Numbered from the stretch's first letter, positions 1-51,277 are shown. The stretch: DNA of 51,277 nt from an uncultured Bifidobacteriaceae bacterium (GCA_964391765.1 CAYMNG010000005.1:1-51277), one strand, 5' to 3'. Notes: generated from the letters alone by a model not told the origin. Translations and numbers: made by a program.

Positions 1-1
1 C

Positions 2-1180
2 GCAGTCGGAGCCGCCGCACTCATCCTGAGCTCCTGCAGTGGCACGTCGAACACGGCCACCCCCGCGAGCACCGCTCCGGCGTCCGCGGCGGCCGGCGCG
101 TCACCGACCGCCGCGAGCGCGGACGCCGGATCGTCCGCGCTCGCCGAGGCGCAGGCGCAGCTGGTCGAACTGGAGAAGCCGATCACCACGTGGCCCCAGG
201 TCGCCCCGCTGGCCAAGCCGGCCGACCTGACCGGCAAGAAGATCACCCTCGTCCCGTTCATCGAGGAGGTGCCGATCATGCACGGCACCGGGCAGGGCTT
301 CATCGCCGCACTCGAGAAGCTCGGCGCGACCGTCGACGTCTGCGATGGCGGCGGTGACCCGACGAAGGTCGCGTCGTGCCTGACGACGGCCGGTCAGCGT
401 GGTGTCGACGCCGCCGTGACGCTCTTCATCGACTACGACGCGATCGGCAACGCCGTGGACGGCCTGACGCAGAAGGGCATCCCCGTCCTCATCGGCGGCA
501 TGCCGCCGTCGAAGAATCGCCCCGCCGACTCGCTCCTGGGCTACGCCGACCACTCGCCGTTCACCAACAAGGGCTACGAGTACCTCGCCGACGCCGCGCT
601 GGCGGCCGGCGGAGCCGACGCGTCCGTCGTCGCCGGCCGCCTGCGCGACTCGAGCCTGACCACCGAGTTCAGCGACACGATGGTCGACACGTTCAAGACC
701 CTGTGCCCGAACTGCCCGATCTCGACCTTCGACTTCACCGCGCCGACCGTCAGCGGGGTGCCGACGGCGGTCAGCGCCGCGCTGGCGACGCAGCCCGACA
801 CGAACATCGTCGTGATGCCCGACGACGGCTTCGCGACGGCGGCGTTGCAGGGGATCCAGAGCGCCGGCTTCACCGACAAGGCGAAGATCGTCGCGTACGG
901 GGCCGACCCGGCCGGACTCGAGCGCGTCAAGGCGGGCCAGGAGGCCGCGTCGATCGGGTTCCCCGTCGAGTTCGAGGGCTGGCGGCTGGCGAACTCCCTG
1001 CTGCAGCTGCTCGGCGGCGAACAGGTCACCCCGATCACCGAGCTGGCGGTGCGCGCCTTCACCGCGAACAACGTCGGTGACCTCGACATCCGTCCGGAGA
1101 ACTACTTCACCAGTTCCTGGTACGGAAACGACAGTTTCAAGAAGGACTTCCTCGCCGCATGGGGTGCGCCGGCGTCATGA
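2..1180 (+). CDS. Sugar-type (CUT2 / PBP type I) ABC transporter substrate-binding lipoprotein, 5' end cut by window edge
   Basis: Frame 2 is open from nt 2. The N-terminal part reads AVGAAALILSSCSG (lipobox) followed by an Ala/Ser/Pro linker. The remainder resembles periplasmic ribose/xylose-type binding proteins. Stop TGA 1178-1180 overlaps the next ATG (ATGA). ORF-track start 269 is an internal GTG. Confidence 0.8.
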   Translation, partial: AVGAAALILSSCSGTSNTATPASTAPASAAAGASPTAASADAGSSALAEAQAQLVELEKPITTWPQVAPLAKPADLTGKKITLVPFIEEVPIMHGTGQGFIAALEKLGATVDVCDGGGDPTKVASCLTTAGQRGVDAAVTLFIDYDAIGNAVDGLTQKGIPVLIGGMPPSKNRPADSLLGYADHSPFTNKGYEYLADAALAAGGADASVVAGRLRDSSLTTEFSDTMVDTFKTLCPNCPISTFDFTAPTVSGVPTAVSAALATQPDTNIVVMPDDGFATAALQGIQSAGFTDKAKIVAYGADPAGLERVKAGQEAASIGFPVEFEGWRLANSLLQLLGGEQVTPITELAVRAFTANNVGDLDIRPENYFTSSWYGNDSFKKDFLAAWGAPAS

Positions 1181-2712
1181 CCGTCGCGCGACTCGAGGCG
1201 CACCATCTGAGCAAGACCTTCGGCTCCGCCAAGGTCCTCGACGACGTGAGCCTGGTGATCCAGCCGGGGGAGATCCACGCCCTCGTCGGCCAGAACGGAT
1301 CAGGTAAGTCGACGGTCGTGAAGATCCTCACCGGGTACCACACCCCGGACCCCGGTGCCTCGATCGCACTGGACGGGCACGCGCTCGCGCTGCCCGTCCA
1401 GTGGCGCGAGGCCAGCGCCGCCGGCATGTCGGTCGTCCACCAGGACCTCGGACTCGTCAACGACCTCACCGTCAGCGAGAACATCGGCGTCGGCGGATTC
1501 GTCCGGTCGCCGATCATCCGCCGGATCGACTGGCGACGGCAGGCGCAGGTCGCGGCGGACATCCTCACGCGACTGCGAATCGATGTCGATCCGCACGCGA
1601 TGGTCGGTCAACTGCCCGCGGCCCAGCGGGCAGCGGTCGGTATCGCCCGGGCGCTGCGTGACCAGGTCGACGGCGCCGGCCTGATGATCCTCGACGAGGC
1701 GACCCGCGCGCTCCCGAAGGAGCACCTGCGAGCCTTCCACGACCTCGTTCGCCGCGTGGCCGCGAACGGTGTGTCGGTCCTCGTGATCAGCCACAACCTC
1801 GAGGAGGTGCTGGCCGTCACGGACAAGGTCACGGTCCTGCGCGACGGCAGGGTCGCGGCGGCCGGGTTGAGCACCGCGTCGCTCACCGAGGACACGATCG
1901 CCCGGCACATGCTCGGCAAGTCCGTCCGGCTGATGCACCCGGGCCGAACGTCGGTGCGTCCGGGCACGCTCGCGGCCCGGATCGACGACGTTCAGATCCC
2001 CGGCCACCTCCCGCTCTCGGTGACGATCGCGAAGGGGGAGGTGCGGGGGGCGACCGCTGTGCCCGGCACGGGTTTCGAGGACGACGCGCAGCCGGTCTCG
2101 GGCGCGCGCCGCGCCGTCGGCGGCACCGTCACCACGCAGTCGGGCACGATCGACCTGCGTCGGAGCACGGTCGCCGACCTGATGCGCGCCGGCGTATCGA
2201 TGGTCCCCGAGCGCCGGGTCTTCGAAGGGCTGGCCGTCGACCTGAACGTCCGGGACAACGTCGCCCTGCCGAGCTTCCGCCGCAAGGGGAAACCGTGGTA
2301 CGTCGCCCGTCGGTGGCAGCACGACCTCACCAACGGCTACATCGAACAGCTGAAGATCAAGACACGGTCCAGCGACTCCCTCATCCGCGAGCTGAGCGGC
2401 GGCAACCAGCAGAAGGTCCTGTTCGCCAAGTGGATCTCGGTCGAACCGCTGCTGCTGGTCCTGCACGAACCCACGCAGGCCGTGGACGTCGGTGCACGGG
2501 CCGATCTCCTGGCCGCGGTCGCCGCGGCCGCCGACGAGGGGATGGGCGTCCTGTTGGTCAGCACCGAACCCGCGGACCTGGTCGCCGCGTGTGACCGGAT
2601 CCTCGTGCTCCGTCCCGGCTCCGAACCCGTCGAACTGATCACCCGATCCCCGGACGACGTCCTCGACGCCGTCTACGCCGACACGACCTCCTCGGGAAGC
2701 GCACATGCCTGA
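1177..2712 (+). CDS. Fused two-domain ABC transporter ATP-binding protein (RbsA/MglA-like, CUT2)
   Basis: N-half Walker A is GQNGSGKST. C-half signature is LSGGNQQK with a degenerate second Walker A, as in CUT2 ATPases. ATG 1177 forms an ATGA overlap with the upstream stop. ATG 1159 (ORF track) is an alternative start. Confidence 0.85.
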   Translation: MTVARLEAHHLSKTFGSAKVLDDVSLVIQPGEIHALVGQNGSGKSTVVKILTGYHTPDPGASIALDGHALALPVQWREASAAGMSVVHQDLGLVNDLTVSENIGVGGFVRSPIIRRIDWRRQAQVAADILTRLRIDVDPHAMVGQLPAAQRAAVGIARALRDQVDGAGLMILDEATRALPKEHLRAFHDLVRRVAANGVSVLVISHNLEEVLAVTDKVTVLRDGRVAAAGLSTASLTEDTIARHMLGKSVRLMHPGRTSVRPGTLAARIDDVQIPGHLPLSVTIAKGEVRGATAVPGTGFEDDAQPVSGARRAVGGTVTTQSGTIDLRRSTVADLMRAGVSMVPERRVFEGLAVDLNVRDNVALPSFRRKGKPWYVARRWQHDLTNGYIEQLKIKTRSSDSLIRELSGGNQQKVLFAKWISVEPLLLVLHEPTQAVDVGARADLLAAVAAAADEGMGVLLVSTEPADLVAACDRILVLRPGSEPVELITRSPDDVLDAVYADTTSSGSAHA

Positions 2713-3754
2713 CATCACCGCCAATCCGCCGGCTTCGGCACCCACGACCGCTCGATCGGACGACCCGACGCGACTGGTGCCGCCGACGCGGCGACGCGCC
2801 CTTCCACCGTGGGCACACGTCCTCCTCGCCCGGTACGCGCTCGTCCTGCTGTGGATCGTCATGGCCGGGGTGTTCTGGATCGCCGAACCGGAGACGTTCG
2901 GCTCGGCCGTGACGATCTCGGCGATCTTCAGCGGCAAGCAGGTGCAGGTGTTCCTCGCGATGTCCGTCCTCGTGACCGCGGTGATCGGCGAACTGGACCT
3001 GTCGTTCGCCGCGGTGATGGGGATATCGGCGACGGCGACCTCGGTCCTGGCCAGTGTCTACGGCTGGCCGGTCTGGCTGGCGTGCCTGGCCGGAATCCTC
3101 GCGGCGCTGTTGTGCGGTGTCGCCAACGGCATGCTCGTCGTCGGCCTCGGTGTGTCGTCGCTGATCGTGACGCTCGGCATGAGCACCCTGCTGATGGGCC
3201 TGGCCCAGTGGATGAGCGGCAACACGATCGTCTCGCTGGTGAGTCCCGCGCTGGCCAACCTCGTCCTGTACGAGGTGCTGGGCATGCCGGTGTCCTTCTG
3301 GTACGGCGTCGGACTGGCGGTGCTGATCGCGTACTTCCTCGGCTGGACCCCGACCGGCCGGAGCATGGTCTTCATCGGCTCCAACCAGGAGGTCGCCCGC
3401 CTGGCCGGGATCCGGGTCAACCGCGTGCGATTCGGCGCATTCGTCGCGGCCGCGCTGCTCGCCGGACTGGCCGGCCAGATCCTGGTGGCCACGGTCGGCG
3501 GGGTGAGCGCGTCCACGTCGCTGTCGTTCCTGCTGCCCGCCCTGGCCGCGGTGTTCCTCGGAACGGCGGTCGTCCGGCCGGGGACGTTCAACCCGATCGG
3601 CACGTTGATCGCCATCTTCTTCCTCGAGACCGGCATCTACGGCCTGCAGCTGATGGGCCTGACGGGGTGGATCAAGGACGTGTTCTACGGCGCCGGCCTG
3701 GTCGCCGCGGTCACGCTCACCAAGATCGTCGGGGATCGGACCCGAACCGGCTGA
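2705..3754 (+). CDS. ABC transporter permease (RbsC/branched sugar permease family)
   Basis: 349-aa highly hydrophobic multi-TM protein following the ATPase. Its ATG overlaps the ATPase stop by 8 nt. GC3-rich frame. Confidence 0.85.
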   Translation: MPDITANPPASAPTTARSDDPTRLVPPTRRRALPPWAHVLLARYALVLLWIVMAGVFWIAEPETFGSAVTISAIFSGKQVQVFLAMSVLVTAVIGELDLSFAAVMGISATATSVLASVYGWPVWLACLAGILAALLCGVANGMLVVGLGVSSLIVTLGMSTLLMGLAQWMSGNTIVSLVSPALANLVLYEVLGMPVSFWYGVGLAVLIAYFLGWTPTGRSMVFIGSNQEVARLAGIRVNRVRFGAFVAAALLAGLAGQILVATVGGVSASTSLSFLLPALAAVFLGTAVVRPGTFNPIGTLIAIFFLETGIYGLQLMGLTGWIKDVFYGAGLVAAVTLTKIVGDRTRTG

Positions 3755-3813
3755 CCCGACGACCGTCCCGACGACGCGAACGACGAGCGACCCCTCGAGG
3801 TGGTGAACCACGC

Positions 3814-4371
3814 ATGAAATCGACCTGGCGCACGGTCATGGGCGAGTGCCCGACCGCGGTCACGATCGTCACGTCCACCGACGAGTCCGGCTCGCCGGTC
3901 GGGATGGTGGTCGGGACGTTCACCTCGGTGTCCGAGACCCCGCCGCTCGTCGGCTTCCTCGCGATGGCCTCGTCGTTCACCTACGGCGTCATCCGCCGAT
4001 CAGGCCGGTTCCGGGCCTCGGTCCTGGGCGCCACCCACGAAGCCCTGTGCCGGCACTTCTTCGCGTCCTCGCACGAGGGCCGGTTCTCGACGGACGTGTG
4101 GGAGTACGACGAGCATGGGCTGCCCCGCTTGCGGGACGCGATCGCGTGGTTCGACGCCACAGTGGACCGCACCCTCGGCGTGGGTGACCACGACTTCGTC
4201 GTCGGCGCCGTCCACGGCCTCGGCACGGGCACGGGGACGCACGAGGACCTGCCGTTGATCTTCCTGCGTGGTGGGTATCGCTCGATCAGCCGGTTGGGCC
4301 AGGTCCATCACGCCCCGGACCCGTTCTCGTCCCCGATCGAGTTCGGCTCACCGTACTTCTCCCTGTCCTGA
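3814..4371 (+). CDS. hpaC: Flavin reductase (NAD(P)H:flavin oxidoreductase small component of a two-component monooxygenase)
   Basis: 185 aa with a flavin-reductase-domain pattern (CPTAVTIVTS...GMVVGTFTSVSETPPLVGF...HDFVVG). It sits directly upstream of hpaB and is the only credible part of spurious ORF-track entry 2809..4371. Confidence 0.8.
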   Translation: MKSTWRTVMGECPTAVTIVTSTDESGSPVGMVVGTFTSVSETPPLVGFLAMASSFTYGVIRRSGRFRASVLGATHEALCRHFFASSHEGRFSTDVWEYDEHGLPRLRDAIAWFDATVDRTLGVGDHDFVVGAVHGLGTGTGTHEDLPLIFLRGGYRSISRLGQVHHAPDPFSSPIEFGSPYFSLS

Positions 4372-4409
4372 CCGACCGACACACGACCCACTCGACGAAG
4401 GGCACGACC

Positions 4410-5966
4410 ATGACCGAGAACCCTGACGCCCCGACGGGCCAGACGACGGCGCTCCCGCCGAACGGCGAGCAGTTCCTCGCCAGCCTCCGAGACGGACGCG
4501 AGGTGTGGATCTACGGCGAGCGGGTCGACGACGTCACGACCCATCCGGCGTTCCGCAACTCCGCGCGGTCGTTGGCACGGCTCTACGACGCGCTGCACGA
4601 TCCGGTGACGGCCGGCGTCGTGACGTCCCCGACCGACACCGGCAACGGAGGGTTCACCCACCCCTTCTTCAAGCTGGCCTACACGCGCGACGACCTTCGT
4701 GCGAGCCGCGACGCGATCACCCAATGGCAGCAGTTGGTGTTCGGCTGGATGGGCCGGACCCCCGACTACAAGGCCTCGCTGACGACTCCGCTCGGCGCGA
4801 ACCCCGAGTTCTTCGGCGAGTACGCGGACAACGCGCGTCGGTGGTACCGGGAGATCCAGGAGCAGGTGCTCCATATCGGTCACGCGATCATCCACCCGCC
4901 GGTCGACCGGAACCGCGCGGCCGACGAGGTCCGCGACGTGTACGTTCACGTCGAGTCGACGAACGACAACGGGATCGTCGTCTCCGGCGCCAAGGTCGTC
5001 GCGACGGGCTCGCCGACGACGCAGTACAACTACGTGTCGCATATGGGCGTCCCGTTGGGCGACAACAATTTCGCGGTCACCTTCCTCGCGCCGTCGGCGG
5101 GCCGGGGGATCAAGATGATCGCGCGGCACTCGTACGAGGAGGCGGCCGCGCGCGCGGCCGGGCCGTTCGACTACCCACTGTCGAGCCGGTTCGACGAGAA
5201 CGACGCGATCCTGGTGTTCGACGAGGCGCTGATCCCCTGGGAGAACGTCCTCATGTTCGACGCCAAGAAGTTGCCGGAGTTCGACGCGGTCGCCGGTTGG
5301 ATCCCGCGGGCGATCTTCCAGGCCTCGACCAGGCTCGGGGTGAAGCTCGACTTCATCATCGGCGTCCTGTCGTACGCACTGGAGATCACGGGGGCCGGCG
5401 TCTACCGCGGCGTGCAGGCCGGTCTGGGCGAGGTCGTCGCGATCCGCAACGTCGTCAACGCGCTCCGTGACGGCATGATCGAGAACGCCGAACCCGGGTG
5501 GGGTGGAACCCTCGACCCACACACGGGGTACGCGTACGCGTACGCCTCGACGGCTCCGGGGTTGTACCGCCGGATGCGCGAGATCATCTCCACGATCGTC
5601 GCGTCGGGTCTGATCTACCTGAACTCCCACGCCGTCGACTTCGAGACTCCCGAGCTCCGTCCCTACCTCGATCGGTACCTGCGCGGTTCGAACGACAAGA
5701 CCGCGCTGGACCGCAGCCGGACGATGAAGCTGCTGTGGGACGCGGTCTGCAGCGAGTTCGGCGCGCGGCACGAGTTGTACGAGCTGAACTACTTCGGCCA
5801 GCCGGAGCTGAACTACGTCCTCGGCCAGGAGCACGCGCACGGTGACGGGACGATCGACCACGCCCGTGATCTGGCCCGCGAGGCGATGTCGGCCTACGAC
5901 CTGGGCGGGTGGACCGACGGTGTACTGGTGAACCCCGACGACGTCAGCTTCTTGCGTCGACGCTGA
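4410..5966 (+). CDS. hpaB: 4-hydroxyphenylacetate 3-monooxygenase, oxygenase component
   Basis: 518 aa. Long colinear blocks match E. coli HpaB as I recall it: GRE.WIYGERVDDVTTHPAFRN, GWMGRTPDYKA, YDYPLSSRFDENDAILVFD..LIPWENVL, GVQAGLGEVVA, GRHELYELNY. Confidence 0.92.
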   Translation: MTENPDAPTGQTTALPPNGEQFLASLRDGREVWIYGERVDDVTTHPAFRNSARSLARLYDALHDPVTAGVVTSPTDTGNGGFTHPFFKLAYTRDDLRASRDAITQWQQLVFGWMGRTPDYKASLTTPLGANPEFFGEYADNARRWYREIQEQVLHIGHAIIHPPVDRNRAADEVRDVYVHVESTNDNGIVVSGAKVVATGSPTTQYNYVSHMGVPLGDNNFAVTFLAPSAGRGIKMIARHSYEEAAARAAGPFDYPLSSRFDENDAILVFDEALIPWENVLMFDAKKLPEFDAVAGWIPRAIFQASTRLGVKLDFIIGVLSYALEITGAGVYRGVQAGLGEVVAIRNVVNALRDGMIENAEPGWGGTLDPHTGYAYAYASTAPGLYRRMREIISTIVASGLIYLNSHAVDFETPELRPYLDRYLRGSNDKTALDRSRTMKLLWDAVCSEFGARHELYELNYFGQPELNYVLGQEHAHGDGTIDHARDLAREAMSAYDLGGWTDGVLVNPDDVSFLRRR

Positions 5967-5976
5967 TCCGCGCTCG

Positions 5977-6013
5977 GCGTACGGGCACGCCGCCGCGCCG
6001 GCGGCCCGTACGC
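5977..6013 (+). terminator. Strong GC hairpin after hpaB (putative intrinsic terminator without U-tail)
   Basis: Perfect 10-bp arms: gcgtacgggc (5977-5986) and gcccgtacgc (6004-6013). The 17-nt loop can pair further. It starts 11 nt after the hpaB stop. No T-run follows, which is common in actinobacteria. Confidence 0.5.
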
Positions 6014-6038
6014 TAGGGGGTCGACGGGGAGGAGGCCC

Positions 6039-6989
6039 ATGCGCAGGTGGCCCGATGTGCCTGGGCAGACGAAGGCGCTGGTGCGGCGCGCGAGAGAGTC
6101 CGGCACGGCCGCCGTCGTCGACGTTCGTGAGCGCGTCGTCCTCGCGGGTGACGTCCGGAAGCACGGTCCGCTGGCCGCGGCCGCGCGACTGGGACTGCGT
6201 AGTGACCGCCCGTTGCCGATGTACTGGTGGGCCGGGGAGACCAACTTCGGCGACATCCTGTCGCCGGTGATCACCGCGTACGTCTCGGGGATGTCGCCGC
6301 GGCCGGTGCACTCGCGCCGGCACGGAAAGGTGGTCGCTGTGGGCAGCGTGCTGTTCGCGGCCCGGCCCGGGGACGTCGTCTGGGGCGCAGGGTCGGTGCG
6401 CGAGCAGCCGGTCGACCTCGACGGCACGGTCGTCCTGGCGGTCCGCGGGCCACTGACCGCGGCGCTCGTCCGCGGCGACGTCGCCCCCGCTGTGCACGGG
6501 GATCCGGCAGTTCTCCTGCCCCGCCTGCACGCCCCGCGGGAGCTGCCGAACGCACGGATCGGCCTGGTGCCGCACCTGGTGGACCGGGCGATCATGACGA
6601 GCGGGGACCCGGCGGTGCGGGTGATCGACCTCGGCACGCGCGACTGGCGGAGCGTCGTGGACCAAATCGCCGCCTGCGACGTCGTGCTGTCCTCGTCGCT
6701 GCACGGCGTCATCGTGGCCGAGGCCTACGGGGTGCCGGCGGTGTGGACGAAGGCCTCGGACGGTGTCGTCGGCGATGGATTCAAGTTCCGCGACTACTAC
6801 GCCGCGACCGACCGGGACGTCGGGCAGGCCCGGCTGTGGGGCGCGCCGCTGGCGGACCTCGTCGACTCGGCGGTCGCGCCGCCGGCCATCGACGGCCAGC
6901 GGCTCGTCGACGCCTGGCGGGCGCACTTCGGACCGATGCCCGCCGAGACGTCATCGCGGCCGGCGGCTCGTCGGGCGGGCGAGCGGTGA
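6039..6989 (+). CDS. Polysaccharide pyruvyl transferase family protein
   Basis: YWWAGETNFGDILSPVI matches the NFGD.LS motif region of PS_pyruv_trans proteins (CsaB/WcaK type). There is a strong SD (ggaggagg) just before ATG 6039. The true start could be the internal ATG 6219, which has no SD. Confidence 0.7.
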   Translation: MRRWPDVPGQTKALVRRARESGTAAVVDVRERVVLAGDVRKHGPLAAAARLGLRSDRPLPMYWWAGETNFGDILSPVITAYVSGMSPRPVHSRRHGKVVAVGSVLFAARPGDVVWGAGSVREQPVDLDGTVVLAVRGPLTAALVRGDVAPAVHGDPAVLLPRLHAPRELPNARIGLVPHLVDRAIMTSGDPAVRVIDLGTRDWRSVVDQIAACDVVLSSSLHGVIVAEAYGVPAVWTKASDGVVGDGFKFRDYYAATDRDVGQARLWGAPLADLVDSAVAPPAIDGQRLVDAWRAHFGPMPAETSSRPAARRAGER

Positions 6990-8107
6990 TCATCGGGCCG
7001 GCCCGCATCGAGGTCGGGGTGGAAGCGCGAGTGAGGTTCCCCATCCGCTGGGACGCGGACGTGCCCGACGAACTGTGGTTCGAGGTCGACGCGCGACACG
7101 CCGAGATGCTGAGCGACCGGGCCGACGCGGCGCTGCTCGGACTGGTGTGCGCGGCGATGAGGGCGGGCGAGGACGTGCACGTCGAGGGACCGGTGACCGA
7201 CCTCCAGGTCGCTCGGCTGGCCGGGGAGTTCCAGGACCTGTGCACGCGGGTCAGCCCACAGTGGCAGCAGGTCGCGGTGACGGCCGCCGAACCCGTTGCG
7301 TCGGCCGGTCGCGCCGCGGGCGTCGGCCTGACCTTCTCCGGCGGGGTGGACTCCTTCGCCGCGTTCGCGCGGCACCACCTGGACGCGCTGTTCGCGTCGA
7401 CCCGGCTGACCCACCTGCTCTACACGAACGCCGGCTCGCACGAGCCGTACGGGCGCGAACTGTTCCACCGCAGGCTCGCGCGGATTGCCCCGATCGGCGA
7501 GCGCGTCGACATCCCGCTCGTCCGCATCGACTCGAACATCAGCGACTTCTACTGGCCGGGTTCGTGGGAGTCGACCCACGTCACCCGCAATGTCGCGACG
7601 GTGCTGGCACTGCAGGCCGGGCTCGGTCGCCTTCGGCATGCCGGTTCCTACGAGTGGCCGTATGTGCGGATCGTCCCGGACGGCGTGCAGTCCCGGGTCG
7701 AGCCGATCCTCATGCCGATGCTCGCCACCGACGCGTTCACCCCGCAGACCGCACTCGGTGGGCTCACGCGGATGGCCAAGACCCGGATCGTCGCAGACAC
7801 GGCCCTGGCCCACGAGTTCCTCAGCGTCTGCACGGCCGCCGGCGACGGCAACTGCTCGCGGTGCGTGAAGTGCCAGATGACGGTGCTGAGCCTGGAGCTC
7901 ATGGGCGCGGCGGACCGCTTCGCCGGGGTCTTCGACCTCGAGACGTGCCGGCGCGGACGGGAGGACTTTCTCGGCTTCCTCTGGGCGAGCTCCGGTCACC
8001 TGCACGGTGAACTGCGCGAGCACCTCCTGGTGGCCGGCATCGCACCGCCGCGCCGGTCGCTGGCCGGTCGCGCGGTCGCCGGTGCCCGGCGCGTGGTCGG
8101 GAGGTAG
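6986..8107 (+). CDS. QueC-like PP-loop ATP pyrophosphatase-fold protein with unknown N-terminal domain (paralogue 1)
   Basis: It carries FSGGVDSF (SGGxDS PP-loop) and a C-terminal C-x7-C-x2-C-x2-C motif (VCTAAGDGNCSRCVKC). GTG 6986 overlaps the upstream stop (GTGA). The N-terminal 250 aa of ORF-track entry 6227..8107 are an out-of-frame shadow of the pyruvyl transferase gene. Confidence 0.6.
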   Translation: MIIGPARIEVGVEARVRFPIRWDADVPDELWFEVDARHAEMLSDRADAALLGLVCAAMRAGEDVHVEGPVTDLQVARLAGEFQDLCTRVSPQWQQVAVTAAEPVASAGRAAGVGLTFSGGVDSFAAFARHHLDALFASTRLTHLLYTNAGSHEPYGRELFHRRLARIAPIGERVDIPLVRIDSNISDFYWPGSWESTHVTRNVATVLALQAGLGRLRHAGSYEWPYVRIVPDGVQSRVEPILMPMLATDAFTPQTALGGLTRMAKTRIVADTALAHEFLSVCTAAGDGNCSRCVKCQMTVLSLELMGAADRFAGVFDLETCRRGREDFLGFLWASSGHLHGELREHLLVAGIAPPRRSLAGRAVAGARRVVGR

Positions 8108-8113
8108 GGGCGG

Positions 8114-9226
8114 ATGCGGATCGGTCACGGACGTGTCGGTGAGGGCGGTAGCGCCGATACGCGAAGGCTGAGCTTCCCGGTCGCCTCCGACCGTGACCGG
8201 CCGGACACGTTGTGGTTCGAGGTTCCGACCGGGCACGCGGACCTGCTGTCGACGCGGGGCGACGCGGCGCTGGTGGCCCTACTCGTAGCGGCCATGCACG
8301 ACGGCGAGGACGTGCACCTGGACGCCGAGGTCACCGACGCGCTCGCGGGTGCCGCGAGCGACGAACTGCAGTCGCTCCTTCGCCTGGTCACCCCGGACCT
8401 GAAGCGGATCCGGGTGGACGTCGCGCGGGCGGAGCCGGCCGCGGACCCCGCGCCGGGGAGAGCCCTGGCGTTCTCCGGGGGAGTCGACTCCTTCGCCACG
8501 CTCGACCGACAGCTGCTGAACGCGGCCTGCGCGTCCGATCGGGTCACCCATCTGGTCTTCACCAACGTCGGCTCGCACGACCCGGTAGGACGACCGCTGT
8601 TCCACGACCGACTGCGCCGACTGGCCTCGATCGGCCCCCGGCTGGGAGTGCCGCTCGTGCCCGTGGACAGCAACCTGTCGGACTTCTACTGGCCCGCGTC
8701 CTGGCGCGGGACGCACGTGACGCGCAACGTCGCGGCCGGCCTGGCCCTGCAGGGCGGGGTCCGGCGGCTGTTCCACGCGTCGACGTCCCACTGGGCCGAG
8801 CTCGTCCTGGGTGAGAGCAGCTACCAGTCCGCCGTCGAGCCGGCGCTCGTCCCGATGCTGGGCACCGACGCGTTCGAGATCGTGACGACGATGTCGAACC
8901 TCGACCGGCTCGGGCGCACCCGAATCGTGGCCGAGGTTCCCGTCGCCTGGGACTTCCTCGACGTGTGCACGGCCGAGGTCGGCGGCACGAACTGCGGGGC
9001 CTGCCACAAGTGCCAGGTCACGATGATCCACCTGGAGATCATCGGCGCGCAGGAGCGCTTCGCGCACGTGTTCGACCTCGACCAGTTTCGTCGCGGCCGC
9101 AACGACTTCCTCACGCACGTCTTCACGACCGACGACGACTACTACGTCGATCTCGTCGCCCATCTGCGGGCGGCCGGGATCGCGCCTCGAGCCGCGCGCC
9201 GGCTCGCCTGGCTGCGGGGTGGGTGA
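8114..9226 (+). CDS. QueC-like PP-loop ATP pyrophosphatase-fold protein with unknown N-terminal domain (paralogue 2)
   Basis: Colinear with paralogue 1. Shared blocks include LWFEV, FSGGVDSF, TN.GSH, DSN.SDFYWP.SW..THVTRNVA, TRIVA, and a 4-Cys motif VCTAEVGGTNCGACHKC. A gggagg SD lies 8 nt upstream of ATG 8114. Confidence 0.65.
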   Translation: MRIGHGRVGEGGSADTRRLSFPVASDRDRPDTLWFEVPTGHADLLSTRGDAALVALLVAAMHDGEDVHLDAEVTDALAGAASDELQSLLRLVTPDLKRIRVDVARAEPAADPAPGRALAFSGGVDSFATLDRQLLNAACASDRVTHLVFTNVGSHDPVGRPLFHDRLRRLASIGPRLGVPLVPVDSNLSDFYWPASWRGTHVTRNVAAGLALQGGVRRLFHASTSHWAELVLGESSYQSAVEPALVPMLGTDAFEIVTTMSNLDRLGRTRIVAEVPVAWDFLDVCTAEVGGTNCGACHKCQVTMIHLEIIGAQERFAHVFDLDQFRRGRNDFLTHVFTTDDDYYVDLVAHLRAAGIAPRAARRLAWLRGG

Positions 9227-9346
9227 GGCCGCCGGAACGATTTGCATGAAAACGAAGCCAGATTCAGTTTCAGCGCGTAGATTGCCTCCTTGTTCCGTCC
9301 AGCACAGCCCGGGTGCACATCACTCGGCACACAGCAGGGAGACCAG

Positions 9347-10450
9347 ATGAGGACAGTTCTTCGCGCAGTCCTGGCAGGGGGTGCGGCAATCGCCCTTACG
9401 GCGTCGCTCGTCGGTCCGGCGTCGGCCGCGAACAACCCGTCTCCGGCCCAGGTCGCCGCCGGGTACATGAAGGAACCGACGCGGATCAACCAGAAGGTGC
9501 CGCTGCGGGTCAAGCCCCCGCGTGGCATCAAGCTCGCCTACATGCAGCAGGGCATTCCGACGCAGGTCATGGTGGGCAAGTACCTCGCGCAGGCGGCGAC
9601 CACGGTCGGCTGGTCGGTCTTCGAGGTGCCGTGGAACACCTCCGATCCGGCGAAGATCAACAGCGGCCTGCAGAACGCCGTCCAGCAGGGGGCGCAGATC
9701 ATCGTGGCGCCCGGGATCCTGCCCTCGATGGTCAGCGCGACGGTGAAGAACCAGCTCGCCGATGCGAAGATCCCCGTCATCCTCGGGCAGATCTGCTCGA
9801 CCGACCCGATCCCGGCACCGTTCATCGCCGGATTCGGCCTGTGCGCCAACGAGGCGCCGCTGGCCCGCTCGCTCGCGGCCTGGGTCGCCGCCGACTCCAA
9901 GGGCTCTGGCCGGGTCCTGTTCTCCGACACGCAGGGTGTGCCGCTGCTCGTGCCGTTCAAGCAGCGGTTCGCGGCCGAACTGCGCAGCATGTGCCCCGGT
10001 TGCAGCGTGACCTACCAGCCGATCACGATCGCGCAGTTCGTCGGCGGGCAGATCCCCGGGATCATGGTCTCCGCGCTGCGCCGCGATCCGTCGGTCGACT
10101 ACATGTTCTTCGACACCGGGCAGCTGAGCAAGGGGATCCTGCCCGCGCTGGACTCGGCGGGACTGCTGTCGAAGGTCAAGGTCGGTGGCCGTAGCGCCTC
10201 GGCGGCGGAACTGCAGGGCCTGCGCGACAAGCAGATGGTCGTGTGGACGATGCAGAGCTTCGGTGTGTACGGCTTCGCGGCGCTGGATGCGGCGCTTCGG
10301 GTCGTGACGAAGTCCAGCGGGATCACCGGCAACGCCGTGCTCCCCGTGCAGCTGCTCACGACGGTGAACGTCGACTCGGCGCCCGATCCGTACGAGGTCG
10401 TCCCGGCGAACGCGCTCGCGATGTACAAGAAGTTGTGGCGAGTGAGCTAG
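9347..10450 (+). CDS. Sugar-type (CUT2) ABC transporter substrate-binding protein with Sec signal peptide
   Basis: Signal peptide is MRTVLRAVLAGGAAIALTASLVGPASA. The body resembles a PBP type I protein. A gggag SD lies 6 nt before ATG 9347. ORF-track start 9290 (TTG) is probably too early. Confidence 0.8.
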   Translation: MRTVLRAVLAGGAAIALTASLVGPASAANNPSPAQVAAGYMKEPTRINQKVPLRVKPPRGIKLAYMQQGIPTQVMVGKYLAQAATTVGWSVFEVPWNTSDPAKINSGLQNAVQQGAQIIVAPGILPSMVSATVKNQLADAKIPVILGQICSTDPIPAPFIAGFGLCANEAPLARSLAAWVAADSKGSGRVLFSDTQGVPLLVPFKQRFAAELRSMCPGCSVTYQPITIAQFVGGQIPGIMVSALRRDPSVDYMFFDTGQLSKGILPALDSAGLLSKVKVGGRSASAAELQGLRDKQMVVWTMQSFGVYGFAALDAALRVVTKSSGITGNAVLPVQLLTTVNVDSAPDPYEVVPANALAMYKKLWRVS

Positions 10451-10454
10451 TTCG

Positions 10455-12086
10455 TTGACCTTCTCGGATGTGCCACGCAACACCCAGGGCAACACCGGCG
10501 GGGCTGGTGGTGAAGACGCCACCAGCCCCGCCGCGGGCGGCCGGACGCTCGCCCTGGAGTGCGACGGACTGGCGAAGACGTTCGTCGGCCGCACGGTCCT
10601 GCACCCCTTTCGGCTGACCGTCGCTCCCGGTGAGATCCACGCGCTGCTCGGTCAGAACGGATCGGGCAAGTCGACGCTGATCAAGATCCTGTCCGGACTG
10701 CATCACCCCGACTCCCCCGCTGCGGTCTGCCGGGTCGGTGGTCGGCAACTGACCTTCGGTGACTCGCTGTCCGCGCACGCGCTCGGACTGCGGTTCGTCC
10801 ACCAGGACCTCGGCCTGGTGCTGCAGTCCTCGATCGCGGACAACCTCGGCTTCACGCAGGGGTATCCCACCCGGTTCGGGGCGATCCGTCGATCGGCGAC
10901 GAGCGAACGAGCACGCCGGATGCTCGCGACCGTCGAACTCGACCTCGACCCGGCGACCTTGGTGTCGAGCCTGACCAATGCGCAGCGCACGGGGGTGGCC
11001 GTGGCCCGCGCGATGGGCCTGGACACGACCTCGGCCCGAGTGCTCGTGCTCGACGAGCCGACCGCCACCCTCCCCGAGACCGACGTCGCCCACCTGCATG
11101 CGACCCTGCGAGCCGCGGCGGCCAGCGGCGTCGGCATCTTGTACGTCACGCACCACCTGGACGAGGTGTTCACCCTGGCGACCACCGTGAGCGTCCTTCG
11201 CGACGGCCGCCTCGTCCACAGCGGGCCGGTCGCGGCGACCGATCGCCCGGCGGTCGTCCGGCACCTGGTCGGACGCGAACTCGAGGAGGTCGCCCGGACC
11301 GGGTCGGCGGCCGGCGACGCGCGGGCGGACCGCCCGATCGCACTGGACGTGCGTGACCTCGAGGACGACATCATCCGGGGGATCTCGCTCACCGTCCGGG
11401 CGGGCGAGATCGTGGGGATCTACGGGCTCGTCGGATCGGGCAGCGAGTCGGTGCTCGGCGCGATCTACGGTGCCCGGGCACGCACCGGCGGGACCGTGAC
11501 GGTCCGCTCGACGGTGGTCGAGCCGTTCCGGCCGAAGTCGTCGCGGGCGGCGGGAGTCGCGTACGTCCCCCCGGATCGCAAGGTGTCCGGTGGCTTCATG
11601 CACCTGACCGCGGCGGAGAACATCACGTTGGCGGACCTGAGCACCGTGTGGCACTGGGGCTTCCTGCGGCTTCGGCGCGAGGCGAGCGAGGCCGCCAGGT
11701 GGTTCGAGTCGCTCCAGGTGCACCCGCGGGACGGGGTCGACGCGCAACTGGCGACGTTCAGCGGCGGCAACCAGCAGAAGATCGTCTTCGGCAAGTGGCT
11801 GCGGACCGACCCCGTGGTCCTGCTGTTGGACGAACCGACGCAGGGCGTGGACGTCGGGGCGAAGGCCGAACTGCACCGGCGGATCATCCGGTCCTGCGCC
11901 GACGGCCTGGCGGTCGTGGTGAGCTCCACGGACGTCGAGGAACTCGCCACGTTGTGCGATCGCGTCCTGTTCATCGTCGGTGGCCGGATCGCCGGCGAGA
12001 TGTCCGGCGGCGGGTTCACCGACGTCGCCATCAACCACAGGTTCCACGAAGTCCAATCGTCGGCCAGTCGCGGAGTGCGTTCATGA
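10455..12086 (+). CDS. Fused two-domain ABC transporter ATP-binding protein (CUT2)
   Basis: Walker A is GQNGSGKST and the second-half signature is FSGGNQQK. TTG start at 10455; the exact start is uncertain. Confidence 0.85.
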   Translation: MTFSDVPRNTQGNTGGAGGEDATSPAAGGRTLALECDGLAKTFVGRTVLHPFRLTVAPGEIHALLGQNGSGKSTLIKILSGLHHPDSPAAVCRVGGRQLTFGDSLSAHALGLRFVHQDLGLVLQSSIADNLGFTQGYPTRFGAIRRSATSERARRMLATVELDLDPATLVSSLTNAQRTGVAVARAMGLDTTSARVLVLDEPTATLPETDVAHLHATLRAAAASGVGILYVTHHLDEVFTLATTVSVLRDGRLVHSGPVAATDRPAVVRHLVGRELEEVARTGSAAGDARADRPIALDVRDLEDDIIRGISLTVRAGEIVGIYGLVGSGSESVLGAIYGARARTGGTVTVRSTVVEPFRPKSSRAAGVAYVPPDRKVSGGFMHLTAAENITLADLSTVWHWGFLRLRREASEAARWFESLQVHPRDGVDAQLATFSGGNQQKIVFGKWLRTDPVVLLLDEPTQGVDVGAKAELHRRIIRSCADGLAVVVSSTDVEELATLCDRVLFIVGGRIAGEMSGGGFTDVAINHRFHEVQSSASRGVRS

Positions 12087-13141
12087 AGATCAACCTGGGT
12101 CTGGATCGCTTCAGCGGGATCTACCTGCTGGGCATCTTCGTCGTGGTGTTCTCGATCCTCGCCCCGTCGACCTTCCCGACGATGTCGACACTGCACATCA
12201 TCGCCTCGTCGCAGGCGGCGGTCGGTGTCGTGGCGCTCGCGGTCCTCATCCCGCTCATCGCCGGGCAGTTCGACCTGTCGATCGGCGCCAATGCGAACCT
12301 CGCCGGGATCTGCGCGCTGATGCTGCAGACGAACGGGATCCTCGGCGCGATCCTGGCGCTGCTCGCCGGCATCGGCATCGGCGTCGTCATCGGCCTGCTC
12401 AACGGGATGCTCGTGGTCGTCTTCAAGGTCAACTCGTTCATCGCGACGCTGGCGATGACCTCGGTGCTGTCGGCCGTCCTGCTCATGGTGACCCGCAGCG
12501 AGGAGATCCCCCCGGGTGAGTACGGGCCGTTCCAGCAACTGACGCAGACCGACGTGTTCGGATTCCAGTCGGTCATTCTCTTCACGATCGTCCTCGCCGT
12601 GATCGTCTGGTGGGTGATCGAGCGCACGCCGCCGGGGCGGTACCTGCGCGCGGTCGGCCAGAACCCCGAAGCGGCCCGGCTCACCGGGCTACCGGTCAAC
12701 CGCCTGGTGTGGATGTCACTCGTCGCCTCCGGCGGGATCGCCGCGTTCGGCGGGATCCTCGTCGTGTCCTCGACCGGCCCGTCGCTCGAGTTCGGCCCCG
12801 GGCTGCTGCTGCCGACGTTCGCGGCGGCGTTCTTGGGCTCGACGCAGATCCAACCCGGACGCGAGAACGTTTGGGGCACGCTCATCGCCATCCTCGTGCT
12901 CGCGGTGGGCGTGCAGGGCCTGCAGCTCGTGACCGGGGTCGTGTGGGTCGCCCCGTTGTTCAACGGCCTGGCCCTCATGGTCGCCGTCGCCGTCGCGGTC
13001 AATCGCCAGTCCCGCGTGACCCGGGCGAGGACGAAGCCACCGGGGGACTCGCTCGGCTCGGCCGGGGGCGAGCACGTCGTCGGGCAGGCGACCGCTGACG
13101 GGGTGGCCTCGGCGACGACCTCGGGAGGAGCCGATGAGTAG
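12083..13141 (+). CDS. ABC transporter permease (RbsC-like)
   Basis: MKINLGLDRFSGIYLLGIFVVVF..., multi-TM. ATG 12083 forms an ATGA overlap with the ATPase stop. This is the only credible part of ORF-track entry 11648..13141. Confidence 0.85.
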   Translation: MKINLGLDRFSGIYLLGIFVVVFSILAPSTFPTMSTLHIIASSQAAVGVVALAVLIPLIAGQFDLSIGANANLAGICALMLQTNGILGAILALLAGIGIGVVIGLLNGMLVVVFKVNSFIATLAMTSVLSAVLLMVTRSEEIPPGEYGPFQQLTQTDVFGFQSVILFTIVLAVIVWWVIERTPPGRYLRAVGQNPEAARLTGLPVNRLVWMSLVASGGIAAFGGILVVSSTGPSLEFGPGLLLPTFAAAFLGSTQIQPGRENVWGTLIAILVLAVGVQGLQLVTGVVWVAPLFNGLALMVAVAVAVNRQSRVTRARTKPPGDSLGSAGGEHVVGQATADGVASATTSGGADE

Positions 13142-13874
13142 AGGTACGAGTAGCGGCAGTGGCGGCGCAGGCCCACGCGAACGCCGGATCGCGGGCGGTT
13201 CGCGGGTCGTCGTCGCGCTCGGGGCGGCGGTCCTCGCACTGACCGCGTGCGGACCGGGATGGTGGACCCCGGTGGTCAAGGAGACACCGATCGCCCCGTC
13301 CGCCTCGGCCGACGTGTCGGTCGAGGCGTCGGCCGATCTCGGCCCGGCGGCCACCCTCGACCTGACGATCGAGACGTTCCCGACGCGGTGGAACGAGATG
13401 GCCACGGCCAACGGATCGGGGATCGACCTCGCTGACCCTCTGGTCGCCGACGACACCACTGACGGCGTCTCGTCGATCACCGTGCCGGTCGGTGACGGAA
13501 CGCTGTTCGTCCAGTGGCAGGCCGACGACGGGAAGATCCTCATCGCCGAGGTCGACGTCCCGATCGCGGACGATCCGACCACGTCCGCGGCGCTGCCGAT
13601 CGTCGAGGCCCTCGCCCACGCCGGCCTGGACCTGTCGGCCGAGGAGTCCTCGGCGTTCGTCGCGACGACGGTGGCGGACGCGGTCGCCGATGCGATCGAC
13701 CCGTCCTACATCGACGCGACGGTCTCGTCGGGATCGGCGGACTTCGCGCTCAGCATCGTGTCGGGCACGGGGTCCTTCATCATCACGCCAGCGGTCGACG
13801 ACGGTTCGTCCGTCGACGACGGTTCGACCCAGACGGCGCCGTCCCCGTCAGCGCCGTCCCCGTCAGCGCAGTGA
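13134..13874 (+). CDS. Acidic secreted lipoprotein of unknown function
   Basis: Lipobox LALTAC follows a basic N-terminus. The mature part is Asp/Ala/Ser-rich with no family recognised. It overlaps the permease stop by 8 nt. The C-terminus is encoded by tandem DNA repeats. Confidence 0.55.
   Translation: MSRGTSSGSGGAGPRERRIAGGSRVVVALGAAVLALTACGPGWWTPVVKETPIAPSASADVSVEASADLGPAATLDLTIETFPTRWNEMATANGSGIDLADPLVADDTTDGVSSITVPVGDGTLFVQWQADDGKILIAEVDVPIADDPTTSAALPIVEALAHAGLDLSAEESSAFVATTVADAVADAIDPSYIDATVSSGSADFALSIVSGTGSFIITPAVDDGSSVDDGSTQTAPSPSAPSPSAQ
13836..13865 (+). repeat. Perfect 15-bp tandem duplication inside the lipoprotein 3' end (encodes APSPS-APSPS)
   Basis: gcgccgtccccgtca occurs at 13836-13850 and again at 13851-13865. 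An imperfect 18-bp repeat gacgacggttcg... lies just upstream. Confidence 0.85.
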
Positions 13875-14921
13875 CCCGGGGGGGACCGACCACCCCCAGG
13901 TCGTCGTCCCCTCGCGGCGCAGCGTGCCGCGTTCGACCAGGAGAGCGAGGTGCGCGGCGGTCTCCGCGAGCGCGGCGCGGCGCATCGTTCCGGTCACCTG
14001 CGGCCAGTCGCGCGACCAGCCGATCCGCTCGGCGACCTGCCAGACGGTCGCCGTCGTGCCGCGGTCGAGCGTGGCCACGATCTCGCGGCAGCGGGCCTCG
14101 TGGTGATCGATCAGGGCGCGAGCCCGATCGTCGACACCGCGGAAGCGGTACTCGTGCGCGGGGAGGGCCTCGGCCGTCGCGTGCTCGACGATCGCGGCGA
14201 GGGAGCGGAGGTAGCCGGCCAACGGCGGGACGGTCGCGTGCGGATGCAGGCCGATGTTCGGCGTGATGCGCGGCAGGAGGTGGTCCCCGGTCAGCAGGAC
14301 GTCCTCGGTGCGGTCGTACAGGCACACGTGTCCGGGGGTGTGGCCCGGGGTCCAGACGACGCGCAGCCGGCGGCCGTCACCGGGCAGGCCATCGCCGTGC
14401 TCGAGGAGGACGTCCGGTGGCGCGAGGTCGTCGATGCGCTCGACGATCGACCGGTTCAGCGCCAGTCGCCCGCGTTCGGCCGGCGGGACGCCGCAGTGCG
14501 CCAGCCACGCCTCCTCGGCCGGGGAGTCCGCGCGCAGCGCCGCCCGCGTCGGCAGGCTCGACCACTCGACCGCGTGCATCGCCACCCACGCGTTCGACGC
14601 CTCGCGCAGGCGCGCGGAGAGTCCGTGGTGGTCCAGATGCACATGCGTGACGACGATGCCGGCGACGTCGGACACCCTCGCCCCGGCCGCGCCCAGGCCG
14701 TCCACCAGCGCCGACCAGCCGGCGTCGCTGGGCCAACCCGGATCGACGACGACCAGCCGGCCGGCCGACTCGATGGCGTACGACAGCGTGTAGCGCAGCG
14801 GGTTGTCCGGGATGGGAACGGGAATCGACCACATGCCGGGCCGAACCTGCTCGACCGGCGGGAGCACGCCGGCCCGCCACGCCGCCCGCTGGACGGTCCC
14901 GGTCACCTGGACGCACGACAC
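13863..14921 (-). CDS. MBL-fold metallo-hydrolase
   Basis: It has the THVHLDHHG (HxHxDH) motif and later His/Asp ligands. GTG start at 14921 lies 2 nt after the upstream stop. It is the last gene of the minus-strand operon. Its 3' end overlaps the convergent lipoprotein gene by 12 nt. Confidence 0.8.
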   Translation of the reverse strand: MSCVQVTGTVQRAAWRAGVLPPVEQVRPGMWSIPVPIPDNPLRYTLSYAIESAGRLVVVDPGWPSDAGWSALVDGLGAAGARVSDVAGIVVTHVHLDHHGLSARLREASNAWVAMHAVEWSSLPTRAALRADSPAEEAWLAHCGVPPAERGRLALNRSIVERIDDLAPPDVLLEHGDGLPGDGRRLRVVWTPGHTPGHVCLYDRTEDVLLTGDHLLPRITPNIGLHPHATVPPLAGYLRSLAAIVEHATAEALPAHEYRFRGVDDRARALIDHHEARCREIVATLDRGTTATVWQVAERIGWSRDWPQVTGTMRRAALAETAAHLALLVERGTLRREGTTTWGWSVPPGSLR

Positions 14922-14923
14922 GG

Positions 14924-16168
14924 TCAGCTCCGTGCGTCCTCCTGGCCGGTCGACCGGCCGGCCGGCCCGTCCGCCGGCGGACCCAACTCGGCGAGGATCT
15001 CGGCGCGGTGCTCGTCCAGGCCCGGGCCGGACCAGCGGACCGCGCCGGGTGTGGCCGACAGGCGCGGGGTCACGTTCTGCATGGTGACCTCACCGAGGGT
15101 GGGATCGGGGACCGTGACGAGGCTGCCACGATGGACGAACTGCGGGTCGGTGACCATCTCCGCCGCCGTGTAGACCGTCCCCGCGGGAACGCCGTTCGCC
15201 TCGAGCAGTGCGAGCAGGTCGGCCGCGGTCAGGGTCGCGGTCCAGGCGGAGACGATCTCGTCCAACTCGACCTGTCGCGCCCCGCGCGCGGTGTGCGCGG
15301 CGAAGTCGGGGTCGGTGGCCAGGTCGGGTCGGCCCATCGCCTCGGCCAGCCGCGCGAACACGGCGTCGTGATTGGCGGCGATCAGGACCCACGAACCGTC
15401 CGCGGTCGGGTACACGTTGCTGGGGGCGACCCCGGGCAGGATCCCCCCGGTGCGGTTGCGGACCTCGCCGGTCGCCACGAACTCCGAGACCAGGGCCTCC
15501 GTGACGCCCAGGACCGACTCGTACAGCGATACGTCGACGACCTGGCCCTCGCCGGTCGTCTCGCGTGCGCGCAGGGCGAGCAGCGCCCCGAGGGCACCGT
15601 TCATCCCGGCGAGCATGTCGCCGAGCGAGACACCCGACCGGCTCGGCGGGCGGTCGGGGTCCCCGGTCAGGTGGCGCAGACCGCCCATCGCCTCGCCGAT
15701 CGAGCCGAACCCGGCGCGGGCGGCGTACGGCCCGTCCTGGCCGAACCCGCTGATCCGTACCATCACCAGTGCCGGGTTGAGGCGATGGAGCTCCGCCCAC
15801 CCCAGTCCCAGGCGCTCGAGCGTCCCGACCCGGAAGTTCTCGACCAGCACGTCGGCCTGCGCGGCGAGCGCCCGCGCCACCGCGATGCCGTCGGGCGTGC
15901 GCAGGTCCACGGCGATGCTGCGCTTGTTCCGGCCGATGACCGACCACGACAGCGATCGACCGTCGACGACGACGCCCCAGCGGCGCATCGGATCGCCGGT
16001 GTCGACTGCCTCGACCTTGACGACGTCGGCGCCGAAGTCGCCGAGCAGTTGTCCGCAGTACGGCCCGGCGATCAGCTGACCGATCTCGACGACCCGGATC
16101 CCGGCGAGCGGGCCGGTGGGCTGGTCGGTGGGCTGGTCGGCGAGCGCTGTGTCGGGGGTGGGATCCAT
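14924..16168 (-). CDS. Family III CoA-transferase (CaiB/BaiF-like)
   Basis: LAGIRVVEIGQLIAGPYCGQLLGDFGADVVKVE is a typical N-terminus. ATG 16168 has a ggag SD 7 nt upstream. ORF-track start 16213 is less likely. Confidence 0.85.
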   Translation of the reverse strand: MDPTPDTALADQPTDQPTGPLAGIRVVEIGQLIAGPYCGQLLGDFGADVVKVEAVDTGDPMRRWGVVVDGRSLSWSVIGRNKRSIAVDLRTPDGIAVARALAAQADVLVENFRVGTLERLGLGWAELHRLNPALVMVRISGFGQDGPYAARAGFGSIGEAMGGLRHLTGDPDRPPSRSGVSLGDMLAGMNGALGALLALRARETTGEGQVVDVSLYESVLGVTEALVSEFVATGEVRNRTGGILPGVAPSNVYPTADGSWVLIAANHDAVFARLAEAMGRPDLATDPDFAAHTARGARQVELDEIVSAWTATLTAADLLALLEANGVPAGTVYTAAEMVTDPQFVHRGSLVTVPDPTLGEVTMQNVTPRLSATPGAVRWSGPGLDEHRAEILAELGPPADGPAGRSTGQEDARS

Positions 16169-16225
16169 CTTCACTCCGTCGGGGGTGGGCCGAGGCTGGT
16201 CACGGTGCCGCAAGGAGGCCGGCGG

Positions 16226-17002
16226 TCACTTCGGCGGCAGGCGGAGCGCACCGTCGATGCGCACGACCTCGCCGTTGACGTAGTCGTTCTCGACCAGCGA
16301 GACCGCCAGCGCGGCGAACTCCGGGGCCAGGCCGAGTCGCCGGGGGAAGACGACGTCCTTGGCCAGGTGGGCCTTGAACTCCTCCGCGGCCGGCCCCGAG
16401 CCGTAGATCGGGGTGTCGAACAGGCCGGGGACGATCGTGTTCACGCGCACTCCGACGACGGCGAGGTCGCGGGCGAGGGTCAGCGTCATCCCGACGATGC
16501 CGGACTTCGCGGCCGTGTACGCGATCTGACCGACCTGGCCTTCGAAGGCGGCGACGGACGCCGTCATCAGGATCGAGCCACGTCCGCCGCCGGCGTCCGG
16601 CTCGTTGCGCGACATGGCGGTCGCGGCCAGGCGTACGACGTTGAACGATCCGACGAGGTTCACGTCGACCACCCGGCGGAACATGTCCAGGTCGTGCGCG
16701 GACGCGTACTCCCCGTCCTTGCCGATCGTCCGGCTCAGGCTCGGGATCCCCGCGCAGGCGACGACGGACCGCAGGGGGGCGGCGTCGGTGGCGGCCGCGA
16801 TGGCCGTGATGACCTGCTCGGGGTCGGTGACGTCGGCATGCACGTAGCGTCCGCCGATCTCACCGGCGACGTGCTCGCCGCGGTCGTCGTTCAGGTCCAG
16901 GACGACCACCGTCGCGCCGCGTCCGGCGAGTGCGCGCGCCGTCGCCTCACCCAGCCCCGAGGCACCCCCGGTGACCACTGCCGAAGTTCCGTCCAGTCTC
17001 AT
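16226..17002 (-). CDS. Short-chain dehydrogenase, 3-hydroxyacyl-CoA dehydrogenase type-2-like
   Basis: SAVVTGGASGLGEATARAL Rossmann motif and YTAAK catalytic motif. An aaggag SD precedes ATG 17002, which overlaps the upstream stop (ATGA). It is the tail of ORF-track entry 16226..17422. Confidence 0.85.
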   Translation of the reverse strand: MRLDGTSAVVTGGASGLGEATARALAGRGATVVVLDLNDDRGEHVAGEIGGRYVHADVTDPEQVITAIAAATDAAPLRSVVACAGIPSLSRTIGKDGEYASAHDLDMFRRVVDVNLVGSFNVVRLAATAMSRNEPDAGGGRGSILMTASVAAFEGQVGQIAYTAAKSGIVGMTLTLARDLAVVGVRVNTIVPGLFDTPIYGSGPAAEEFKAHLAKDVVFPRRLGLAPEFAALAVSLVENDYVNGEVVRIDGALRLPPK

Positions 17003-17754
17003 GTGCCTGTCTCCTTTCGTCGGTCGGTGAACGCCGCGATCGCCGCGCGGGTCTGATCGGCGCCGAGGACCTCGAGTTGGGCGGCCATCTCCGCGTCGAG
17101 GGCCTGGCGCAGGGTGTGGTCCCAGGTCGCGGCGAGCAGGGCCTTGTTGGCCCGGTGGGCGACCGACGGGACTGCGCGCATCCGGGAAACGTAGTCCGCG
17201 ACCAGCGACGGGAGCTCGGGCGTCGGCGCGACCGCGGTGATCAGTCCCCACTGCAGCGCGGTCGCGGCGTCGACCGGCTCGCCGAGGAGGACCAGTTCGC
17301 GCGCCCGGCGCTCGCCGACCAGTCGAGGCAGCAGCCAGCTCGTGCCGCTGTCGACGGCCAGTCCGCGGCGGGCGAAGATCGCGCAGAACGAGGCCTGCGG
17401 TCCGGCGAGCACGATGTCGCAACTCAGCGCGAGGCTCAGGGCCGAGCCCGCCGCGATCCCCTCGACGACGGCGATCGACCCGATCCCCACCTCGTGGAGC
17501 GCGGCGATGGCCCGATGGGTGGACGCGATCCCGGCGCGGATGTCGCAGGCCGGGTCGAGGAACTCGCCGACGTCGGACCCGGACGAGAACGTCCCTGCGG
17601 CGCCGCGCAGGACGAGGACCTCGTCGGCCGGGTCGAGGTCACCCACGGCCGTCTCGAGCTGCTCCCACATCCGGATCGACACGGCGTTGCGCTTCTCGGG
17701 TCGGTCCAGGGTGATCGTGAGCACGCCGTCCGCGCGCACGGTTCGGATGCTCAT
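16999..17754 (-). CDS. Enoyl-CoA hydratase/isomerase (crotonase) family protein
   Basis: LTITLDRPEKRNAV...FSSGSDV...AVVEGIAAGSALSLALSCD crotonase pattern. ATG 17754 forms an ATGA overlap with the ACAD stop. Confidence 0.85.
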   Translation of the reverse strand: MSIRTVRADGVLTITLDRPEKRNAVSIRMWEQLETAVGDLDPADEVLVLRGAAGTFSSGSDVGEFLDPACDIRAGIASTHRAIAALHEVGIGSIAVVEGIAAGSALSLALSCDIVLAGPQASFCAIFARRGLAVDSGTSWLLPRLVGERRARELVLLGEPVDAATALQWGLITAVAPTPELPSLVADYVSRMRAVPSVAHRANKALLAATWDHTLRQALDAEMAAQLEVLGADQTRAAIAAFTDRRKETGT

Positions 17755-18923
17755 CGGCGGTCCGGGGCCGTCGCTTCGGCGGCGATCGACCGACCGATGA
17801 TCTCCTTCATGATCTGCGTCGTGCCGCCGTAGATGGTCTGGATGCGACCGTCGAGATACGCCCGCGCGATCGGGTACTCCCGGGTGTATCCGTACCCGCC
17901 GTGCAGTTGGAGGCACCGGTCGAGGAGGTTCTGCTGCATCTCGGTCGCCCAGAACTTCGCCCTGGCGGCGTCGACGGCACTGGTGAGCCCGGCGAGGTGG
18001 TCCTCGACCATCCGGTCGACGTAGGCCTGCGCGACCTCGGCCGCCGTCGTCAACTCCGCGAGCTCGAACCGGACGAACTGCAGATCGGTCAGCGGGCCGC
18101 CGAACGCCTCGCGGCTTCGGCAGTAGTCGATCGTCCAGCGCAGTGCCTGCTGGGCGCCGGCGACCGCCTGCACGGCCATCGACAGGCGCTCTTGGGCCAG
18201 GTTCCGCATCAGGATCTCGAACCCGGATCCCTCGTCCGCCAGGCGGTTCGCCACCGGGATCCGCGCGTCGGTGAAGAACAGTTCGGCGGTGTCCTGGCTG
18301 CGCTGACCGATCTTGTCGATCTTCTTGCCCCGTTCGAACCCGGCGGTACCCGGCTCGACGACGAGCAGGCTGAGTCCGCGGTGACGTTGGTTCGGATCCG
18401 TGCGGACCGCGAGCACGACGAGATCGGCGTTGAGGCCGTTCGTGACGAAGGTCTTGGTGCCGTTGACGACGTACGCGTCGCCGTCCCGGCGAGCCGTCGT
18501 CCGGATCGCGGCGAGATCGGACCCGGCGCCGGGCTCGGTCATCGAGATCGCCCCCATGAGCTCGCCGGTCACCATCCCCGGCAGCCATCGGCTGCGCTGC
18601 TCGTCGCTCGCGCTGCCCAGGAGGTACGGCAGGACGATGTCGTTGTGCAGCGTCAGGCAGATCCCAGAGCCGAGGACCCCTTGGCGCTGCAGTTCCTCGC
18701 TCATGACGACGTTGAACCGGAAGTCGTCCACGCCGGGACCGCCGTACTGCTCGGGGACGGCCATTCCGAGGAACCCGTGGCCACCGGCCTCGACGAACAT
18801 CGCCTTGTCGACCCGGCCCTGCTCCTCCCACCGATCGTGGTGCGGGGCGATCTCCTTCTCGACGAACCGGCGGAACGAGGCCCGGAAGTCCTCGTGCTCG
18901 TCCTCGAACATCCTGCGCTTCAC
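17751..18923 (-). CDS. Acyl-CoA dehydrogenase
   Basis: 390 aa. TEPGAGSD motif and C-terminal IYGGTTQIMKEIIGR. Start is GTG 18923 (gggaag SD) or ATG 18911. Confidence 0.9.
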   Translation of the reverse strand: MKRRMFEDEHEDFRASFRRFVEKEIAPHHDRWEEQGRVDKAMFVEAGGHGFLGMAVPEQYGGPGVDDFRFNVVMSEELQRQGVLGSGICLTLHNDIVLPYLLGSASDEQRSRWLPGMVTGELMGAISMTEPGAGSDLAAIRTTARRDGDAYVVNGTKTFVTNGLNADLVVLAVRTDPNQRHRGLSLLVVEPGTAGFERGKKIDKIGQRSQDTAELFFTDARIPVANRLADEGSGFEILMRNLAQERLSMAVQAVAGAQQALRWTIDYCRSREAFGGPLTDLQFVRFELAELTTAAEVAQAYVDRMVEDHLAGLTSAVDAARAKFWATEMQQNLLDRCLQLHGGYGYTREYPIARAYLDGRIQTIYGGTTQIMKEIIGRSIAAEATAPDRR

Positions 18924-18954
18924 GGGCGTCTTCCCATCGGCTCGGCTGCGGTGG

Positions 18955-19710
18955 TCATCGGGCGGTCCACCCGCCGTCGACGGCGAGGGTCTGGCCGGTG
19001 ATGTACGACCCGAGGTCGCTGGCGAGCAGCAGCAGCGGTCCGTCGAGCTCGTCGGGGCGGCCGACCCGACGCAGCGGCGTCTGTCGGCTGATGAAGCGTG
19101 CCCCGGCGTCGGTGTTCGCGAACTGGGCCGTCTGGTCGGTCACGAACCAGCCGGGGGCCAGGGCGTTGACGCGGATCCCGCGATCGGCCCACTCGCAGCC
19201 CAACTGGCGGGTCAGTCCGACGACCCCGGCCTTGGCGGCACAGTAGGCGGCCTGGGTGATCGGCGCGGACGCGACGAGGCCGAACATGGACGCGACGTTG
19301 ACGATGCTGCTGCCCGGGGGCATGACCCGCGCGGCCAACTGGCTCAGGGCGAACGTCGCGACGAGGTTCAGGTCGACGGTCGCCTCGAACTCAGCGAGGT
19401 CGACGTCCAGCGCGGCGGTCGCGGCCGAGCCGCCGGCGTTGTTCACCAAGACGGTGAACGAACCCGCGTCGGTGGCCGCCGCGACGACGGCCTGCCGGCC
19501 CGCGTCGGTGGTCACGTCGGCGACGACGGGTACGACGTCGGGGACCTCGTCTGCCAGCGAGGCGAGCAGGTCCGAGCGTCGAGCCACCGCGACGACCCGG
19601 GCACCGGCGCCGGCCAGGGTGCGAACGAAGTGCCGGCCCAGGCCGCTGGACGCGCCGGTGACCACGGCCGTGCGGCCGGCGAGCAGCGGGCCGGGCACTG
19701 CGGCGGGCAT
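18955..19710 (-). CDS. SDR family oxidoreductase
   Basis: TAVVTGASSGLG, NNAG, YCAAK motifs. ATG 19710 is preferred. An alternative GTG 19737 would overlap the thiolase stop (GTGA). Confidence 0.8.
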   Translation of the reverse strand: MPAAVPGPLLAGRTAVVTGASSGLGRHFVRTLAGAGARVVAVARRSDLLASLADEVPDVVPVVADVTTDAGRQAVVAAATDAGSFTVLVNNAGGSAATAALDVDLAEFEATVDLNLVATFALSQLAARVMPPGSSIVNVASMFGLVASAPITQAAYCAAKAGVVGLTRQLGCEWADRGIRVNALAPGWFVTDQTAQFANTDAGARFISRQTPLRRVGRPDELDGPLLLLASDLGSYITGQTLAVDGGWTAR

Positions 19711-19733
19711 CGTCGTGGGTACCGCCGGTCGGC

Positions 19734-20945
19734 TCACGAGCCGACGACCTCGACGATCGTCGCGTTGGCCATCCCGCCGCCCTCGCACATCGTCTGCAGG
19801 CCCAGCCCGCCGCCGCGCCGCTCCAGCGCGGACACGAGGGTCACCATCAGCCGGGCGCCGGAGGCGCCGAGCGGGTGACCGAGGGCGATTGCGCCGCCGT
19901 CGACGTTGACCCGGTCCAGATCCACGTCGAGGTCCTTCGCCCACGCGAGGACGACGGGGGCGAACGCCTCGTTCACCTCGAAGGCCGCGATGTCGGCGAT
20001 CGAGCGGCCGGCCCGGTCGAGGACCTGGCGGGTGGCCGGTATCGGCGCGGACAGCATCTCGACCGGATCGGCGCCGACGACCGACATCTCGCGAATGACC
20101 GCACGGTAGGGCAGGCCCAGTCGCTCGGCGCGCTGCCGGCTCATCACGAGCACGGCGGCCGCGCCGTCCGCGATCTGGGAGGAGTTGCCGGCGGTGATCA
20201 CCCCGTCGGGGACGAACACCGGCGACAGTCCGGCCAACGCCTCGGCGGACGTGTCGCGGATGCACTCGTCGGCGCTGACGGTCCCGTCGGCGGTAGCGAT
20301 CTCACCGGTCGCGCGGTCGCGGGTCCGCGTCTGCATCGGCAGGATCTGCCCGTCCAGGCGGCCACTGTCGCGGGCGTCGGCGGCCCGTCGGTGGCTGCGC
20401 AGCGCGAAGTCGTCGAGCGCCGCGCGATCGATGCCCCACCGCTCGGCGATCAACTCCGCGGACAGTCCCTGCGGGACCAGGCCGCGGTGGCCGAAGGTCT
20501 CGACGTCGGCGAAGCGGGCGGCGACCGCGTCGCCGTAGACGGCCGTGATGTCCCCGCCCGGGGCGTTGGAGAACATCGGCACCGAGCTCATGACCTCGAC
20601 CCCGGCGGCCACGACGACGTCGTTGACGCCGGCCATGATCGACTGGGCGGCGTTGTGGATCGCCTGCTGCGACGACCCGCACTGGCGGTCCATCGTCGTG
20701 CCCGGCACGGTGACCGGCCAGCCCGCGGCGAGGATCGCCGTGCGAGCCACGTTCGTGCTCTGCGCGCCGACCTGGGTCACGCAGCCGACCATGACGTCGT
20801 CGACGATCCGCGGGTCGATCCCGGTGCGGGTGACGAGCGCGTCGAGCGTCGCGGCCAGCAGTTCGGCCGGGTGCCAGCCGGACAGGGATCCGTGCCGCTT
20901 GCCGATGGGCGTGCGTACCAGGTCGACGATGACGGCGTTGTCCAT
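19734..20945 (-). CDS. Acetyl-CoA C-acyltransferase (thiolase)
   Basis: IVDLVRTPIGKRHGSL N-terminus, NVDGGAIALGHPLGASGARL and CEGGGMANA C-terminal thiolase motifs. ATG 20945 has a gagga SD. Confidence 0.9.
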   Translation of the reverse strand: MDNAVIVDLVRTPIGKRHGSLSGWHPAELLAATLDALVTRTGIDPRIVDDVMVGCVTQVGAQSTNVARTAILAAGWPVTVPGTTMDRQCGSSQQAIHNAAQSIMAGVNDVVVAAGVEVMSSVPMFSNAPGGDITAVYGDAVAARFADVETFGHRGLVPQGLSAELIAERWGIDRAALDDFALRSHRRAADARDSGRLDGQILPMQTRTRDRATGEIATADGTVSADECIRDTSAEALAGLSPVFVPDGVITAGNSSQIADGAAAVLVMSRQRAERLGLPYRAVIREMSVVGADPVEMLSAPIPATRQVLDRAGRSIADIAAFEVNEAFAPVVLAWAKDLDVDLDRVNVDGGAIALGHPLGASGARLMVTLVSALERRGGGLGLQTMCEGGGMANATIVEVVGS

Positions 20946-20963
20946 GGGGTCCTCGGGGTGTTC

Positions 20964-21016
20964 GGGGGTCGGGTCGGGGTCGGGGGTCGGGTCGGGGTCG
21001 GGGGTCGGCTCAGGTC
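20964..21016. repeat. 18-bp tandem repeat (about 2.9 copies), G-rich on + strand and C-rich in the mRNA
   Basis: gggggtcgggtcggggtc occurs at 20964-20981 and identically at 20982-20999. A degenerate third copy at 21000-21016 overlaps the stop of the upstream ACAD-like gene. Confidence 0.9.
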
Positions 21017-22122
21017 GCGGTGAGGATCGACGCGGCGCCACGGCGAGCGGCTTCGGCGAAGTGCTGCGCCGGTGTGCCGCCCCACGAGCGTGCCGCGTGC
21101 GCACGGCGGAAGAACAGGTGGGCATCGTGCTCCCAGGTGAACCCGATCCCGCCGTGCAGGTGGACGAGGGTTCCGGCGCCGTGGGCGAACGTCTCGGCGG
21201 CCATGGCGCGGGCCAACGGAGCGACTCGGGCGAGCACCGCGTCGTCCCCGTCGTCGGCGGCGTGCAGCGCGATCGACGAGACCGCCTGCGCCTGCTCGAT
21301 CCGCAGGGCCAACCGCGAGCAGGCGTGTTGCAGGGCCTGGAAGCCGCCGATCAGGCGACCGAACTGCTCGCGGATGCACACGTACTCCACCGTGCGGTCC
21401 AGGCAGGCGCGGGCGCCGCCGATGAGTTCGGCGGCCAGCGACACGTCGGCGAGGTCGTTGAGCCGACCGACGGCGGCGGCCCCGCTCACGACGATGCGCG
21501 CGGCGGCCCCGGTCAGGTCGACGTCGGCGACGGTCCGCACGAGGTCGGTTCCCGGTCGCGGGTGACGTCGAGGGGCGATGCCCTGCGGGTCGTCGACCAG
21601 CGCGAGCGCCGGTCCGGAGTCGGTGTCGACCGGGACGACGAGGACGTCGGCGTGGCCGGCGTCGGGAACGAACCGGACCACGCCGGCCAGGCGGCCGTCG
21701 ACCAGGCGAACCTCCGGCGGCGCGGACGGACCCGATGCCGCCCACGCGACCGTGCCGACGAGGTCGCCGGAGAGCAGGTCGGCCAGCCGGGAATCTGGTT
21801 GTGCCGCGGCGGCCAGCGCGCGCGCGGCGTTCAGACCGGACCAGACCGGGGCCGGCTCGAGTCGGTACCCGAGTTCCTCGAGCACCACCGCGGTCGCCCG
21901 TTCGCCGGCAGCCAGGCCGCCGTGCTGCTCGGGGACGACCAGCGCGCTGACCCCGAGGTCGACGCACAGGCGCTGCCACATGAAGCGGTCGTCACCTGGC
22001 GCAGTCCCTGCCGCGCGGGCGTCCGCCCCGGCGCGCACCCGGGCGACACCGTCGTTGTCGTGGGCGAAGTCCCGGATCGTCTCGCGGACCTGGTCCGCGT
22101 CGAGCACGTCGGTCGCGGTCAC
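21010..22122 (-). CDS. Acyl-CoA dehydrogenase-fold protein lacking the EPxxGSD motif (possible non-catalytic partner subunit)
   Basis: The C-terminal half has ACAD blocks (REQFGR.IG.FQA, HGGIGFTWEHDAHLFFRRA). Where other ACADs have (S/T)EPxxGSD it reads VAWAASGP. GTG 22122 overlaps the upstream stop (GTGA). Confidence 0.7.
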   Translation of the reverse strand: MTATDVLDADQVRETIRDFAHDNDGVARVRAGADARAAGTAPGDDRFMWQRLCVDLGVSALVVPEQHGGLAAGERATAVVLEELGYRLEPAPVWSGLNAARALAAAAQPDSRLADLLSGDLVGTVAWAASGPSAPPEVRLVDGRLAGVVRFVPDAGHADVLVVPVDTDSGPALALVDDPQGIAPRRHPRPGTDLVRTVADVDLTGAAARIVVSGAAAVGRLNDLADVSLAAELIGGARACLDRTVEYVCIREQFGRLIGGFQALQHACSRLALRIEQAQAVSSIALHAADDGDDAVLARVAPLARAMAAETFAHGAGTLVHLHGGIGFTWEHDAHLFFRRAHAARSWGGTPAQHFAEAARRGAASILTAT

Positions 22123-23282
22123 GTCAGGTCCCGATCGGCCAGCCAGTCGCCGATGGTCGCGATCGCCTGCTCCAGGTACGGGCGCTGCTCCGGCCCGGCG
22201 TAGTAGTGCGTCGCGCCCTGGATGATCCGCAGTTGTTTGTCGGCCGAACCGACGGCGTCGAAGATCCGTTGCGTATGGCTGGGTGTGCACGCGTCGTCCG
22301 CGCTGTTGCCGACGACCAGCGTCGGCACGTCGATGTCCGGTCCGCACATCTGGGCGTCCGCCCGGGCGTCGTCGAGGCTCCACTGGGACAGCCAGCCGCG
22401 CAGCGTGCAGAAGCGGGCGAGGCCGACCGGGCTCATGTTGACGATCTCCGGATCGCCCAGGTAGCACCAGCGCGGGCGGCGATCGTTCGGATCGACCGCC
22501 GGGTCCAGCCAGCGCGGATCGGCCATGGTTCCGTGGACGACGAACGCCCGCTCGGCCAGCGGCCGGCCGCTGGCGCGCAGATCCGACAACTGGTCCTTGA
22601 CCCATGCGGTGATCCGCCGGTTGCGCGCCTCCTGCGCGGCGCGGTACGCGTGGACGAACTGCGGTGAGTACGGCGGCTGGTTCGGATTGGCGGGGTCGTA
22701 GATGTCCAGTTCCGGATCGCGACGGTGGGGATCGGCCTCGTCGAGGATCGACGGGTCCATCCACTCGGTGAGCGTGCGGTGACGGCTCACGTGGGCGGCC
22801 AGGAGGAGCAGCGCGTCCGCCGGGGGGAGGTCGGCCGTGGTCAGGTCGGGCGGTTCGCCGGCCGGGGTCGCCGTCACGGTGGCGCGGCGGGCCTGCTGTT
22901 GGTAGAAGGTCGACAGTGCCCCGCCGCCGCTCCAGCCGGCGAGCACGACGTTCGTATAGCCGAGTCGGTCGCGCGCATCGCGGACGGCGGCCCCGAGGTC
23001 CTGGGCGACCTTCTCCATGACGAGCGCGTAGTCGGCGCCGCGATACCGACTGTTCGCGTAGATCACATGGTGCCCGGCCCGCGCGAGCGCGTTGTTGATC
23101 GGCAGGTACGCCCCGCCGCCGATCGGGTGCATGAACAGCAGCACCGTGTCGGACGGGCGGTCCGGCTTGAGCAGGTAGCACTCCAGTGCGACCTGCTCGC
23201 CGGTGCCGCCGTAGGTGTCGCGGTACGCGGACGTGTCGTCGAACAGGACGAGATACGGGATCCGCTGGTAGGTATGGATCAT
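22119..23282 (-). CDS. Alpha/beta-hydrolase fold protein
   Basis: 387 aa. Nucleophile elbow VLAGWSGGG, LLFMHPIGG oxyanion-like region, and a late D and H (NSADDACTP, GATHYY). ATG 23282 forms an ATGA overlap with the upstream stop. Confidence 0.7.
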   Translation of the reverse strand: MIHTYQRIPYLVLFDDTSAYRDTYGGTGEQVALECYLLKPDRPSDTVLLFMHPIGGGAYLPINNALARAGHHVIYANSRYRGADYALVMEKVAQDLGAAVRDARDRLGYTNVVLAGWSGGGALSTFYQQQARRATVTATPAGEPPDLTTADLPPADALLLLAAHVSRHRTLTEWMDPSILDEADPHRRDPELDIYDPANPNQPPYSPQFVHAYRAAQEARNRRITAWVKDQLSDLRASGRPLAERAFVVHGTMADPRWLDPAVDPNDRRPRWCYLGDPEIVNMSPVGLARFCTLRGWLSQWSLDDARADAQMCGPDIDVPTLVVGNSADDACTPSHTQRIFDAVGSADKQLRIIQGATHYYAGPEQRPYLEQAIATIGDWLADRDLT

Positions 23283-24466
23283 CGGGGTAGGCCCAGGCCT
23301 CTCTGCGCAACGAGGTTGAGGTGGATCTCGTCGGTCCCGCCCGCCAGCCGCAGTCCGGGTACGCCGAGGGTGAACGCCGACCAGTCGTCGACCTCGTCGC
23401 CGCCACCGTGCAGGGCGGGTCCGAGCAGTTCGGGGAGCGAGTCGTCCATCCGCATCAGCGCGTCGACGAGCGCGAGCTTGCTCAGCGACCCGGCGACCGG
23501 TTCGAGGCGACCCCAGGATCCGGGTCGCCGAGCGGCGAGGGCGCCGGCGGCGACGGCGGCCGCCACGGCGCGACCGACGTCGGCAGAGCAGGAACCGGTT
23601 CGGGCCACGAGATCGGCGTAGCGGGTCAGGACCGCGGGCGTGAGCGGGCCGGCCCCCCGCATCATCGCCAGCCGCTCGCTGTTCAGGCTCGTGGCGGCCA
23701 CCTGCCAGCCGTTGCCGGCCGCCCCGACCATGTCGGCCACGGGCACCCGGACGTCCGCCAGGAAGACCTCGTTGAAGGCGGCTCCGCCGGTCATCTGGCG
23801 CAGCGGTCGGACCGTCACGCCCGGTGCCCGCATGTCGACCAGCAGCATGCTCAACCCGGCGTGCTTGCCCGCGGCGGGGTCGGTTCGGACGAGGAGTTCG
23901 CCGATGTCGGCGACGTGGGCCATGGACGTCCAGACCTTCTGTCCGTTGACGATCCACTCGTCGCCGTCACGGACGGCCGAGGTCCGCGCGCCGGCCAGGT
24001 CGGAACCGGAGCCCGGCTCGGAGAACAACTGGCAGCCGACGAGGTCGCCGCTGTGGATCGCCGGCAGGTAGCGGCGCCGCAGGCCCTCGTCGCCGTGGGC
24101 CTCGATCGCCGGTGCGACGATGTCCAGGCCGATCATCAGCGGGGCCCGTGACGGCAGCCCGCTCTGGTCGACGACGGCGTCCACGGCGAGCTGCCAGCCG
24201 GCCGGCCGTCCGCCGCCGCCGAGTTCGCGCGGGCCGGCGAGCCAGGCCAGCCCGGCGGCGAACAACGCCGCCTGGGCCCTCCGGGCGACGCTAACCTGCT
24301 CGGAGTCGCGTTCGACGGTCTCCTCGATCAAGGAGACCTCGCGGTGCCGCTCGGTGAGGGCCGTCGTGCGGTAGTCGCGCAGGACGTCCCTCGCGACGGC
24401 GAGGACGTCCTCGACGGTCGACGCGGCGTCGACCCGCTGTCGGGCGAGCGCGAGGTCCGCGGTCAC
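23279..24466 (-). CDS. Acyl-CoA dehydrogenase
   Basis: FSEPGSGSDLAGARTSA and IVNGQKVWTS motifs. The C-terminal LAGGTDEIHLNLVAQR has Gly at the MCAD catalytic-Glu position. GTG 24466 overlaps the upstream stop (GTGA). Confidence 0.8.
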   Translation of the reverse strand: MTADLALARQRVDAASTVEDVLAVARDVLRDYRTTALTERHREVSLIEETVERDSEQVSVARRAQAALFAAGLAWLAGPRELGGGGRPAGWQLAVDAVVDQSGLPSRAPLMIGLDIVAPAIEAHGDEGLRRRYLPAIHSGDLVGCQLFSEPGSGSDLAGARTSAVRDGDEWIVNGQKVWTSMAHVADIGELLVRTDPAAGKHAGLSMLLVDMRAPGVTVRPLRQMTGGAAFNEVFLADVRVPVADMVGAAGNGWQVAATSLNSERLAMMRGAGPLTPAVLTRYADLVARTGSCSADVGRAVAAAVAAGALAARRPGSWGRLEPVAGSLSKLALVDALMRMDDSLPELLGPALHGGGDEVDDWSAFTLGVPGLRLAGGTDEIHLNLVAQRGLGLPR

Positions 24467-25833
24467 GGGAGGTCCGCCACGTGCCGGGCCAGCCGCTTGG
24501 CGCGGTCCATGTCGTAGTGCTTGCGCGCGACGATGCGCTGCGCGTACAGCCCGCCGCCGGACTGGATCATGGTCACCAGGTTCCAGCCGCCGAGGGCGTC
24601 GGCGGTGTAGTCGCGGATCGCGCGGAACAGGTGCGCGCGGTACTCGCCGTCCACGCCCTCCTTGGTGCGCATGTACTTTCGGATGTCGTCGCCCACCTCG
24701 GGGTTGAGGAGGTCCGCGGTCGACGGCACGGTGACGATCGCGCCGCCACCGATGTCGTGCAGGTGCTGGACCATTCGGCTGAACTCGTGCGCGCCGTAGT
24801 GCTTGGCCGCGTTCGTGTACAGCTCGCTCGGGAAGTACCACCCCTCCGGTGACGGCTCGGCGTGGACGATCGCGGCCTCCAGCCCGGCACGGACCAACGT
24901 CGCGTAGATGATCATCTCCGCGATCTTCTCCTTGACGTGGACGATCGACTCGGTCCCGTTCGCCTCCGCGACGAGCTGGGCCAGGCCGACGAGGATGTCG
25001 CCGAACTCCGCCATGTGCGCGGTGCCGCCGAGCCGCTCCCACAGTCCCAGCGAGTGGGCGAACAGCGCGGAGTACTCGGTTTCGCCGGCGAGGAAGACGC
25101 GCTCGGCCGGCACGAACACGTCGTCGAAGATGATGAATCCCTCGGGCGTGTTGTACCTGCTGCTGTAGGGGAAGTCGGCGACGTTGTGCCGTGGTGCGTA
25201 GTTGGTGTTGACGATGCGCACGCCCGGGGCGTTGACCGGGACGGCGCAGGCGATCGCCCAGTCCTCCTCGCCCGGCTTCATCATCTTCGTGGGCATGACG
25301 AGCAGTTCGTGGGACACCGCGGCCGACGAGATGTGCAGTTTCGCGCCACGGATGACGACGCCGTCGGGTCGGCGTTCGACGATCCGGGTGTAGACGTCCG
25401 GGTCCTCCTGCTTCGACGGGCCGAACCGACGATCCCCCTTCGCGTCGGTGATGGCCTGGACGCAGCGCAGATCGTTGTCCCGGCAGTACTCGAAGTAGCG
25501 TTCGATCCGGTCGGCGTACACCGGGTGCGTCTGGCGCATGCGCGTCGCCGCGGTGAGGTACGCGAGCAGCCCCTGGGACGCCGTGACCGTGACCATGTCC
25601 CATTCCAGCAACTCGTGCAGGAGCTCGCGGAGCTGCTCGGTCGAGTACGGGATGGTGAAGTACGGCCCGCTGGCGTCGTCGCCGGCTCGGTAGTAGCGGT
25701 CGTACCCCTCGCCGATCCGGTCGATCGTGGTGCGGAAGACGACGTGCTCGGCGGGGTCCTCGACGAGGTGGCCGTCGGCGAAGATCCGACGGCCGTCCTT
25801 CAGTGAGTCCAGGTATTCCGCCCGTGTCTTCAT
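24463..25833 (-). CDS. HpaB / 4-hydroxybutyryl-CoA dehydratase superfamily protein
   Basis: 456 aa. N-terminus MKTRAEYLDSLKDGRRIFADG..V.DP and a DAKGDR block are typical of the family. A gagagg SD precedes ATG 25833. Confidence 0.75.
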   Translation of the reverse strand: MKTRAEYLDSLKDGRRIFADGHLVEDPAEHVVFRTTIDRIGEGYDRYYRAGDDASGPYFTIPYSTEQLRELLHELLEWDMVTVTASQGLLAYLTAATRMRQTHPVYADRIERYFEYCRDNDLRCVQAITDAKGDRRFGPSKQEDPDVYTRIVERRPDGVVIRGAKLHISSAAVSHELLVMPTKMMKPGEEDWAIACAVPVNAPGVRIVNTNYAPRHNVADFPYSSRYNTPEGFIIFDDVFVPAERVFLAGETEYSALFAHSLGLWERLGGTAHMAEFGDILVGLAQLVAEANGTESIVHVKEKIAEMIIYATLVRAGLEAAIVHAEPSPEGWYFPSELYTNAAKHYGAHEFSRMVQHLHDIGGGAIVTVPSTADLLNPEVGDDIRKYMRTKEGVDGEYRAHLFRAIRDYTADALGGWNLVTMIQSGGGLYAQRIVARKHYDMDRAKRLARHVADLP

Positions 25834-25899
25834 GTGCTGCCTCTCAGGGTCGTGGGTCGGGGGTGCGTTCGCGGTGGGGACCGTGCCGGCTCGACGGCG

Positions 25900-27423
25900 C
25901 TACTGCTCGCCCTCGGGGCGGACGAACGCCGCGAGGTCGCGCCGGACGAGCTTGCCGGTGGCGCTGCGCGGCAGGTGTTCGACGACGACGACGGTCTTCG
26001 GCGTCTGGTAGCCGGCGAGGCGCTGCCGAAGCCAGGCGATCGTCGCCTCGGGGTCGATCTGCGAGCCGGGGCGGGGGACGACGGCTGCGCAGATGCGGGT
26101 CCCCCACAGGTCGTCGGCGACGCCGAAGACGGCGCACTCGCTGACCCCGTCCATCTCGGCCAGCACCTGTTCGACCGCGGCCGGCTGGACGTTCTCCCCG
26201 CCGGTGATGATCATGTCGTCGACCCGGCCCTCGACGTAGACGTAGCCGTCCGCGTCGACGCGGCCCACGTCGCGGGTGTGCAGCCATCCGTCGCGCAGCA
26301 CGGTCTCGGTGACGTCGTCGCGACCCCAGTAGCCGGTCATGAGGTGGTCGCTGGCGACGACGATCTCCCCGGCGGTGCCGACCGGCACGTCGGCTCCGGT
26401 CGTGACGTCGACGATCCGGACGCGCGTGGCGTTGACCGGCCGCCCGGCGGCCAGCAGGCGCGGGCTGTCGGGGTGATGGTCGGCCGGCGGCAGTTCGACG
26501 ATCGCACCGCCGGACTCGGACAGGCCGTACACCTGGGTGAAGCGGCACGGCATGACCCGGGCCAGCTCGCGGAGCAGCGCGCCGGAGATCGGCGAGGCGC
26601 CGTAGGCGATGTCGCCCAGGTGCGGCAGCGGCGTCGGGTTGCTGTTCAGCTCCCCGACGATCATGTGGAGCAGCGCCGGGACCATGACCGCGTGCGTGAT
26701 CTGCTGGTCGGCCAGCGCGCGGACGAGCCCGGCCGGCGACGCGTCCGCGGTGTAGTACTGCGTCACGCCGTACAGCAGGCCGTACTGGCACCAGGTCGCG
26801 CCGGCGAGGTGGAACTGCGGCGGGACGACGAGCATCCGGTCGCCGGCGTGGAAGGTGAATGCCGTCGACTCCGACACGGCCAGGTCGATGCTCCGACGAC
26901 TGATCCGCACGGCCTTCGGCTCGCCGGTCGAACCGGAGGTGAAGAACATGATCGTCGGATCGTCCGGCTCCGGCACGAGCGCCTCGCCGCGGGGTCGGTC
27001 GGCCCACGGGAACGGGCCGTCGGTGGGGACGCCGAGGTGGGGGCCGAGGTCGACGTCGGCGAGCATCGGTGCCAGGCCGATCGTCAGCGCCGGACCCACC
27101 GCCGCGGCCTGTCGCTCCAGGTCGGTCGACGACAGCCGCCAGTTCAAGCCGACGAGGGCCGCGCGGACGCGCCGGCAGGCCACCACGATCGGGAGGAAGG
27201 CCGGGTCGTTGCTGCCCAGCCAGGCGACGCGGTCACCCGGTCGGACACCGCGGTCGAGCAGCACGGACACCAGGCGGTCGGACGAGTCGTCGAGTTCGGC
27301 CCAGGTGATCCGCCGATCGGTGCCGATGGACTCCGCGGCGATCGCGTCGGGCATGGACCGCGCCCATTCGCGGACGGCCTCCTCCAGCCGCGGCGGCTGC
27401 GCCGCGGCGCCGGTATCGGTCAT
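25900..27423 (-). CDS. AMP-dependent acyl-CoA synthetase/ligase
   Basis: FFTSGSTGEPKAV AMP-binding motif, GYW, TRDVG and a C-terminal ..P.SATGK. ATG 27423 forms an ATGA overlap with the dioxygenase stop. Confidence 0.85.
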   Translation of the reverse strand: MTDTGAAAQPPRLEEAVREWARSMPDAIAAESIGTDRRITWAELDDSSDRLVSVLLDRGVRPGDRVAWLGSNDPAFLPIVVACRRVRAALVGLNWRLSSTDLERQAAAVGPALTIGLAPMLADVDLGPHLGVPTDGPFPWADRPRGEALVPEPDDPTIMFFTSGSTGEPKAVRISRRSIDLAVSESTAFTFHAGDRMLVVPPQFHLAGATWCQYGLLYGVTQYYTADASPAGLVRALADQQITHAVMVPALLHMIVGELNSNPTPLPHLGDIAYGASPISGALLRELARVMPCRFTQVYGLSESGGAIVELPPADHHPDSPRLLAAGRPVNATRVRIVDVTTGADVPVGTAGEIVVASDHLMTGYWGRDDVTETVLRDGWLHTRDVGRVDADGYVYVEGRVDDMIITGGENVQPAAVEQVLAEMDGVSECAVFGVADDLWGTRICAAVVPRPGSQIDPEATIAWLRQRLAGYQTPKTVVVVEHLPRSATGKLVRRDLAAFVRPEGEQ

Positions 27424-28556
27424 GCGACGGGGTCGGGGGTCGCGACGGCGTCGCGCTGCGCCGCCAGGGCGGCCTCGTGCGCCAGCAGCGCCGGGCTGGG
27501 CCACAGCCGTTCGACCGTGTCGATGGCGATGATCTCCCACTCGACCCGGTCGACCTCGTCGTACATCCGACGCGCGCGCTCACGAACCCGCTCCGGAACG
27601 CCGTGCTGGATCCCCTGCGGCGCATGGGAGAACAACCCGGCCGGCATGTTCACGCCGAAGACGGTGCCACCGTGGTAGAACGCGACCTCGTCGAAGTCGC
27701 AGTTGCGGTGGTACCACGGGGTGCGTTCGGTGCCGGGCACGGCCTCGGCCCGGTGCGGCAGGAAGTTCAGCAGCCACACGTGGTCGTTCTGCAAGAACAC
27801 GTGGACGGTCGGCGGGAGGTGGACCGACTCGGAGAGCAGCACGTCGTAGTCGGCGATGTTGAGTCGGAACGGGAAGTTGTCCCCGCGCCAGCCGACGGCG
27901 TCGATCGGGTTGTGCCGGTAGAACAGCGAGGTGTGCTCGCCGTCCCAGTCGGTGTACCGGACCTCGTACTCCTCGCGGCCGTCGTCGTCGATCGGCGAGG
28001 GGTCGGGGACGAAGACCATCGTCGAGTCGAACGGGTAGTGCCTCCCGAGGACCGACGGCGGCGGGATCCGCAGCTCCGCGCGCGTCTCGACGAGGAGTTG
28101 GTGCGTGTCGTCGCCGGCGGGGATCACGCGGTACAACGACGCCTTCGGGATGTAGATCCAGTCCCCGGGCCGGTAGTCGATCGGCCCGAACTCGGTCTCG
28201 ATCGTCCCGGTGCCGCGGTGGGTGAACAGCACGACGTCGCCGTCGAGGAATCCGGTGTGGAACGGCATCGGCTGGACCCGCCGGCTCAGCGAGATGCGGA
28301 CGGTCGAATTGCTGTAGAGCAGCATCGGATCGCCGGCCGGGTCGACGTGGTCGTCGGGGACGAGGTCCAAGGTGTCGGAGTGTCGTTCGCGCAGCCGGCC
28401 CTCGCTCCGGAACGCCGTCGGGTCGTTCCGGCGGTACAACTGGGCCTGCCGGCCGAAGAACCCCTTGCGCCCGAGCTCGTCGTCCTTCAGGCCGTCCAGA
28501 TCTGCATGGATTCGTTGTGGCGTAACACCTTTGCGGTACTGCACGAATGACTCCAC
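27420..28556 (-). CDS. Homogentisate 1,2-dioxygenase-family (cupin) protein, short form
   Basis: 378 aa. PWYHRNCDFDEVAFYHGG and FSHAPQGIQHG resemble the His/Glu/His iron site region of HGD (YHRNCMSEF...HG.). GTG 28556 has a gggaagg SD. It is the first gene of the operon. Confidence 0.75.
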   Translation of the reverse strand: MESFVQYRKGVTPQRIHADLDGLKDDELGRKGFFGRQAQLYRRNDPTAFRSEGRLRERHSDTLDLVPDDHVDPAGDPMLLYSNSTVRISLSRRVQPMPFHTGFLDGDVVLFTHRGTGTIETEFGPIDYRPGDWIYIPKASLYRVIPAGDDTHQLLVETRAELRIPPPSVLGRHYPFDSTMVFVPDPSPIDDDGREEYEVRYTDWDGEHTSLFYRHNPIDAVGWRGDNFPFRLNIADYDVLLSESVHLPPTVHVFLQNDHVWLLNFLPHRAEAVPGTERTPWYHRNCDFDEVAFYHGGTVFGVNMPAGLFSHAPQGIQHGVPERVRERARRMYDEVDRVEWEIIAIDTVERLWPSPALLAHEAALAAQRDAVATPDPVA

Positions 28557-28597
28557 GGCGCACCTTCCCGGTGGGTTGTCGGATGTCGGGACCAGTC

Positions 28598-28648
28598 AGA
28601 ATCTGATTCTAGATTCAGGTTCGTGTTTCTCGCAACGAATTCGCGAGA
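28598..28648. promoter_or_regulatory. Divergent control region: palindromic operator(s) overlapping the predicted promoter of the minus-strand operon
   Basis: Palindrome AGAATC-T-GATTCT at 28598-28610. On the minus strand, -35 TTGCGA (28630-28635), an 18-nt spacer and -10 TAGAAT (28606-28611). A second inverted repeat TCTCGC-N9-GCGAGA (28628-28648) contains CGAATTCG. It is a locally AT-rich island between divergent genes. Confidence 0.45.
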
Positions 28649-28719
28649 TCCGATCGCGCCTGCAATAGGGTCGGTCGGACCGGAGTACGACTCCACCGTC
28701 GTAGTGAGACGAGGCATGG

Positions 28720-29370
28720 ATGCCCCCGAAGACCCCGCGTGGCGAACGAACCCGCGCCGCGCTGCTCGACGCCGCTCGACAGGAGTTCGCGGAGAAGGGC
28801 TACTTCAACGCGAAGATCGCCGACATCGCCGAGCGGGCCGGCAAGTCCTCGGGGTCGTTCTACAACTACTACGAGAACAAGGAACTGCTGCTCGTCGACC
28901 TGGTCAACGAGTTCCCGCAGGACGTGCTGCGACACGCGTTCACCGACGAGCGGGGCACGGACATCGCGTCGCGGATCGAGTCGGCCGTGGCGGCGTACTA
29001 CACCGCTTATCGGACGTACCTGCCCGAGATGGTCGGGGTGTTCCACCTGTCGATGACCCAACCGGAGTTCCACGAGCGATGGCTGTCGCTGCGTGCCGCG
29101 GGCGTCAGTGCGCTGGTTCCCCACATCGACCGACTGCGCAAGCGCAGCGGCATTCCGAAGCCGGTCCGGTCCGACATCCTCGCCTCGGCCGTCGTCTCGA
29201 TGCTCGAGGGGTTCTGCTGGGCGTGGATGGCGGCCGGTGGCGAGGACGGGGTGGCTCCGCCCACCGACGAGGAGGCGATCGCCACGTTGACGTACGTGTG
29301 GTCCCGGGCCGTGCTCGCCGACGGGCCGAAGCCGGCGCCCCGTTCCCGGACCCGATCCGGCAGGGCCTAG
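28720..29370 (+). CDS. TetR/AcrR family transcriptional regulator
   Basis: N-terminal HTH RTRAALLDAARQEFAEKGYFNAKIADIAERAGKSSGSFYNYY. It is divergent from the 13-gene operon. Confidence 0.9.
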   Translation: MPPKTPRGERTRAALLDAARQEFAEKGYFNAKIADIAERAGKSSGSFYNYYENKELLLVDLVNEFPQDVLRHAFTDERGTDIASRIESAVAAYYTAYRTYLPEMVGVFHLSMTQPEFHERWLSLRAAGVSALVPHIDRLRKRSGIPKPVRSDILASAVVSMLEGFCWAWMAAGGEDGVAPPTDEEAIATLTYVWSRAVLADGPKPAPRSRTRSGRA

Positions 29371-29437
29371 GCCGCGGCGGGCACGAGCGCACCAACGCGC
29401 ACGGGCGGAATCGCGCCGAAGAACCGAAACTGAGCCC

Positions 29438-29457
29438 AGGTTCATGTTAGGTTCGTG
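29438..29457 (+). promoter_or_regulatory. Direct repeat AGGTTC-N5-AGGTTCGTG upstream of the crotonase gene (possible second operator)
   Basis: aggttc at 29438-29443 and aggttcgtg at 29449-29457. The same 9-mer aggttcgtg occurs at 28617-28625 next to the palindromic operator. Confidence 0.3.
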
Positions 29458-29505
29458 CCGCGCGACCCCCGGGTAGGCGCTCCCGTACGCCGGAAGGGTT
29501 GTCGC

Positions 29506-30270
29506 ATGGCAGACGAGATCGTGACGAGCCGCGACGAGGGCACGCTCGTCATCACCATCAATCGACCCGCTTCGCGAAATGCGCTGAACGAGGCCGCCGG
29601 TCGGGGTATCGCCGCGGCGGTCGACGTCCTGGACAGCGACGACAGCCTGCGGGCCGGTGTGCTGTGGGGCGGTGGCGGGACGTTCTGCGCCGGGATGGAC
29701 CTCAAGGCGTTCTTGCGCGGTGAGACGCCCGAGGTCCCCGGCCGGGGACTGGCGGGGATCACCCAGGCGCGGCCGGCCAAGCCGCTCATCGCGGCGGTCG
29801 AGGGCTTCGCCCTCGCCGGGGGGCTGGAACTGGCGCTGGCCTGCGACCTGATCGTCGCGGGCCGGTCCGCGGTGTTCGGACTGCCGGAGGTGCAGCGGGC
29901 GCTGGTCGCTGCCGCGGGCGGGGTGTTGTCGCTGCCGCAGCGCATCCCGATGGCGATCGCGATGCAGATGATCTTGACGGGTGACCCGATCGACGCGACG
30001 CGCGCCTACGAGGTCGGGTTGGTGAACGCCGTCGTCGACGACGATCAGGTCCTGCCGACGGCCCTCGCGCTGGCACGGCGGATCGCGACGAACGGGCCGC
30101 TCGCGGTGGTGACCAGCAAGCGCCTGGCCTACGCCGGTCGCGAGTGGAGCGACGTGGAGCGATGGGCCCGGCAGCAGCCGGACGCCGAGAGGATCTTCGC
30201 GTCCGCGGACGCCCGCGAGGGGGCGCGGGCCTTCGCGGAGAAGCGCGCACCGAAGTGGACCGGGACGTAG
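29506..30270 (+). CDS. Enoyl-CoA hydratase/isomerase family protein
   Basis: LVITINRPASRNAL...FCAGMDLK...AAVEGFALAGGLELALACD crotonase motifs. ATG 29506 has a ggaaggg SD. ORF-track start 29455 is probably too early. Confidence 0.85.
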   Translation: MADEIVTSRDEGTLVITINRPASRNALNEAAGRGIAAAVDVLDSDDSLRAGVLWGGGGTFCAGMDLKAFLRGETPEVPGRGLAGITQARPAKPLIAAVEGFALAGGLELALACDLIVAGRSAVFGLPEVQRALVAAAGGVLSLPQRIPMAIAMQMILTGDPIDATRAYEVGLVNAVVDDDQVLPTALALARRIATNGPLAVVTSKRLAYAGREWSDVERWARQQPDAERIFASADAREGARAFAEKRAPKWTGT

Positions 30271-30284
30271 CCGGAGGGAAGACG

Positions 30285-30578
30285 ATGATCACGATGGTGG
30301 TTCGGATCCGCACCAAGCCGGCCGAGCACGACCGGTTCGTCGCGGCAGCGCGCGTTCTGCGCGCAGCGTCGGTCGCCGAGGAGGGGAACGTCGAGTATTC
30401 CCTGTGGGAGCCCAGCGGAGGAGGCGACGAGGTCCTCGTCGTCGAGCGCTGGCAGGACCAGGCCGCGATGGACGCGCATCACGACAGCGCGCACCTGGCG
30501 GCGTTCCGCGCAGCCGTCAAGGGTGCGCTCGCCGAGCCGCCCACGTCGTTCCGGGCGGACGAGGCAGGAGCGCCCTGA
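30285..30578 (+). CDS. Antibiotic-biosynthesis-monooxygenase (ABM) domain protein
   Basis: 97 aa. The pattern MITMVVRIRTKP......EEGNVEY.LWE......VVERWQDQAAMDAHH.S.HL is typical of the ABM ferredoxin-like fold. A ggaggg SD precedes the start. Confidence 0.7.
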   Translation: MITMVVRIRTKPAEHDRFVAAARVLRAASVAEEGNVEYSLWEPSGGGDEVLVVERWQDQAAMDAHHDSAHLAAFRAAVKGALAEPPTSFRADEAGAP

Positions 30579-30637
30579 GGCCTCCTGCCGCCAACCGATC
30601 CCGACAACGACCCGCGCGCCATCGTGATCCGTCCCGA

Positions 30638-31567
30638 TCAGGGTCGCGGCCACCCCAGTGGGCGCGACCTGCCGCCGGCCCGGTACAGGGAGCTGGGCAG
30701 CGCGTGGCCGACGGCCGCCTCGGTGACCTGTGCCGCCGCCAGCGTGGCGTCCAGGTCGATTCCCGTGTGAACGTCGCACCCGTCGAGCAGGTAGACCAAC
30801 TCCTCCGTGGCGATGTTGCCGCTGGCTCCGGGCGCGAACGGGCACCCGCCCAGGCCACCGACGGAGGAGTCGAGCGAGGTGACGCCCATCGCGAGCGCCG
30901 CCAACGCGTTCGCGATACCCGTTCCCCGGGTGTCGTGGAAATGAGCGCCGACATCGGTGCCGTCGGCGACGCCGCGTACCGCCACGACCACGTCGGCGAC
31001 CCGTCGCGGGGTGACGGTGCCGATCGTGTCGCCCAGGCACAGCGCGTCGGCGCCCCGGCGGACGGACTCCCGGGCGACCTCGACCGTCGAACCGACCGGG
31101 ACCGGGCCGGTGAACGGGCAGTCCCACGCCGTGCCGATGATCACCTCCAACGTGCCACCCGCGGCGTGCACGATGTCGGCGATCTCGTCCACGAGCCGGA
31201 CGGACTCGACGGTGCCGCGGCCGACGTTGGCGTGGCTGTGCGCATCGGCCGCGGAGATGACGTACTCGAGGTGGGTCATGCCGGCCGCGACGGCTCGCCG
31301 CGCTCCGTTGACGCTCGCGACGAGTGCCGACCACCGAATGGCGGGCCAGTCGACGGTGGCGGCCGCGACGGACTCGGCGTCGGCGAGTGCGGGAACCGCT
31401 CGGGGTGAGACGAAACTCGTCGCCTCGATCCGGCCGACGCCGGTGGCGGCGAGAGCCGCGAGCATCGCCAGTTTCCGCTCGGTCGGGATCGGCGGCTCGA
31501 TCTGCAGGCCGTCGCGCAGGCCGACCTCACGGATGACGGCCGCCGACGGCAGGTTCAAGAAGTTCAC
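30638..31567 (-). CDS. Hydroxymethylglutaryl-CoA lyase
   Basis: VIREVGLRDGLQ (RDGLQ motif), EATSFVSP, HFHDTRG and GG.GGCPFAPGASGN motifs. Confidence 0.85.
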   Translation of the reverse strand: MNFLNLPSAAVIREVGLRDGLQIEPPIPTERKLAMLAALAATGVGRIEATSFVSPRAVPALADAESVAAATVDWPAIRWSALVASVNGARRAVAAGMTHLEYVISAADAHSHANVGRGTVESVRLVDEIADIVHAAGGTLEVIIGTAWDCPFTGPVPVGSTVEVARESVRRGADALCLGDTIGTVTPRRVADVVVAVRGVADGTDVGAHFHDTRGTGIANALAALAMGVTSLDSSVGGLGGCPFAPGASGNIATEELVYLLDGCDVHTGIDLDATLAAAQVTEAAVGHALPSSLYRAGGRSRPLGWPRP

Positions 31568-31681
31568 GCGAGCAGGGTACGGGTTCCCGGTGGCTTCGCG
31601 ACGGACTGACCAGAAAGTGAATCCAACTTCAAGATAATGCGCGATACTCGCCCCGACTACGAGGCGAAGGAGTGGTGCACC

Positions 31682-32797
31682 ATGGCGATCCGGGTGATCC
31701 AGTGGGCGACGGGGTCGATCGGCCGGGTCACCTTGCGGCAGGTCCTCGACTCACCGGACCTGGAGCTGGTGGGCCTGAAGGTGCACGGCGCGGACAAGGT
31801 CGGCCGCGACGCCGGCGACATCGTCCGACGCGGCCCGACCGGGGTCCTCGCCACCGATCGGATCGGCGACATCCTCGCCCTCGACGCCGACGTGGTGCTG
31901 CACGTCCCGCTCAACGGTGAGTCCGCGCGCCAGCACGCCGACGACATCGACGCGTTGCTCAGGTCGGGCAAGAACGTGATCACCACCGTCGGCTTCACCT
32001 ATCCGTGGGCCACCGACCCGGAACTGGCCAGCAGGCTGGACGCGGCGGCACGGGCCGGCGGGGTCACGCTGTTCGGCACCGGGATGAATCCGGGCTTCCT
32101 CGCCGAGCGCCTCGCCGTCGCGATCACGACGCTGTGCACGGACGTGGCGGCGGTCAGCGTGCAGGAGTCGTACGACTGCACCCCGGTGGCCTCGCCGGGG
32201 TTCATCTTCGACCTGTGCGGGTTCGGCCGGTCGCCGGAGGCGTTCTGGCACGGTGCGGCCGGGCGCATGCGGTTCTTCTCGAACCTGTTCGGGGAGACCA
32301 TGGGATACCTCGTCGACACCCTGCGACTACCGGTGGACCGGATCGAGCCGGACCACGACGTGATGATCGCCGCGAGCGATGTCGAGCTCCCCGTCGGGGT
32401 CGTGCCGGCGGGGACGGTCGCCGGGGTCCGCTGGCAGTTCCACGCGCGCAACGGTGACCGGACCGTCATCACCGTGCGGTCGATCTGGCGATGCGGGCCG
32501 CCAGCAGCCGGATGGGAGGGGGACGACGGCTGGCAGGTGCGCATCGACGGCGCGCCGCGGATCGAACTCGACCTGAAGTGGCTGGATCCGATCGGCCGAC
32601 CGGAGCGATCCAAGGCCGTGCAGTACGCGACGGCGGGGCCGGTCGTTCGCGCGATCGCGGACGTCGTCGCGGCGCCACCGGGGATCCTCGTCCCGCCGAC
32701 GTTCGCCGCCTACCGCGGCCCGGGCGGTGGGTCCGACGTCGCGGGGTTGATCGCCGCCGGCCTGCTCACGCACGTCGCCCACGCGGCCGAGCGCTGA
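31682..32797 (+). CDS. DapB-like NAD(P)-binding oxidoreductase (2,4-diaminopentanoate dehydrogenase / native amine dehydrogenase-like family)
   Basis: N-terminus IRVIQWATGSIGRVTLRQVLDSPDLELVGLKVHGADKVGRDAGD. An aaggag SD lies 8 nt before ATG 31682. ORF-track start 31637 is too early. Confidence 0.6.
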   Translation: MAIRVIQWATGSIGRVTLRQVLDSPDLELVGLKVHGADKVGRDAGDIVRRGPTGVLATDRIGDILALDADVVLHVPLNGESARQHADDIDALLRSGKNVITTVGFTYPWATDPELASRLDAAARAGGVTLFGTGMNPGFLAERLAVAITTLCTDVAAVSVQESYDCTPVASPGFIFDLCGFGRSPEAFWHGAAGRMRFFSNLFGETMGYLVDTLRLPVDRIEPDHDVMIAASDVELPVGVVPAGTVAGVRWQFHARNGDRTVITVRSIWRCGPPAAGWEGDDGWQVRIDGAPRIELDLKWLDPIGRPERSKAVQYATAGPVVRAIADVVAAPPGILVPPTFAAYRGPGGGSDVAGLIAAGLLTHVAHAAER

Positions 32798-33931
32798 TCA
32801 CCGCCGTTGGGTCGGGCGATCCGGGCCGAGCCACTCGAGCAGCACCTCGTCGGTATGGGCACCCGCCGTCGGCGGTGCGCCGGGGGGCGGGCTGGGGGTC
32901 CGGGAGAACCGGGGGGCCGGGGCCGGCTGATCGACATCCGCGATCCGCGTGAACGTCCGGCGGGCGAGGAGGTGTGGATCCTCGAGCGCCTCACCGAACG
33001 TGCGCACCGGCGCGACGCACGCGTCGGTGTCGGCGAACACCGCCGCCCAGTGGTCGCGGCCGGCCGTGGCGAAGCGCTCGGCGAGGATCCGCCGCAGGTC
33101 GGGCCAGGCGGCCCGGTCGGCGCGCGGCGGCACCGTCGCGGGGTCCAGCCCGAGTCCGTCGAGCAGTGCGGCGTAGAACGGCTCCTCGAGCGCACCGACG
33201 GCCACGTAGCGGCCGTCAGCGCATGCGTACGTGTCGTAGAAGGGCGCGCCGCCGTCGAGGAGGTTCGCCCCTCGCTCGTCGGTCCACGCGCCGACGCCGC
33301 GCAGCGCCCACATCGCCTGGGCGAGGACGCTCGCCCCGTCGACCATCGCGGCGTCGATGACCTGGCCCAGACCCGACTTCTCGCGTTCCCACAGGGCCGC
33401 GAGAACGCCGAGGACGAGGAACATCGAGCCGCCGCCGTAGTCGCCGACGAGGTTGAGCGGGGGCACGGGCCGATCGCCGGACCTGCCGACCGCGTTGAGC
33501 ACACCGGTCGTCGCGAGGTAGGTGATGTCGTGGCCGGCGCGGTGGGCGGACGGTCCGTCCTGCCCCCAGCCGGTCACGCGGCCGTAGACCAGTCGCGGAT
33601 TGATCCGCAGGCAGTCGTCCGGGCCCAGCCCCAGGCGCTCGGCGACACCGGGTCGGTACCCCTCGAGGAGGACGTCGGCGACGGCGACCAGTCGACGCGC
33701 CCGGTCCTGCCCGTCGGCGGTCTTCAGGTCGGCGTTGATCGAACGTCGCCCGCGCAGGGTGAGGTCCGGCGCCCCGGCGACGAGGTCGAGCCCGGGCCGG
33801 GGACGCTCGATCCGGACGACGTCGGCGCCGAGGTCGGCGAGCAGCATCGCCGCGTGCGGACCTGGCCCGATCGAGGCCAGCTCGAGGACGCGCAACCCGG
33901 CCAGCGGGCCGCGACCGACGGCGGCGGACAT
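32798..33931 (-). CDS. Family III CoA-transferase, alpha-methylacyl-CoA racemase-like
   Basis: [36 protein letters not shown]-terminus, colinear with Mcr/CaiB family. Its stop abuts the convergent gene with zero spacer (32797/32798). Confidence 0.8.
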
Positions 33932-33940
33932 CGGTGGCCG

Positions 33941-34870
33941 CTAGGCGGTCCGCACGGCGGCGTACTCCCGCGCCACCTGCGCGCCCAGGCGAGCGTTGTT
34001 GTTCACCAGCGCGATGTTCGCGGTCAGGCTGGCACCGTGGGTGATCTCCACGATGCGTCCCAACAAGAACGGCGTCGCGTCCTTGCCGTGGATGCCCTGC
34101 GCGTCCATGTCGGCCAGCGCCTGCTCGATGATCACGCCGATCTCGTCGGCCGGGATCTCGTCCTCGACCGGGATCGGGTTGACGATCGCGACCCCGCCGG
34201 CCAGGCCCAGGCGCCACTTGGCCGCCATCAGCGCCGCGATGTCGGCCGGGGTGTCGAGGCGTTGCGGCGCCGCGCACCCGCTCTCCCGGGAGAAGAACGC
34301 CGGGAACTCGTCGGTCCCGTACGCGACGACCGGTACGCCGAGGGTCTCCAAGGTCTCCAGGGTCAGCGCGATGTCGAGGATCGACTTCACCCCGGCGGAC
34401 ACCACGGCGACGTTCGTCGTCGACAGTTCGGTGAGGTCGGCGCTGACGTCGAAGGTCCGCTCGGCGCCGCGGTGCACCCCACCCAGTCCGCCGGTCACGA
34501 AGACCGAGACGCCGGCCAACGCCGCCAACCGCATCGTCGCGGCGACCGTCGTCGCGCCGTGCCGGCCGCGGGCCATGACGTACGGCAGGTCGCGGACGCT
34601 GACCTTCGCCACGTCCGGGTTCGTCGCGAGCAGTTCGAGGTCCGCGTCGGTCAGGCCGATGCGCGGCCGGCCGTCGAGGACCGCGATGGTGGCCGGGATC
34701 GCCCCGCCGTCCCGGATGATCCGTTCGACCTCGGTCGCCATCTCGACGTTCTGCGGATACGGCATGCCGTGGCTGATGATCGTGCTCTCGAGCGCGACGA
34801 CGGGCGTGCCGTCGAGCAGGGCTCGACGCACCTCGTCGGTCAACACGAGGTCCGGATGCGGTGCGGTCAT
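33941..34870 (-). CDS. psuG: Pseudouridine-5'-phosphate glycosidase
   Basis: VVALESTIISHGMPYPQN, ATIAVLDG...IGL and FVTGGLGGVHRG blocks are typical of PsuG/IndA. Confidence 0.9.
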   Translation of the reverse strand: MTAPHPDLVLTDEVRRALLDGTPVVALESTIISHGMPYPQNVEMATEVERIIRDGGAIPATIAVLDGRPRIGLTDADLELLATNPDVAKVSVRDLPYVMARGRHGATTVAATMRLAALAGVSVFVTGGLGGVHRGAERTFDVSADLTELSTTNVAVVSAGVKSILDIALTLETLETLGVPVVAYGTDEFPAFFSRESGCAAPQRLDTPADIAALMAAKWRLGLAGGVAIVNPIPVEDEIPADEIGVIIEQALADMDAQGIHGKDATPFLLGRIVEITHGASLTANIALVNNNARLGAQVAREYAAVRTA

Positions 34871-35964
34871 GGCAGTTCCTTCTGGTCGAGGGTGGACTGG
34901 AGCAGGCGAACGGTGAGGTCGGGACGGACGGTGTGCGGGCTGGCGATCGTCACCGCGGCCGCGGCGTGCCCGAGCCGGGCGGCCTCCAGCGGCGTGCCGT
35001 CGTCGAGGAGCACATGGCAGAACGCCGCGACCATCGAGTCGCCGGCGCCGGTCACGTCGGTGACGGTCGTCGGCAGCGCGGGGATCGCGGTGGCGCCGTC
35101 GGGGGTGCTGAGCAGCGAGCCCTGCTCGCCGAGGGAGACCCAGACGATCCGCACGCCCCGGGCGTGCAGTGCCTCGGCGGCGACCCGGACCTGGCGGGTC
35201 GTCCGCGTGGGCAGGTCGGTGAGCGCGGCCAGTTCGTCCCGGCCCGGTGTCACGGCGAAGACGCGGGAGTCGAGGGCGTCCTTGATCGCCGCGGCCTTCG
35301 GGACGCTGACCGGCTCGACGATCGCGCGGGTGTCGGCCGCGAGGTCCAGGGCGTAGTCGAGGGTGTCCCGGCGCAGGTTCCCGTCGAGGACCACGAGCCC
35401 GGCGGTCGCGATCACGTCGCGGGCGGACTGGAGGCGCTCGGGGTCGAGCTCGACGATCGCCGCCATGTCGGCGATCGCGACGAGCAGCTCGCCGTCGACG
35501 TCGAGGACGGCGGTGTAGGTGCCGGTCGCGCCGTCGATCCGCGCGACGTGCTCGACCCGGACTCCGGCGGCTGCGGTGTGCTCGATCAGATTGTCGCCCA
35601 ACGGATCGCGTCCGACGACGCTGATCAGGTGGACGTGGTCACCGAGGCGGGCCAGGCTCTCGGCGATGTTGCGCGCGACCCCGCCGGGGGCCATCGTCGT
35701 CTGCCCCGGGTTGCTCGTGCTCGCGGTGGCGCGGGCGGTGCTGCGGGCCTTCATGTCGACGTTGGCCCCGCCGACGACGACGGCCCCGGGCCGGTCCGCG
35801 AGCACGTATCCGCGCCCGCGGATGACGCCCTTCTTGCCCAGGTTCGACAGGTGGACGTTCACCGAGGCGCGCGTCGTGCCCAGCGCCTTCGCCAGCGCGG
35901 CGGAGCCCATGAGCGGGTCGCGGCGCAGCAGGTCGACGATCTGGCGCTCGCGGTCGGTCAGCAC
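34867..35964 (-). CDS. psuK: Pseudouridine kinase (PfkB family) with N-terminal winged-HTH domain
   Basis: HTH region LTDRERQIVDLLRRDPLMGSAALAKALGTTRASVNVHLSNLGKKGVI, followed by VVVGGANVDMKA and DVTGAGDSMVAAF (PfkB motifs). It overlaps psuG by 4 nt. GTG 35964 is preferred because of the promoter geometry. TTG 36000 and 36072 are alternatives. Confidence 0.75.
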   Translation of the reverse strand: MLTDRERQIVDLLRRDPLMGSAALAKALGTTRASVNVHLSNLGKKGVIRGRGYVLADRPGAVVVGGANVDMKARSTARATASTSNPGQTTMAPGGVARNIAESLARLGDHVHLISVVGRDPLGDNLIEHTAAAGVRVEHVARIDGATGTYTAVLDVDGELLVAIADMAAIVELDPERLQSARDVIATAGLVVLDGNLRRDTLDYALDLAADTRAIVEPVSVPKAAAIKDALDSRVFAVTPGRDELAALTDLPTRTTRQVRVAAEALHARGVRIVWVSLGEQGSLLSTPDGATAIPALPTTVTDVTGAGDSMVAAFCHVLLDDGTPLEAARLGHAAAAVTIASPHTVRPDLTVRLLQSTLDQKELP

Positions 35965-35970
35965 CTGATC

Positions 35971-36000
35971 ATCATAAAGACGACTTATAGGGATAAGCAA
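35971..36000 (-). promoter_or_regulatory. Predicted sigma-70-type promoter giving a leaderless psuK mRNA
   Basis: On the minus strand: -35 TTGCTT (35995-36000), an 18-nt spacer, -10 TATGAT (35971-35976), then 6 nt and GTG 35964. No SD lies in between. The stretch is locally AT-rich. Confidence 0.4.
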
Positions 36001-36068
36001 GTCGCCCGGTCGGACGTCCGGCCTGAGAGCCTGATCGAACCGCGGCGACGACTCGGAGTCGATCCGAC

Positions 36069-36111
36069 GCAATCGAGAAAAAAAGTGACGTCACACTCTT
36101 GACTCACGCGC
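36069..36111 (+). promoter_or_regulatory. Copy 1 of a 43-bp A-tract / GACGTC / CTCTTGAC element (promoter plus putative operator)
   Basis: Sequence gcaatcgagaaaaaaagtgacgtcacactcttgactcacgcgc. A7 tract at 36078-36084, perfect palindrome GTGACGTCAC at 36085-36094, -35-like TTGACT at 36099-36104 and -10-like GACGAT at 36122-36127 (17-nt spacer). 34/43 identical to 42701-42743. Confidence 0.5.
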
Positions 36112-36174
36112 GGCACACGACGACGATCCCGTCATCCGGTCGCATGAGCGACCCCAGGAGACCCGGAGGTAGTC

Positions 36175-37428
36175 GTGCGCGCTTTGAACCTCATGCGGCG
36201 GCCGATTGGAGTCGTCGTCGCGACGGCGGCAGTCGTGTCGTTCACCGCGGGCTGCGCCACCGGCGCGACCGACGCCGCGAGCAGCGCCTCGGCGAAGGCG
36301 GAGTCGAGTTCCGCTGCGCCGGCGGCGAGCCAGGCGAGCGGTTCCGCCGAATGTCCGACGGGCGACGCCCTGACGATCGGCCTGCTGACCCCGATGACGG
36401 GTTTCGCGGCGAACTACGGCCCCGAGGCCCAGGCGGGCTTGCAACTGGCGCTCGACGAGGCCGGCAACGCCGCCGGTGGCCGCTCGATCACGGTGGTCAC
36501 CGCCGACGAGGACGTGACCGATCCGTCGCAGACCCTCGAGCGGTTGAAGCAGATGGTCGAGTCCGACGGCGCCAGCATCATCGTCGGCCCGATCTTCGGG
36601 TCGAGCCAGCAGGCGGTCGCGGCGTACCTCAAGCAGAAGAATGTGCCCATGTTCACCATGCTCGGCGGCGGGGAGAACCTCGCCGGATCCGGCACCGGAT
36701 TCGTCTGGCCGGCGGCCGACAATCGTACGGCTGCTCCGCTGGGTACCTACGCGGCCGAGGAGCTCGGCTACAAGAAGATCGCCACGCTTGCCCCCGACTA
36801 CGCGTACGGACACGACGCAATCGACGGTGCGACGAAGGCGTTCGAGGCAGCCGGCGGGACCGTCGAGCAGCAGCAGTGGGTGCCGCTGGGCACGACCGAC
36901 ATGCTTCAGTACGCGACCAAGTTGGACCAGAACGTCGACGCGCTGCTGATGTGGCTCGTGCCCAGCGACGCCGCGGCGTTCATCAAGGAGTATCGCAACC
37001 TGGGGATCAAGGTGCCTTTGCTGCTGTTCCAGGGCGTCTTCGATCCGACCTTCCAGGAGATGGGCGACCAGGTGCTCGGCGAGATCGGCCTCAACGAGTA
37101 CAACCACCTGCTCGACTACCCCGCGAACAAGTCGTTCGTCGAGGCCTACGGCGCGAAGAACGGCGGGCAGATCCCCAACCAGACGACCGCGTTCGCCTAC
37201 CAGGTCGGCAAGAACATCGTCACCGCTCTGGACGCCGACTGCGGCGATGCGAGCACGGCCGCGCTCCGGACGGCGCTGGCCGACCGGCCACTGGACACGA
37301 TCATCGGCCCGGCGAAGTACTCGGCCGACGGCCTGGCGACCTCGAACCGGGTCATCGTGAAGGCGGTCAAGGGAACCGACGGTCGGTTCGAGTGGGAGCC
37401 GGTGAAGACGTACGAGAACGTCGGCTAG
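36175..37428 (+). CDS. Branched-chain-amino-acid-type (LIV/HAAT) ABC transporter substrate-binding lipoprotein
   Basis: Lipobox SFTAGC. The PBP type I Leu/Ile/Val-binding-like body has ...PDYAYGHD.... A ggagg SD precedes GTG 36175. Confidence 0.85.
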   Translation: MRALNLMRRPIGVVVATAAVVSFTAGCATGATDAASSASAKAESSSAAPAASQASGSAECPTGDALTIGLLTPMTGFAANYGPEAQAGLQLALDEAGNAAGGRSITVVTADEDVTDPSQTLERLKQMVESDGASIIVGPIFGSSQQAVAAYLKQKNVPMFTMLGGGENLAGSGTGFVWPAADNRTAAPLGTYAAEELGYKKIATLAPDYAYGHDAIDGATKAFEAAGGTVEQQQWVPLGTTDMLQYATKLDQNVDALLMWLVPSDAAAFIKEYRNLGIKVPLLLFQGVFDPTFQEMGDQVLGEIGLNEYNHLLDYPANKSFVEAYGAKNGGQIPNQTTAFAYQVGKNIVTALDADCGDASTAALRTALADRPLDTIIGPAKYSADGLATSNRVIVKAVKGTDGRFEWEPVKTYENVG

Positions 37429-37431
37429 TTC

Positions 37432-38277
37432 GTGCAGGTAATCGCGAACGGCCTGGCGCTGGGCGCAGTCCTGTTCCTCATCGGATCAGGACTGGCCCTG
37501 CTGCTCGGCGCCGTGGGCGTGCTGAACCTCGCCCACGGCGCCGTGTACATGGCCGGCGCATACGTCGCGTGGACGTTCGGCATGGCCTTGGGCTGGCCGT
37601 TCCCGCTGGCGGTTCTCATGGCGGCCGTCGCCTGCGCGGTGATCGGCCTGGCCTTCGAGCGGATGTTCCGCGTCATCCCAAAGAGCCCGAACGAGCAGAT
37701 CCTGTTGTCGTTCGGGCTGATCTACATCATGGCCAACGCGGCCCAGTGGATCTGGGGTCCGGTCGCCAAGCCACCGTTCGACGTCCCGTGGCTGAACGGG
37801 GCGGTGCAGACCGGGTTCGTCGCGATCCCGGTCGGGCGACTGGCGATCGCCGCCGTCGGGTTCGGAATCGCGATCCTGTTGTGGTGGGTGCAGGACAGGA
37901 CCCGCATCGGTGCGATCGTGCGGGCCGGCATGGACGACGCGCCCATGACGCGCGCGTTGGGGATCAACCTGAACCTGGTCGTCGTCGCCGTGTTCGTGCT
38001 CGGATCCGCGATCGCCGGAGTCGCGGGAGGCGTAGGCGGGCTCGTGCTGGGCGCGAGTTCGGACCAACCGATGCAGATCCTGCTGCTGGCCCTCATCGTC
38101 GTCGTGGTCGGCGGCGTCGGCTCGGTGTCCGGCACCATCTTCGCGTCCTTGCTGATCGGCCTGCTGGACTCGATCTCGCGGTACTTCTTCCCCGACATGG
38201 CGATGGTGATGCTCTACCTGCTCATGGTCGTCGTCTTGGTCGTCCGACCGACCGGAATCAGCGGGCGGGCCTCGTGA
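37432..38277 (+). CDS. HAAT-family ABC permease (LivH-like)
   Basis: MQVIANGLALGAVLFLIGSGLALLLG...NLAHGA is a typical LivH N-terminus. Multi-TM. Confidence 0.85.
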   Translation: MQVIANGLALGAVLFLIGSGLALLLGAVGVLNLAHGAVYMAGAYVAWTFGMALGWPFPLAVLMAAVACAVIGLAFERMFRVIPKSPNEQILLSFGLIYIMANAAQWIWGPVAKPPFDVPWLNGAVQTGFVAIPVGRLAIAAVGFGIAILLWWVQDRTRIGAIVRAGMDDAPMTRALGINLNLVVVAVFVLGSAIAGVAGGVGGLVLGASSDQPMQILLLALIVVVVGGVGSVSGTIFASLLIGLLDSISRYFFPDMAMVMLYLLMVVVLVVRPTGISGRAS

Positions 38278-39254
38278 GCGGGCTCAGTGCGCGACGAGTC
38301 CGCTCGACGGTGGCCGTCGGCGTGATCGTGCTCGCGGCGTTCCTGCTGCCTTTCCTGCTCACCAGCCAGCAGCAGAGCCTGGCAACTCGGGCGTTGATCT
38401 TCGGGATGGCCGCGGCGAGCCTGGATCTGGCGTACGGGCACGCCGGGCTGTACTCGCTGGGCAACGCCGCGCTGTTCGGCGTCGGCGGGTACACCGTGGG
38501 CATCGTCATGGTCCGGTACGGCATCGACTCGTTCTGGCTGCTCATCGCGGCCGCGATCGTCGGCTCGGCGATAGCGTCGGCGGTGTTCGCGGTGATCGCC
38601 CTGCGCGCCCGCGGGATCTACTTCATCCTCGTGACCCTCGCGGTCGGCCAGATGGTGGCCAACATCGCCCAGCAGTGGAGCTTCCTGAAGACCTCGTACT
38701 CCGAGTCCGTGACGGGCATCGCCCTGCCCTCGCTCGGGCTCGGCGAGCAGTGGACGAACGGCACGTTCTACCAGTTCGTCCTCGTGATCGCCGTCGTGAT
38801 GCTCGTCCTCATTCGCCGGATCGTCGGATCGCCGGCGGGATTGGCCGTCCGCGGGACGCGCGAGAACGAGACGCGGATGGCCGTCCTGGGGTACAACGTC
38901 TGGCGCTACCGCCTCATGGTGCTGGTCGTGTCCGGGACGCTCAGCGGAGTCAGCGGTGCCCTCTTCGCCTTCCAGTCGGGGCTGATCGCGCCGACGAACA
39001 TCGGTGTCGGCGCGTCGGGGATCCTCGTCCTCATGGTGATCATCGGCGGCACCGCGACGCGCTACGGCGCGTTCGTCGGTGGCATCGCCGTGACGCTCCT
39101 GACGTTCTACGCCAGCCAGTTGAGCGAACAGCGGGCACCGTTGATCGTCGGAGTCCTGTTCGTGATCACCGCACTGCTGAACAAGAAGCGGTCCACGATT
39201 GCAGCCGCGCTGACACGCTGGCGGCGCAGGGGGGTCGGCAATGCCGTTGCTTGA
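38274..39254 (+). CDS. HAAT-family ABC permease (LivM-like)
   Basis: LDLAYGHAGLYSLGNAALFGVGGYT is a LivM-type motif. GTG 38274 overlaps the LivH-like stop (GTGA). It is the only credible part of the 1051-aa ORF-track entry 36099..39254. Confidence 0.85.
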   Translation: MSGLSARRVRSTVAVGVIVLAAFLLPFLLTSQQQSLATRALIFGMAAASLDLAYGHAGLYSLGNAALFGVGGYTVGIVMVRYGIDSFWLLIAAAIVGSAIASAVFAVIALRARGIYFILVTLAVGQMVANIAQQWSFLKTSYSESVTGIALPSLGLGEQWTNGTFYQFVLVIAVVMLVLIRRIVGSPAGLAVRGTRENETRMAVLGYNVWRYRLMVLVVSGTLSGVSGALFAFQSGLIAPTNIGVGASGILVLMVIIGGTATRYGAFVGGIAVTLLTFYASQLSEQRAPLIVGVLFVITALLNKKRSTIAAALTRWRRRGVGNAVA

Positions 39255-39978
39255 GGTCGACTCGGTCGTGCGCACCTATGGCGGTGTCCGCGCCGTCGAC
39301 GGCGTCTCCCTCGACGTCGAACCTGGCGAATGGGTGGGCATCATCGGTCCGAACGGCGCGGGGAAGAGCACGCTGTTCAACATCATCGGCGGGCAGGTTT
39401 CCGCGTCGGAGGGAACGGTCGCACTCGGCGGCCGGGACATCACCCGCATGCGACCCGACGAGCGGTATGCCCTGGGCGTTTCGCGTTCCTTCCAGACCTC
39501 CAGCCTGTTCCCGGATCTGACCGTCCGCGAGCAACTCGCCCTCGCTTGTCGCACCAGCGCACGGTGGAGCCTGCTGGGATCGTGGCGATCGGACCGGATC
39601 CTGGCGGCACGGATCGACCAGGTGCTCGAGGTTTGGGGTCTGGGCCGTCAGCACGCAGGGTCGTTGCCCGACGAGATGTCGTACGGCGAGCAACGTCGAC
39701 TGGAGTTGGCACTGGCGGTCTCGGCGAGCCCGCGGCTGCTCCTGCTCGACGAGCCGAACGTCGGGTTGACGGCGGCGGAGTGCGACGACCTGCGCGACCG
39801 GGTGGTCGAACTCGGGCCGCAGACGGCGGTGATCTTCGTCGCCCACGACATGGCGATGGTCATGGGGTGGTCGCACCGCGTCCTCGTCATGCACCAGGGC
39901 CGGCTCGTCGCCGACGGAACGCCCGAGGAGATCGCACGGGATCCGTTCGTAGAGGAGGTGTACCTCGGTGCCGAGTGA
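39241..39978 (+). CDS. HAAT-family ABC ATP-binding protein (LivG-like)
   Basis: Walker A GPNGAGKST, signature SYGEQRRLELA, Walker B LLLLDEP. Confidence 0.9.
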   Translation: MPLLEVDSVVRTYGGVRAVDGVSLDVEPGEWVGIIGPNGAGKSTLFNIIGGQVSASEGTVALGGRDITRMRPDERYALGVSRSFQTSSLFPDLTVREQLALACRTSARWSLLGSWRSDRILAARIDQVLEVWGLGRQHAGSLPDEMSYGEQRRLELALAVSASPRLLLLDEPNVGLTAAECDDLRDRVVELGPQTAVIFVAHDMAMVMGWSHRVLVMHQGRLVADGTPEEIARDPFVEEVYLGAE

Positions 39979-40699
39979 GACGACCCTGACGGTTCGGGGC
40001 CTTCGCGGCGGCTACGACGCGACACCCGTGTTGCACGACGTCGCCCTGGACGTTCCGACGGGGTCGACGGTCGCGCTGCTCGGACGCAACGGGATGGGCA
40101 AGACCAGCACCATCAAGGCGATCATGGGCCTGCTTCCGCGCAGCAGCGGCTCGGTCCGGCTGCGCGGCACGGAACTGGTCGGATCGGGAGCGAGCGCGCG
40201 GGCGAAGGCGGGCCTGGGTTACGTCCCGGAGAGCCGGCAGGTGTTCCGCAGCCTCACCGTTCGCGAGCACCTGGAGATCGGGGCGCGACCGGGAGTCGAT
40301 GGCGCCGCGGCGTGGACCCCGGCGCGCCTGATGGACCTGTTCCCGGTACTCGGCCGCCGGGCGAAGGCGATGGGCAACCAGCTCAGCGGCGGCGAGCAGC
40401 AGTTGCTCGTGATCGCTCGCGCCCTGAGCACCAACCCGATCCTGCTGCTGCTGGACGAGCCGACCGAGGGCCTCGCGCCGGCGATCGTGGGGGAGATCGG
40501 ACAACTCCTCGCCCGCATCACGGCCGAGCCAGGCGCCCCGTCGGTCCTGCTCGTCGAGCAGAACCTGCGGTTCGCGCTCAAGGTCGCGAAGGACTGCGTG
40601 GTCCTGGTCGACGGCGGTGTCGCATTCACCGGGCCCGCCGAGGAGCTGGCCGCGCGACCGGACCTGCAGCAGTCCCTGATCGGGCTGGGTGCCGCATGA
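39968..40699 (+). CDS. HAAT-family ABC ATP-binding protein (LivF-like)
   Basis: Walker A GRNGMGKTS, signature LSGGEQQLLVIARAL, Walker B LLLLDEPTEGLAP. Confidence 0.9.
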   Translation: MPSETTLTVRGLRGGYDATPVLHDVALDVPTGSTVALLGRNGMGKTSTIKAIMGLLPRSSGSVRLRGTELVGSGASARAKAGLGYVPESRQVFRSLTVREHLEIGARPGVDGAAAWTPARLMDLFPVLGRRAKAMGNQLSGGEQQLLVIARALSTNPILLLLDEPTEGLAPAIVGEIGQLLARITAEPGAPSVLLVEQNLRFALKVAKDCVVLVDGGVAFTGPAEELAARPDLQQSLIGLGAA

Positions 40700-42015
40700 C
40701 GGGTGCCATGCGACTGGAGACGGTCAGGCGCGAACTCGCCGAAGGTGAGACGACGGCACGGGACCTGCTCGAGGAGCACCTGGCTGTGCTCGAGGAACGC
40801 GAGCCGGTGATCCGCGCGATGGTTTGCACCACCGTCGAGTCGGCCCGCCGCCAGGCGGACGAGGCTGACCGCCGGCTCGCGGCCGGCGACGACAGTCCAC
40901 TCCTGGGCATCCCGTTCGTCGTGAAGGACCTGATCGACGTCGCCGGCGTGCCGACGACCGCGGGAAGCCGCGTGCTGAGCGGCAATGTTCCGAACCGGAC
41001 CGCGACGGCGTGGCGGCGGCTGGCCGATGCCGGGGCGATACTCGTCGGCAAGGCGAACACCCACGAGTTCGCGTACGGCGGCACGACCGAGCCCACCCGG
41101 AATCCGGCCGACCCCGCGCGGATGGTCGGGGGGTCGTCCGGCGGTTCGGCGGCCGCACTCGCGGCGGGGTACTGCCTGGGCGCACTGGGGTCGGACACCG
41201 CCGGCTCGATCCGGATCCCGGCGAACCTGTGCGGGGTCGCCGGGCTGAAACCGTCGGGAGGCGCCGTGCCCGCCGACGGAGTCATCCCGCTCGCGCCGAC
41301 GCTGGACGTCGTGGGTCCGATGGCACGGCAGGTCGCCGACCTCGATCCGATCCATCGTGTGCTGACCGGCGTTCGGGCGCGTGGGAGCGCGCCCGAACGG
41401 TCACTTGACGGTGTACGTATCGGTCTGCTCGAGGTCGACGGACCCACGGACCCCGACGCGCGGGCGGTGCTGGCGGACGCCGCACGGGTCGCGCAGCGGG
41501 CCGGGGCGAGGATCCGGGCAGTCGAACTGCCCGGCTTCGCGGAGTCGGTGGGTGCGAACTTCGCCATCATCGGGTTCGAGGCCACGGCTTTCCACCGCCA
41601 GTGGGCCGATCGACGCGACCTGTACACACCGTACGTCCGCGACCGGCTCGCCGAAGCCGAGGGCGTGTCGGCGGAGCGGTACTCGCAGGCACTGGCCTTC
41701 GGCGCGGACCTGGCTCGCTCGGTCGACCGCGTCCTCGAGGAGGTCGACGTCGTCCTCCTGCTCGGTGTCGCGTTCCCGGCGACCCCTGCATACGACGAGC
41801 GGATCCTGGTCGGGGGGCAGTGGTGCGATCGCGACACCGAACTGTGCCGGAACACGGCGTTCGCGAACCTCACCGGTCACCCGGCGCTCGCCGTCCCTGC
41901 CGGCCTCAGCGGGCGGTTACCGGTGGGCGTGCAACTCGTCGGGCGCCGGGGGGCCGATCTCGAACTGATCTCGCTCGGCGCGGCCCTCCAGGACGAGATC
42001 CTCGCGCGGCGGTAG
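40696..42015 (+). CDS. Amidase (amidase-signature family)
   Basis: GIPFVVKDLID, GGSSGGSAAALAAG and GSDTAGSIRIPA (AS signature). ATG 40696 forms an ATGA overlap with the LivF-like stop. Confidence 0.85.
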   Translation: MTGAMRLETVRRELAEGETTARDLLEEHLAVLEEREPVIRAMVCTTVESARRQADEADRRLAAGDDSPLLGIPFVVKDLIDVAGVPTTAGSRVLSGNVPNRTATAWRRLADAGAILVGKANTHEFAYGGTTEPTRNPADPARMVGGSSGGSAAALAAGYCLGALGSDTAGSIRIPANLCGVAGLKPSGGAVPADGVIPLAPTLDVVGPMARQVADLDPIHRVLTGVRARGSAPERSLDGVRIGLLEVDGPTDPDARAVLADAARVAQRAGARIRAVELPGFAESVGANFAIIGFEATAFHRQWADRRDLYTPYVRDRLAEAEGVSAERYSQALAFGADLARSVDRVLEEVDVVLLLGVAFPATPAYDERILVGGQWCDRDTELCRNTAFANLTGHPALAVPAGLSGRLPVGVQLVGRRGADLELISLGAALQDEILARR

Positions 42016-42030
42016 CGCGCGAGGAACCGG

Positions 42031-42648
42031 TCAGGTGAAGAACGCCCGGTACCAGATGCCGGCGGCTGCCGCGGCTGCGGTGTCGACGTCGACCTCGCGC
42101 CCGTTGAGGTCGCTCTGGGCGAACCAGAGGTACGCGGACTGCTCCACCATGCATGAGACGGCCTCAGCGAGTACCACCGCTTCGACGCCGTTCACCATGG
42201 TGATGCCGTGAACGGACTCGAGCGCGTGCGTGAAGCGCTCGACGTGGCGTTGGCGCATGTGGCGCCAGAAGTCGCGGAACCGATCGTCGACGTGGGCCGC
42301 CTGCATGAACGCCCGCATGACCTCCCGGTTGCGTGCGTAAAGGTCCAGGTAGCCGCGGTTGGATTCGACGAGCGCGCCGAACGGGTCGCTGCCGAACTGC
42401 TTCGTCGTCGACGTGCTCGCGGCGTAGAGGCGTTCGTGCAGGTCGGCGATGACGCCGGCGAACAGGTCCTCCTTGTTGGCGAAGTACCGGTACAGGCCGC
42501 CGAGGGACATCTTCGCCTCGGTCGCGACGTCGCTCATCCGCAGGTTCACGTAGCCGTCGCGGGCGAACACCTCCCGGCCGACGTCCAGCAGGTGGGCGTA
42601 CGTGCGCTTCCCCTTCGGTGTCGTGGGGACGATCGGTCCGGTCGTCAC
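42031..42648 (-). CDS. TetR/AcrR family transcriptional regulator
   Basis: HTH RTYAHLLDVGREVFARDGYVNLRMSDVATEAKMSLGGLYRYF. GTG 42648 has an aggagg SD 9 nt upstream. Confidence 0.9.
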   Translation of the reverse strand: MTTGPIVPTTPKGKRTYAHLLDVGREVFARDGYVNLRMSDVATEAKMSLGGLYRYFANKEDLFAGVIADLHERLYAASTSTTKQFGSDPFGALVESNRGYLDLYARNREVMRAFMQAAHVDDRFRDFWRHMRQRHVERFTHALESVHGITMVNGVEAVVLAEAVSCMVEQSAYLWFAQSDLNGREVDVDTAAAAAAGIWYRAFFT

Positions 42649-42700
42649 GGTGGGCGACCTCCTATCACGCGATGCTCGGGCAGCCTATGTGCGAAGTGAG

Positions 42701-42743
42701 GCTATCAAGAAAAAAAACGACGTCAGTCTCTTGACGATCGCGC
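42701..42743 (+). promoter_or_regulatory. Copy 2 of the 43-bp A-tract / GACGTC / CTCTTGAC element
   Basis: Sequence gctatcaagaaaaaaaacgacgtcagtctcttgacgatcgcgc. A8 tract at 42710-42717, GACGTC at 42719-42724, -35-like TTGACG at 42731-42736 and -10-like GAGCAT at 42755-42760 (18-nt spacer). Confidence 0.5.
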
Positions 42744-42769
42744 TTCCGTTGGGCGAGCATTCCCCCGTG

Positions 42770-44356
42770 ATGGCCGAGAACGCGACGACCGAGCAACTGA
42801 TTCGGGCCGCCCGCTACCGCGCCGAAGGCTGGTGGCGCGGCGAGCGGCTCGAGGCCCGCTTCCTGGCCCACGTCACGGCCGACCCGTACCGCACCTGCGT
42901 GACCGACGACGCCGGGCGCACGCTCACCCGGCGCGGGCTGTGGGACGCGGCCGTCGCGTTCGCCGACGAGCTCACGGCCCGCGGTGTCGGTGCCGGCGAC
43001 CGCGTCCTGATCTACCTGCCGAACCGGACCGACTGGCAGGTCGCGCTGCTGGCCGCCCTGCAACTGCGGGCGATCCCGGCGACGGTGCCAGTGAGCACGG
43101 ACCTCGCGACGCTGACGTACATCAGCGGGCAGGTCGGCGCGAGCGCGATCGTCACGGTCGGCGAGCATCGACGTCGGCCCACCGGCGAGTTCGCGCACGA
43201 GGCGGCCGCGACGGCACCGCAGCCGGTCGCGGTTGCCGTCGTCGACGAAGCCGGCGTCCGCACCTGGACCGAGCACTCCGGCCGCGAATCGGCGGCGCCG
43301 GTGCCGGCCGAGGTCGAGCAGCTGATGTTCACCTCGAGCACGACCGGGCTGCCGAAGGCGGTCATGCACACCGTCGACACGCTCGCCGCGGTCAACGCCG
43401 CGTTCGCCGAGCGGTACGGACTGACCGAGGACACGCCGATCTTCATGCCCTCGCCGCTGGGTCACAGCGTCGGCGCATGGCACGGGGGGCGGCTGTCCCT
43501 GTACACCGGCGCGCACCTGGTGCTGCAGGACCTTTGGGACCCCGAGGCGGCGCTGGCCGCGATCGACCGGCACGAGTGCTTCTTCACCGCCGCGGCGACG
43601 CCGTTCCTGAAGGACGTCATCGACGTGCCCTGGACTCCCGGGACGGTGAAACTGGCCTCGCTTCGCGCGTTCTTGTGCGGGGGTGCGCCGGTGCCGGCCA
43701 GCCTGGTCGAGGAGGCCGCGGTCCAGGCGCCGAACACGTTCGTCACGGTCTTGTGGGGGATGACGGAGGGCGGCGTGACGACCTGCCCCCCGGGCACGCC
43801 GCGTGCGGTCGTGGCCCACAGCGCGGGCTGCCCGCTGCCGGGGCTGGAGTTGACGATCCTGCCGGCCGACGGCGTCAGCGGCGACATCGGCGAACTAGCG
43901 ATGCGCGGGCCCGGGGTCTTCGTCGGCTACCTCGGCCAGTCGGACCTGTACCGCCAGCACCTGACCGCCGACGGGTTCTTCCGCACCGGGGACCTGGCCA
44001 TGCTCGACTCCGACGGGTTCGTGCACCTCGACGGGCGTATCAAGGACCTGATCATCCGCGGCGGGATCAATATCTCGCCGACCCCGATCGAGGACGCGAT
44101 CTCGGCGCATCCGGGCGTCCGCCGCGTCGCGGTGATCGGCGCGCCGGACGACCGGCTCGGCGAGCGCATTTGCGCCGTCATCGTCGCCAAGGGATCCGGG
44201 CCGACCCTGGAGCAGTTGCAGGAGTGGCTCACCGCGCGCGGCCTGTCCCGCCGGCAACTGCCGGAGTCGCTCGTCGTCGTCGACGACATGCCGGTCACCG
44301 CGGCCGGCAAGATCCGGAAGGTCGACCTACGACGGGACCTGGAGGGACGGCTGTGA
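42770..44356 (+). CDS. AMP-dependent acyl-CoA synthetase/ligase
   Basis: FTSSTTGLPKAV AMP-binding motif, GYLG, TGDLA and a C-terminal P.TAAGK. Start is ATG 42770 or in-frame GTG 42767. The earlier part of ORF-track entry 42602..44356 covers the promoter region. Confidence 0.85.
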   Translation: MAENATTEQLIRAARYRAEGWWRGERLEARFLAHVTADPYRTCVTDDAGRTLTRRGLWDAAVAFADELTARGVGAGDRVLIYLPNRTDWQVALLAALQLRAIPATVPVSTDLATLTYISGQVGASAIVTVGEHRRRPTGEFAHEAAATAPQPVAVAVVDEAGVRTWTEHSGRESAAPVPAEVEQLMFTSSTTGLPKAVMHTVDTLAAVNAAFAERYGLTEDTPIFMPSPLGHSVGAWHGGRLSLYTGAHLVLQDLWDPEAALAAIDRHECFFTAAATPFLKDVIDVPWTPGTVKLASLRAFLCGGAPVPASLVEEAAVQAPNTFVTVLWGMTEGGVTTCPPGTPRAVVAHSAGCPLPGLELTILPADGVSGDIGELAMRGPGVFVGYLGQSDLYRQHLTADGFFRTGDLAMLDSDGFVHLDGRIKDLIIRGGINISPTPIEDAISAHPGVRRVAVIGAPDDRLGERICAVIVAKGSGPTLEQLQEWLTARGLSRRQLPESLVVVDDMPVTAAGKIRKVDLRRDLEGRL

Positions 44357-45168
44357 CCGCCGCGCTGACGCAGGGCGCCGCGGTGGTGGGCGACATCGAG
44401 GTGGCGTACGCGAGCACCGCGGGCACGGGCCTGCCGGTCGTGTTCGTGCACGGGTTGGCGGAGGACCACGACTCCTGGTCCGACCGGCAGACGGAGGTCG
44501 ACGGACGTCCGACCTACGCCTACGACCTGCGCGGTCACGGCGGGACGACGATCGGTGACGCGGACGGGACCCTCGCGCAACTCGGCCGAGACCTGTTGGC
44601 GTTCCTGGCTTCGGTGAGCGGCGCCGCCGAGGTCGTCGGGTTCTCCCTCGGCGGGACGATCGCGCTGTGGGCCGCGGCGCACGATGACGGGGGACTGATC
44701 CCGCACGTCGTCGTCCTGGGCACGTCCTCCGTGGTCGGCCGGCACGCGGTGCAGTTCTACGGCCAGCGCATCGACATGGCCGCCGACACCGACAGCGAGT
44801 CGTTCGTGCAGGCGCTGACCGACGACACCGCGGCGGGCCTGGCGGTCGAGCGCGATCGGGCCGCCGACGTCGCCCGTGTCCGACTGCGGGCGGTCGGCGA
44901 CGGACGCGGCTACGTCAACGCCGCCCGCGCGATGATGCGGCTGCACGACGACCCGCTCACCGACGACCTGGCGCGGATCGCCGTCCCGGTCGATGTCGTG
45001 GGTGCGACCGAGGACTCGTTCTGCCCACGGAAGGCGGCGCAGGTCATCGTCGATCACCTCGCGCACCCGACGTACCACGAGATCCCGCACGCCGGCCACC
45101 TGATGAACGTCGACAACCCCGGCGGCGTCGCCGCCGTTCTCACCACCACATTGAGGAGAAGCTACTGA
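44353..45168 (+). CDS. Alpha/beta hydrolase
   Basis: VVFVHGLAEDHDSW (HG oxyanion region), nucleophile elbow GFSLGG and a late HAGHL. GTG 44353 overlaps the upstream stop (GTGA). Confidence 0.8.
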   Translation: MTAALTQGAAVVGDIEVAYASTAGTGLPVVFVHGLAEDHDSWSDRQTEVDGRPTYAYDLRGHGGTTIGDADGTLAQLGRDLLAFLASVSGAAEVVGFSLGGTIALWAAAHDDGGLIPHVVVLGTSSVVGRHAVQFYGQRIDMAADTDSESFVQALTDDTAAGLAVERDRAADVARVRLRAVGDGRGYVNAARAMMRLHDDPLTDDLARIAVPVDVVGATEDSFCPRKAAQVIVDHLAHPTYHEIPHAGHLMNVDNPGGVAAVLTTTLRRSY

Positions 45169-46178
45169 TGGACCGATGGGGACTGTCAATGGGCGTCAGC
45201 CCGCGTGAACCGCTCAGTCGGGTCTCCGAGCTCGCGTCCGCAGCCGAGGCGTCCGGCTTCGAGGCGATGTGGTTCATCGACTTCCAACTGGGGATGAAGG
45301 ACGTCTACGCCGCGATGAACCTGGCGGCTCTCGCCACCACCAAGATGAACATCGGCTCCGCGGTGACGAACCTGATCACTCGCCACCCGACGGTCACTGC
45401 GAACGCGACGATCGCGCTCGACGAACTTAGCCACGGACACGCGATGCTCGGTCTGGGAGCGGGCTGGTCGGCGGTCTACGGGGCCGGTGGCGAGCCGTCG
45501 AAACTGGCCGACCTTTCACGAGGTATCGACGAGTTCCGGCTGCTCTTCAGCGGACAGGAGCACGAGCTCTACGGGACGAAGGTGCGGGTGGCCGCCGCGC
45601 AGCGGCAGATCCCCATCTACCTCGCGGTCTCGCAGCCGGGGATGCTGCGACTGAGCGGGGAGAAGTGCGACGGTGCGATCTTGATGGGCGGGGCCGACCC
45701 GGAGTTCTGCAAGTGGCAGTTGGACTACATTTACCAGGGCCTGGAGAAGGCCGGTCGCGACCGGTCGGAGATCGTGATCGACCTCGTGGTGACGATGAGC
45801 ATCGACGACGACGAGGAGAAGGCGCTCAGCGATGTGCGCGCCTGGGCGACGAGCCAGGCGGCGACGTTCGACGTCTGGAAGACCATGCCGCCGGCGTGGG
45901 AGCGGTTCCGGCCGGAGTTCGCCGCGGCGAACTCCGGGTACCACCTGGTCGAGCACCTCTCGCTGCACGCCGGTCACAAGCAGGTGGTCAGCGACGAGTT
46001 CGTCCGCTCGGTCGCGCTGGCGGGAACGGCGGCACAGTGCGTCGACCGGCTGCGCGACCTGACGGCACTGGACCTGGACCGGATCACGTTCGCGCTCCTC
46101 AGCGGCGGCCGGATGCGCCGGATGGAGCAGCTCGCGACCGACATCATCCCCGCTCTGCGATCCGCGGGCCAGGACTAG
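45168..46178 (+). CDS. Luciferase-like monooxygenase (LLM) class, probable F420-dependent oxidoreductase
   Basis: GFEAMWFIDFQL, TNLITRHP and LGLGAGW blocks are typical of LLM F420-dependent enzymes. The start overlaps the upstream stop (TGATG). Confidence 0.8.
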   Translation: MDRWGLSMGVSPREPLSRVSELASAAEASGFEAMWFIDFQLGMKDVYAAMNLAALATTKMNIGSAVTNLITRHPTVTANATIALDELSHGHAMLGLGAGWSAVYGAGGEPSKLADLSRGIDEFRLLFSGQEHELYGTKVRVAAAQRQIPIYLAVSQPGMLRLSGEKCDGAILMGGADPEFCKWQLDYIYQGLEKAGRDRSEIVIDLVVTMSIDDDEEKALSDVRAWATSQAATFDVWKTMPPAWERFRPEFAAANSGYHLVEHLSLHAGHKQVVSDEFVRSVALAGTAAQCVDRLRDLTALDLDRITFALLSGGRMRRMEQLATDIIPALRSAGQD

Positions 46179-46196
46179 GGAAGGGTTGGCGCTGAC

Positions 46197-46955
46197 ATGA
46201 CAGATCGACGGGTGGCGATGGTGACGGCGGCCGCTGGCGCCGGGATCGGGGCCGCGATCGTGCGTCGGCTCGCCGCGGCGGGGCACGACGTCGTGATCAC
46301 CGACGTGCACGAGCGGCGAAGCCGTGAACTCGCCGCGTCGCTGGCCGACGAGCACGGCCGGGCTTTCGACGCGATGGTGCTCGACGTGACGGACACCGAC
46401 GCGGTGCGCGAGTGCATCGACGAGATCGCGGCGCGAAAGGGCCGGTTGGACATCCTGGTGAACAACGCCGGCTGGTCGAAGATCGAGCCGGTCGCGCAGA
46501 TGTCGATGGAGACGTGGCAGCGATGCATCGACGTCGACCTCACCGGGACGTTCGCGTGCATGCGCTTCGCGCTCCCGCACATGATCGAGCGCGGACACGG
46601 GTCCATCGTCAACATCAGCTCGATCGCCGCCTACGAGACCTCGCGCGAGCACGGCGCCGCCTACTCGGCGGCGAAGGCCGGCGTGCTGGCGCTCACGCGG
46701 GTGGCCGCGGCCGAGAACGGACGCCACGGGATCCGGGTGAACGCGATCACCCCTGGGCTGATCTACAACGACTTCCTGCGCAAGATCTACCCCGACGAGT
46801 TCTTCGACGGGTACGCGCAGGATCGATCGCTCGTCGGTCGCGTCGGGACGCCGGAGGACGTCGCCGCGCTCGTCGCCTTCCTTGTGTCCGAGGAGGCGGG
46901 GTACATCACCGGCGAGGTGTACGGAATCAGCGGCGGCGTATACCCCCATGGCTGA
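46197..46955 (+). CDS. SDR family oxidoreductase (FabG-like)
   Basis: VTAAAGAGIGAAI, NNAG and YSAAKAG motifs. Confidence 0.85.
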   Translation: MTDRRVAMVTAAAGAGIGAAIVRRLAAAGHDVVITDVHERRSRELAASLADEHGRAFDAMVLDVTDTDAVRECIDEIAARKGRLDILVNNAGWSKIEPVAQMSMETWQRCIDVDLTGTFACMRFALPHMIERGHGSIVNISSIAAYETSREHGAAYSAAKAGVLALTRVAAAENGRHGIRVNAITPGLIYNDFLRKIYPDEFFDGYAQDRSLVGRVGTPEDVAALVAFLVSEEAGYITGEVYGISGGVYPHG

Positions 46956-48324
46956 TCCCAATCCGGCTGACCTGCCGATCGCCGGTCTTCTGGCGGCCTT
47001 CCGCGATCGGCAGGTCAGCCCCGTGGAGGTGCTCGACACGTTCGTGCAGCGCATCGACGCACTCGACGACCGCCTGCACGCGTTTGTCGTCGTCAACCGG
47101 GACGAGGCGTACGCACAGGCGCGTGCCGCGGAGCGGGCGTACCGGGACGGCGAGGCGGGCGCGCCGCTCCTGGGGGTGCCGATCTCGGTGAAGGACGCGT
47201 TCCACATGCGCGGCCTGCCCACGACCGTCGGGTCGGTGGTCGGCAGGAACGTCGTCGCACGATCGGACTCGGGGGTGGCCCGTCGGCTGCGGTCCGCGGG
47301 CGCGGTGTTCGTCGGCAAGACCAACACCGCCGAGTTCGGGCAGTCGGCGACGTCGGAGAACCGCCTGGGCCCGGACACCGTCAACGCGTGGGGCGTCGGT
47401 CTCACCCCTGGCGGTTCCAGCGGAGGTGCCGCCACTTCGGTCGCGGCGGGCATGGCCGCCGCCGCGATCGGGTCCGACGGTGGCGGGTCGATCCGCATCC
47501 CGGCGGCGTTCTCCGGGATCGTCGGGATGAAGCCGACGTACGGGCTGGTCAGTGACGAGAAGGGCTTCCGCGGCATGACGGACTTCACCGTCGCCGGCCC
47601 GATGACGCGAACCGTCGACGATTCCCGTCGCGTGCTCGAGGTCCTCGCCGACCGTGGGCTCGACCACCCGTCGCCGTGTCGGCTGAGGGTCGGCTACTGC
47701 GCTCGGCCCGAGGGCCGGCCGGTGGACCCGGGTGTCGACCGGGCCGTCCGCGCCGCAGCGGACGCGATGGCGGCGGCCGGGCACCGGGTCGTCCCGACGG
47801 ACCTCGCCGTCGGCGGTTGGGACGAGGTCTTCGGCCCGCTCGTCCTCGACGACGAGAACCGCGAGCGCGGGCATCTGCTCGACCTTTGCCCCGACGTCCT
47901 CAGCGACTACGAGCTCGCCTCCCTGCGGGCCGCCGCCGACCTCGACCCGGCGGCGGTGGCGCGTGCCGAGGACCTGCTGCCGCGCTACCGGGCCCGGGTC
48001 GCCGACCTCTTCGACGAGTTCGACCTGCTGCTGACGCCGACGGTCGCCGCCCCGGCGTTCCCACTGGGGCGAAGGCCCCGGGTGATCGACGGCCACCGCG
48101 TCGGCTGGCTGTGGGGTGCCTTCCCGTTCGCCGTGCCGTACAACGTCGCCGGCGTACCCGCCATCTCCGTCCCGTGCGGCCTCGCGGACGGGCTGCCCGT
48201 CGGGGCGCAGTTGGTCGGCCCCCGCGGCGCGGACGGGCTCGTCCTGGCCGTGGGCGAGGGGTTGGAGTCCGAGCTCGGCCTCGGCGTGCTGCGGCCGGAC
48301 TGCTACCCGCAGCCGGTGGCGTGA
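46948..48324 (+). CDS. Amidase (amidase-signature family), second copy
   Basis: GVPISVKDAF, GGSSGGAATSVAAG and GSDGGGSIRIPA motifs. ATG 46948 overlaps the SDR gene by 8 nt. Confidence 0.85.
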   Translation: MADPNPADLPIAGLLAAFRDRQVSPVEVLDTFVQRIDALDDRLHAFVVVNRDEAYAQARAAERAYRDGEAGAPLLGVPISVKDAFHMRGLPTTVGSVVGRNVVARSDSGVARRLRSAGAVFVGKTNTAEFGQSATSENRLGPDTVNAWGVGLTPGGSSGGAATSVAAGMAAAAIGSDGGGSIRIPAAFSGIVGMKPTYGLVSDEKGFRGMTDFTVAGPMTRTVDDSRRVLEVLADRGLDHPSPCRLRVGYCARPEGRPVDPGVDRAVRAAADAMAAAGHRVVPTDLAVGGWDEVFGPLVLDDENRERGHLLDLCPDVLSDYELASLRAAADLDPAAVARAEDLLPRYRARVADLFDEFDLLLTPTVAAPAFPLGRRPRVIDGHRVGWLWGAFPFAVPYNVAGVPAISVPCGLADGLPVGAQLVGPRGADGLVLAVGEGLESELGLGVLRPDCYPQPVA

Positions 48325-48335
48325 GGCGGGCGACG

Positions 48336-49115
48336 ATGAGCGGACCGGTGACCGTTACCGTCGAGCGTGGTGTCCTCGTCGTCGCGCTGGCCGTGCCGGC
48401 CACGCGCAACGCGCTGTCGTTCGAGGTGCTCGACCGGCTCGAGGACGCCTTCCGCGACGTGGATCCGGATCTGGTCGGTGCGGTCCTGACCGGCTCGGGC
48501 GGTCTGTTCAGCGCCGGCGCGGACTTCGGCAGCCTGACCGGCACCGTGGCGGACGTGGGGTACGACGAGCGGGTCGCGGCGGTCGTCGCGGCGATCCTCG
48601 ACACCCCGTGGCCGGTCGTCGCGGCGATCGACGGCGCGTGCCTTGGTGCGGCCGCCGACCTCGCCCTCGCCTGCGACTTCCGAGTCCTCTCGCCGTCCGC
48701 GTTCGTCGAGGTCCCCGCCGCGCGCCTCGGGATCGTCTACAACCCCGCGGCCGTCCGGCGCCTGCACGAGCGCTACGCCGACGACGTCGTCCGGCGCCTG
48801 CTGGTGCTCGGGGAGCGGATCGACGCGCCCGGTGCGCTGGCTGCCGGGATCGCGACGCGCCTGGTGGCCACCGGCTCCGCGCTCGACGGGGCCGTGGACA
48901 TGCTGGCCGCAGCGCCGGCGCGCAACGCCGCCGCAGTGGCCGCGATGCGCCGGATCCTGAACTATCCGACCGCCCCGACGGGGCCGGGATCGCCGATCGA
49001 CGACGAGCGCCGGCGGCTTCTGGCCACCGCCGAGCGACGGCAGGCGATCGCGAGCCGGATGAAGGACAGCGGTGCTCCGTCGGAGCGCTCCGATCGACAA
49101 GGAGAGGGACCGTGA
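48336..49115 (+). CDS. Enoyl-CoA hydratase/isomerase family protein
   Basis: LVVALAVPATRNAL...FSAGADF...AAIDGACLGAAADLALACD motifs. It is the tail of ORF-track entry 47676..49115. Confidence 0.8.
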   Translation: MSGPVTVTVERGVLVVALAVPATRNALSFEVLDRLEDAFRDVDPDLVGAVLTGSGGLFSAGADFGSLTGTVADVGYDERVAAVVAAILDTPWPVVAAIDGACLGAAADLALACDFRVLSPSAFVEVPAARLGIVYNPAAVRRLHERYADDVVRRLLVLGERIDAPGALAAGIATRLVATGSALDGAVDMLAAAPARNAAAVAAMRRILNYPTAPTGPGSPIDDERRRLLATAERRQAIASRMKDSGAPSERSDRQGEGP

Positions 49116-49933
49116 CTGACACACCGAGCCTGGCGGACCTACGCGGCCGCGACCTGGGCACCCACGCGGTCGAGTTCGACGACCGCACCGTCATCCTCTA
49201 CGCGCTCGCGATCGGAGCGTCCGTAGACGAGCTCGACCTCGTCTACGAGCGCGACCTGCGCGCCTTGCCGACGCTGGCGTGCGCGCTCGGCCTGTGGGCC
49301 GTCGAGGCCGCCGGGCGACAGGGCGCCTACGATCCCCGACGGTCCCTGCACGCGCGGCAGCAGCTCACGATGCACGGCCGATTGCCGACCGCGGGACCGC
49401 TGGCGATGACCGGCCGGATCACGAACGTCTACGACAAGGGCAAGGCCGCGCTCGTCGAGGTCGAGGCCGCCGCTGAGTCGTTCACGGCGACGTACGGCAT
49501 CTTCCTCCCGGGGATGGGTGGATGGGGGGGTGACCGCGGCCCGTCGTCGGCGCCGGAGAGCAAGACGGAGTGGGGTGTGACCGGCTCGATGACGACGCCC
49601 GCGAACCTAGCGGTGCTGTACCGCCTGACCGGTGACCGGCACCCGCTGCACATCGACCCGGTCGTGGCGGCCGAGATTGGCTTCGACCGGCCGATCCTGC
49701 ACGGCCTGTGCACCGTCGGCATCGCGGTCCGGCTCGCGGCGCGGGCGTGTGGTGCCGATCCGACGGACCTGACCGCCCTCGACGTCCGACTGTCCGCGCC
49801 GGTGTACCCCGGTGACGTCGTGGCGGTCGACGCGGCGGCCGACGGCGTCGACGTGGACTTCCGGGCGAGGGTGGCGGACTCGGTCGTGCTCGCCGGTGGG
49901 CGCGCGTCGTTCGAGAGCGCGAGGACCTCGTGA
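49112..49933 (+). CDS. MaoC-like (R)-specific enoyl-CoA hydratase / double hot-dog dehydratase
   Basis: YRLTGDRHPLHIDP..A...GFDRPILHG is the MaoC signature region. GTG 49112 overlaps the upstream stop (GTGA). Confidence 0.8.
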   Translation: MTDTPSLADLRGRDLGTHAVEFDDRTVILYALAIGASVDELDLVYERDLRALPTLACALGLWAVEAAGRQGAYDPRRSLHARQQLTMHGRLPTAGPLAMTGRITNVYDKGKAALVEVEAAAESFTATYGIFLPGMGGWGGDRGPSSAPESKTEWGVTGSMTTPANLAVLYRLTGDRHPLHIDPVVAAEIGFDRPILHGLCTVGIAVRLAARACGADPTDLTALDVRLSAPVYPGDVVAVDAAADGVDVDFRARVADSVVLAGGRASFESARTS

Positions 49934-50676
49934 CCGCCGGCGCGGCCGGCGCGGCACCGCCGCGAATCGGCGTGCTCGGCGGCACCGGGGACCAGGGGCG
50001 CGGGCTGGCCCTGCGGCTGGCGATGTCCGGACTGGACGTCACGGTGGGCTCGCGGCAGGCCGAGCGGGCGGTGTCGGCGGCGGCGGGGATCGGTCACGGC
50101 GTGCAGGGGGCGGACAACCGCGCGTGCGCGGCGGGCGCGGACGTCGTTATCGCGGCGGTCCCGTACGACGGGCACGCGGACCTGTTGCGGTCCTTGACGA
50201 CCGAGCTGGCCGGCAAGGTCGTTGTCGACTGCGTCAACCCGCTCGGGTTCGACGCGCGAGGCGCATACGTGCTCGACGTCCCGGAGGGCTCGGCGGCCGA
50301 GCAGGCCGCGGCGATCCTGCCGGACTCGCTCGTCGTGGGCGCGTTCCACAACGTGTCGGCGGTCCTGCTGCTGGACCCGCTGATCGCCAGCATCGAGACC
50401 GATGTCCTCGTGCTCGGCGACGATCGAGCGGCGACGGACGCCGTCTCGTCGCTCGTCGATCGCATCCCGGGGATGCGCGGCGTCTACGGCGGGAGACTGC
50501 GCAACGCGGCTCAGGTCGAGGCGCTGACCGCGAACCTGATCTCCGTGAACCGTCGCTACAAGGCGCATGCCGGGATTCGCATCACCGACATCGACCATGT
50601 GCGCACCGGACCGGTCGCTGTCGATCGCAGTGCGAGCGGCACCGGCCGGACGCGCGCCTCGAGGGAGGGATCATGA
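49930..50676 (+). CDS. npdG: NADPH-dependent F420 reductase (F420H2:NADP+ oxidoreductase)
   Basis: RIGVLGGTGDQGRGLALRLAMSGLDVTVGSR is the characteristic NpdG/Fno N-terminus. GTG 49930 overlaps the upstream stop (GTGA). Confidence 0.8.
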   Translation: MTAGAAGAAPPRIGVLGGTGDQGRGLALRLAMSGLDVTVGSRQAERAVSAAAGIGHGVQGADNRACAAGADVVIAAVPYDGHADLLRSLTTELAGKVVVDCVNPLGFDARGAYVLDVPEGSAAEQAAAILPDSLVVGAFHNVSAVLLLDPLIASIETDVLVLGDDRAATDAVSSLVDRIPGMRGVYGGRLRNAAQVEALTANLISVNRRYKAHAGIRITDIDHVRTGPVAVDRSASGTGRTRASREGS

Positions 50677-51065
50677 CCGCGACCGTCGTCGTCGGATTCG
50701 TCGACTCCCCGGTCGGACGCGCGGCCGTGGACGCCGCCATCCGAGAGTGCCGACTGCGGTCGGCGCGCCTGGTCCTTGTCAGCTCGGTGCCGGGCGGACG
50801 CGGCGATGGTGTCTATGAGCAGCGCGCAGCGATCGAGCAACTCACCGCCGAGGTCGCCGATGCGGGAGTCGAGATCGACTTCCGCGAGTACTCGCGCGGC
50901 AACGACGTCGCCACCGACGTCGTAGACGTGGCGAACGAGGTCGACGCCGAACTGATCGTCATCGGTCTTCGACGACGGTCGCCGGTCGGCAAGATCCTCA
51001 TGGGCAGCAACGCGCAGGCGATACTGCTCGCCGCCGACTGCCCGGTCCTCGCGGTCAAGCCGTAG
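50673..51065 (+). CDS. Universal stress protein family protein
   Basis: 130 aa. VVVGFVDSP.GRAAVDAA......LIVIGLRRRSPVGKILMGSNAQAILLAADCPVLAVK is a USP pattern. ATG 50673 forms an ATGA overlap. Confidence 0.85.
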   Translation: MTATVVVGFVDSPVGRAAVDAAIRECRLRSARLVLVSSVPGGRGDGVYEQRAAIEQLTAEVADAGVEIDFREYSRGNDVATDVVDVANEVDAELIVIGLRRRSPVGKILMGSNAQAILLAADCPVLAVKP

Positions 51066-51180
51066 GCCTGCGCGTCGGTCCGCGCCGGGCCGGCCGATCT
51101 GCCCATCTCGTTCGCCCCGCACCCTGCTCGACCAACCCCGTTCGACTCCCACGCAGTCCGATCTTCATCCAGGAGGGGCC

Positions 51181-51277
51181 ATGTCCGTGTCGTTGCAGCA
51201 TCCGTTTGATTTGTTCGGGATTGATGGGTTGTTGTCGGAGGAGGAGCGGGCGATCCGGGGGGTGGTTCGGGACTTCG
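51181..51277 (+). CDS. Acyl-CoA dehydrogenase (glutaryl-CoA-dehydrogenase-like) N-terminus, 3' end cut by window edge
   Basis: An aggagg SD lies 5 nt before the ATG. MSVSLQHPFDLFGIDGLLSEEERAIRGVVRDF resembles the N-terminus of GcdH-type ACADs. Only 32 codons are visible. Confidence 0.5.
   Translation, partial: MSVSLQHPFDLFGIDGLLSEEERAIRGVVRDF

Follow-up and report, generated by a model that had tools for sequence, protein, structure and literature searches.

A recurrent pairing of pyruvyl-transferase homologues with QueC-fold PP-loop proteins points to a possible, undescribed edit of pyruvate groups on surface sugars

A compact cassette consisting of a pyruvyl-transferase homologue and two PP-loop proteins raises the question of what chemistry these proteins might carry out together, and whether their association extends beyond the genome in which it was noticed. 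The cassette lies in a window of 51,277 nucleotides (the whole stretch of DNA analyzed here) from an uncultured Bifidobacteriaceae bacterium. All three genes are on the plus strand: gene 1 (6039-6989, 316 aa) encodes a PF04230 ketal-pyruvyl-transferase homologue, and gene 2 (6986-8107, 373 aa) and gene 3 (8114-9226, 370 aa) encode two QueC-fold PP-loop proteins, paralogues A and B, respectively. Direct reading of the sequence placed a Shine-Dalgarno-like GGGGAGGAGG (6026-6035, plus strand) upstream of the ATG start of gene 1. The GTG start of gene 2, at 6986, overlaps the gene-1 stop by 4 bp (GTGA), and gene 3, preceded by the ribosome-binding site GGGAGG (8099-8104, plus strand), continues in the frame of gene 2 after a spacer formed by TAG and the two codons GGG GCG. 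Independent gene calling on two further metagenome contigs yielded the same 316- and 373-aa products.

The boundaries of the cassette were analyzed at both ends. A GC-rich hairpin (5976-6014, plus strand) is found directly 3' of the hpaB stop codon, with a stem of 16-17 bp in the RNA fold. It had been described as strong in the original prediction; the structure exists, but its stability is only modestly better than that of shuffled sequences in this GC-rich DNA (-45.2 kcal/mol for the 76-nt region 5965-6040, z = -1.94, 8 of 200 shuffles folding as well). A terminator scan at 5976-6014 gave no match because the hairpin has no T-tract; the element is probably a terminator or an insulator. At the 3' end, an AT-richer intergenic gap (9227-9346; 58.3% GC vs. 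72.3% in the cassette) precedes a gene for an ABC-transporter binding protein (Peripla_BP_4). The surrounding genes of the window encode two sets of sugar-type ABC transporters, HpaB and a flavin reductase, CoA transferases, a thiolase, an acyl-CoA dehydrogenase and similar proteins. The 30 annotated ORFs of the window include no glycosyltransferase, flippase, polymerase, que or dpd gene, and partners of the queD, queE, folE, tgt, qat, QatA/B/D or CD-NTase types were not detected there either. The cassette is a three-gene operon, isolated in this window among catabolic and transport genes. Hydrophobic segments were absent from all three proteins, which therefore probably reside in the cytoplasm, with access to ATP and lipid-linked repeat units. 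Apart from the strength of the hairpin, the gene layout, the downstream gap of about 120 nt, the neighbours related to transport and aromatic catabolism and the lack of partners were all as originally described, and the sequence-level statements of that description were confirmed throughout.

Gene 1 is a genuine PF04230 pyruvyl-transferase homologue. Its product scored 32.0 bits against the Pfam model PS_pyruv_trans (PF04230; cut-off 25.3), and the domain was carried by 120 of the 120 listed homologues, many of them labelled 'pyruvyltransferase' by JGI. The AF2 model (pLDDT 91.3) had yeast Pvg1p (5ax7_A) as its best PDB match (E = 8.6e-4, probability 0.97), with GT-B enzymes next, and the predicted structure shows the two-domain fold of the Pvg1p/CsaB type. 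Four motifs were recognized, NFGDILS (6243-6263, aa 69-75), VRGPLT (6441-6458), SSSLHG (6690-6707) and FKFRDY (6780-6797), the first of which had led to the identification proposed originally. Residues N69, G71, D72, R136, H222 and K249 are invariant in the gene-1 subfamily, as is S220 in SSSLHG. In CsaB, phosphoenolpyruvate is bound by R148, R306, H308 and K328 (PMC10435577). By motif order, not by superposition, R136, H222 and K249 sit in motifs matching the order of R148, H308 and K328 (PMC10435577), and, read in the same way, the position of R306 is taken by the invariant Ser. Gene 1 resembles PF04230 enzymes of the CsaB/Pvg1p/GumL/ExoV/PssM type in passing the Pfam cut-off, in its GT-B-like fold, in its N-terminal NxGD motif and in keeping an invariant Arg, His and Lys at what would be, by motif order, the positions of the PEP binders. 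It differs from the characterized members in belonging to a divergent subfamily, in which the Pfam model matches only the C-terminal 50 residues (188-236 in gene 1), in having about 55 additional helical residues at its N-terminus and, with respect to CsaB and Pvg1p, in the Ser that stands in place of the Arg at position -2 from the catalytic His. Coupling to a PP-loop gene is undescribed for any characterized pyruvyl transferase.

The products of genes 2 and 3 are paralogues with 50% identity over 358 aa (E = 3e-112), as estimated by eye in the original prediction, and both contain LWFEV, GEDVH and FSGGVDSF. The PP-loop SGGVDS is encoded at 7337-7354 in gene 2 and at 8474-8491 in gene 3, and the Cys motif at 7829-7873 (C-x7-C-x2-C-x2-C) and 8966-9013 (C-x8-C-x2-C-x2-C), respectively. 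Across 117-163 family members, the S, G, D and S of the loop were invariant or nearly so, the four Cys and K299 were invariant, and the first Cys spacer ranged from 6 to 12 residues. All core family-conserved residues are kept in both genes, and both paralogues thus appear intact in their predicted catalytic residues. In the AF2 model of gene 3 (pLDDT 91.4, pTM 0.89), SGGVDS lies between a strand (115-119) and a helix (124-135), within a core of five strand-helix units. By their loop and Rossmann-type core, genes 2 and 3 belong to the PP-loop ATP pyrophosphatase superfamily. In the family, this core and the 4-Cys site come after a family-specific N-terminal domain (about 110 aa) and are followed by some 70 aa of helical C-terminal extension. 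None of the Pfam, NCBIfam, PADLOC or PDB sequence models recognized the two proteins, and the N-terminal domain, which could not be assigned in the original prediction, matched nothing. The weak sequence matches of the family were to PP-loop enzymes only (NAD synthetase, LarE, MnmA, GMP synthase and QueC), and the seven weak PDB sequence matches were likewise all PP-loop enzymes, aligned at the loop. The sole recurrent sequence match was Pfam DUF6395, of unknown function: it was weak, occurred in 55 of 117 members in the region from the Arg/Lys to the Cys cluster, covered about 50 of 174 model positions and remained below the gathering score in all cases (best E = 6.8e-4). A literature search on DUF6395 retrieved no paper mentioning it.

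The relationship of these two proteins to QueC was evaluated at the levels of structure, motifs and gene context. In a search of BFVD, a library of viral structures, the top five matches of the gene-3 model were all QueC (E = 2.4e-5 to 3.6e-3, probability 1.00, 218-271 aligned columns), with target-normalised TM values of 0.29-0.58 (0.54-0.58 for the four QueC-sized targets). QueC was not present in the top 50 PDB structural matches, where the credible Foldseek matches were the PP-loop ATPases GMP synthase, NcsA, TilS and YcfA. A relaxed profile alignment to QueC aligned, in order, SGGxDS, the His of YxQxH, the Arg-Asn pair and the four Cys. The family thus has in common with QueC (PF06508) the SGGxDS loop, the five-stranded Rossmann-type core, a conserved His after strand 2 followed by an Arg-Asn pair on the next helix, and C-x8-C-x2-C-x2-C after the last strand, which is where the zinc site of QueC lies (PMC13329287); the 4-Cys site of the family probably binds zinc. 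However, significant sequence similarity is lacking: hhalign probabilities did not exceed 16% (6.8% with E. coli QueC, 15.8% with an alignment of 11 QueC sequences), the PF06508 and TIGR00364 models did not match the window proteins, and sub-threshold matches to QueC models came from only 3 (Pfam) and 1 (NCBIfam) of the 117 members, so that sequence profiles argue weakly for a specific relationship. The family also differs in its additional N-terminal and C-terminal regions. Moreover, the substrate and ATP-pocket motifs of QueC, YxQxHxxE and VPxRN (PMC13329287), are replaced in the family by N-V-G-S-H and T-x-R-N, where only the His and the Arg-Asn are kept. Genes 2 and 3 have a QueC-like fold but, because these deazaguanine-binding motifs are missing, are not members of the QueC family, for which the model match, the substrate motifs and the association with que genes were all absent. 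The term 'QueC-like', used in the original prediction, holds for the fold and the zinc-motif spacing only.

A divergent QueC paralogue still making preQ0 or another 7-deazaguanine, for example to modify nucleic acids or proteins in the manner of QatC or Cap9, would account for the closest fold and the common zinc-motif spacing, and yet seems hardly credible. Loss of the canonical motifs in the other PF06508 clusters is reported to be predictive of lost preQ0 synthesis (PMC13329287), PF06508 was not matched at Pfam thresholds, and queD, queE, folE, tgt, dpd and qat were absent from the window and from the annotated neighbour families and ORFs of 89 related loci, the usual partners being pyruvyl transferases and glycan genes instead of queD, queE or folE. 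PADLOC defence-system models did not match the window proteins either. With no such match and no partner genes in the window, a QueC-like defence protein of QatABCD or type IV CBASS was discarded; the zinc motif of QatC is also different (C-x19-CGxCxxRR, PMC13329287, vs. C-x7/8-C-x2-C-x2-C in genes 2 and 3). QatC and Cap9 are described as QueC scaffolds of anti-phage systems whose nucleophile is a protein N-terminus and not ammonia (PMC13329287), which shows that the scaffold tolerates new acceptors.

The spacing C-x2-C-x2-C is also classical for Fe-S sites, and the four Cys of the family, which fit it, could hold an Fe-S cluster instead of zinc, in which case an adenylated carboxylate or carbonyl might be converted into a thio-derivative, as in LarE, TtuA or NcsA. 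Weak LarE sequence matches in 10 of 117 members and the presence of NcsA, which has a [4Fe-4S] cluster, among the credible PDB fold matches agree with such sulfur chemistry, which we nevertheless regard as very improbable: the exact C-x8-C-x2-C-x2-C and its place after the last Rossmann strand are those of the QueC zinc site, Fe-S-type LarE relies on three Cys that are dispersed, and its alignment to QueC is poor (PMC13329287), the top structural matches are QueC and not thiolases, and sulfur-carrier and cysteine-desulfurase genes did not turn up next to the family in the annotated loci.

In order to place the cassette in a wider context, the neighbourhoods of other members of the PP-loop family, which is large, unnamed and comprises at least 2,644 clusters at 50% identity, were compared. 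Of 80 genome loci, 33 had a gene-1-type pyruvyl transferase in the fetched flanks; among the 37 whose flanks were complete to 6 kb, the count was 17. The distance was no more than approximately 250 bp in 24 loci, in 19 of which both genes were on the same strand. The linked loci span Verrucomicrobiota, Planctomycetota, Proteobacteria, Actinomycetota, Bacteroidota, Chloroflexota and Nitrospirota, and the linked members are scattered over the family rather than forming one clade. Three independent fusion proteins (P0025, P0151 and L013) join an N-terminal PP-loop domain to a C-terminal transferase domain, and other PF04230 subtypes adjoin family members in loci L003/L004 and L014. The pair, met with again in one phylum after another and in fused form, is a conserved functional unit and not a chance neighbourhood. 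The pairing is frequent, not obligatory, since about half of the family members have no gene-1-type partner within 6 kb. The description of the cassette as an orphan holds in this window, whereas elsewhere the family is usually found inside polysaccharide loci, with GT4 (26 loci), GT2 (23), MsbA-type exporters (20) and Wzx (8) among its neighbours.

The order of domains in the fusions, together with S220, whose position corresponds by motif order to the PEP-contacting Arg (CsaB R306/Pvg1p R337) and thus hints at an altered donor site, would suit PP-loop proteins that prepare or activate a donor or acceptor before the PF04230 enzyme acts, in which case gene 1 may transfer something other than a PEP-derived pyruvyl group. 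Such an upstream role appears very improbable, given that the transferase gene comes first in the window, that the other PEP-binding positions (Arg, His and Lys) are invariant and that gene-1-type transferases occur in many loci without a PP-loop partner. To our knowledge, no PP-loop enzyme makes a donor for glycan tailoring.

PP-loop amidotransferases of surface glycans include asparagine-synthetase-like enzymes forming uronamides, such as WbpS, and the N-acetyl-sugar amidotransferases WbuX/PseA (TIGR03573), which are annotated for the conversion of N-acetyl to acetamidino groups. The family shares with them the superfamily, the setting of an ATP pyrophosphatase in a polysaccharide locus and, presumably, the conversion of an oxygen-bearing group into a nitrogen-bearing one, and differs in having no sequence match to their models, a QueC-type zinc site, no glutaminase domain or partner, and a pyruvyl transferase as preferred neighbour. 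Genes 2 and 3 could, by analogy, target a different group of the pyruvylated glycan by amidation or amidination (uronic-acid carboxylate to uronamide, or N-acetyl to acetamidino), the pyruvyl transferase being merely a frequent co-tailoring enzyme. UDP-glucose dehydrogenase is often encoded in the polysaccharide loci of the family, so that uronic acids would be available; sialic-acid-like or polysialyltransferase-like contexts occur without a pyruvyl transferase (including L008, L029, L044 and L047), and other carboxylate-amidating enzymes were neighbours in one locus each (L028, Asn_synthase; L051, a TupA ATP-grasp). Nevertheless, we consider this unlikely: the gene-1-type pyruvyl transferase was the most frequent neighbour family (35 of 89 loci), exceeding GT4 and GT2 even though glycosyltransferases are much commoner in such loci, the three fusions involve the pyruvyl-transferase domain specifically, and the cassette of the window consists of a pyruvyl transferase and PP-loop genes only. 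TIGR03573 was absent at E values up to 1 from the window proteins and the 117 members, and a WbuX/PseA-type N-acetyl sugar amidotransferase was discarded.

The reading we prefer, tentatively and at somewhat less than an even chance for the whole, is that a sugar acceptor is modified in the cytoplasm in two steps, the second being an amidation-type PP-loop reaction that edits the carboxylate of a pyruvate ketal. As its family membership suggests, the soluble gene-1 product would use phosphoenolpyruvate to put the ketal on a glycan or lipid-linked glycan precursor whose synthesis is encoded in another part of the genome, and the acceptor would thereby gain a new carboxylate. All PP-loop enzymes bind ATP at the SGGxDS loop, adenylate a substrate oxygen and release pyrophosphate; from the fold, the motifs and the gene linkage we infer that genes 2 and 3 would do so at SGGVDS, most probably on the pyruvate carboxylate, and ATP-dependent adenylation of a carboxylate followed by nitrogen attack is what would be expected in common with QueC. 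Ammonia, as in QueC, is one candidate nucleophile, and an amine, for instance that of a de-N-acetylated amino sugar, is another; a de-N-acetylase adjoins the pair in five loci (PIG-L in four, Polysacc_deac_1 in one) and is a possible amine source. The product would be a neutral carboxamide, or a nitrile after a second round, and the negative charge introduced by pyruvylation would be erased or re-purposed. The two paralogues may form a heterodimer or catalyse successive or separate reactions. Amide or nitrile chemistry on a pyruvate ketal, as originally proposed, is consistent with everything found, and that interpretation is, as a whole, partly supported. Literature searches found no glycan structure with an amidated or nitrile-bearing pyruvate ketal and no paper on the pyruvyl-transferase/PP-loop combination or its chemistry, in line with the initial view that it is not a described system. 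Some members of the family lie beside unrelated housekeeping genes (mfd, glyQ and corA, for example) or, in Gemmatimonadota, in surroundings that lack glycan genes, which suggests that the substrate need not always be a pyruvate ketal. The recurring pair itself, present in many bacterial phyla and at times fused into one protein, is suggestive of a chemical modification of surface-sugar pyruvate groups that has not been described.

Three co-directional open reading frames were confirmed on the forward strand: gene 1 (6039-6989; 316 aa, preceded by the strong ribosome-binding site GGGGAGGAGG), gene 2 (6986-8107; 373 aa, GTG start) and gene 3 (8114-9226; 370 aa). The GTG start of gene 2 and the TGA of gene 1 share the predicted GTGA, and gene 3 lies in the frame of gene 2, spaced from it by TAG plus two codons. 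Products of 316 and 373 aa were called independently on two other metagenome contigs carrying an identical gene 1. The paralogy of genes 2 and 3, proposed by eye, was borne out by alignment (50% identity over 358 residues, E = 3e-112), and the motifs NFGDILS, LWFEV, GEDVH, FSGGVDSF and C-x7/8-C-x2-C-x2-C were all found where the original prediction had placed them. The hairpin 5' of the cassette (5976-6014, forward strand) is a real stem, but beats shuffled GC-rich sequence by a modest margin only (z = -1.94). The gap 3' of the cassette is indeed richer in AT (58% GC vs. 72% in the cassette). Scans for promoter and terminator consensus sequences returned nothing, as expected in a 71% GC organism. 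A mobile element or recent insertion was rejected, given that flanking repeats were absent and the GC content of the cassette resembled that of the rest of the window.

The 30 other annotated ORFs of the window encode ABC transporters, two HpaB monooxygenases, a flavin reductase, CoA transferases, a thiolase, an acyl-CoA dehydrogenase, CoA ligases, an amidase and regulators; as predicted, none of the 30 is a glycan-synthesis or queuosine gene. The cassette and an HpaB/flavin-reductase pair (3871-5966) lie between two paralogous, sugar-type ABC sets (2-3754 and 9347-13141), each consisting of a Peripla_BP_4 binding protein, a double ABC ATPase and a BPD_transp_2 permease in identical order and strand. 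The two HpaB-family flavin-dependent monooxygenases are themselves paralogues (4410-5966 and 24463-25899), the second adjoining a CoA ligase, a homogentisate-dioxygenase-like gene and a TetR regulator, and together with their neighbours they suggest an aromatic-acid catabolic island. The view of the cassette as an orphan was true for this window only; elsewhere the PP-loop family mostly sits in polysaccharide clusters.

Gene 1 exceeded the Pfam cut-off for PS_pyruv_trans (32 bits vs. 25.3), with the alignment confined to the C-terminal 50 residues, and PF04230 was assigned to 120 of 120 gene-1 homologues among the matches listed, many of them labelled 'pyruvyltransferase' by JGI. The best solved-structure match of its AlphaFold model (pLDDT 91.3) was yeast Pvg1p (E = 8.6e-4, probability 0.97), followed by GT-B enzymes. 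Residues N69-x-G71-D72, R136, H222 and K249 are invariant in the gene-1 subfamily. Judged by motif order, R136, H222 and K249 would match the phosphoenolpyruvate (PEP) binders R148, H308 and K328 of CsaB, which are experimentally important (PMC10435577); the subfamily differs in an invariant Ser where Arg stands two residues before the His. The Pfam score and the Pvg1p match uphold the predicted assignment, and sequence and model indicate that gene 1 is a genuine, though divergent, pyruvyl-transferase homologue.

Genes 2 and 3 belong to a large unnamed family. In Pfam they gave nothing but a sub-threshold DUF6395 match (gene 2), and neither matched NCBIfam or PADLOC; a defence-system reading was rejected on the lack of a PADLOC match. 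A word-indexed homologue search recovered 16 relatives only, so that the family seemed very rare; this rarity was exposed as a sensitivity artefact by an exhaustive profile search, which retrieved 8,630 cluster representatives at E <= 1e-3 and 2,644 at E <= 1e-30. The family thus numbers 2,644 or more clusters (50% identity). A pattern scan with one genome per species detected the family in 247 species from many phyla. The plasmid collection yielded two remote Paracoccus yeei homologues only, both annotated as hypothetical; RefSeq, too, has a remote Paracoccus member as 'hypothetical protein'. The one on plasmid pYEE4 (L094, 8461-10137; 558 aa, 24% identity) is longer at the N-terminus by about 170 aa, reads SCGVDS at the loop, and is surrounded by catabolic genes. 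In another member, the predicted protein P0024 (1315 aa), Mur_ligase_C, LRR_5 and VanY are joined to two tandem PP-loop copies with the loop SLGVDS; this could be either an artefact of read-through or a genuine fusion linked to the cell wall.

Across 117-163 members, the invariant or near-invariant positions were the PP-loop S-[GA]-G-x-D-S, H146, N151-x-G153-x-H155, R166, S186-N187, R204-N205, R265, the four Cys and K299. Both paralogues retain every one of them, which suggests that neither has lost its catalytic capacity. In the confident AlphaFold model of gene 3 (pLDDT 91.4, pTM 0.89), a mixed alpha/beta domain occupies the N-terminus (about residues 1-110); next come a Rossmann-type core of five strands, which opens with the PP-loop, then the Cys cluster and a C-terminal extension made of helices. 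Searched alone against PDB sequences, the N-terminal domain gave a chance match to an MBP-fusion linker only, and structural matches to QueC (7-cyano-7-deazaguanine synthase) left it uncovered; the original prediction had been unable to assign it to a family.

The relation to QueC was apparent in structure and elusive in sequence. A phmmer search of the PDB with gene 3 found nothing, and PDB profile searches (17 and 145 sequences) returned solely non-significant PP-loop matches. By hhalign, the family aligned with E. coli QueC at a probability of 6.8%, and with an 11-sequence QueC alignment built from phage genomes at 15.8%, the confident part being the PP-loop alone, while weak Pfam and NCBIfam matches of the family were spread across NAD synthetase, LarE, MnmA and QueC. 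Foldseek against the PDB gave gene 3 weak PP-loop matches (E ~0.03) to GMP synthase, NcsA, TilS and YcfA, with QueC absent from the best 50. In a library of predicted viral structures, the best five matches were all annotated as 7-cyano-7-deazaguanine synthase (E = 2.4e-5 to 3.6e-3, probability 1.00, 218-271 columns; target-normalised TM 0.29-0.58, and 0.54-0.58 for the four QueC-sized targets), with PAPS reductase and TilS ranking behind them. A relaxed profile alignment paired these features with their QueC equivalents in the same order: the SGGxDS loop, the His in YxQxH, the Arg-Asn in VPxRN and the complete set of four Cys.

According to a 2026 survey of PF06508, QueC is marked by SGGxDS, YxQxHxxE, VPxRN and C(x)8CxxCxxC, and the loss of these canonical motifs, observed in the other PF06508 clusters, predicts loss of preQ0 synthesis; polysaccharide or pyruvyl contexts are not mentioned there (PMC13329287). 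Of the four motifs, genes 2 and 3 and their relatives have SGGxDS and the Cys motif; the middle two are reduced to the His and the Arg-Asn. A true deazaguanine role, the reading to which the viral-library matches would lend themselves, was rejected because the QueC middle motifs are largely lost and membership of the QueC family is not demonstrable by sequence. The 'QueC-like' label survives for fold and zinc-motif spacing and is not demonstrable in sequence: genes 2 and 3 are concluded, from model and motifs, to have a predicted QueC-type fold and zinc site, without QueC-family membership or the QueC substrate pocket. The identities of the cassette enzymes as such are regarded as very likely.

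On metagenome contigs with distant homologues, a PF04230 gene adjoins the PP-loop gene within polysaccharide clusters. In two of the best 150 family representatives (P0025 and P0151) and at one genome locus (L013), both enzymes form a single polypeptide, with the PP-loop protein N-terminal and a gene-1-type transferase C-terminal, the latter with the NFGD, VRGPLT, GDPALL, SSSLHG and FKFxDY motifs of gene 1. A gene-1-type transferase was present in the fetched flanks of 33 of 80 genome loci (17 of the 37 with full 6-kb flanks), and in 24 loci it lay within about 250 bp of the PP-loop gene, on the same strand in 19; further loci had other PF04230 subtypes adjacent, overlooked by the gene-1-type profile. 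Cultivable organisms with both genes side by side include Marinobacter sp. QJJ-212 (L020), Microbacterium hydrocarbonoxydans (L063), M. aurantiacum (L074), Pseudoalteromonas sp. EB27 (L065) and Endozoicomonas numazuensis (L081). The transferase headed the list of neighbour families, with 35 of 89 loci, followed by GT4 (26), GT2 (23), MsbA-type exporters (20) and Wzx (8), and transferase-linked members were dispersed through the family rather than confined to one clade. Tandem PP-loop copies occurred in 12 of 89 loci and also on the contig of the closest relative (L090), and triad-like sets of two to three tandem PP-loop genes plus a transferase were found in Chloroflexota (L019), Nitrospirota (L049) and Planctomycetota (L027). 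The link is meaningful but not obligatory: the transferase is absent from about half of the loci, gene-1-type transferases were also found alone, and some family members stood beside unrelated genes. Chance adjacency was rejected in view of the fusions and the recurrent pairing, and functional coupling of the two enzyme types is likely; an improbable rival has the PP-loop proteins acting before the transferase, activating its donor.

Other contexts were also recorded. In Campylobacterales and Sulfurovaceae loci (L008, L029, L044, L047) the context is fixed and the pyruvyl transferase absent: the PP-loop gene is accompanied by genes for a polysialyltransferase-like protein, a hexapeptide acetyltransferase, a GT4 and an Elm1-like protein, with a CMP-sugar synthase nearby in L008. 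Among genomes, the nearest relatives of genes 2 and 3 (38-41% identity) are from Gemmatimonadota (L001, L002, L018, L026, L030), with one to three PP-loop copies among SBP56-like, SnoaL, HlyIII and alpha/beta-hydrolase genes and no glycan genes seen in the conserved context. Three tandem paralogues occur in cyanobacteria (L034, L036) and Planctomycetota (L043, L027); at L034, the one cyanobacterial locus annotated, the array adjoins glyQ, with no transferase nearby. In L003 and L004 an FrhB/FdhB-like gene (5221-6405 and 3454-4563, respectively), bearing also ferredoxin (Fer4) domains in L003, precedes the PP-loop gene by two genes, and the PP-loop gene is directly followed by a PF04230 gene of another subtype.

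In PP-loop enzymes, adenylation of an oxygen of the substrate precedes attack of nitrogen or sulfur nucleophiles on the carbon so activated. QueC combines carboxylate adenylation with ammonia in two rounds (PMC13329287), and QueC-family defence enzymes are reported to use a protein amine in place of ammonia. The PP-loop paralogues would adenylate the pyruvate-ketal carboxylate to give an amide or, after a second round, a nitrile, this carboxylate being the simplest target because the partner enzyme creates it anew; as a substrate assignment this is tentative, with the balance somewhat against it. Among the less likely rivals, the same glycan would be modified at a different carboxylate or at an N-acetyl group, or the reaction would be sulfur insertion through an Fe-S cluster. 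In a variant of the pyruvate-ketal reading, a freed sugar amine, not ammonia, would be the nucleophile; this variant is raised by a de-N-acetylase that stands beside the pair in five loci: a PIG-L-family enzyme immediately downstream in L040, L042, L060 and L086, and a Polysacc_deac_1 deacetylase following it in L005 (9269-10051). None of the three cassette proteins has hydrophobic segments, which points to the cytoplasm as their probable site of action, the compartment in which lipid-linked repeat units are known to be pyruvylated (PMC6801904). The widest proposal, less likely than not, is an undescribed glycan tailoring in many phyla: a QueC-fold PP-loop enzyme would turn the pyruvate-ketal carboxylate of surface polysaccharides into a nitrile or a carboxamide, or would link it by an amide bond to an amino sugar freed of its N-acetyl group.

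The cassette components are themselves members of known superfamilies. The QueC-fold family and its pyruvyl-transferase coupling are unnamed and uncharacterised in Pfam, NCBIfam, PADLOC, the PDB and the searchable literature, where no relevant paper was found on DUF6395, on pyruvyl transferase with PP-loop or QueC, or on amidated pyruvate ketals; the original prediction, too, knew of no described system with this combination. Its parts and linkage are largely borne out, its chemistry being still hypothetical.

Pyruvate ketals confer negative charge on bacterial surface polymers. They are epitopes to which S-layer proteins anchor, and they act as determinants of symbiosis, of the rheology of exopolysaccharides, and of recognition by phages or the immune system. 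If the proposal is true, polymer charge would be edited or the polymer cross-linked, and a carboxylate-editing enzyme would add a layer of glycan diversity that structural studies may have missed or mis-assigned. A large family left 'hypothetical' by Pfam, NCBIfam and RefSeq would gain a testable function, with cultivable carriers of complete or near-complete genomes in Marinobacter, Microbacterium, Pseudoalteromonas, Sphingobacterium and Endozoicomonas. The family would then be the first QueC-type enzyme to act on carbohydrates, the range of the QueC scaffold extending from nucleobases and proteins to, probably, sugars.
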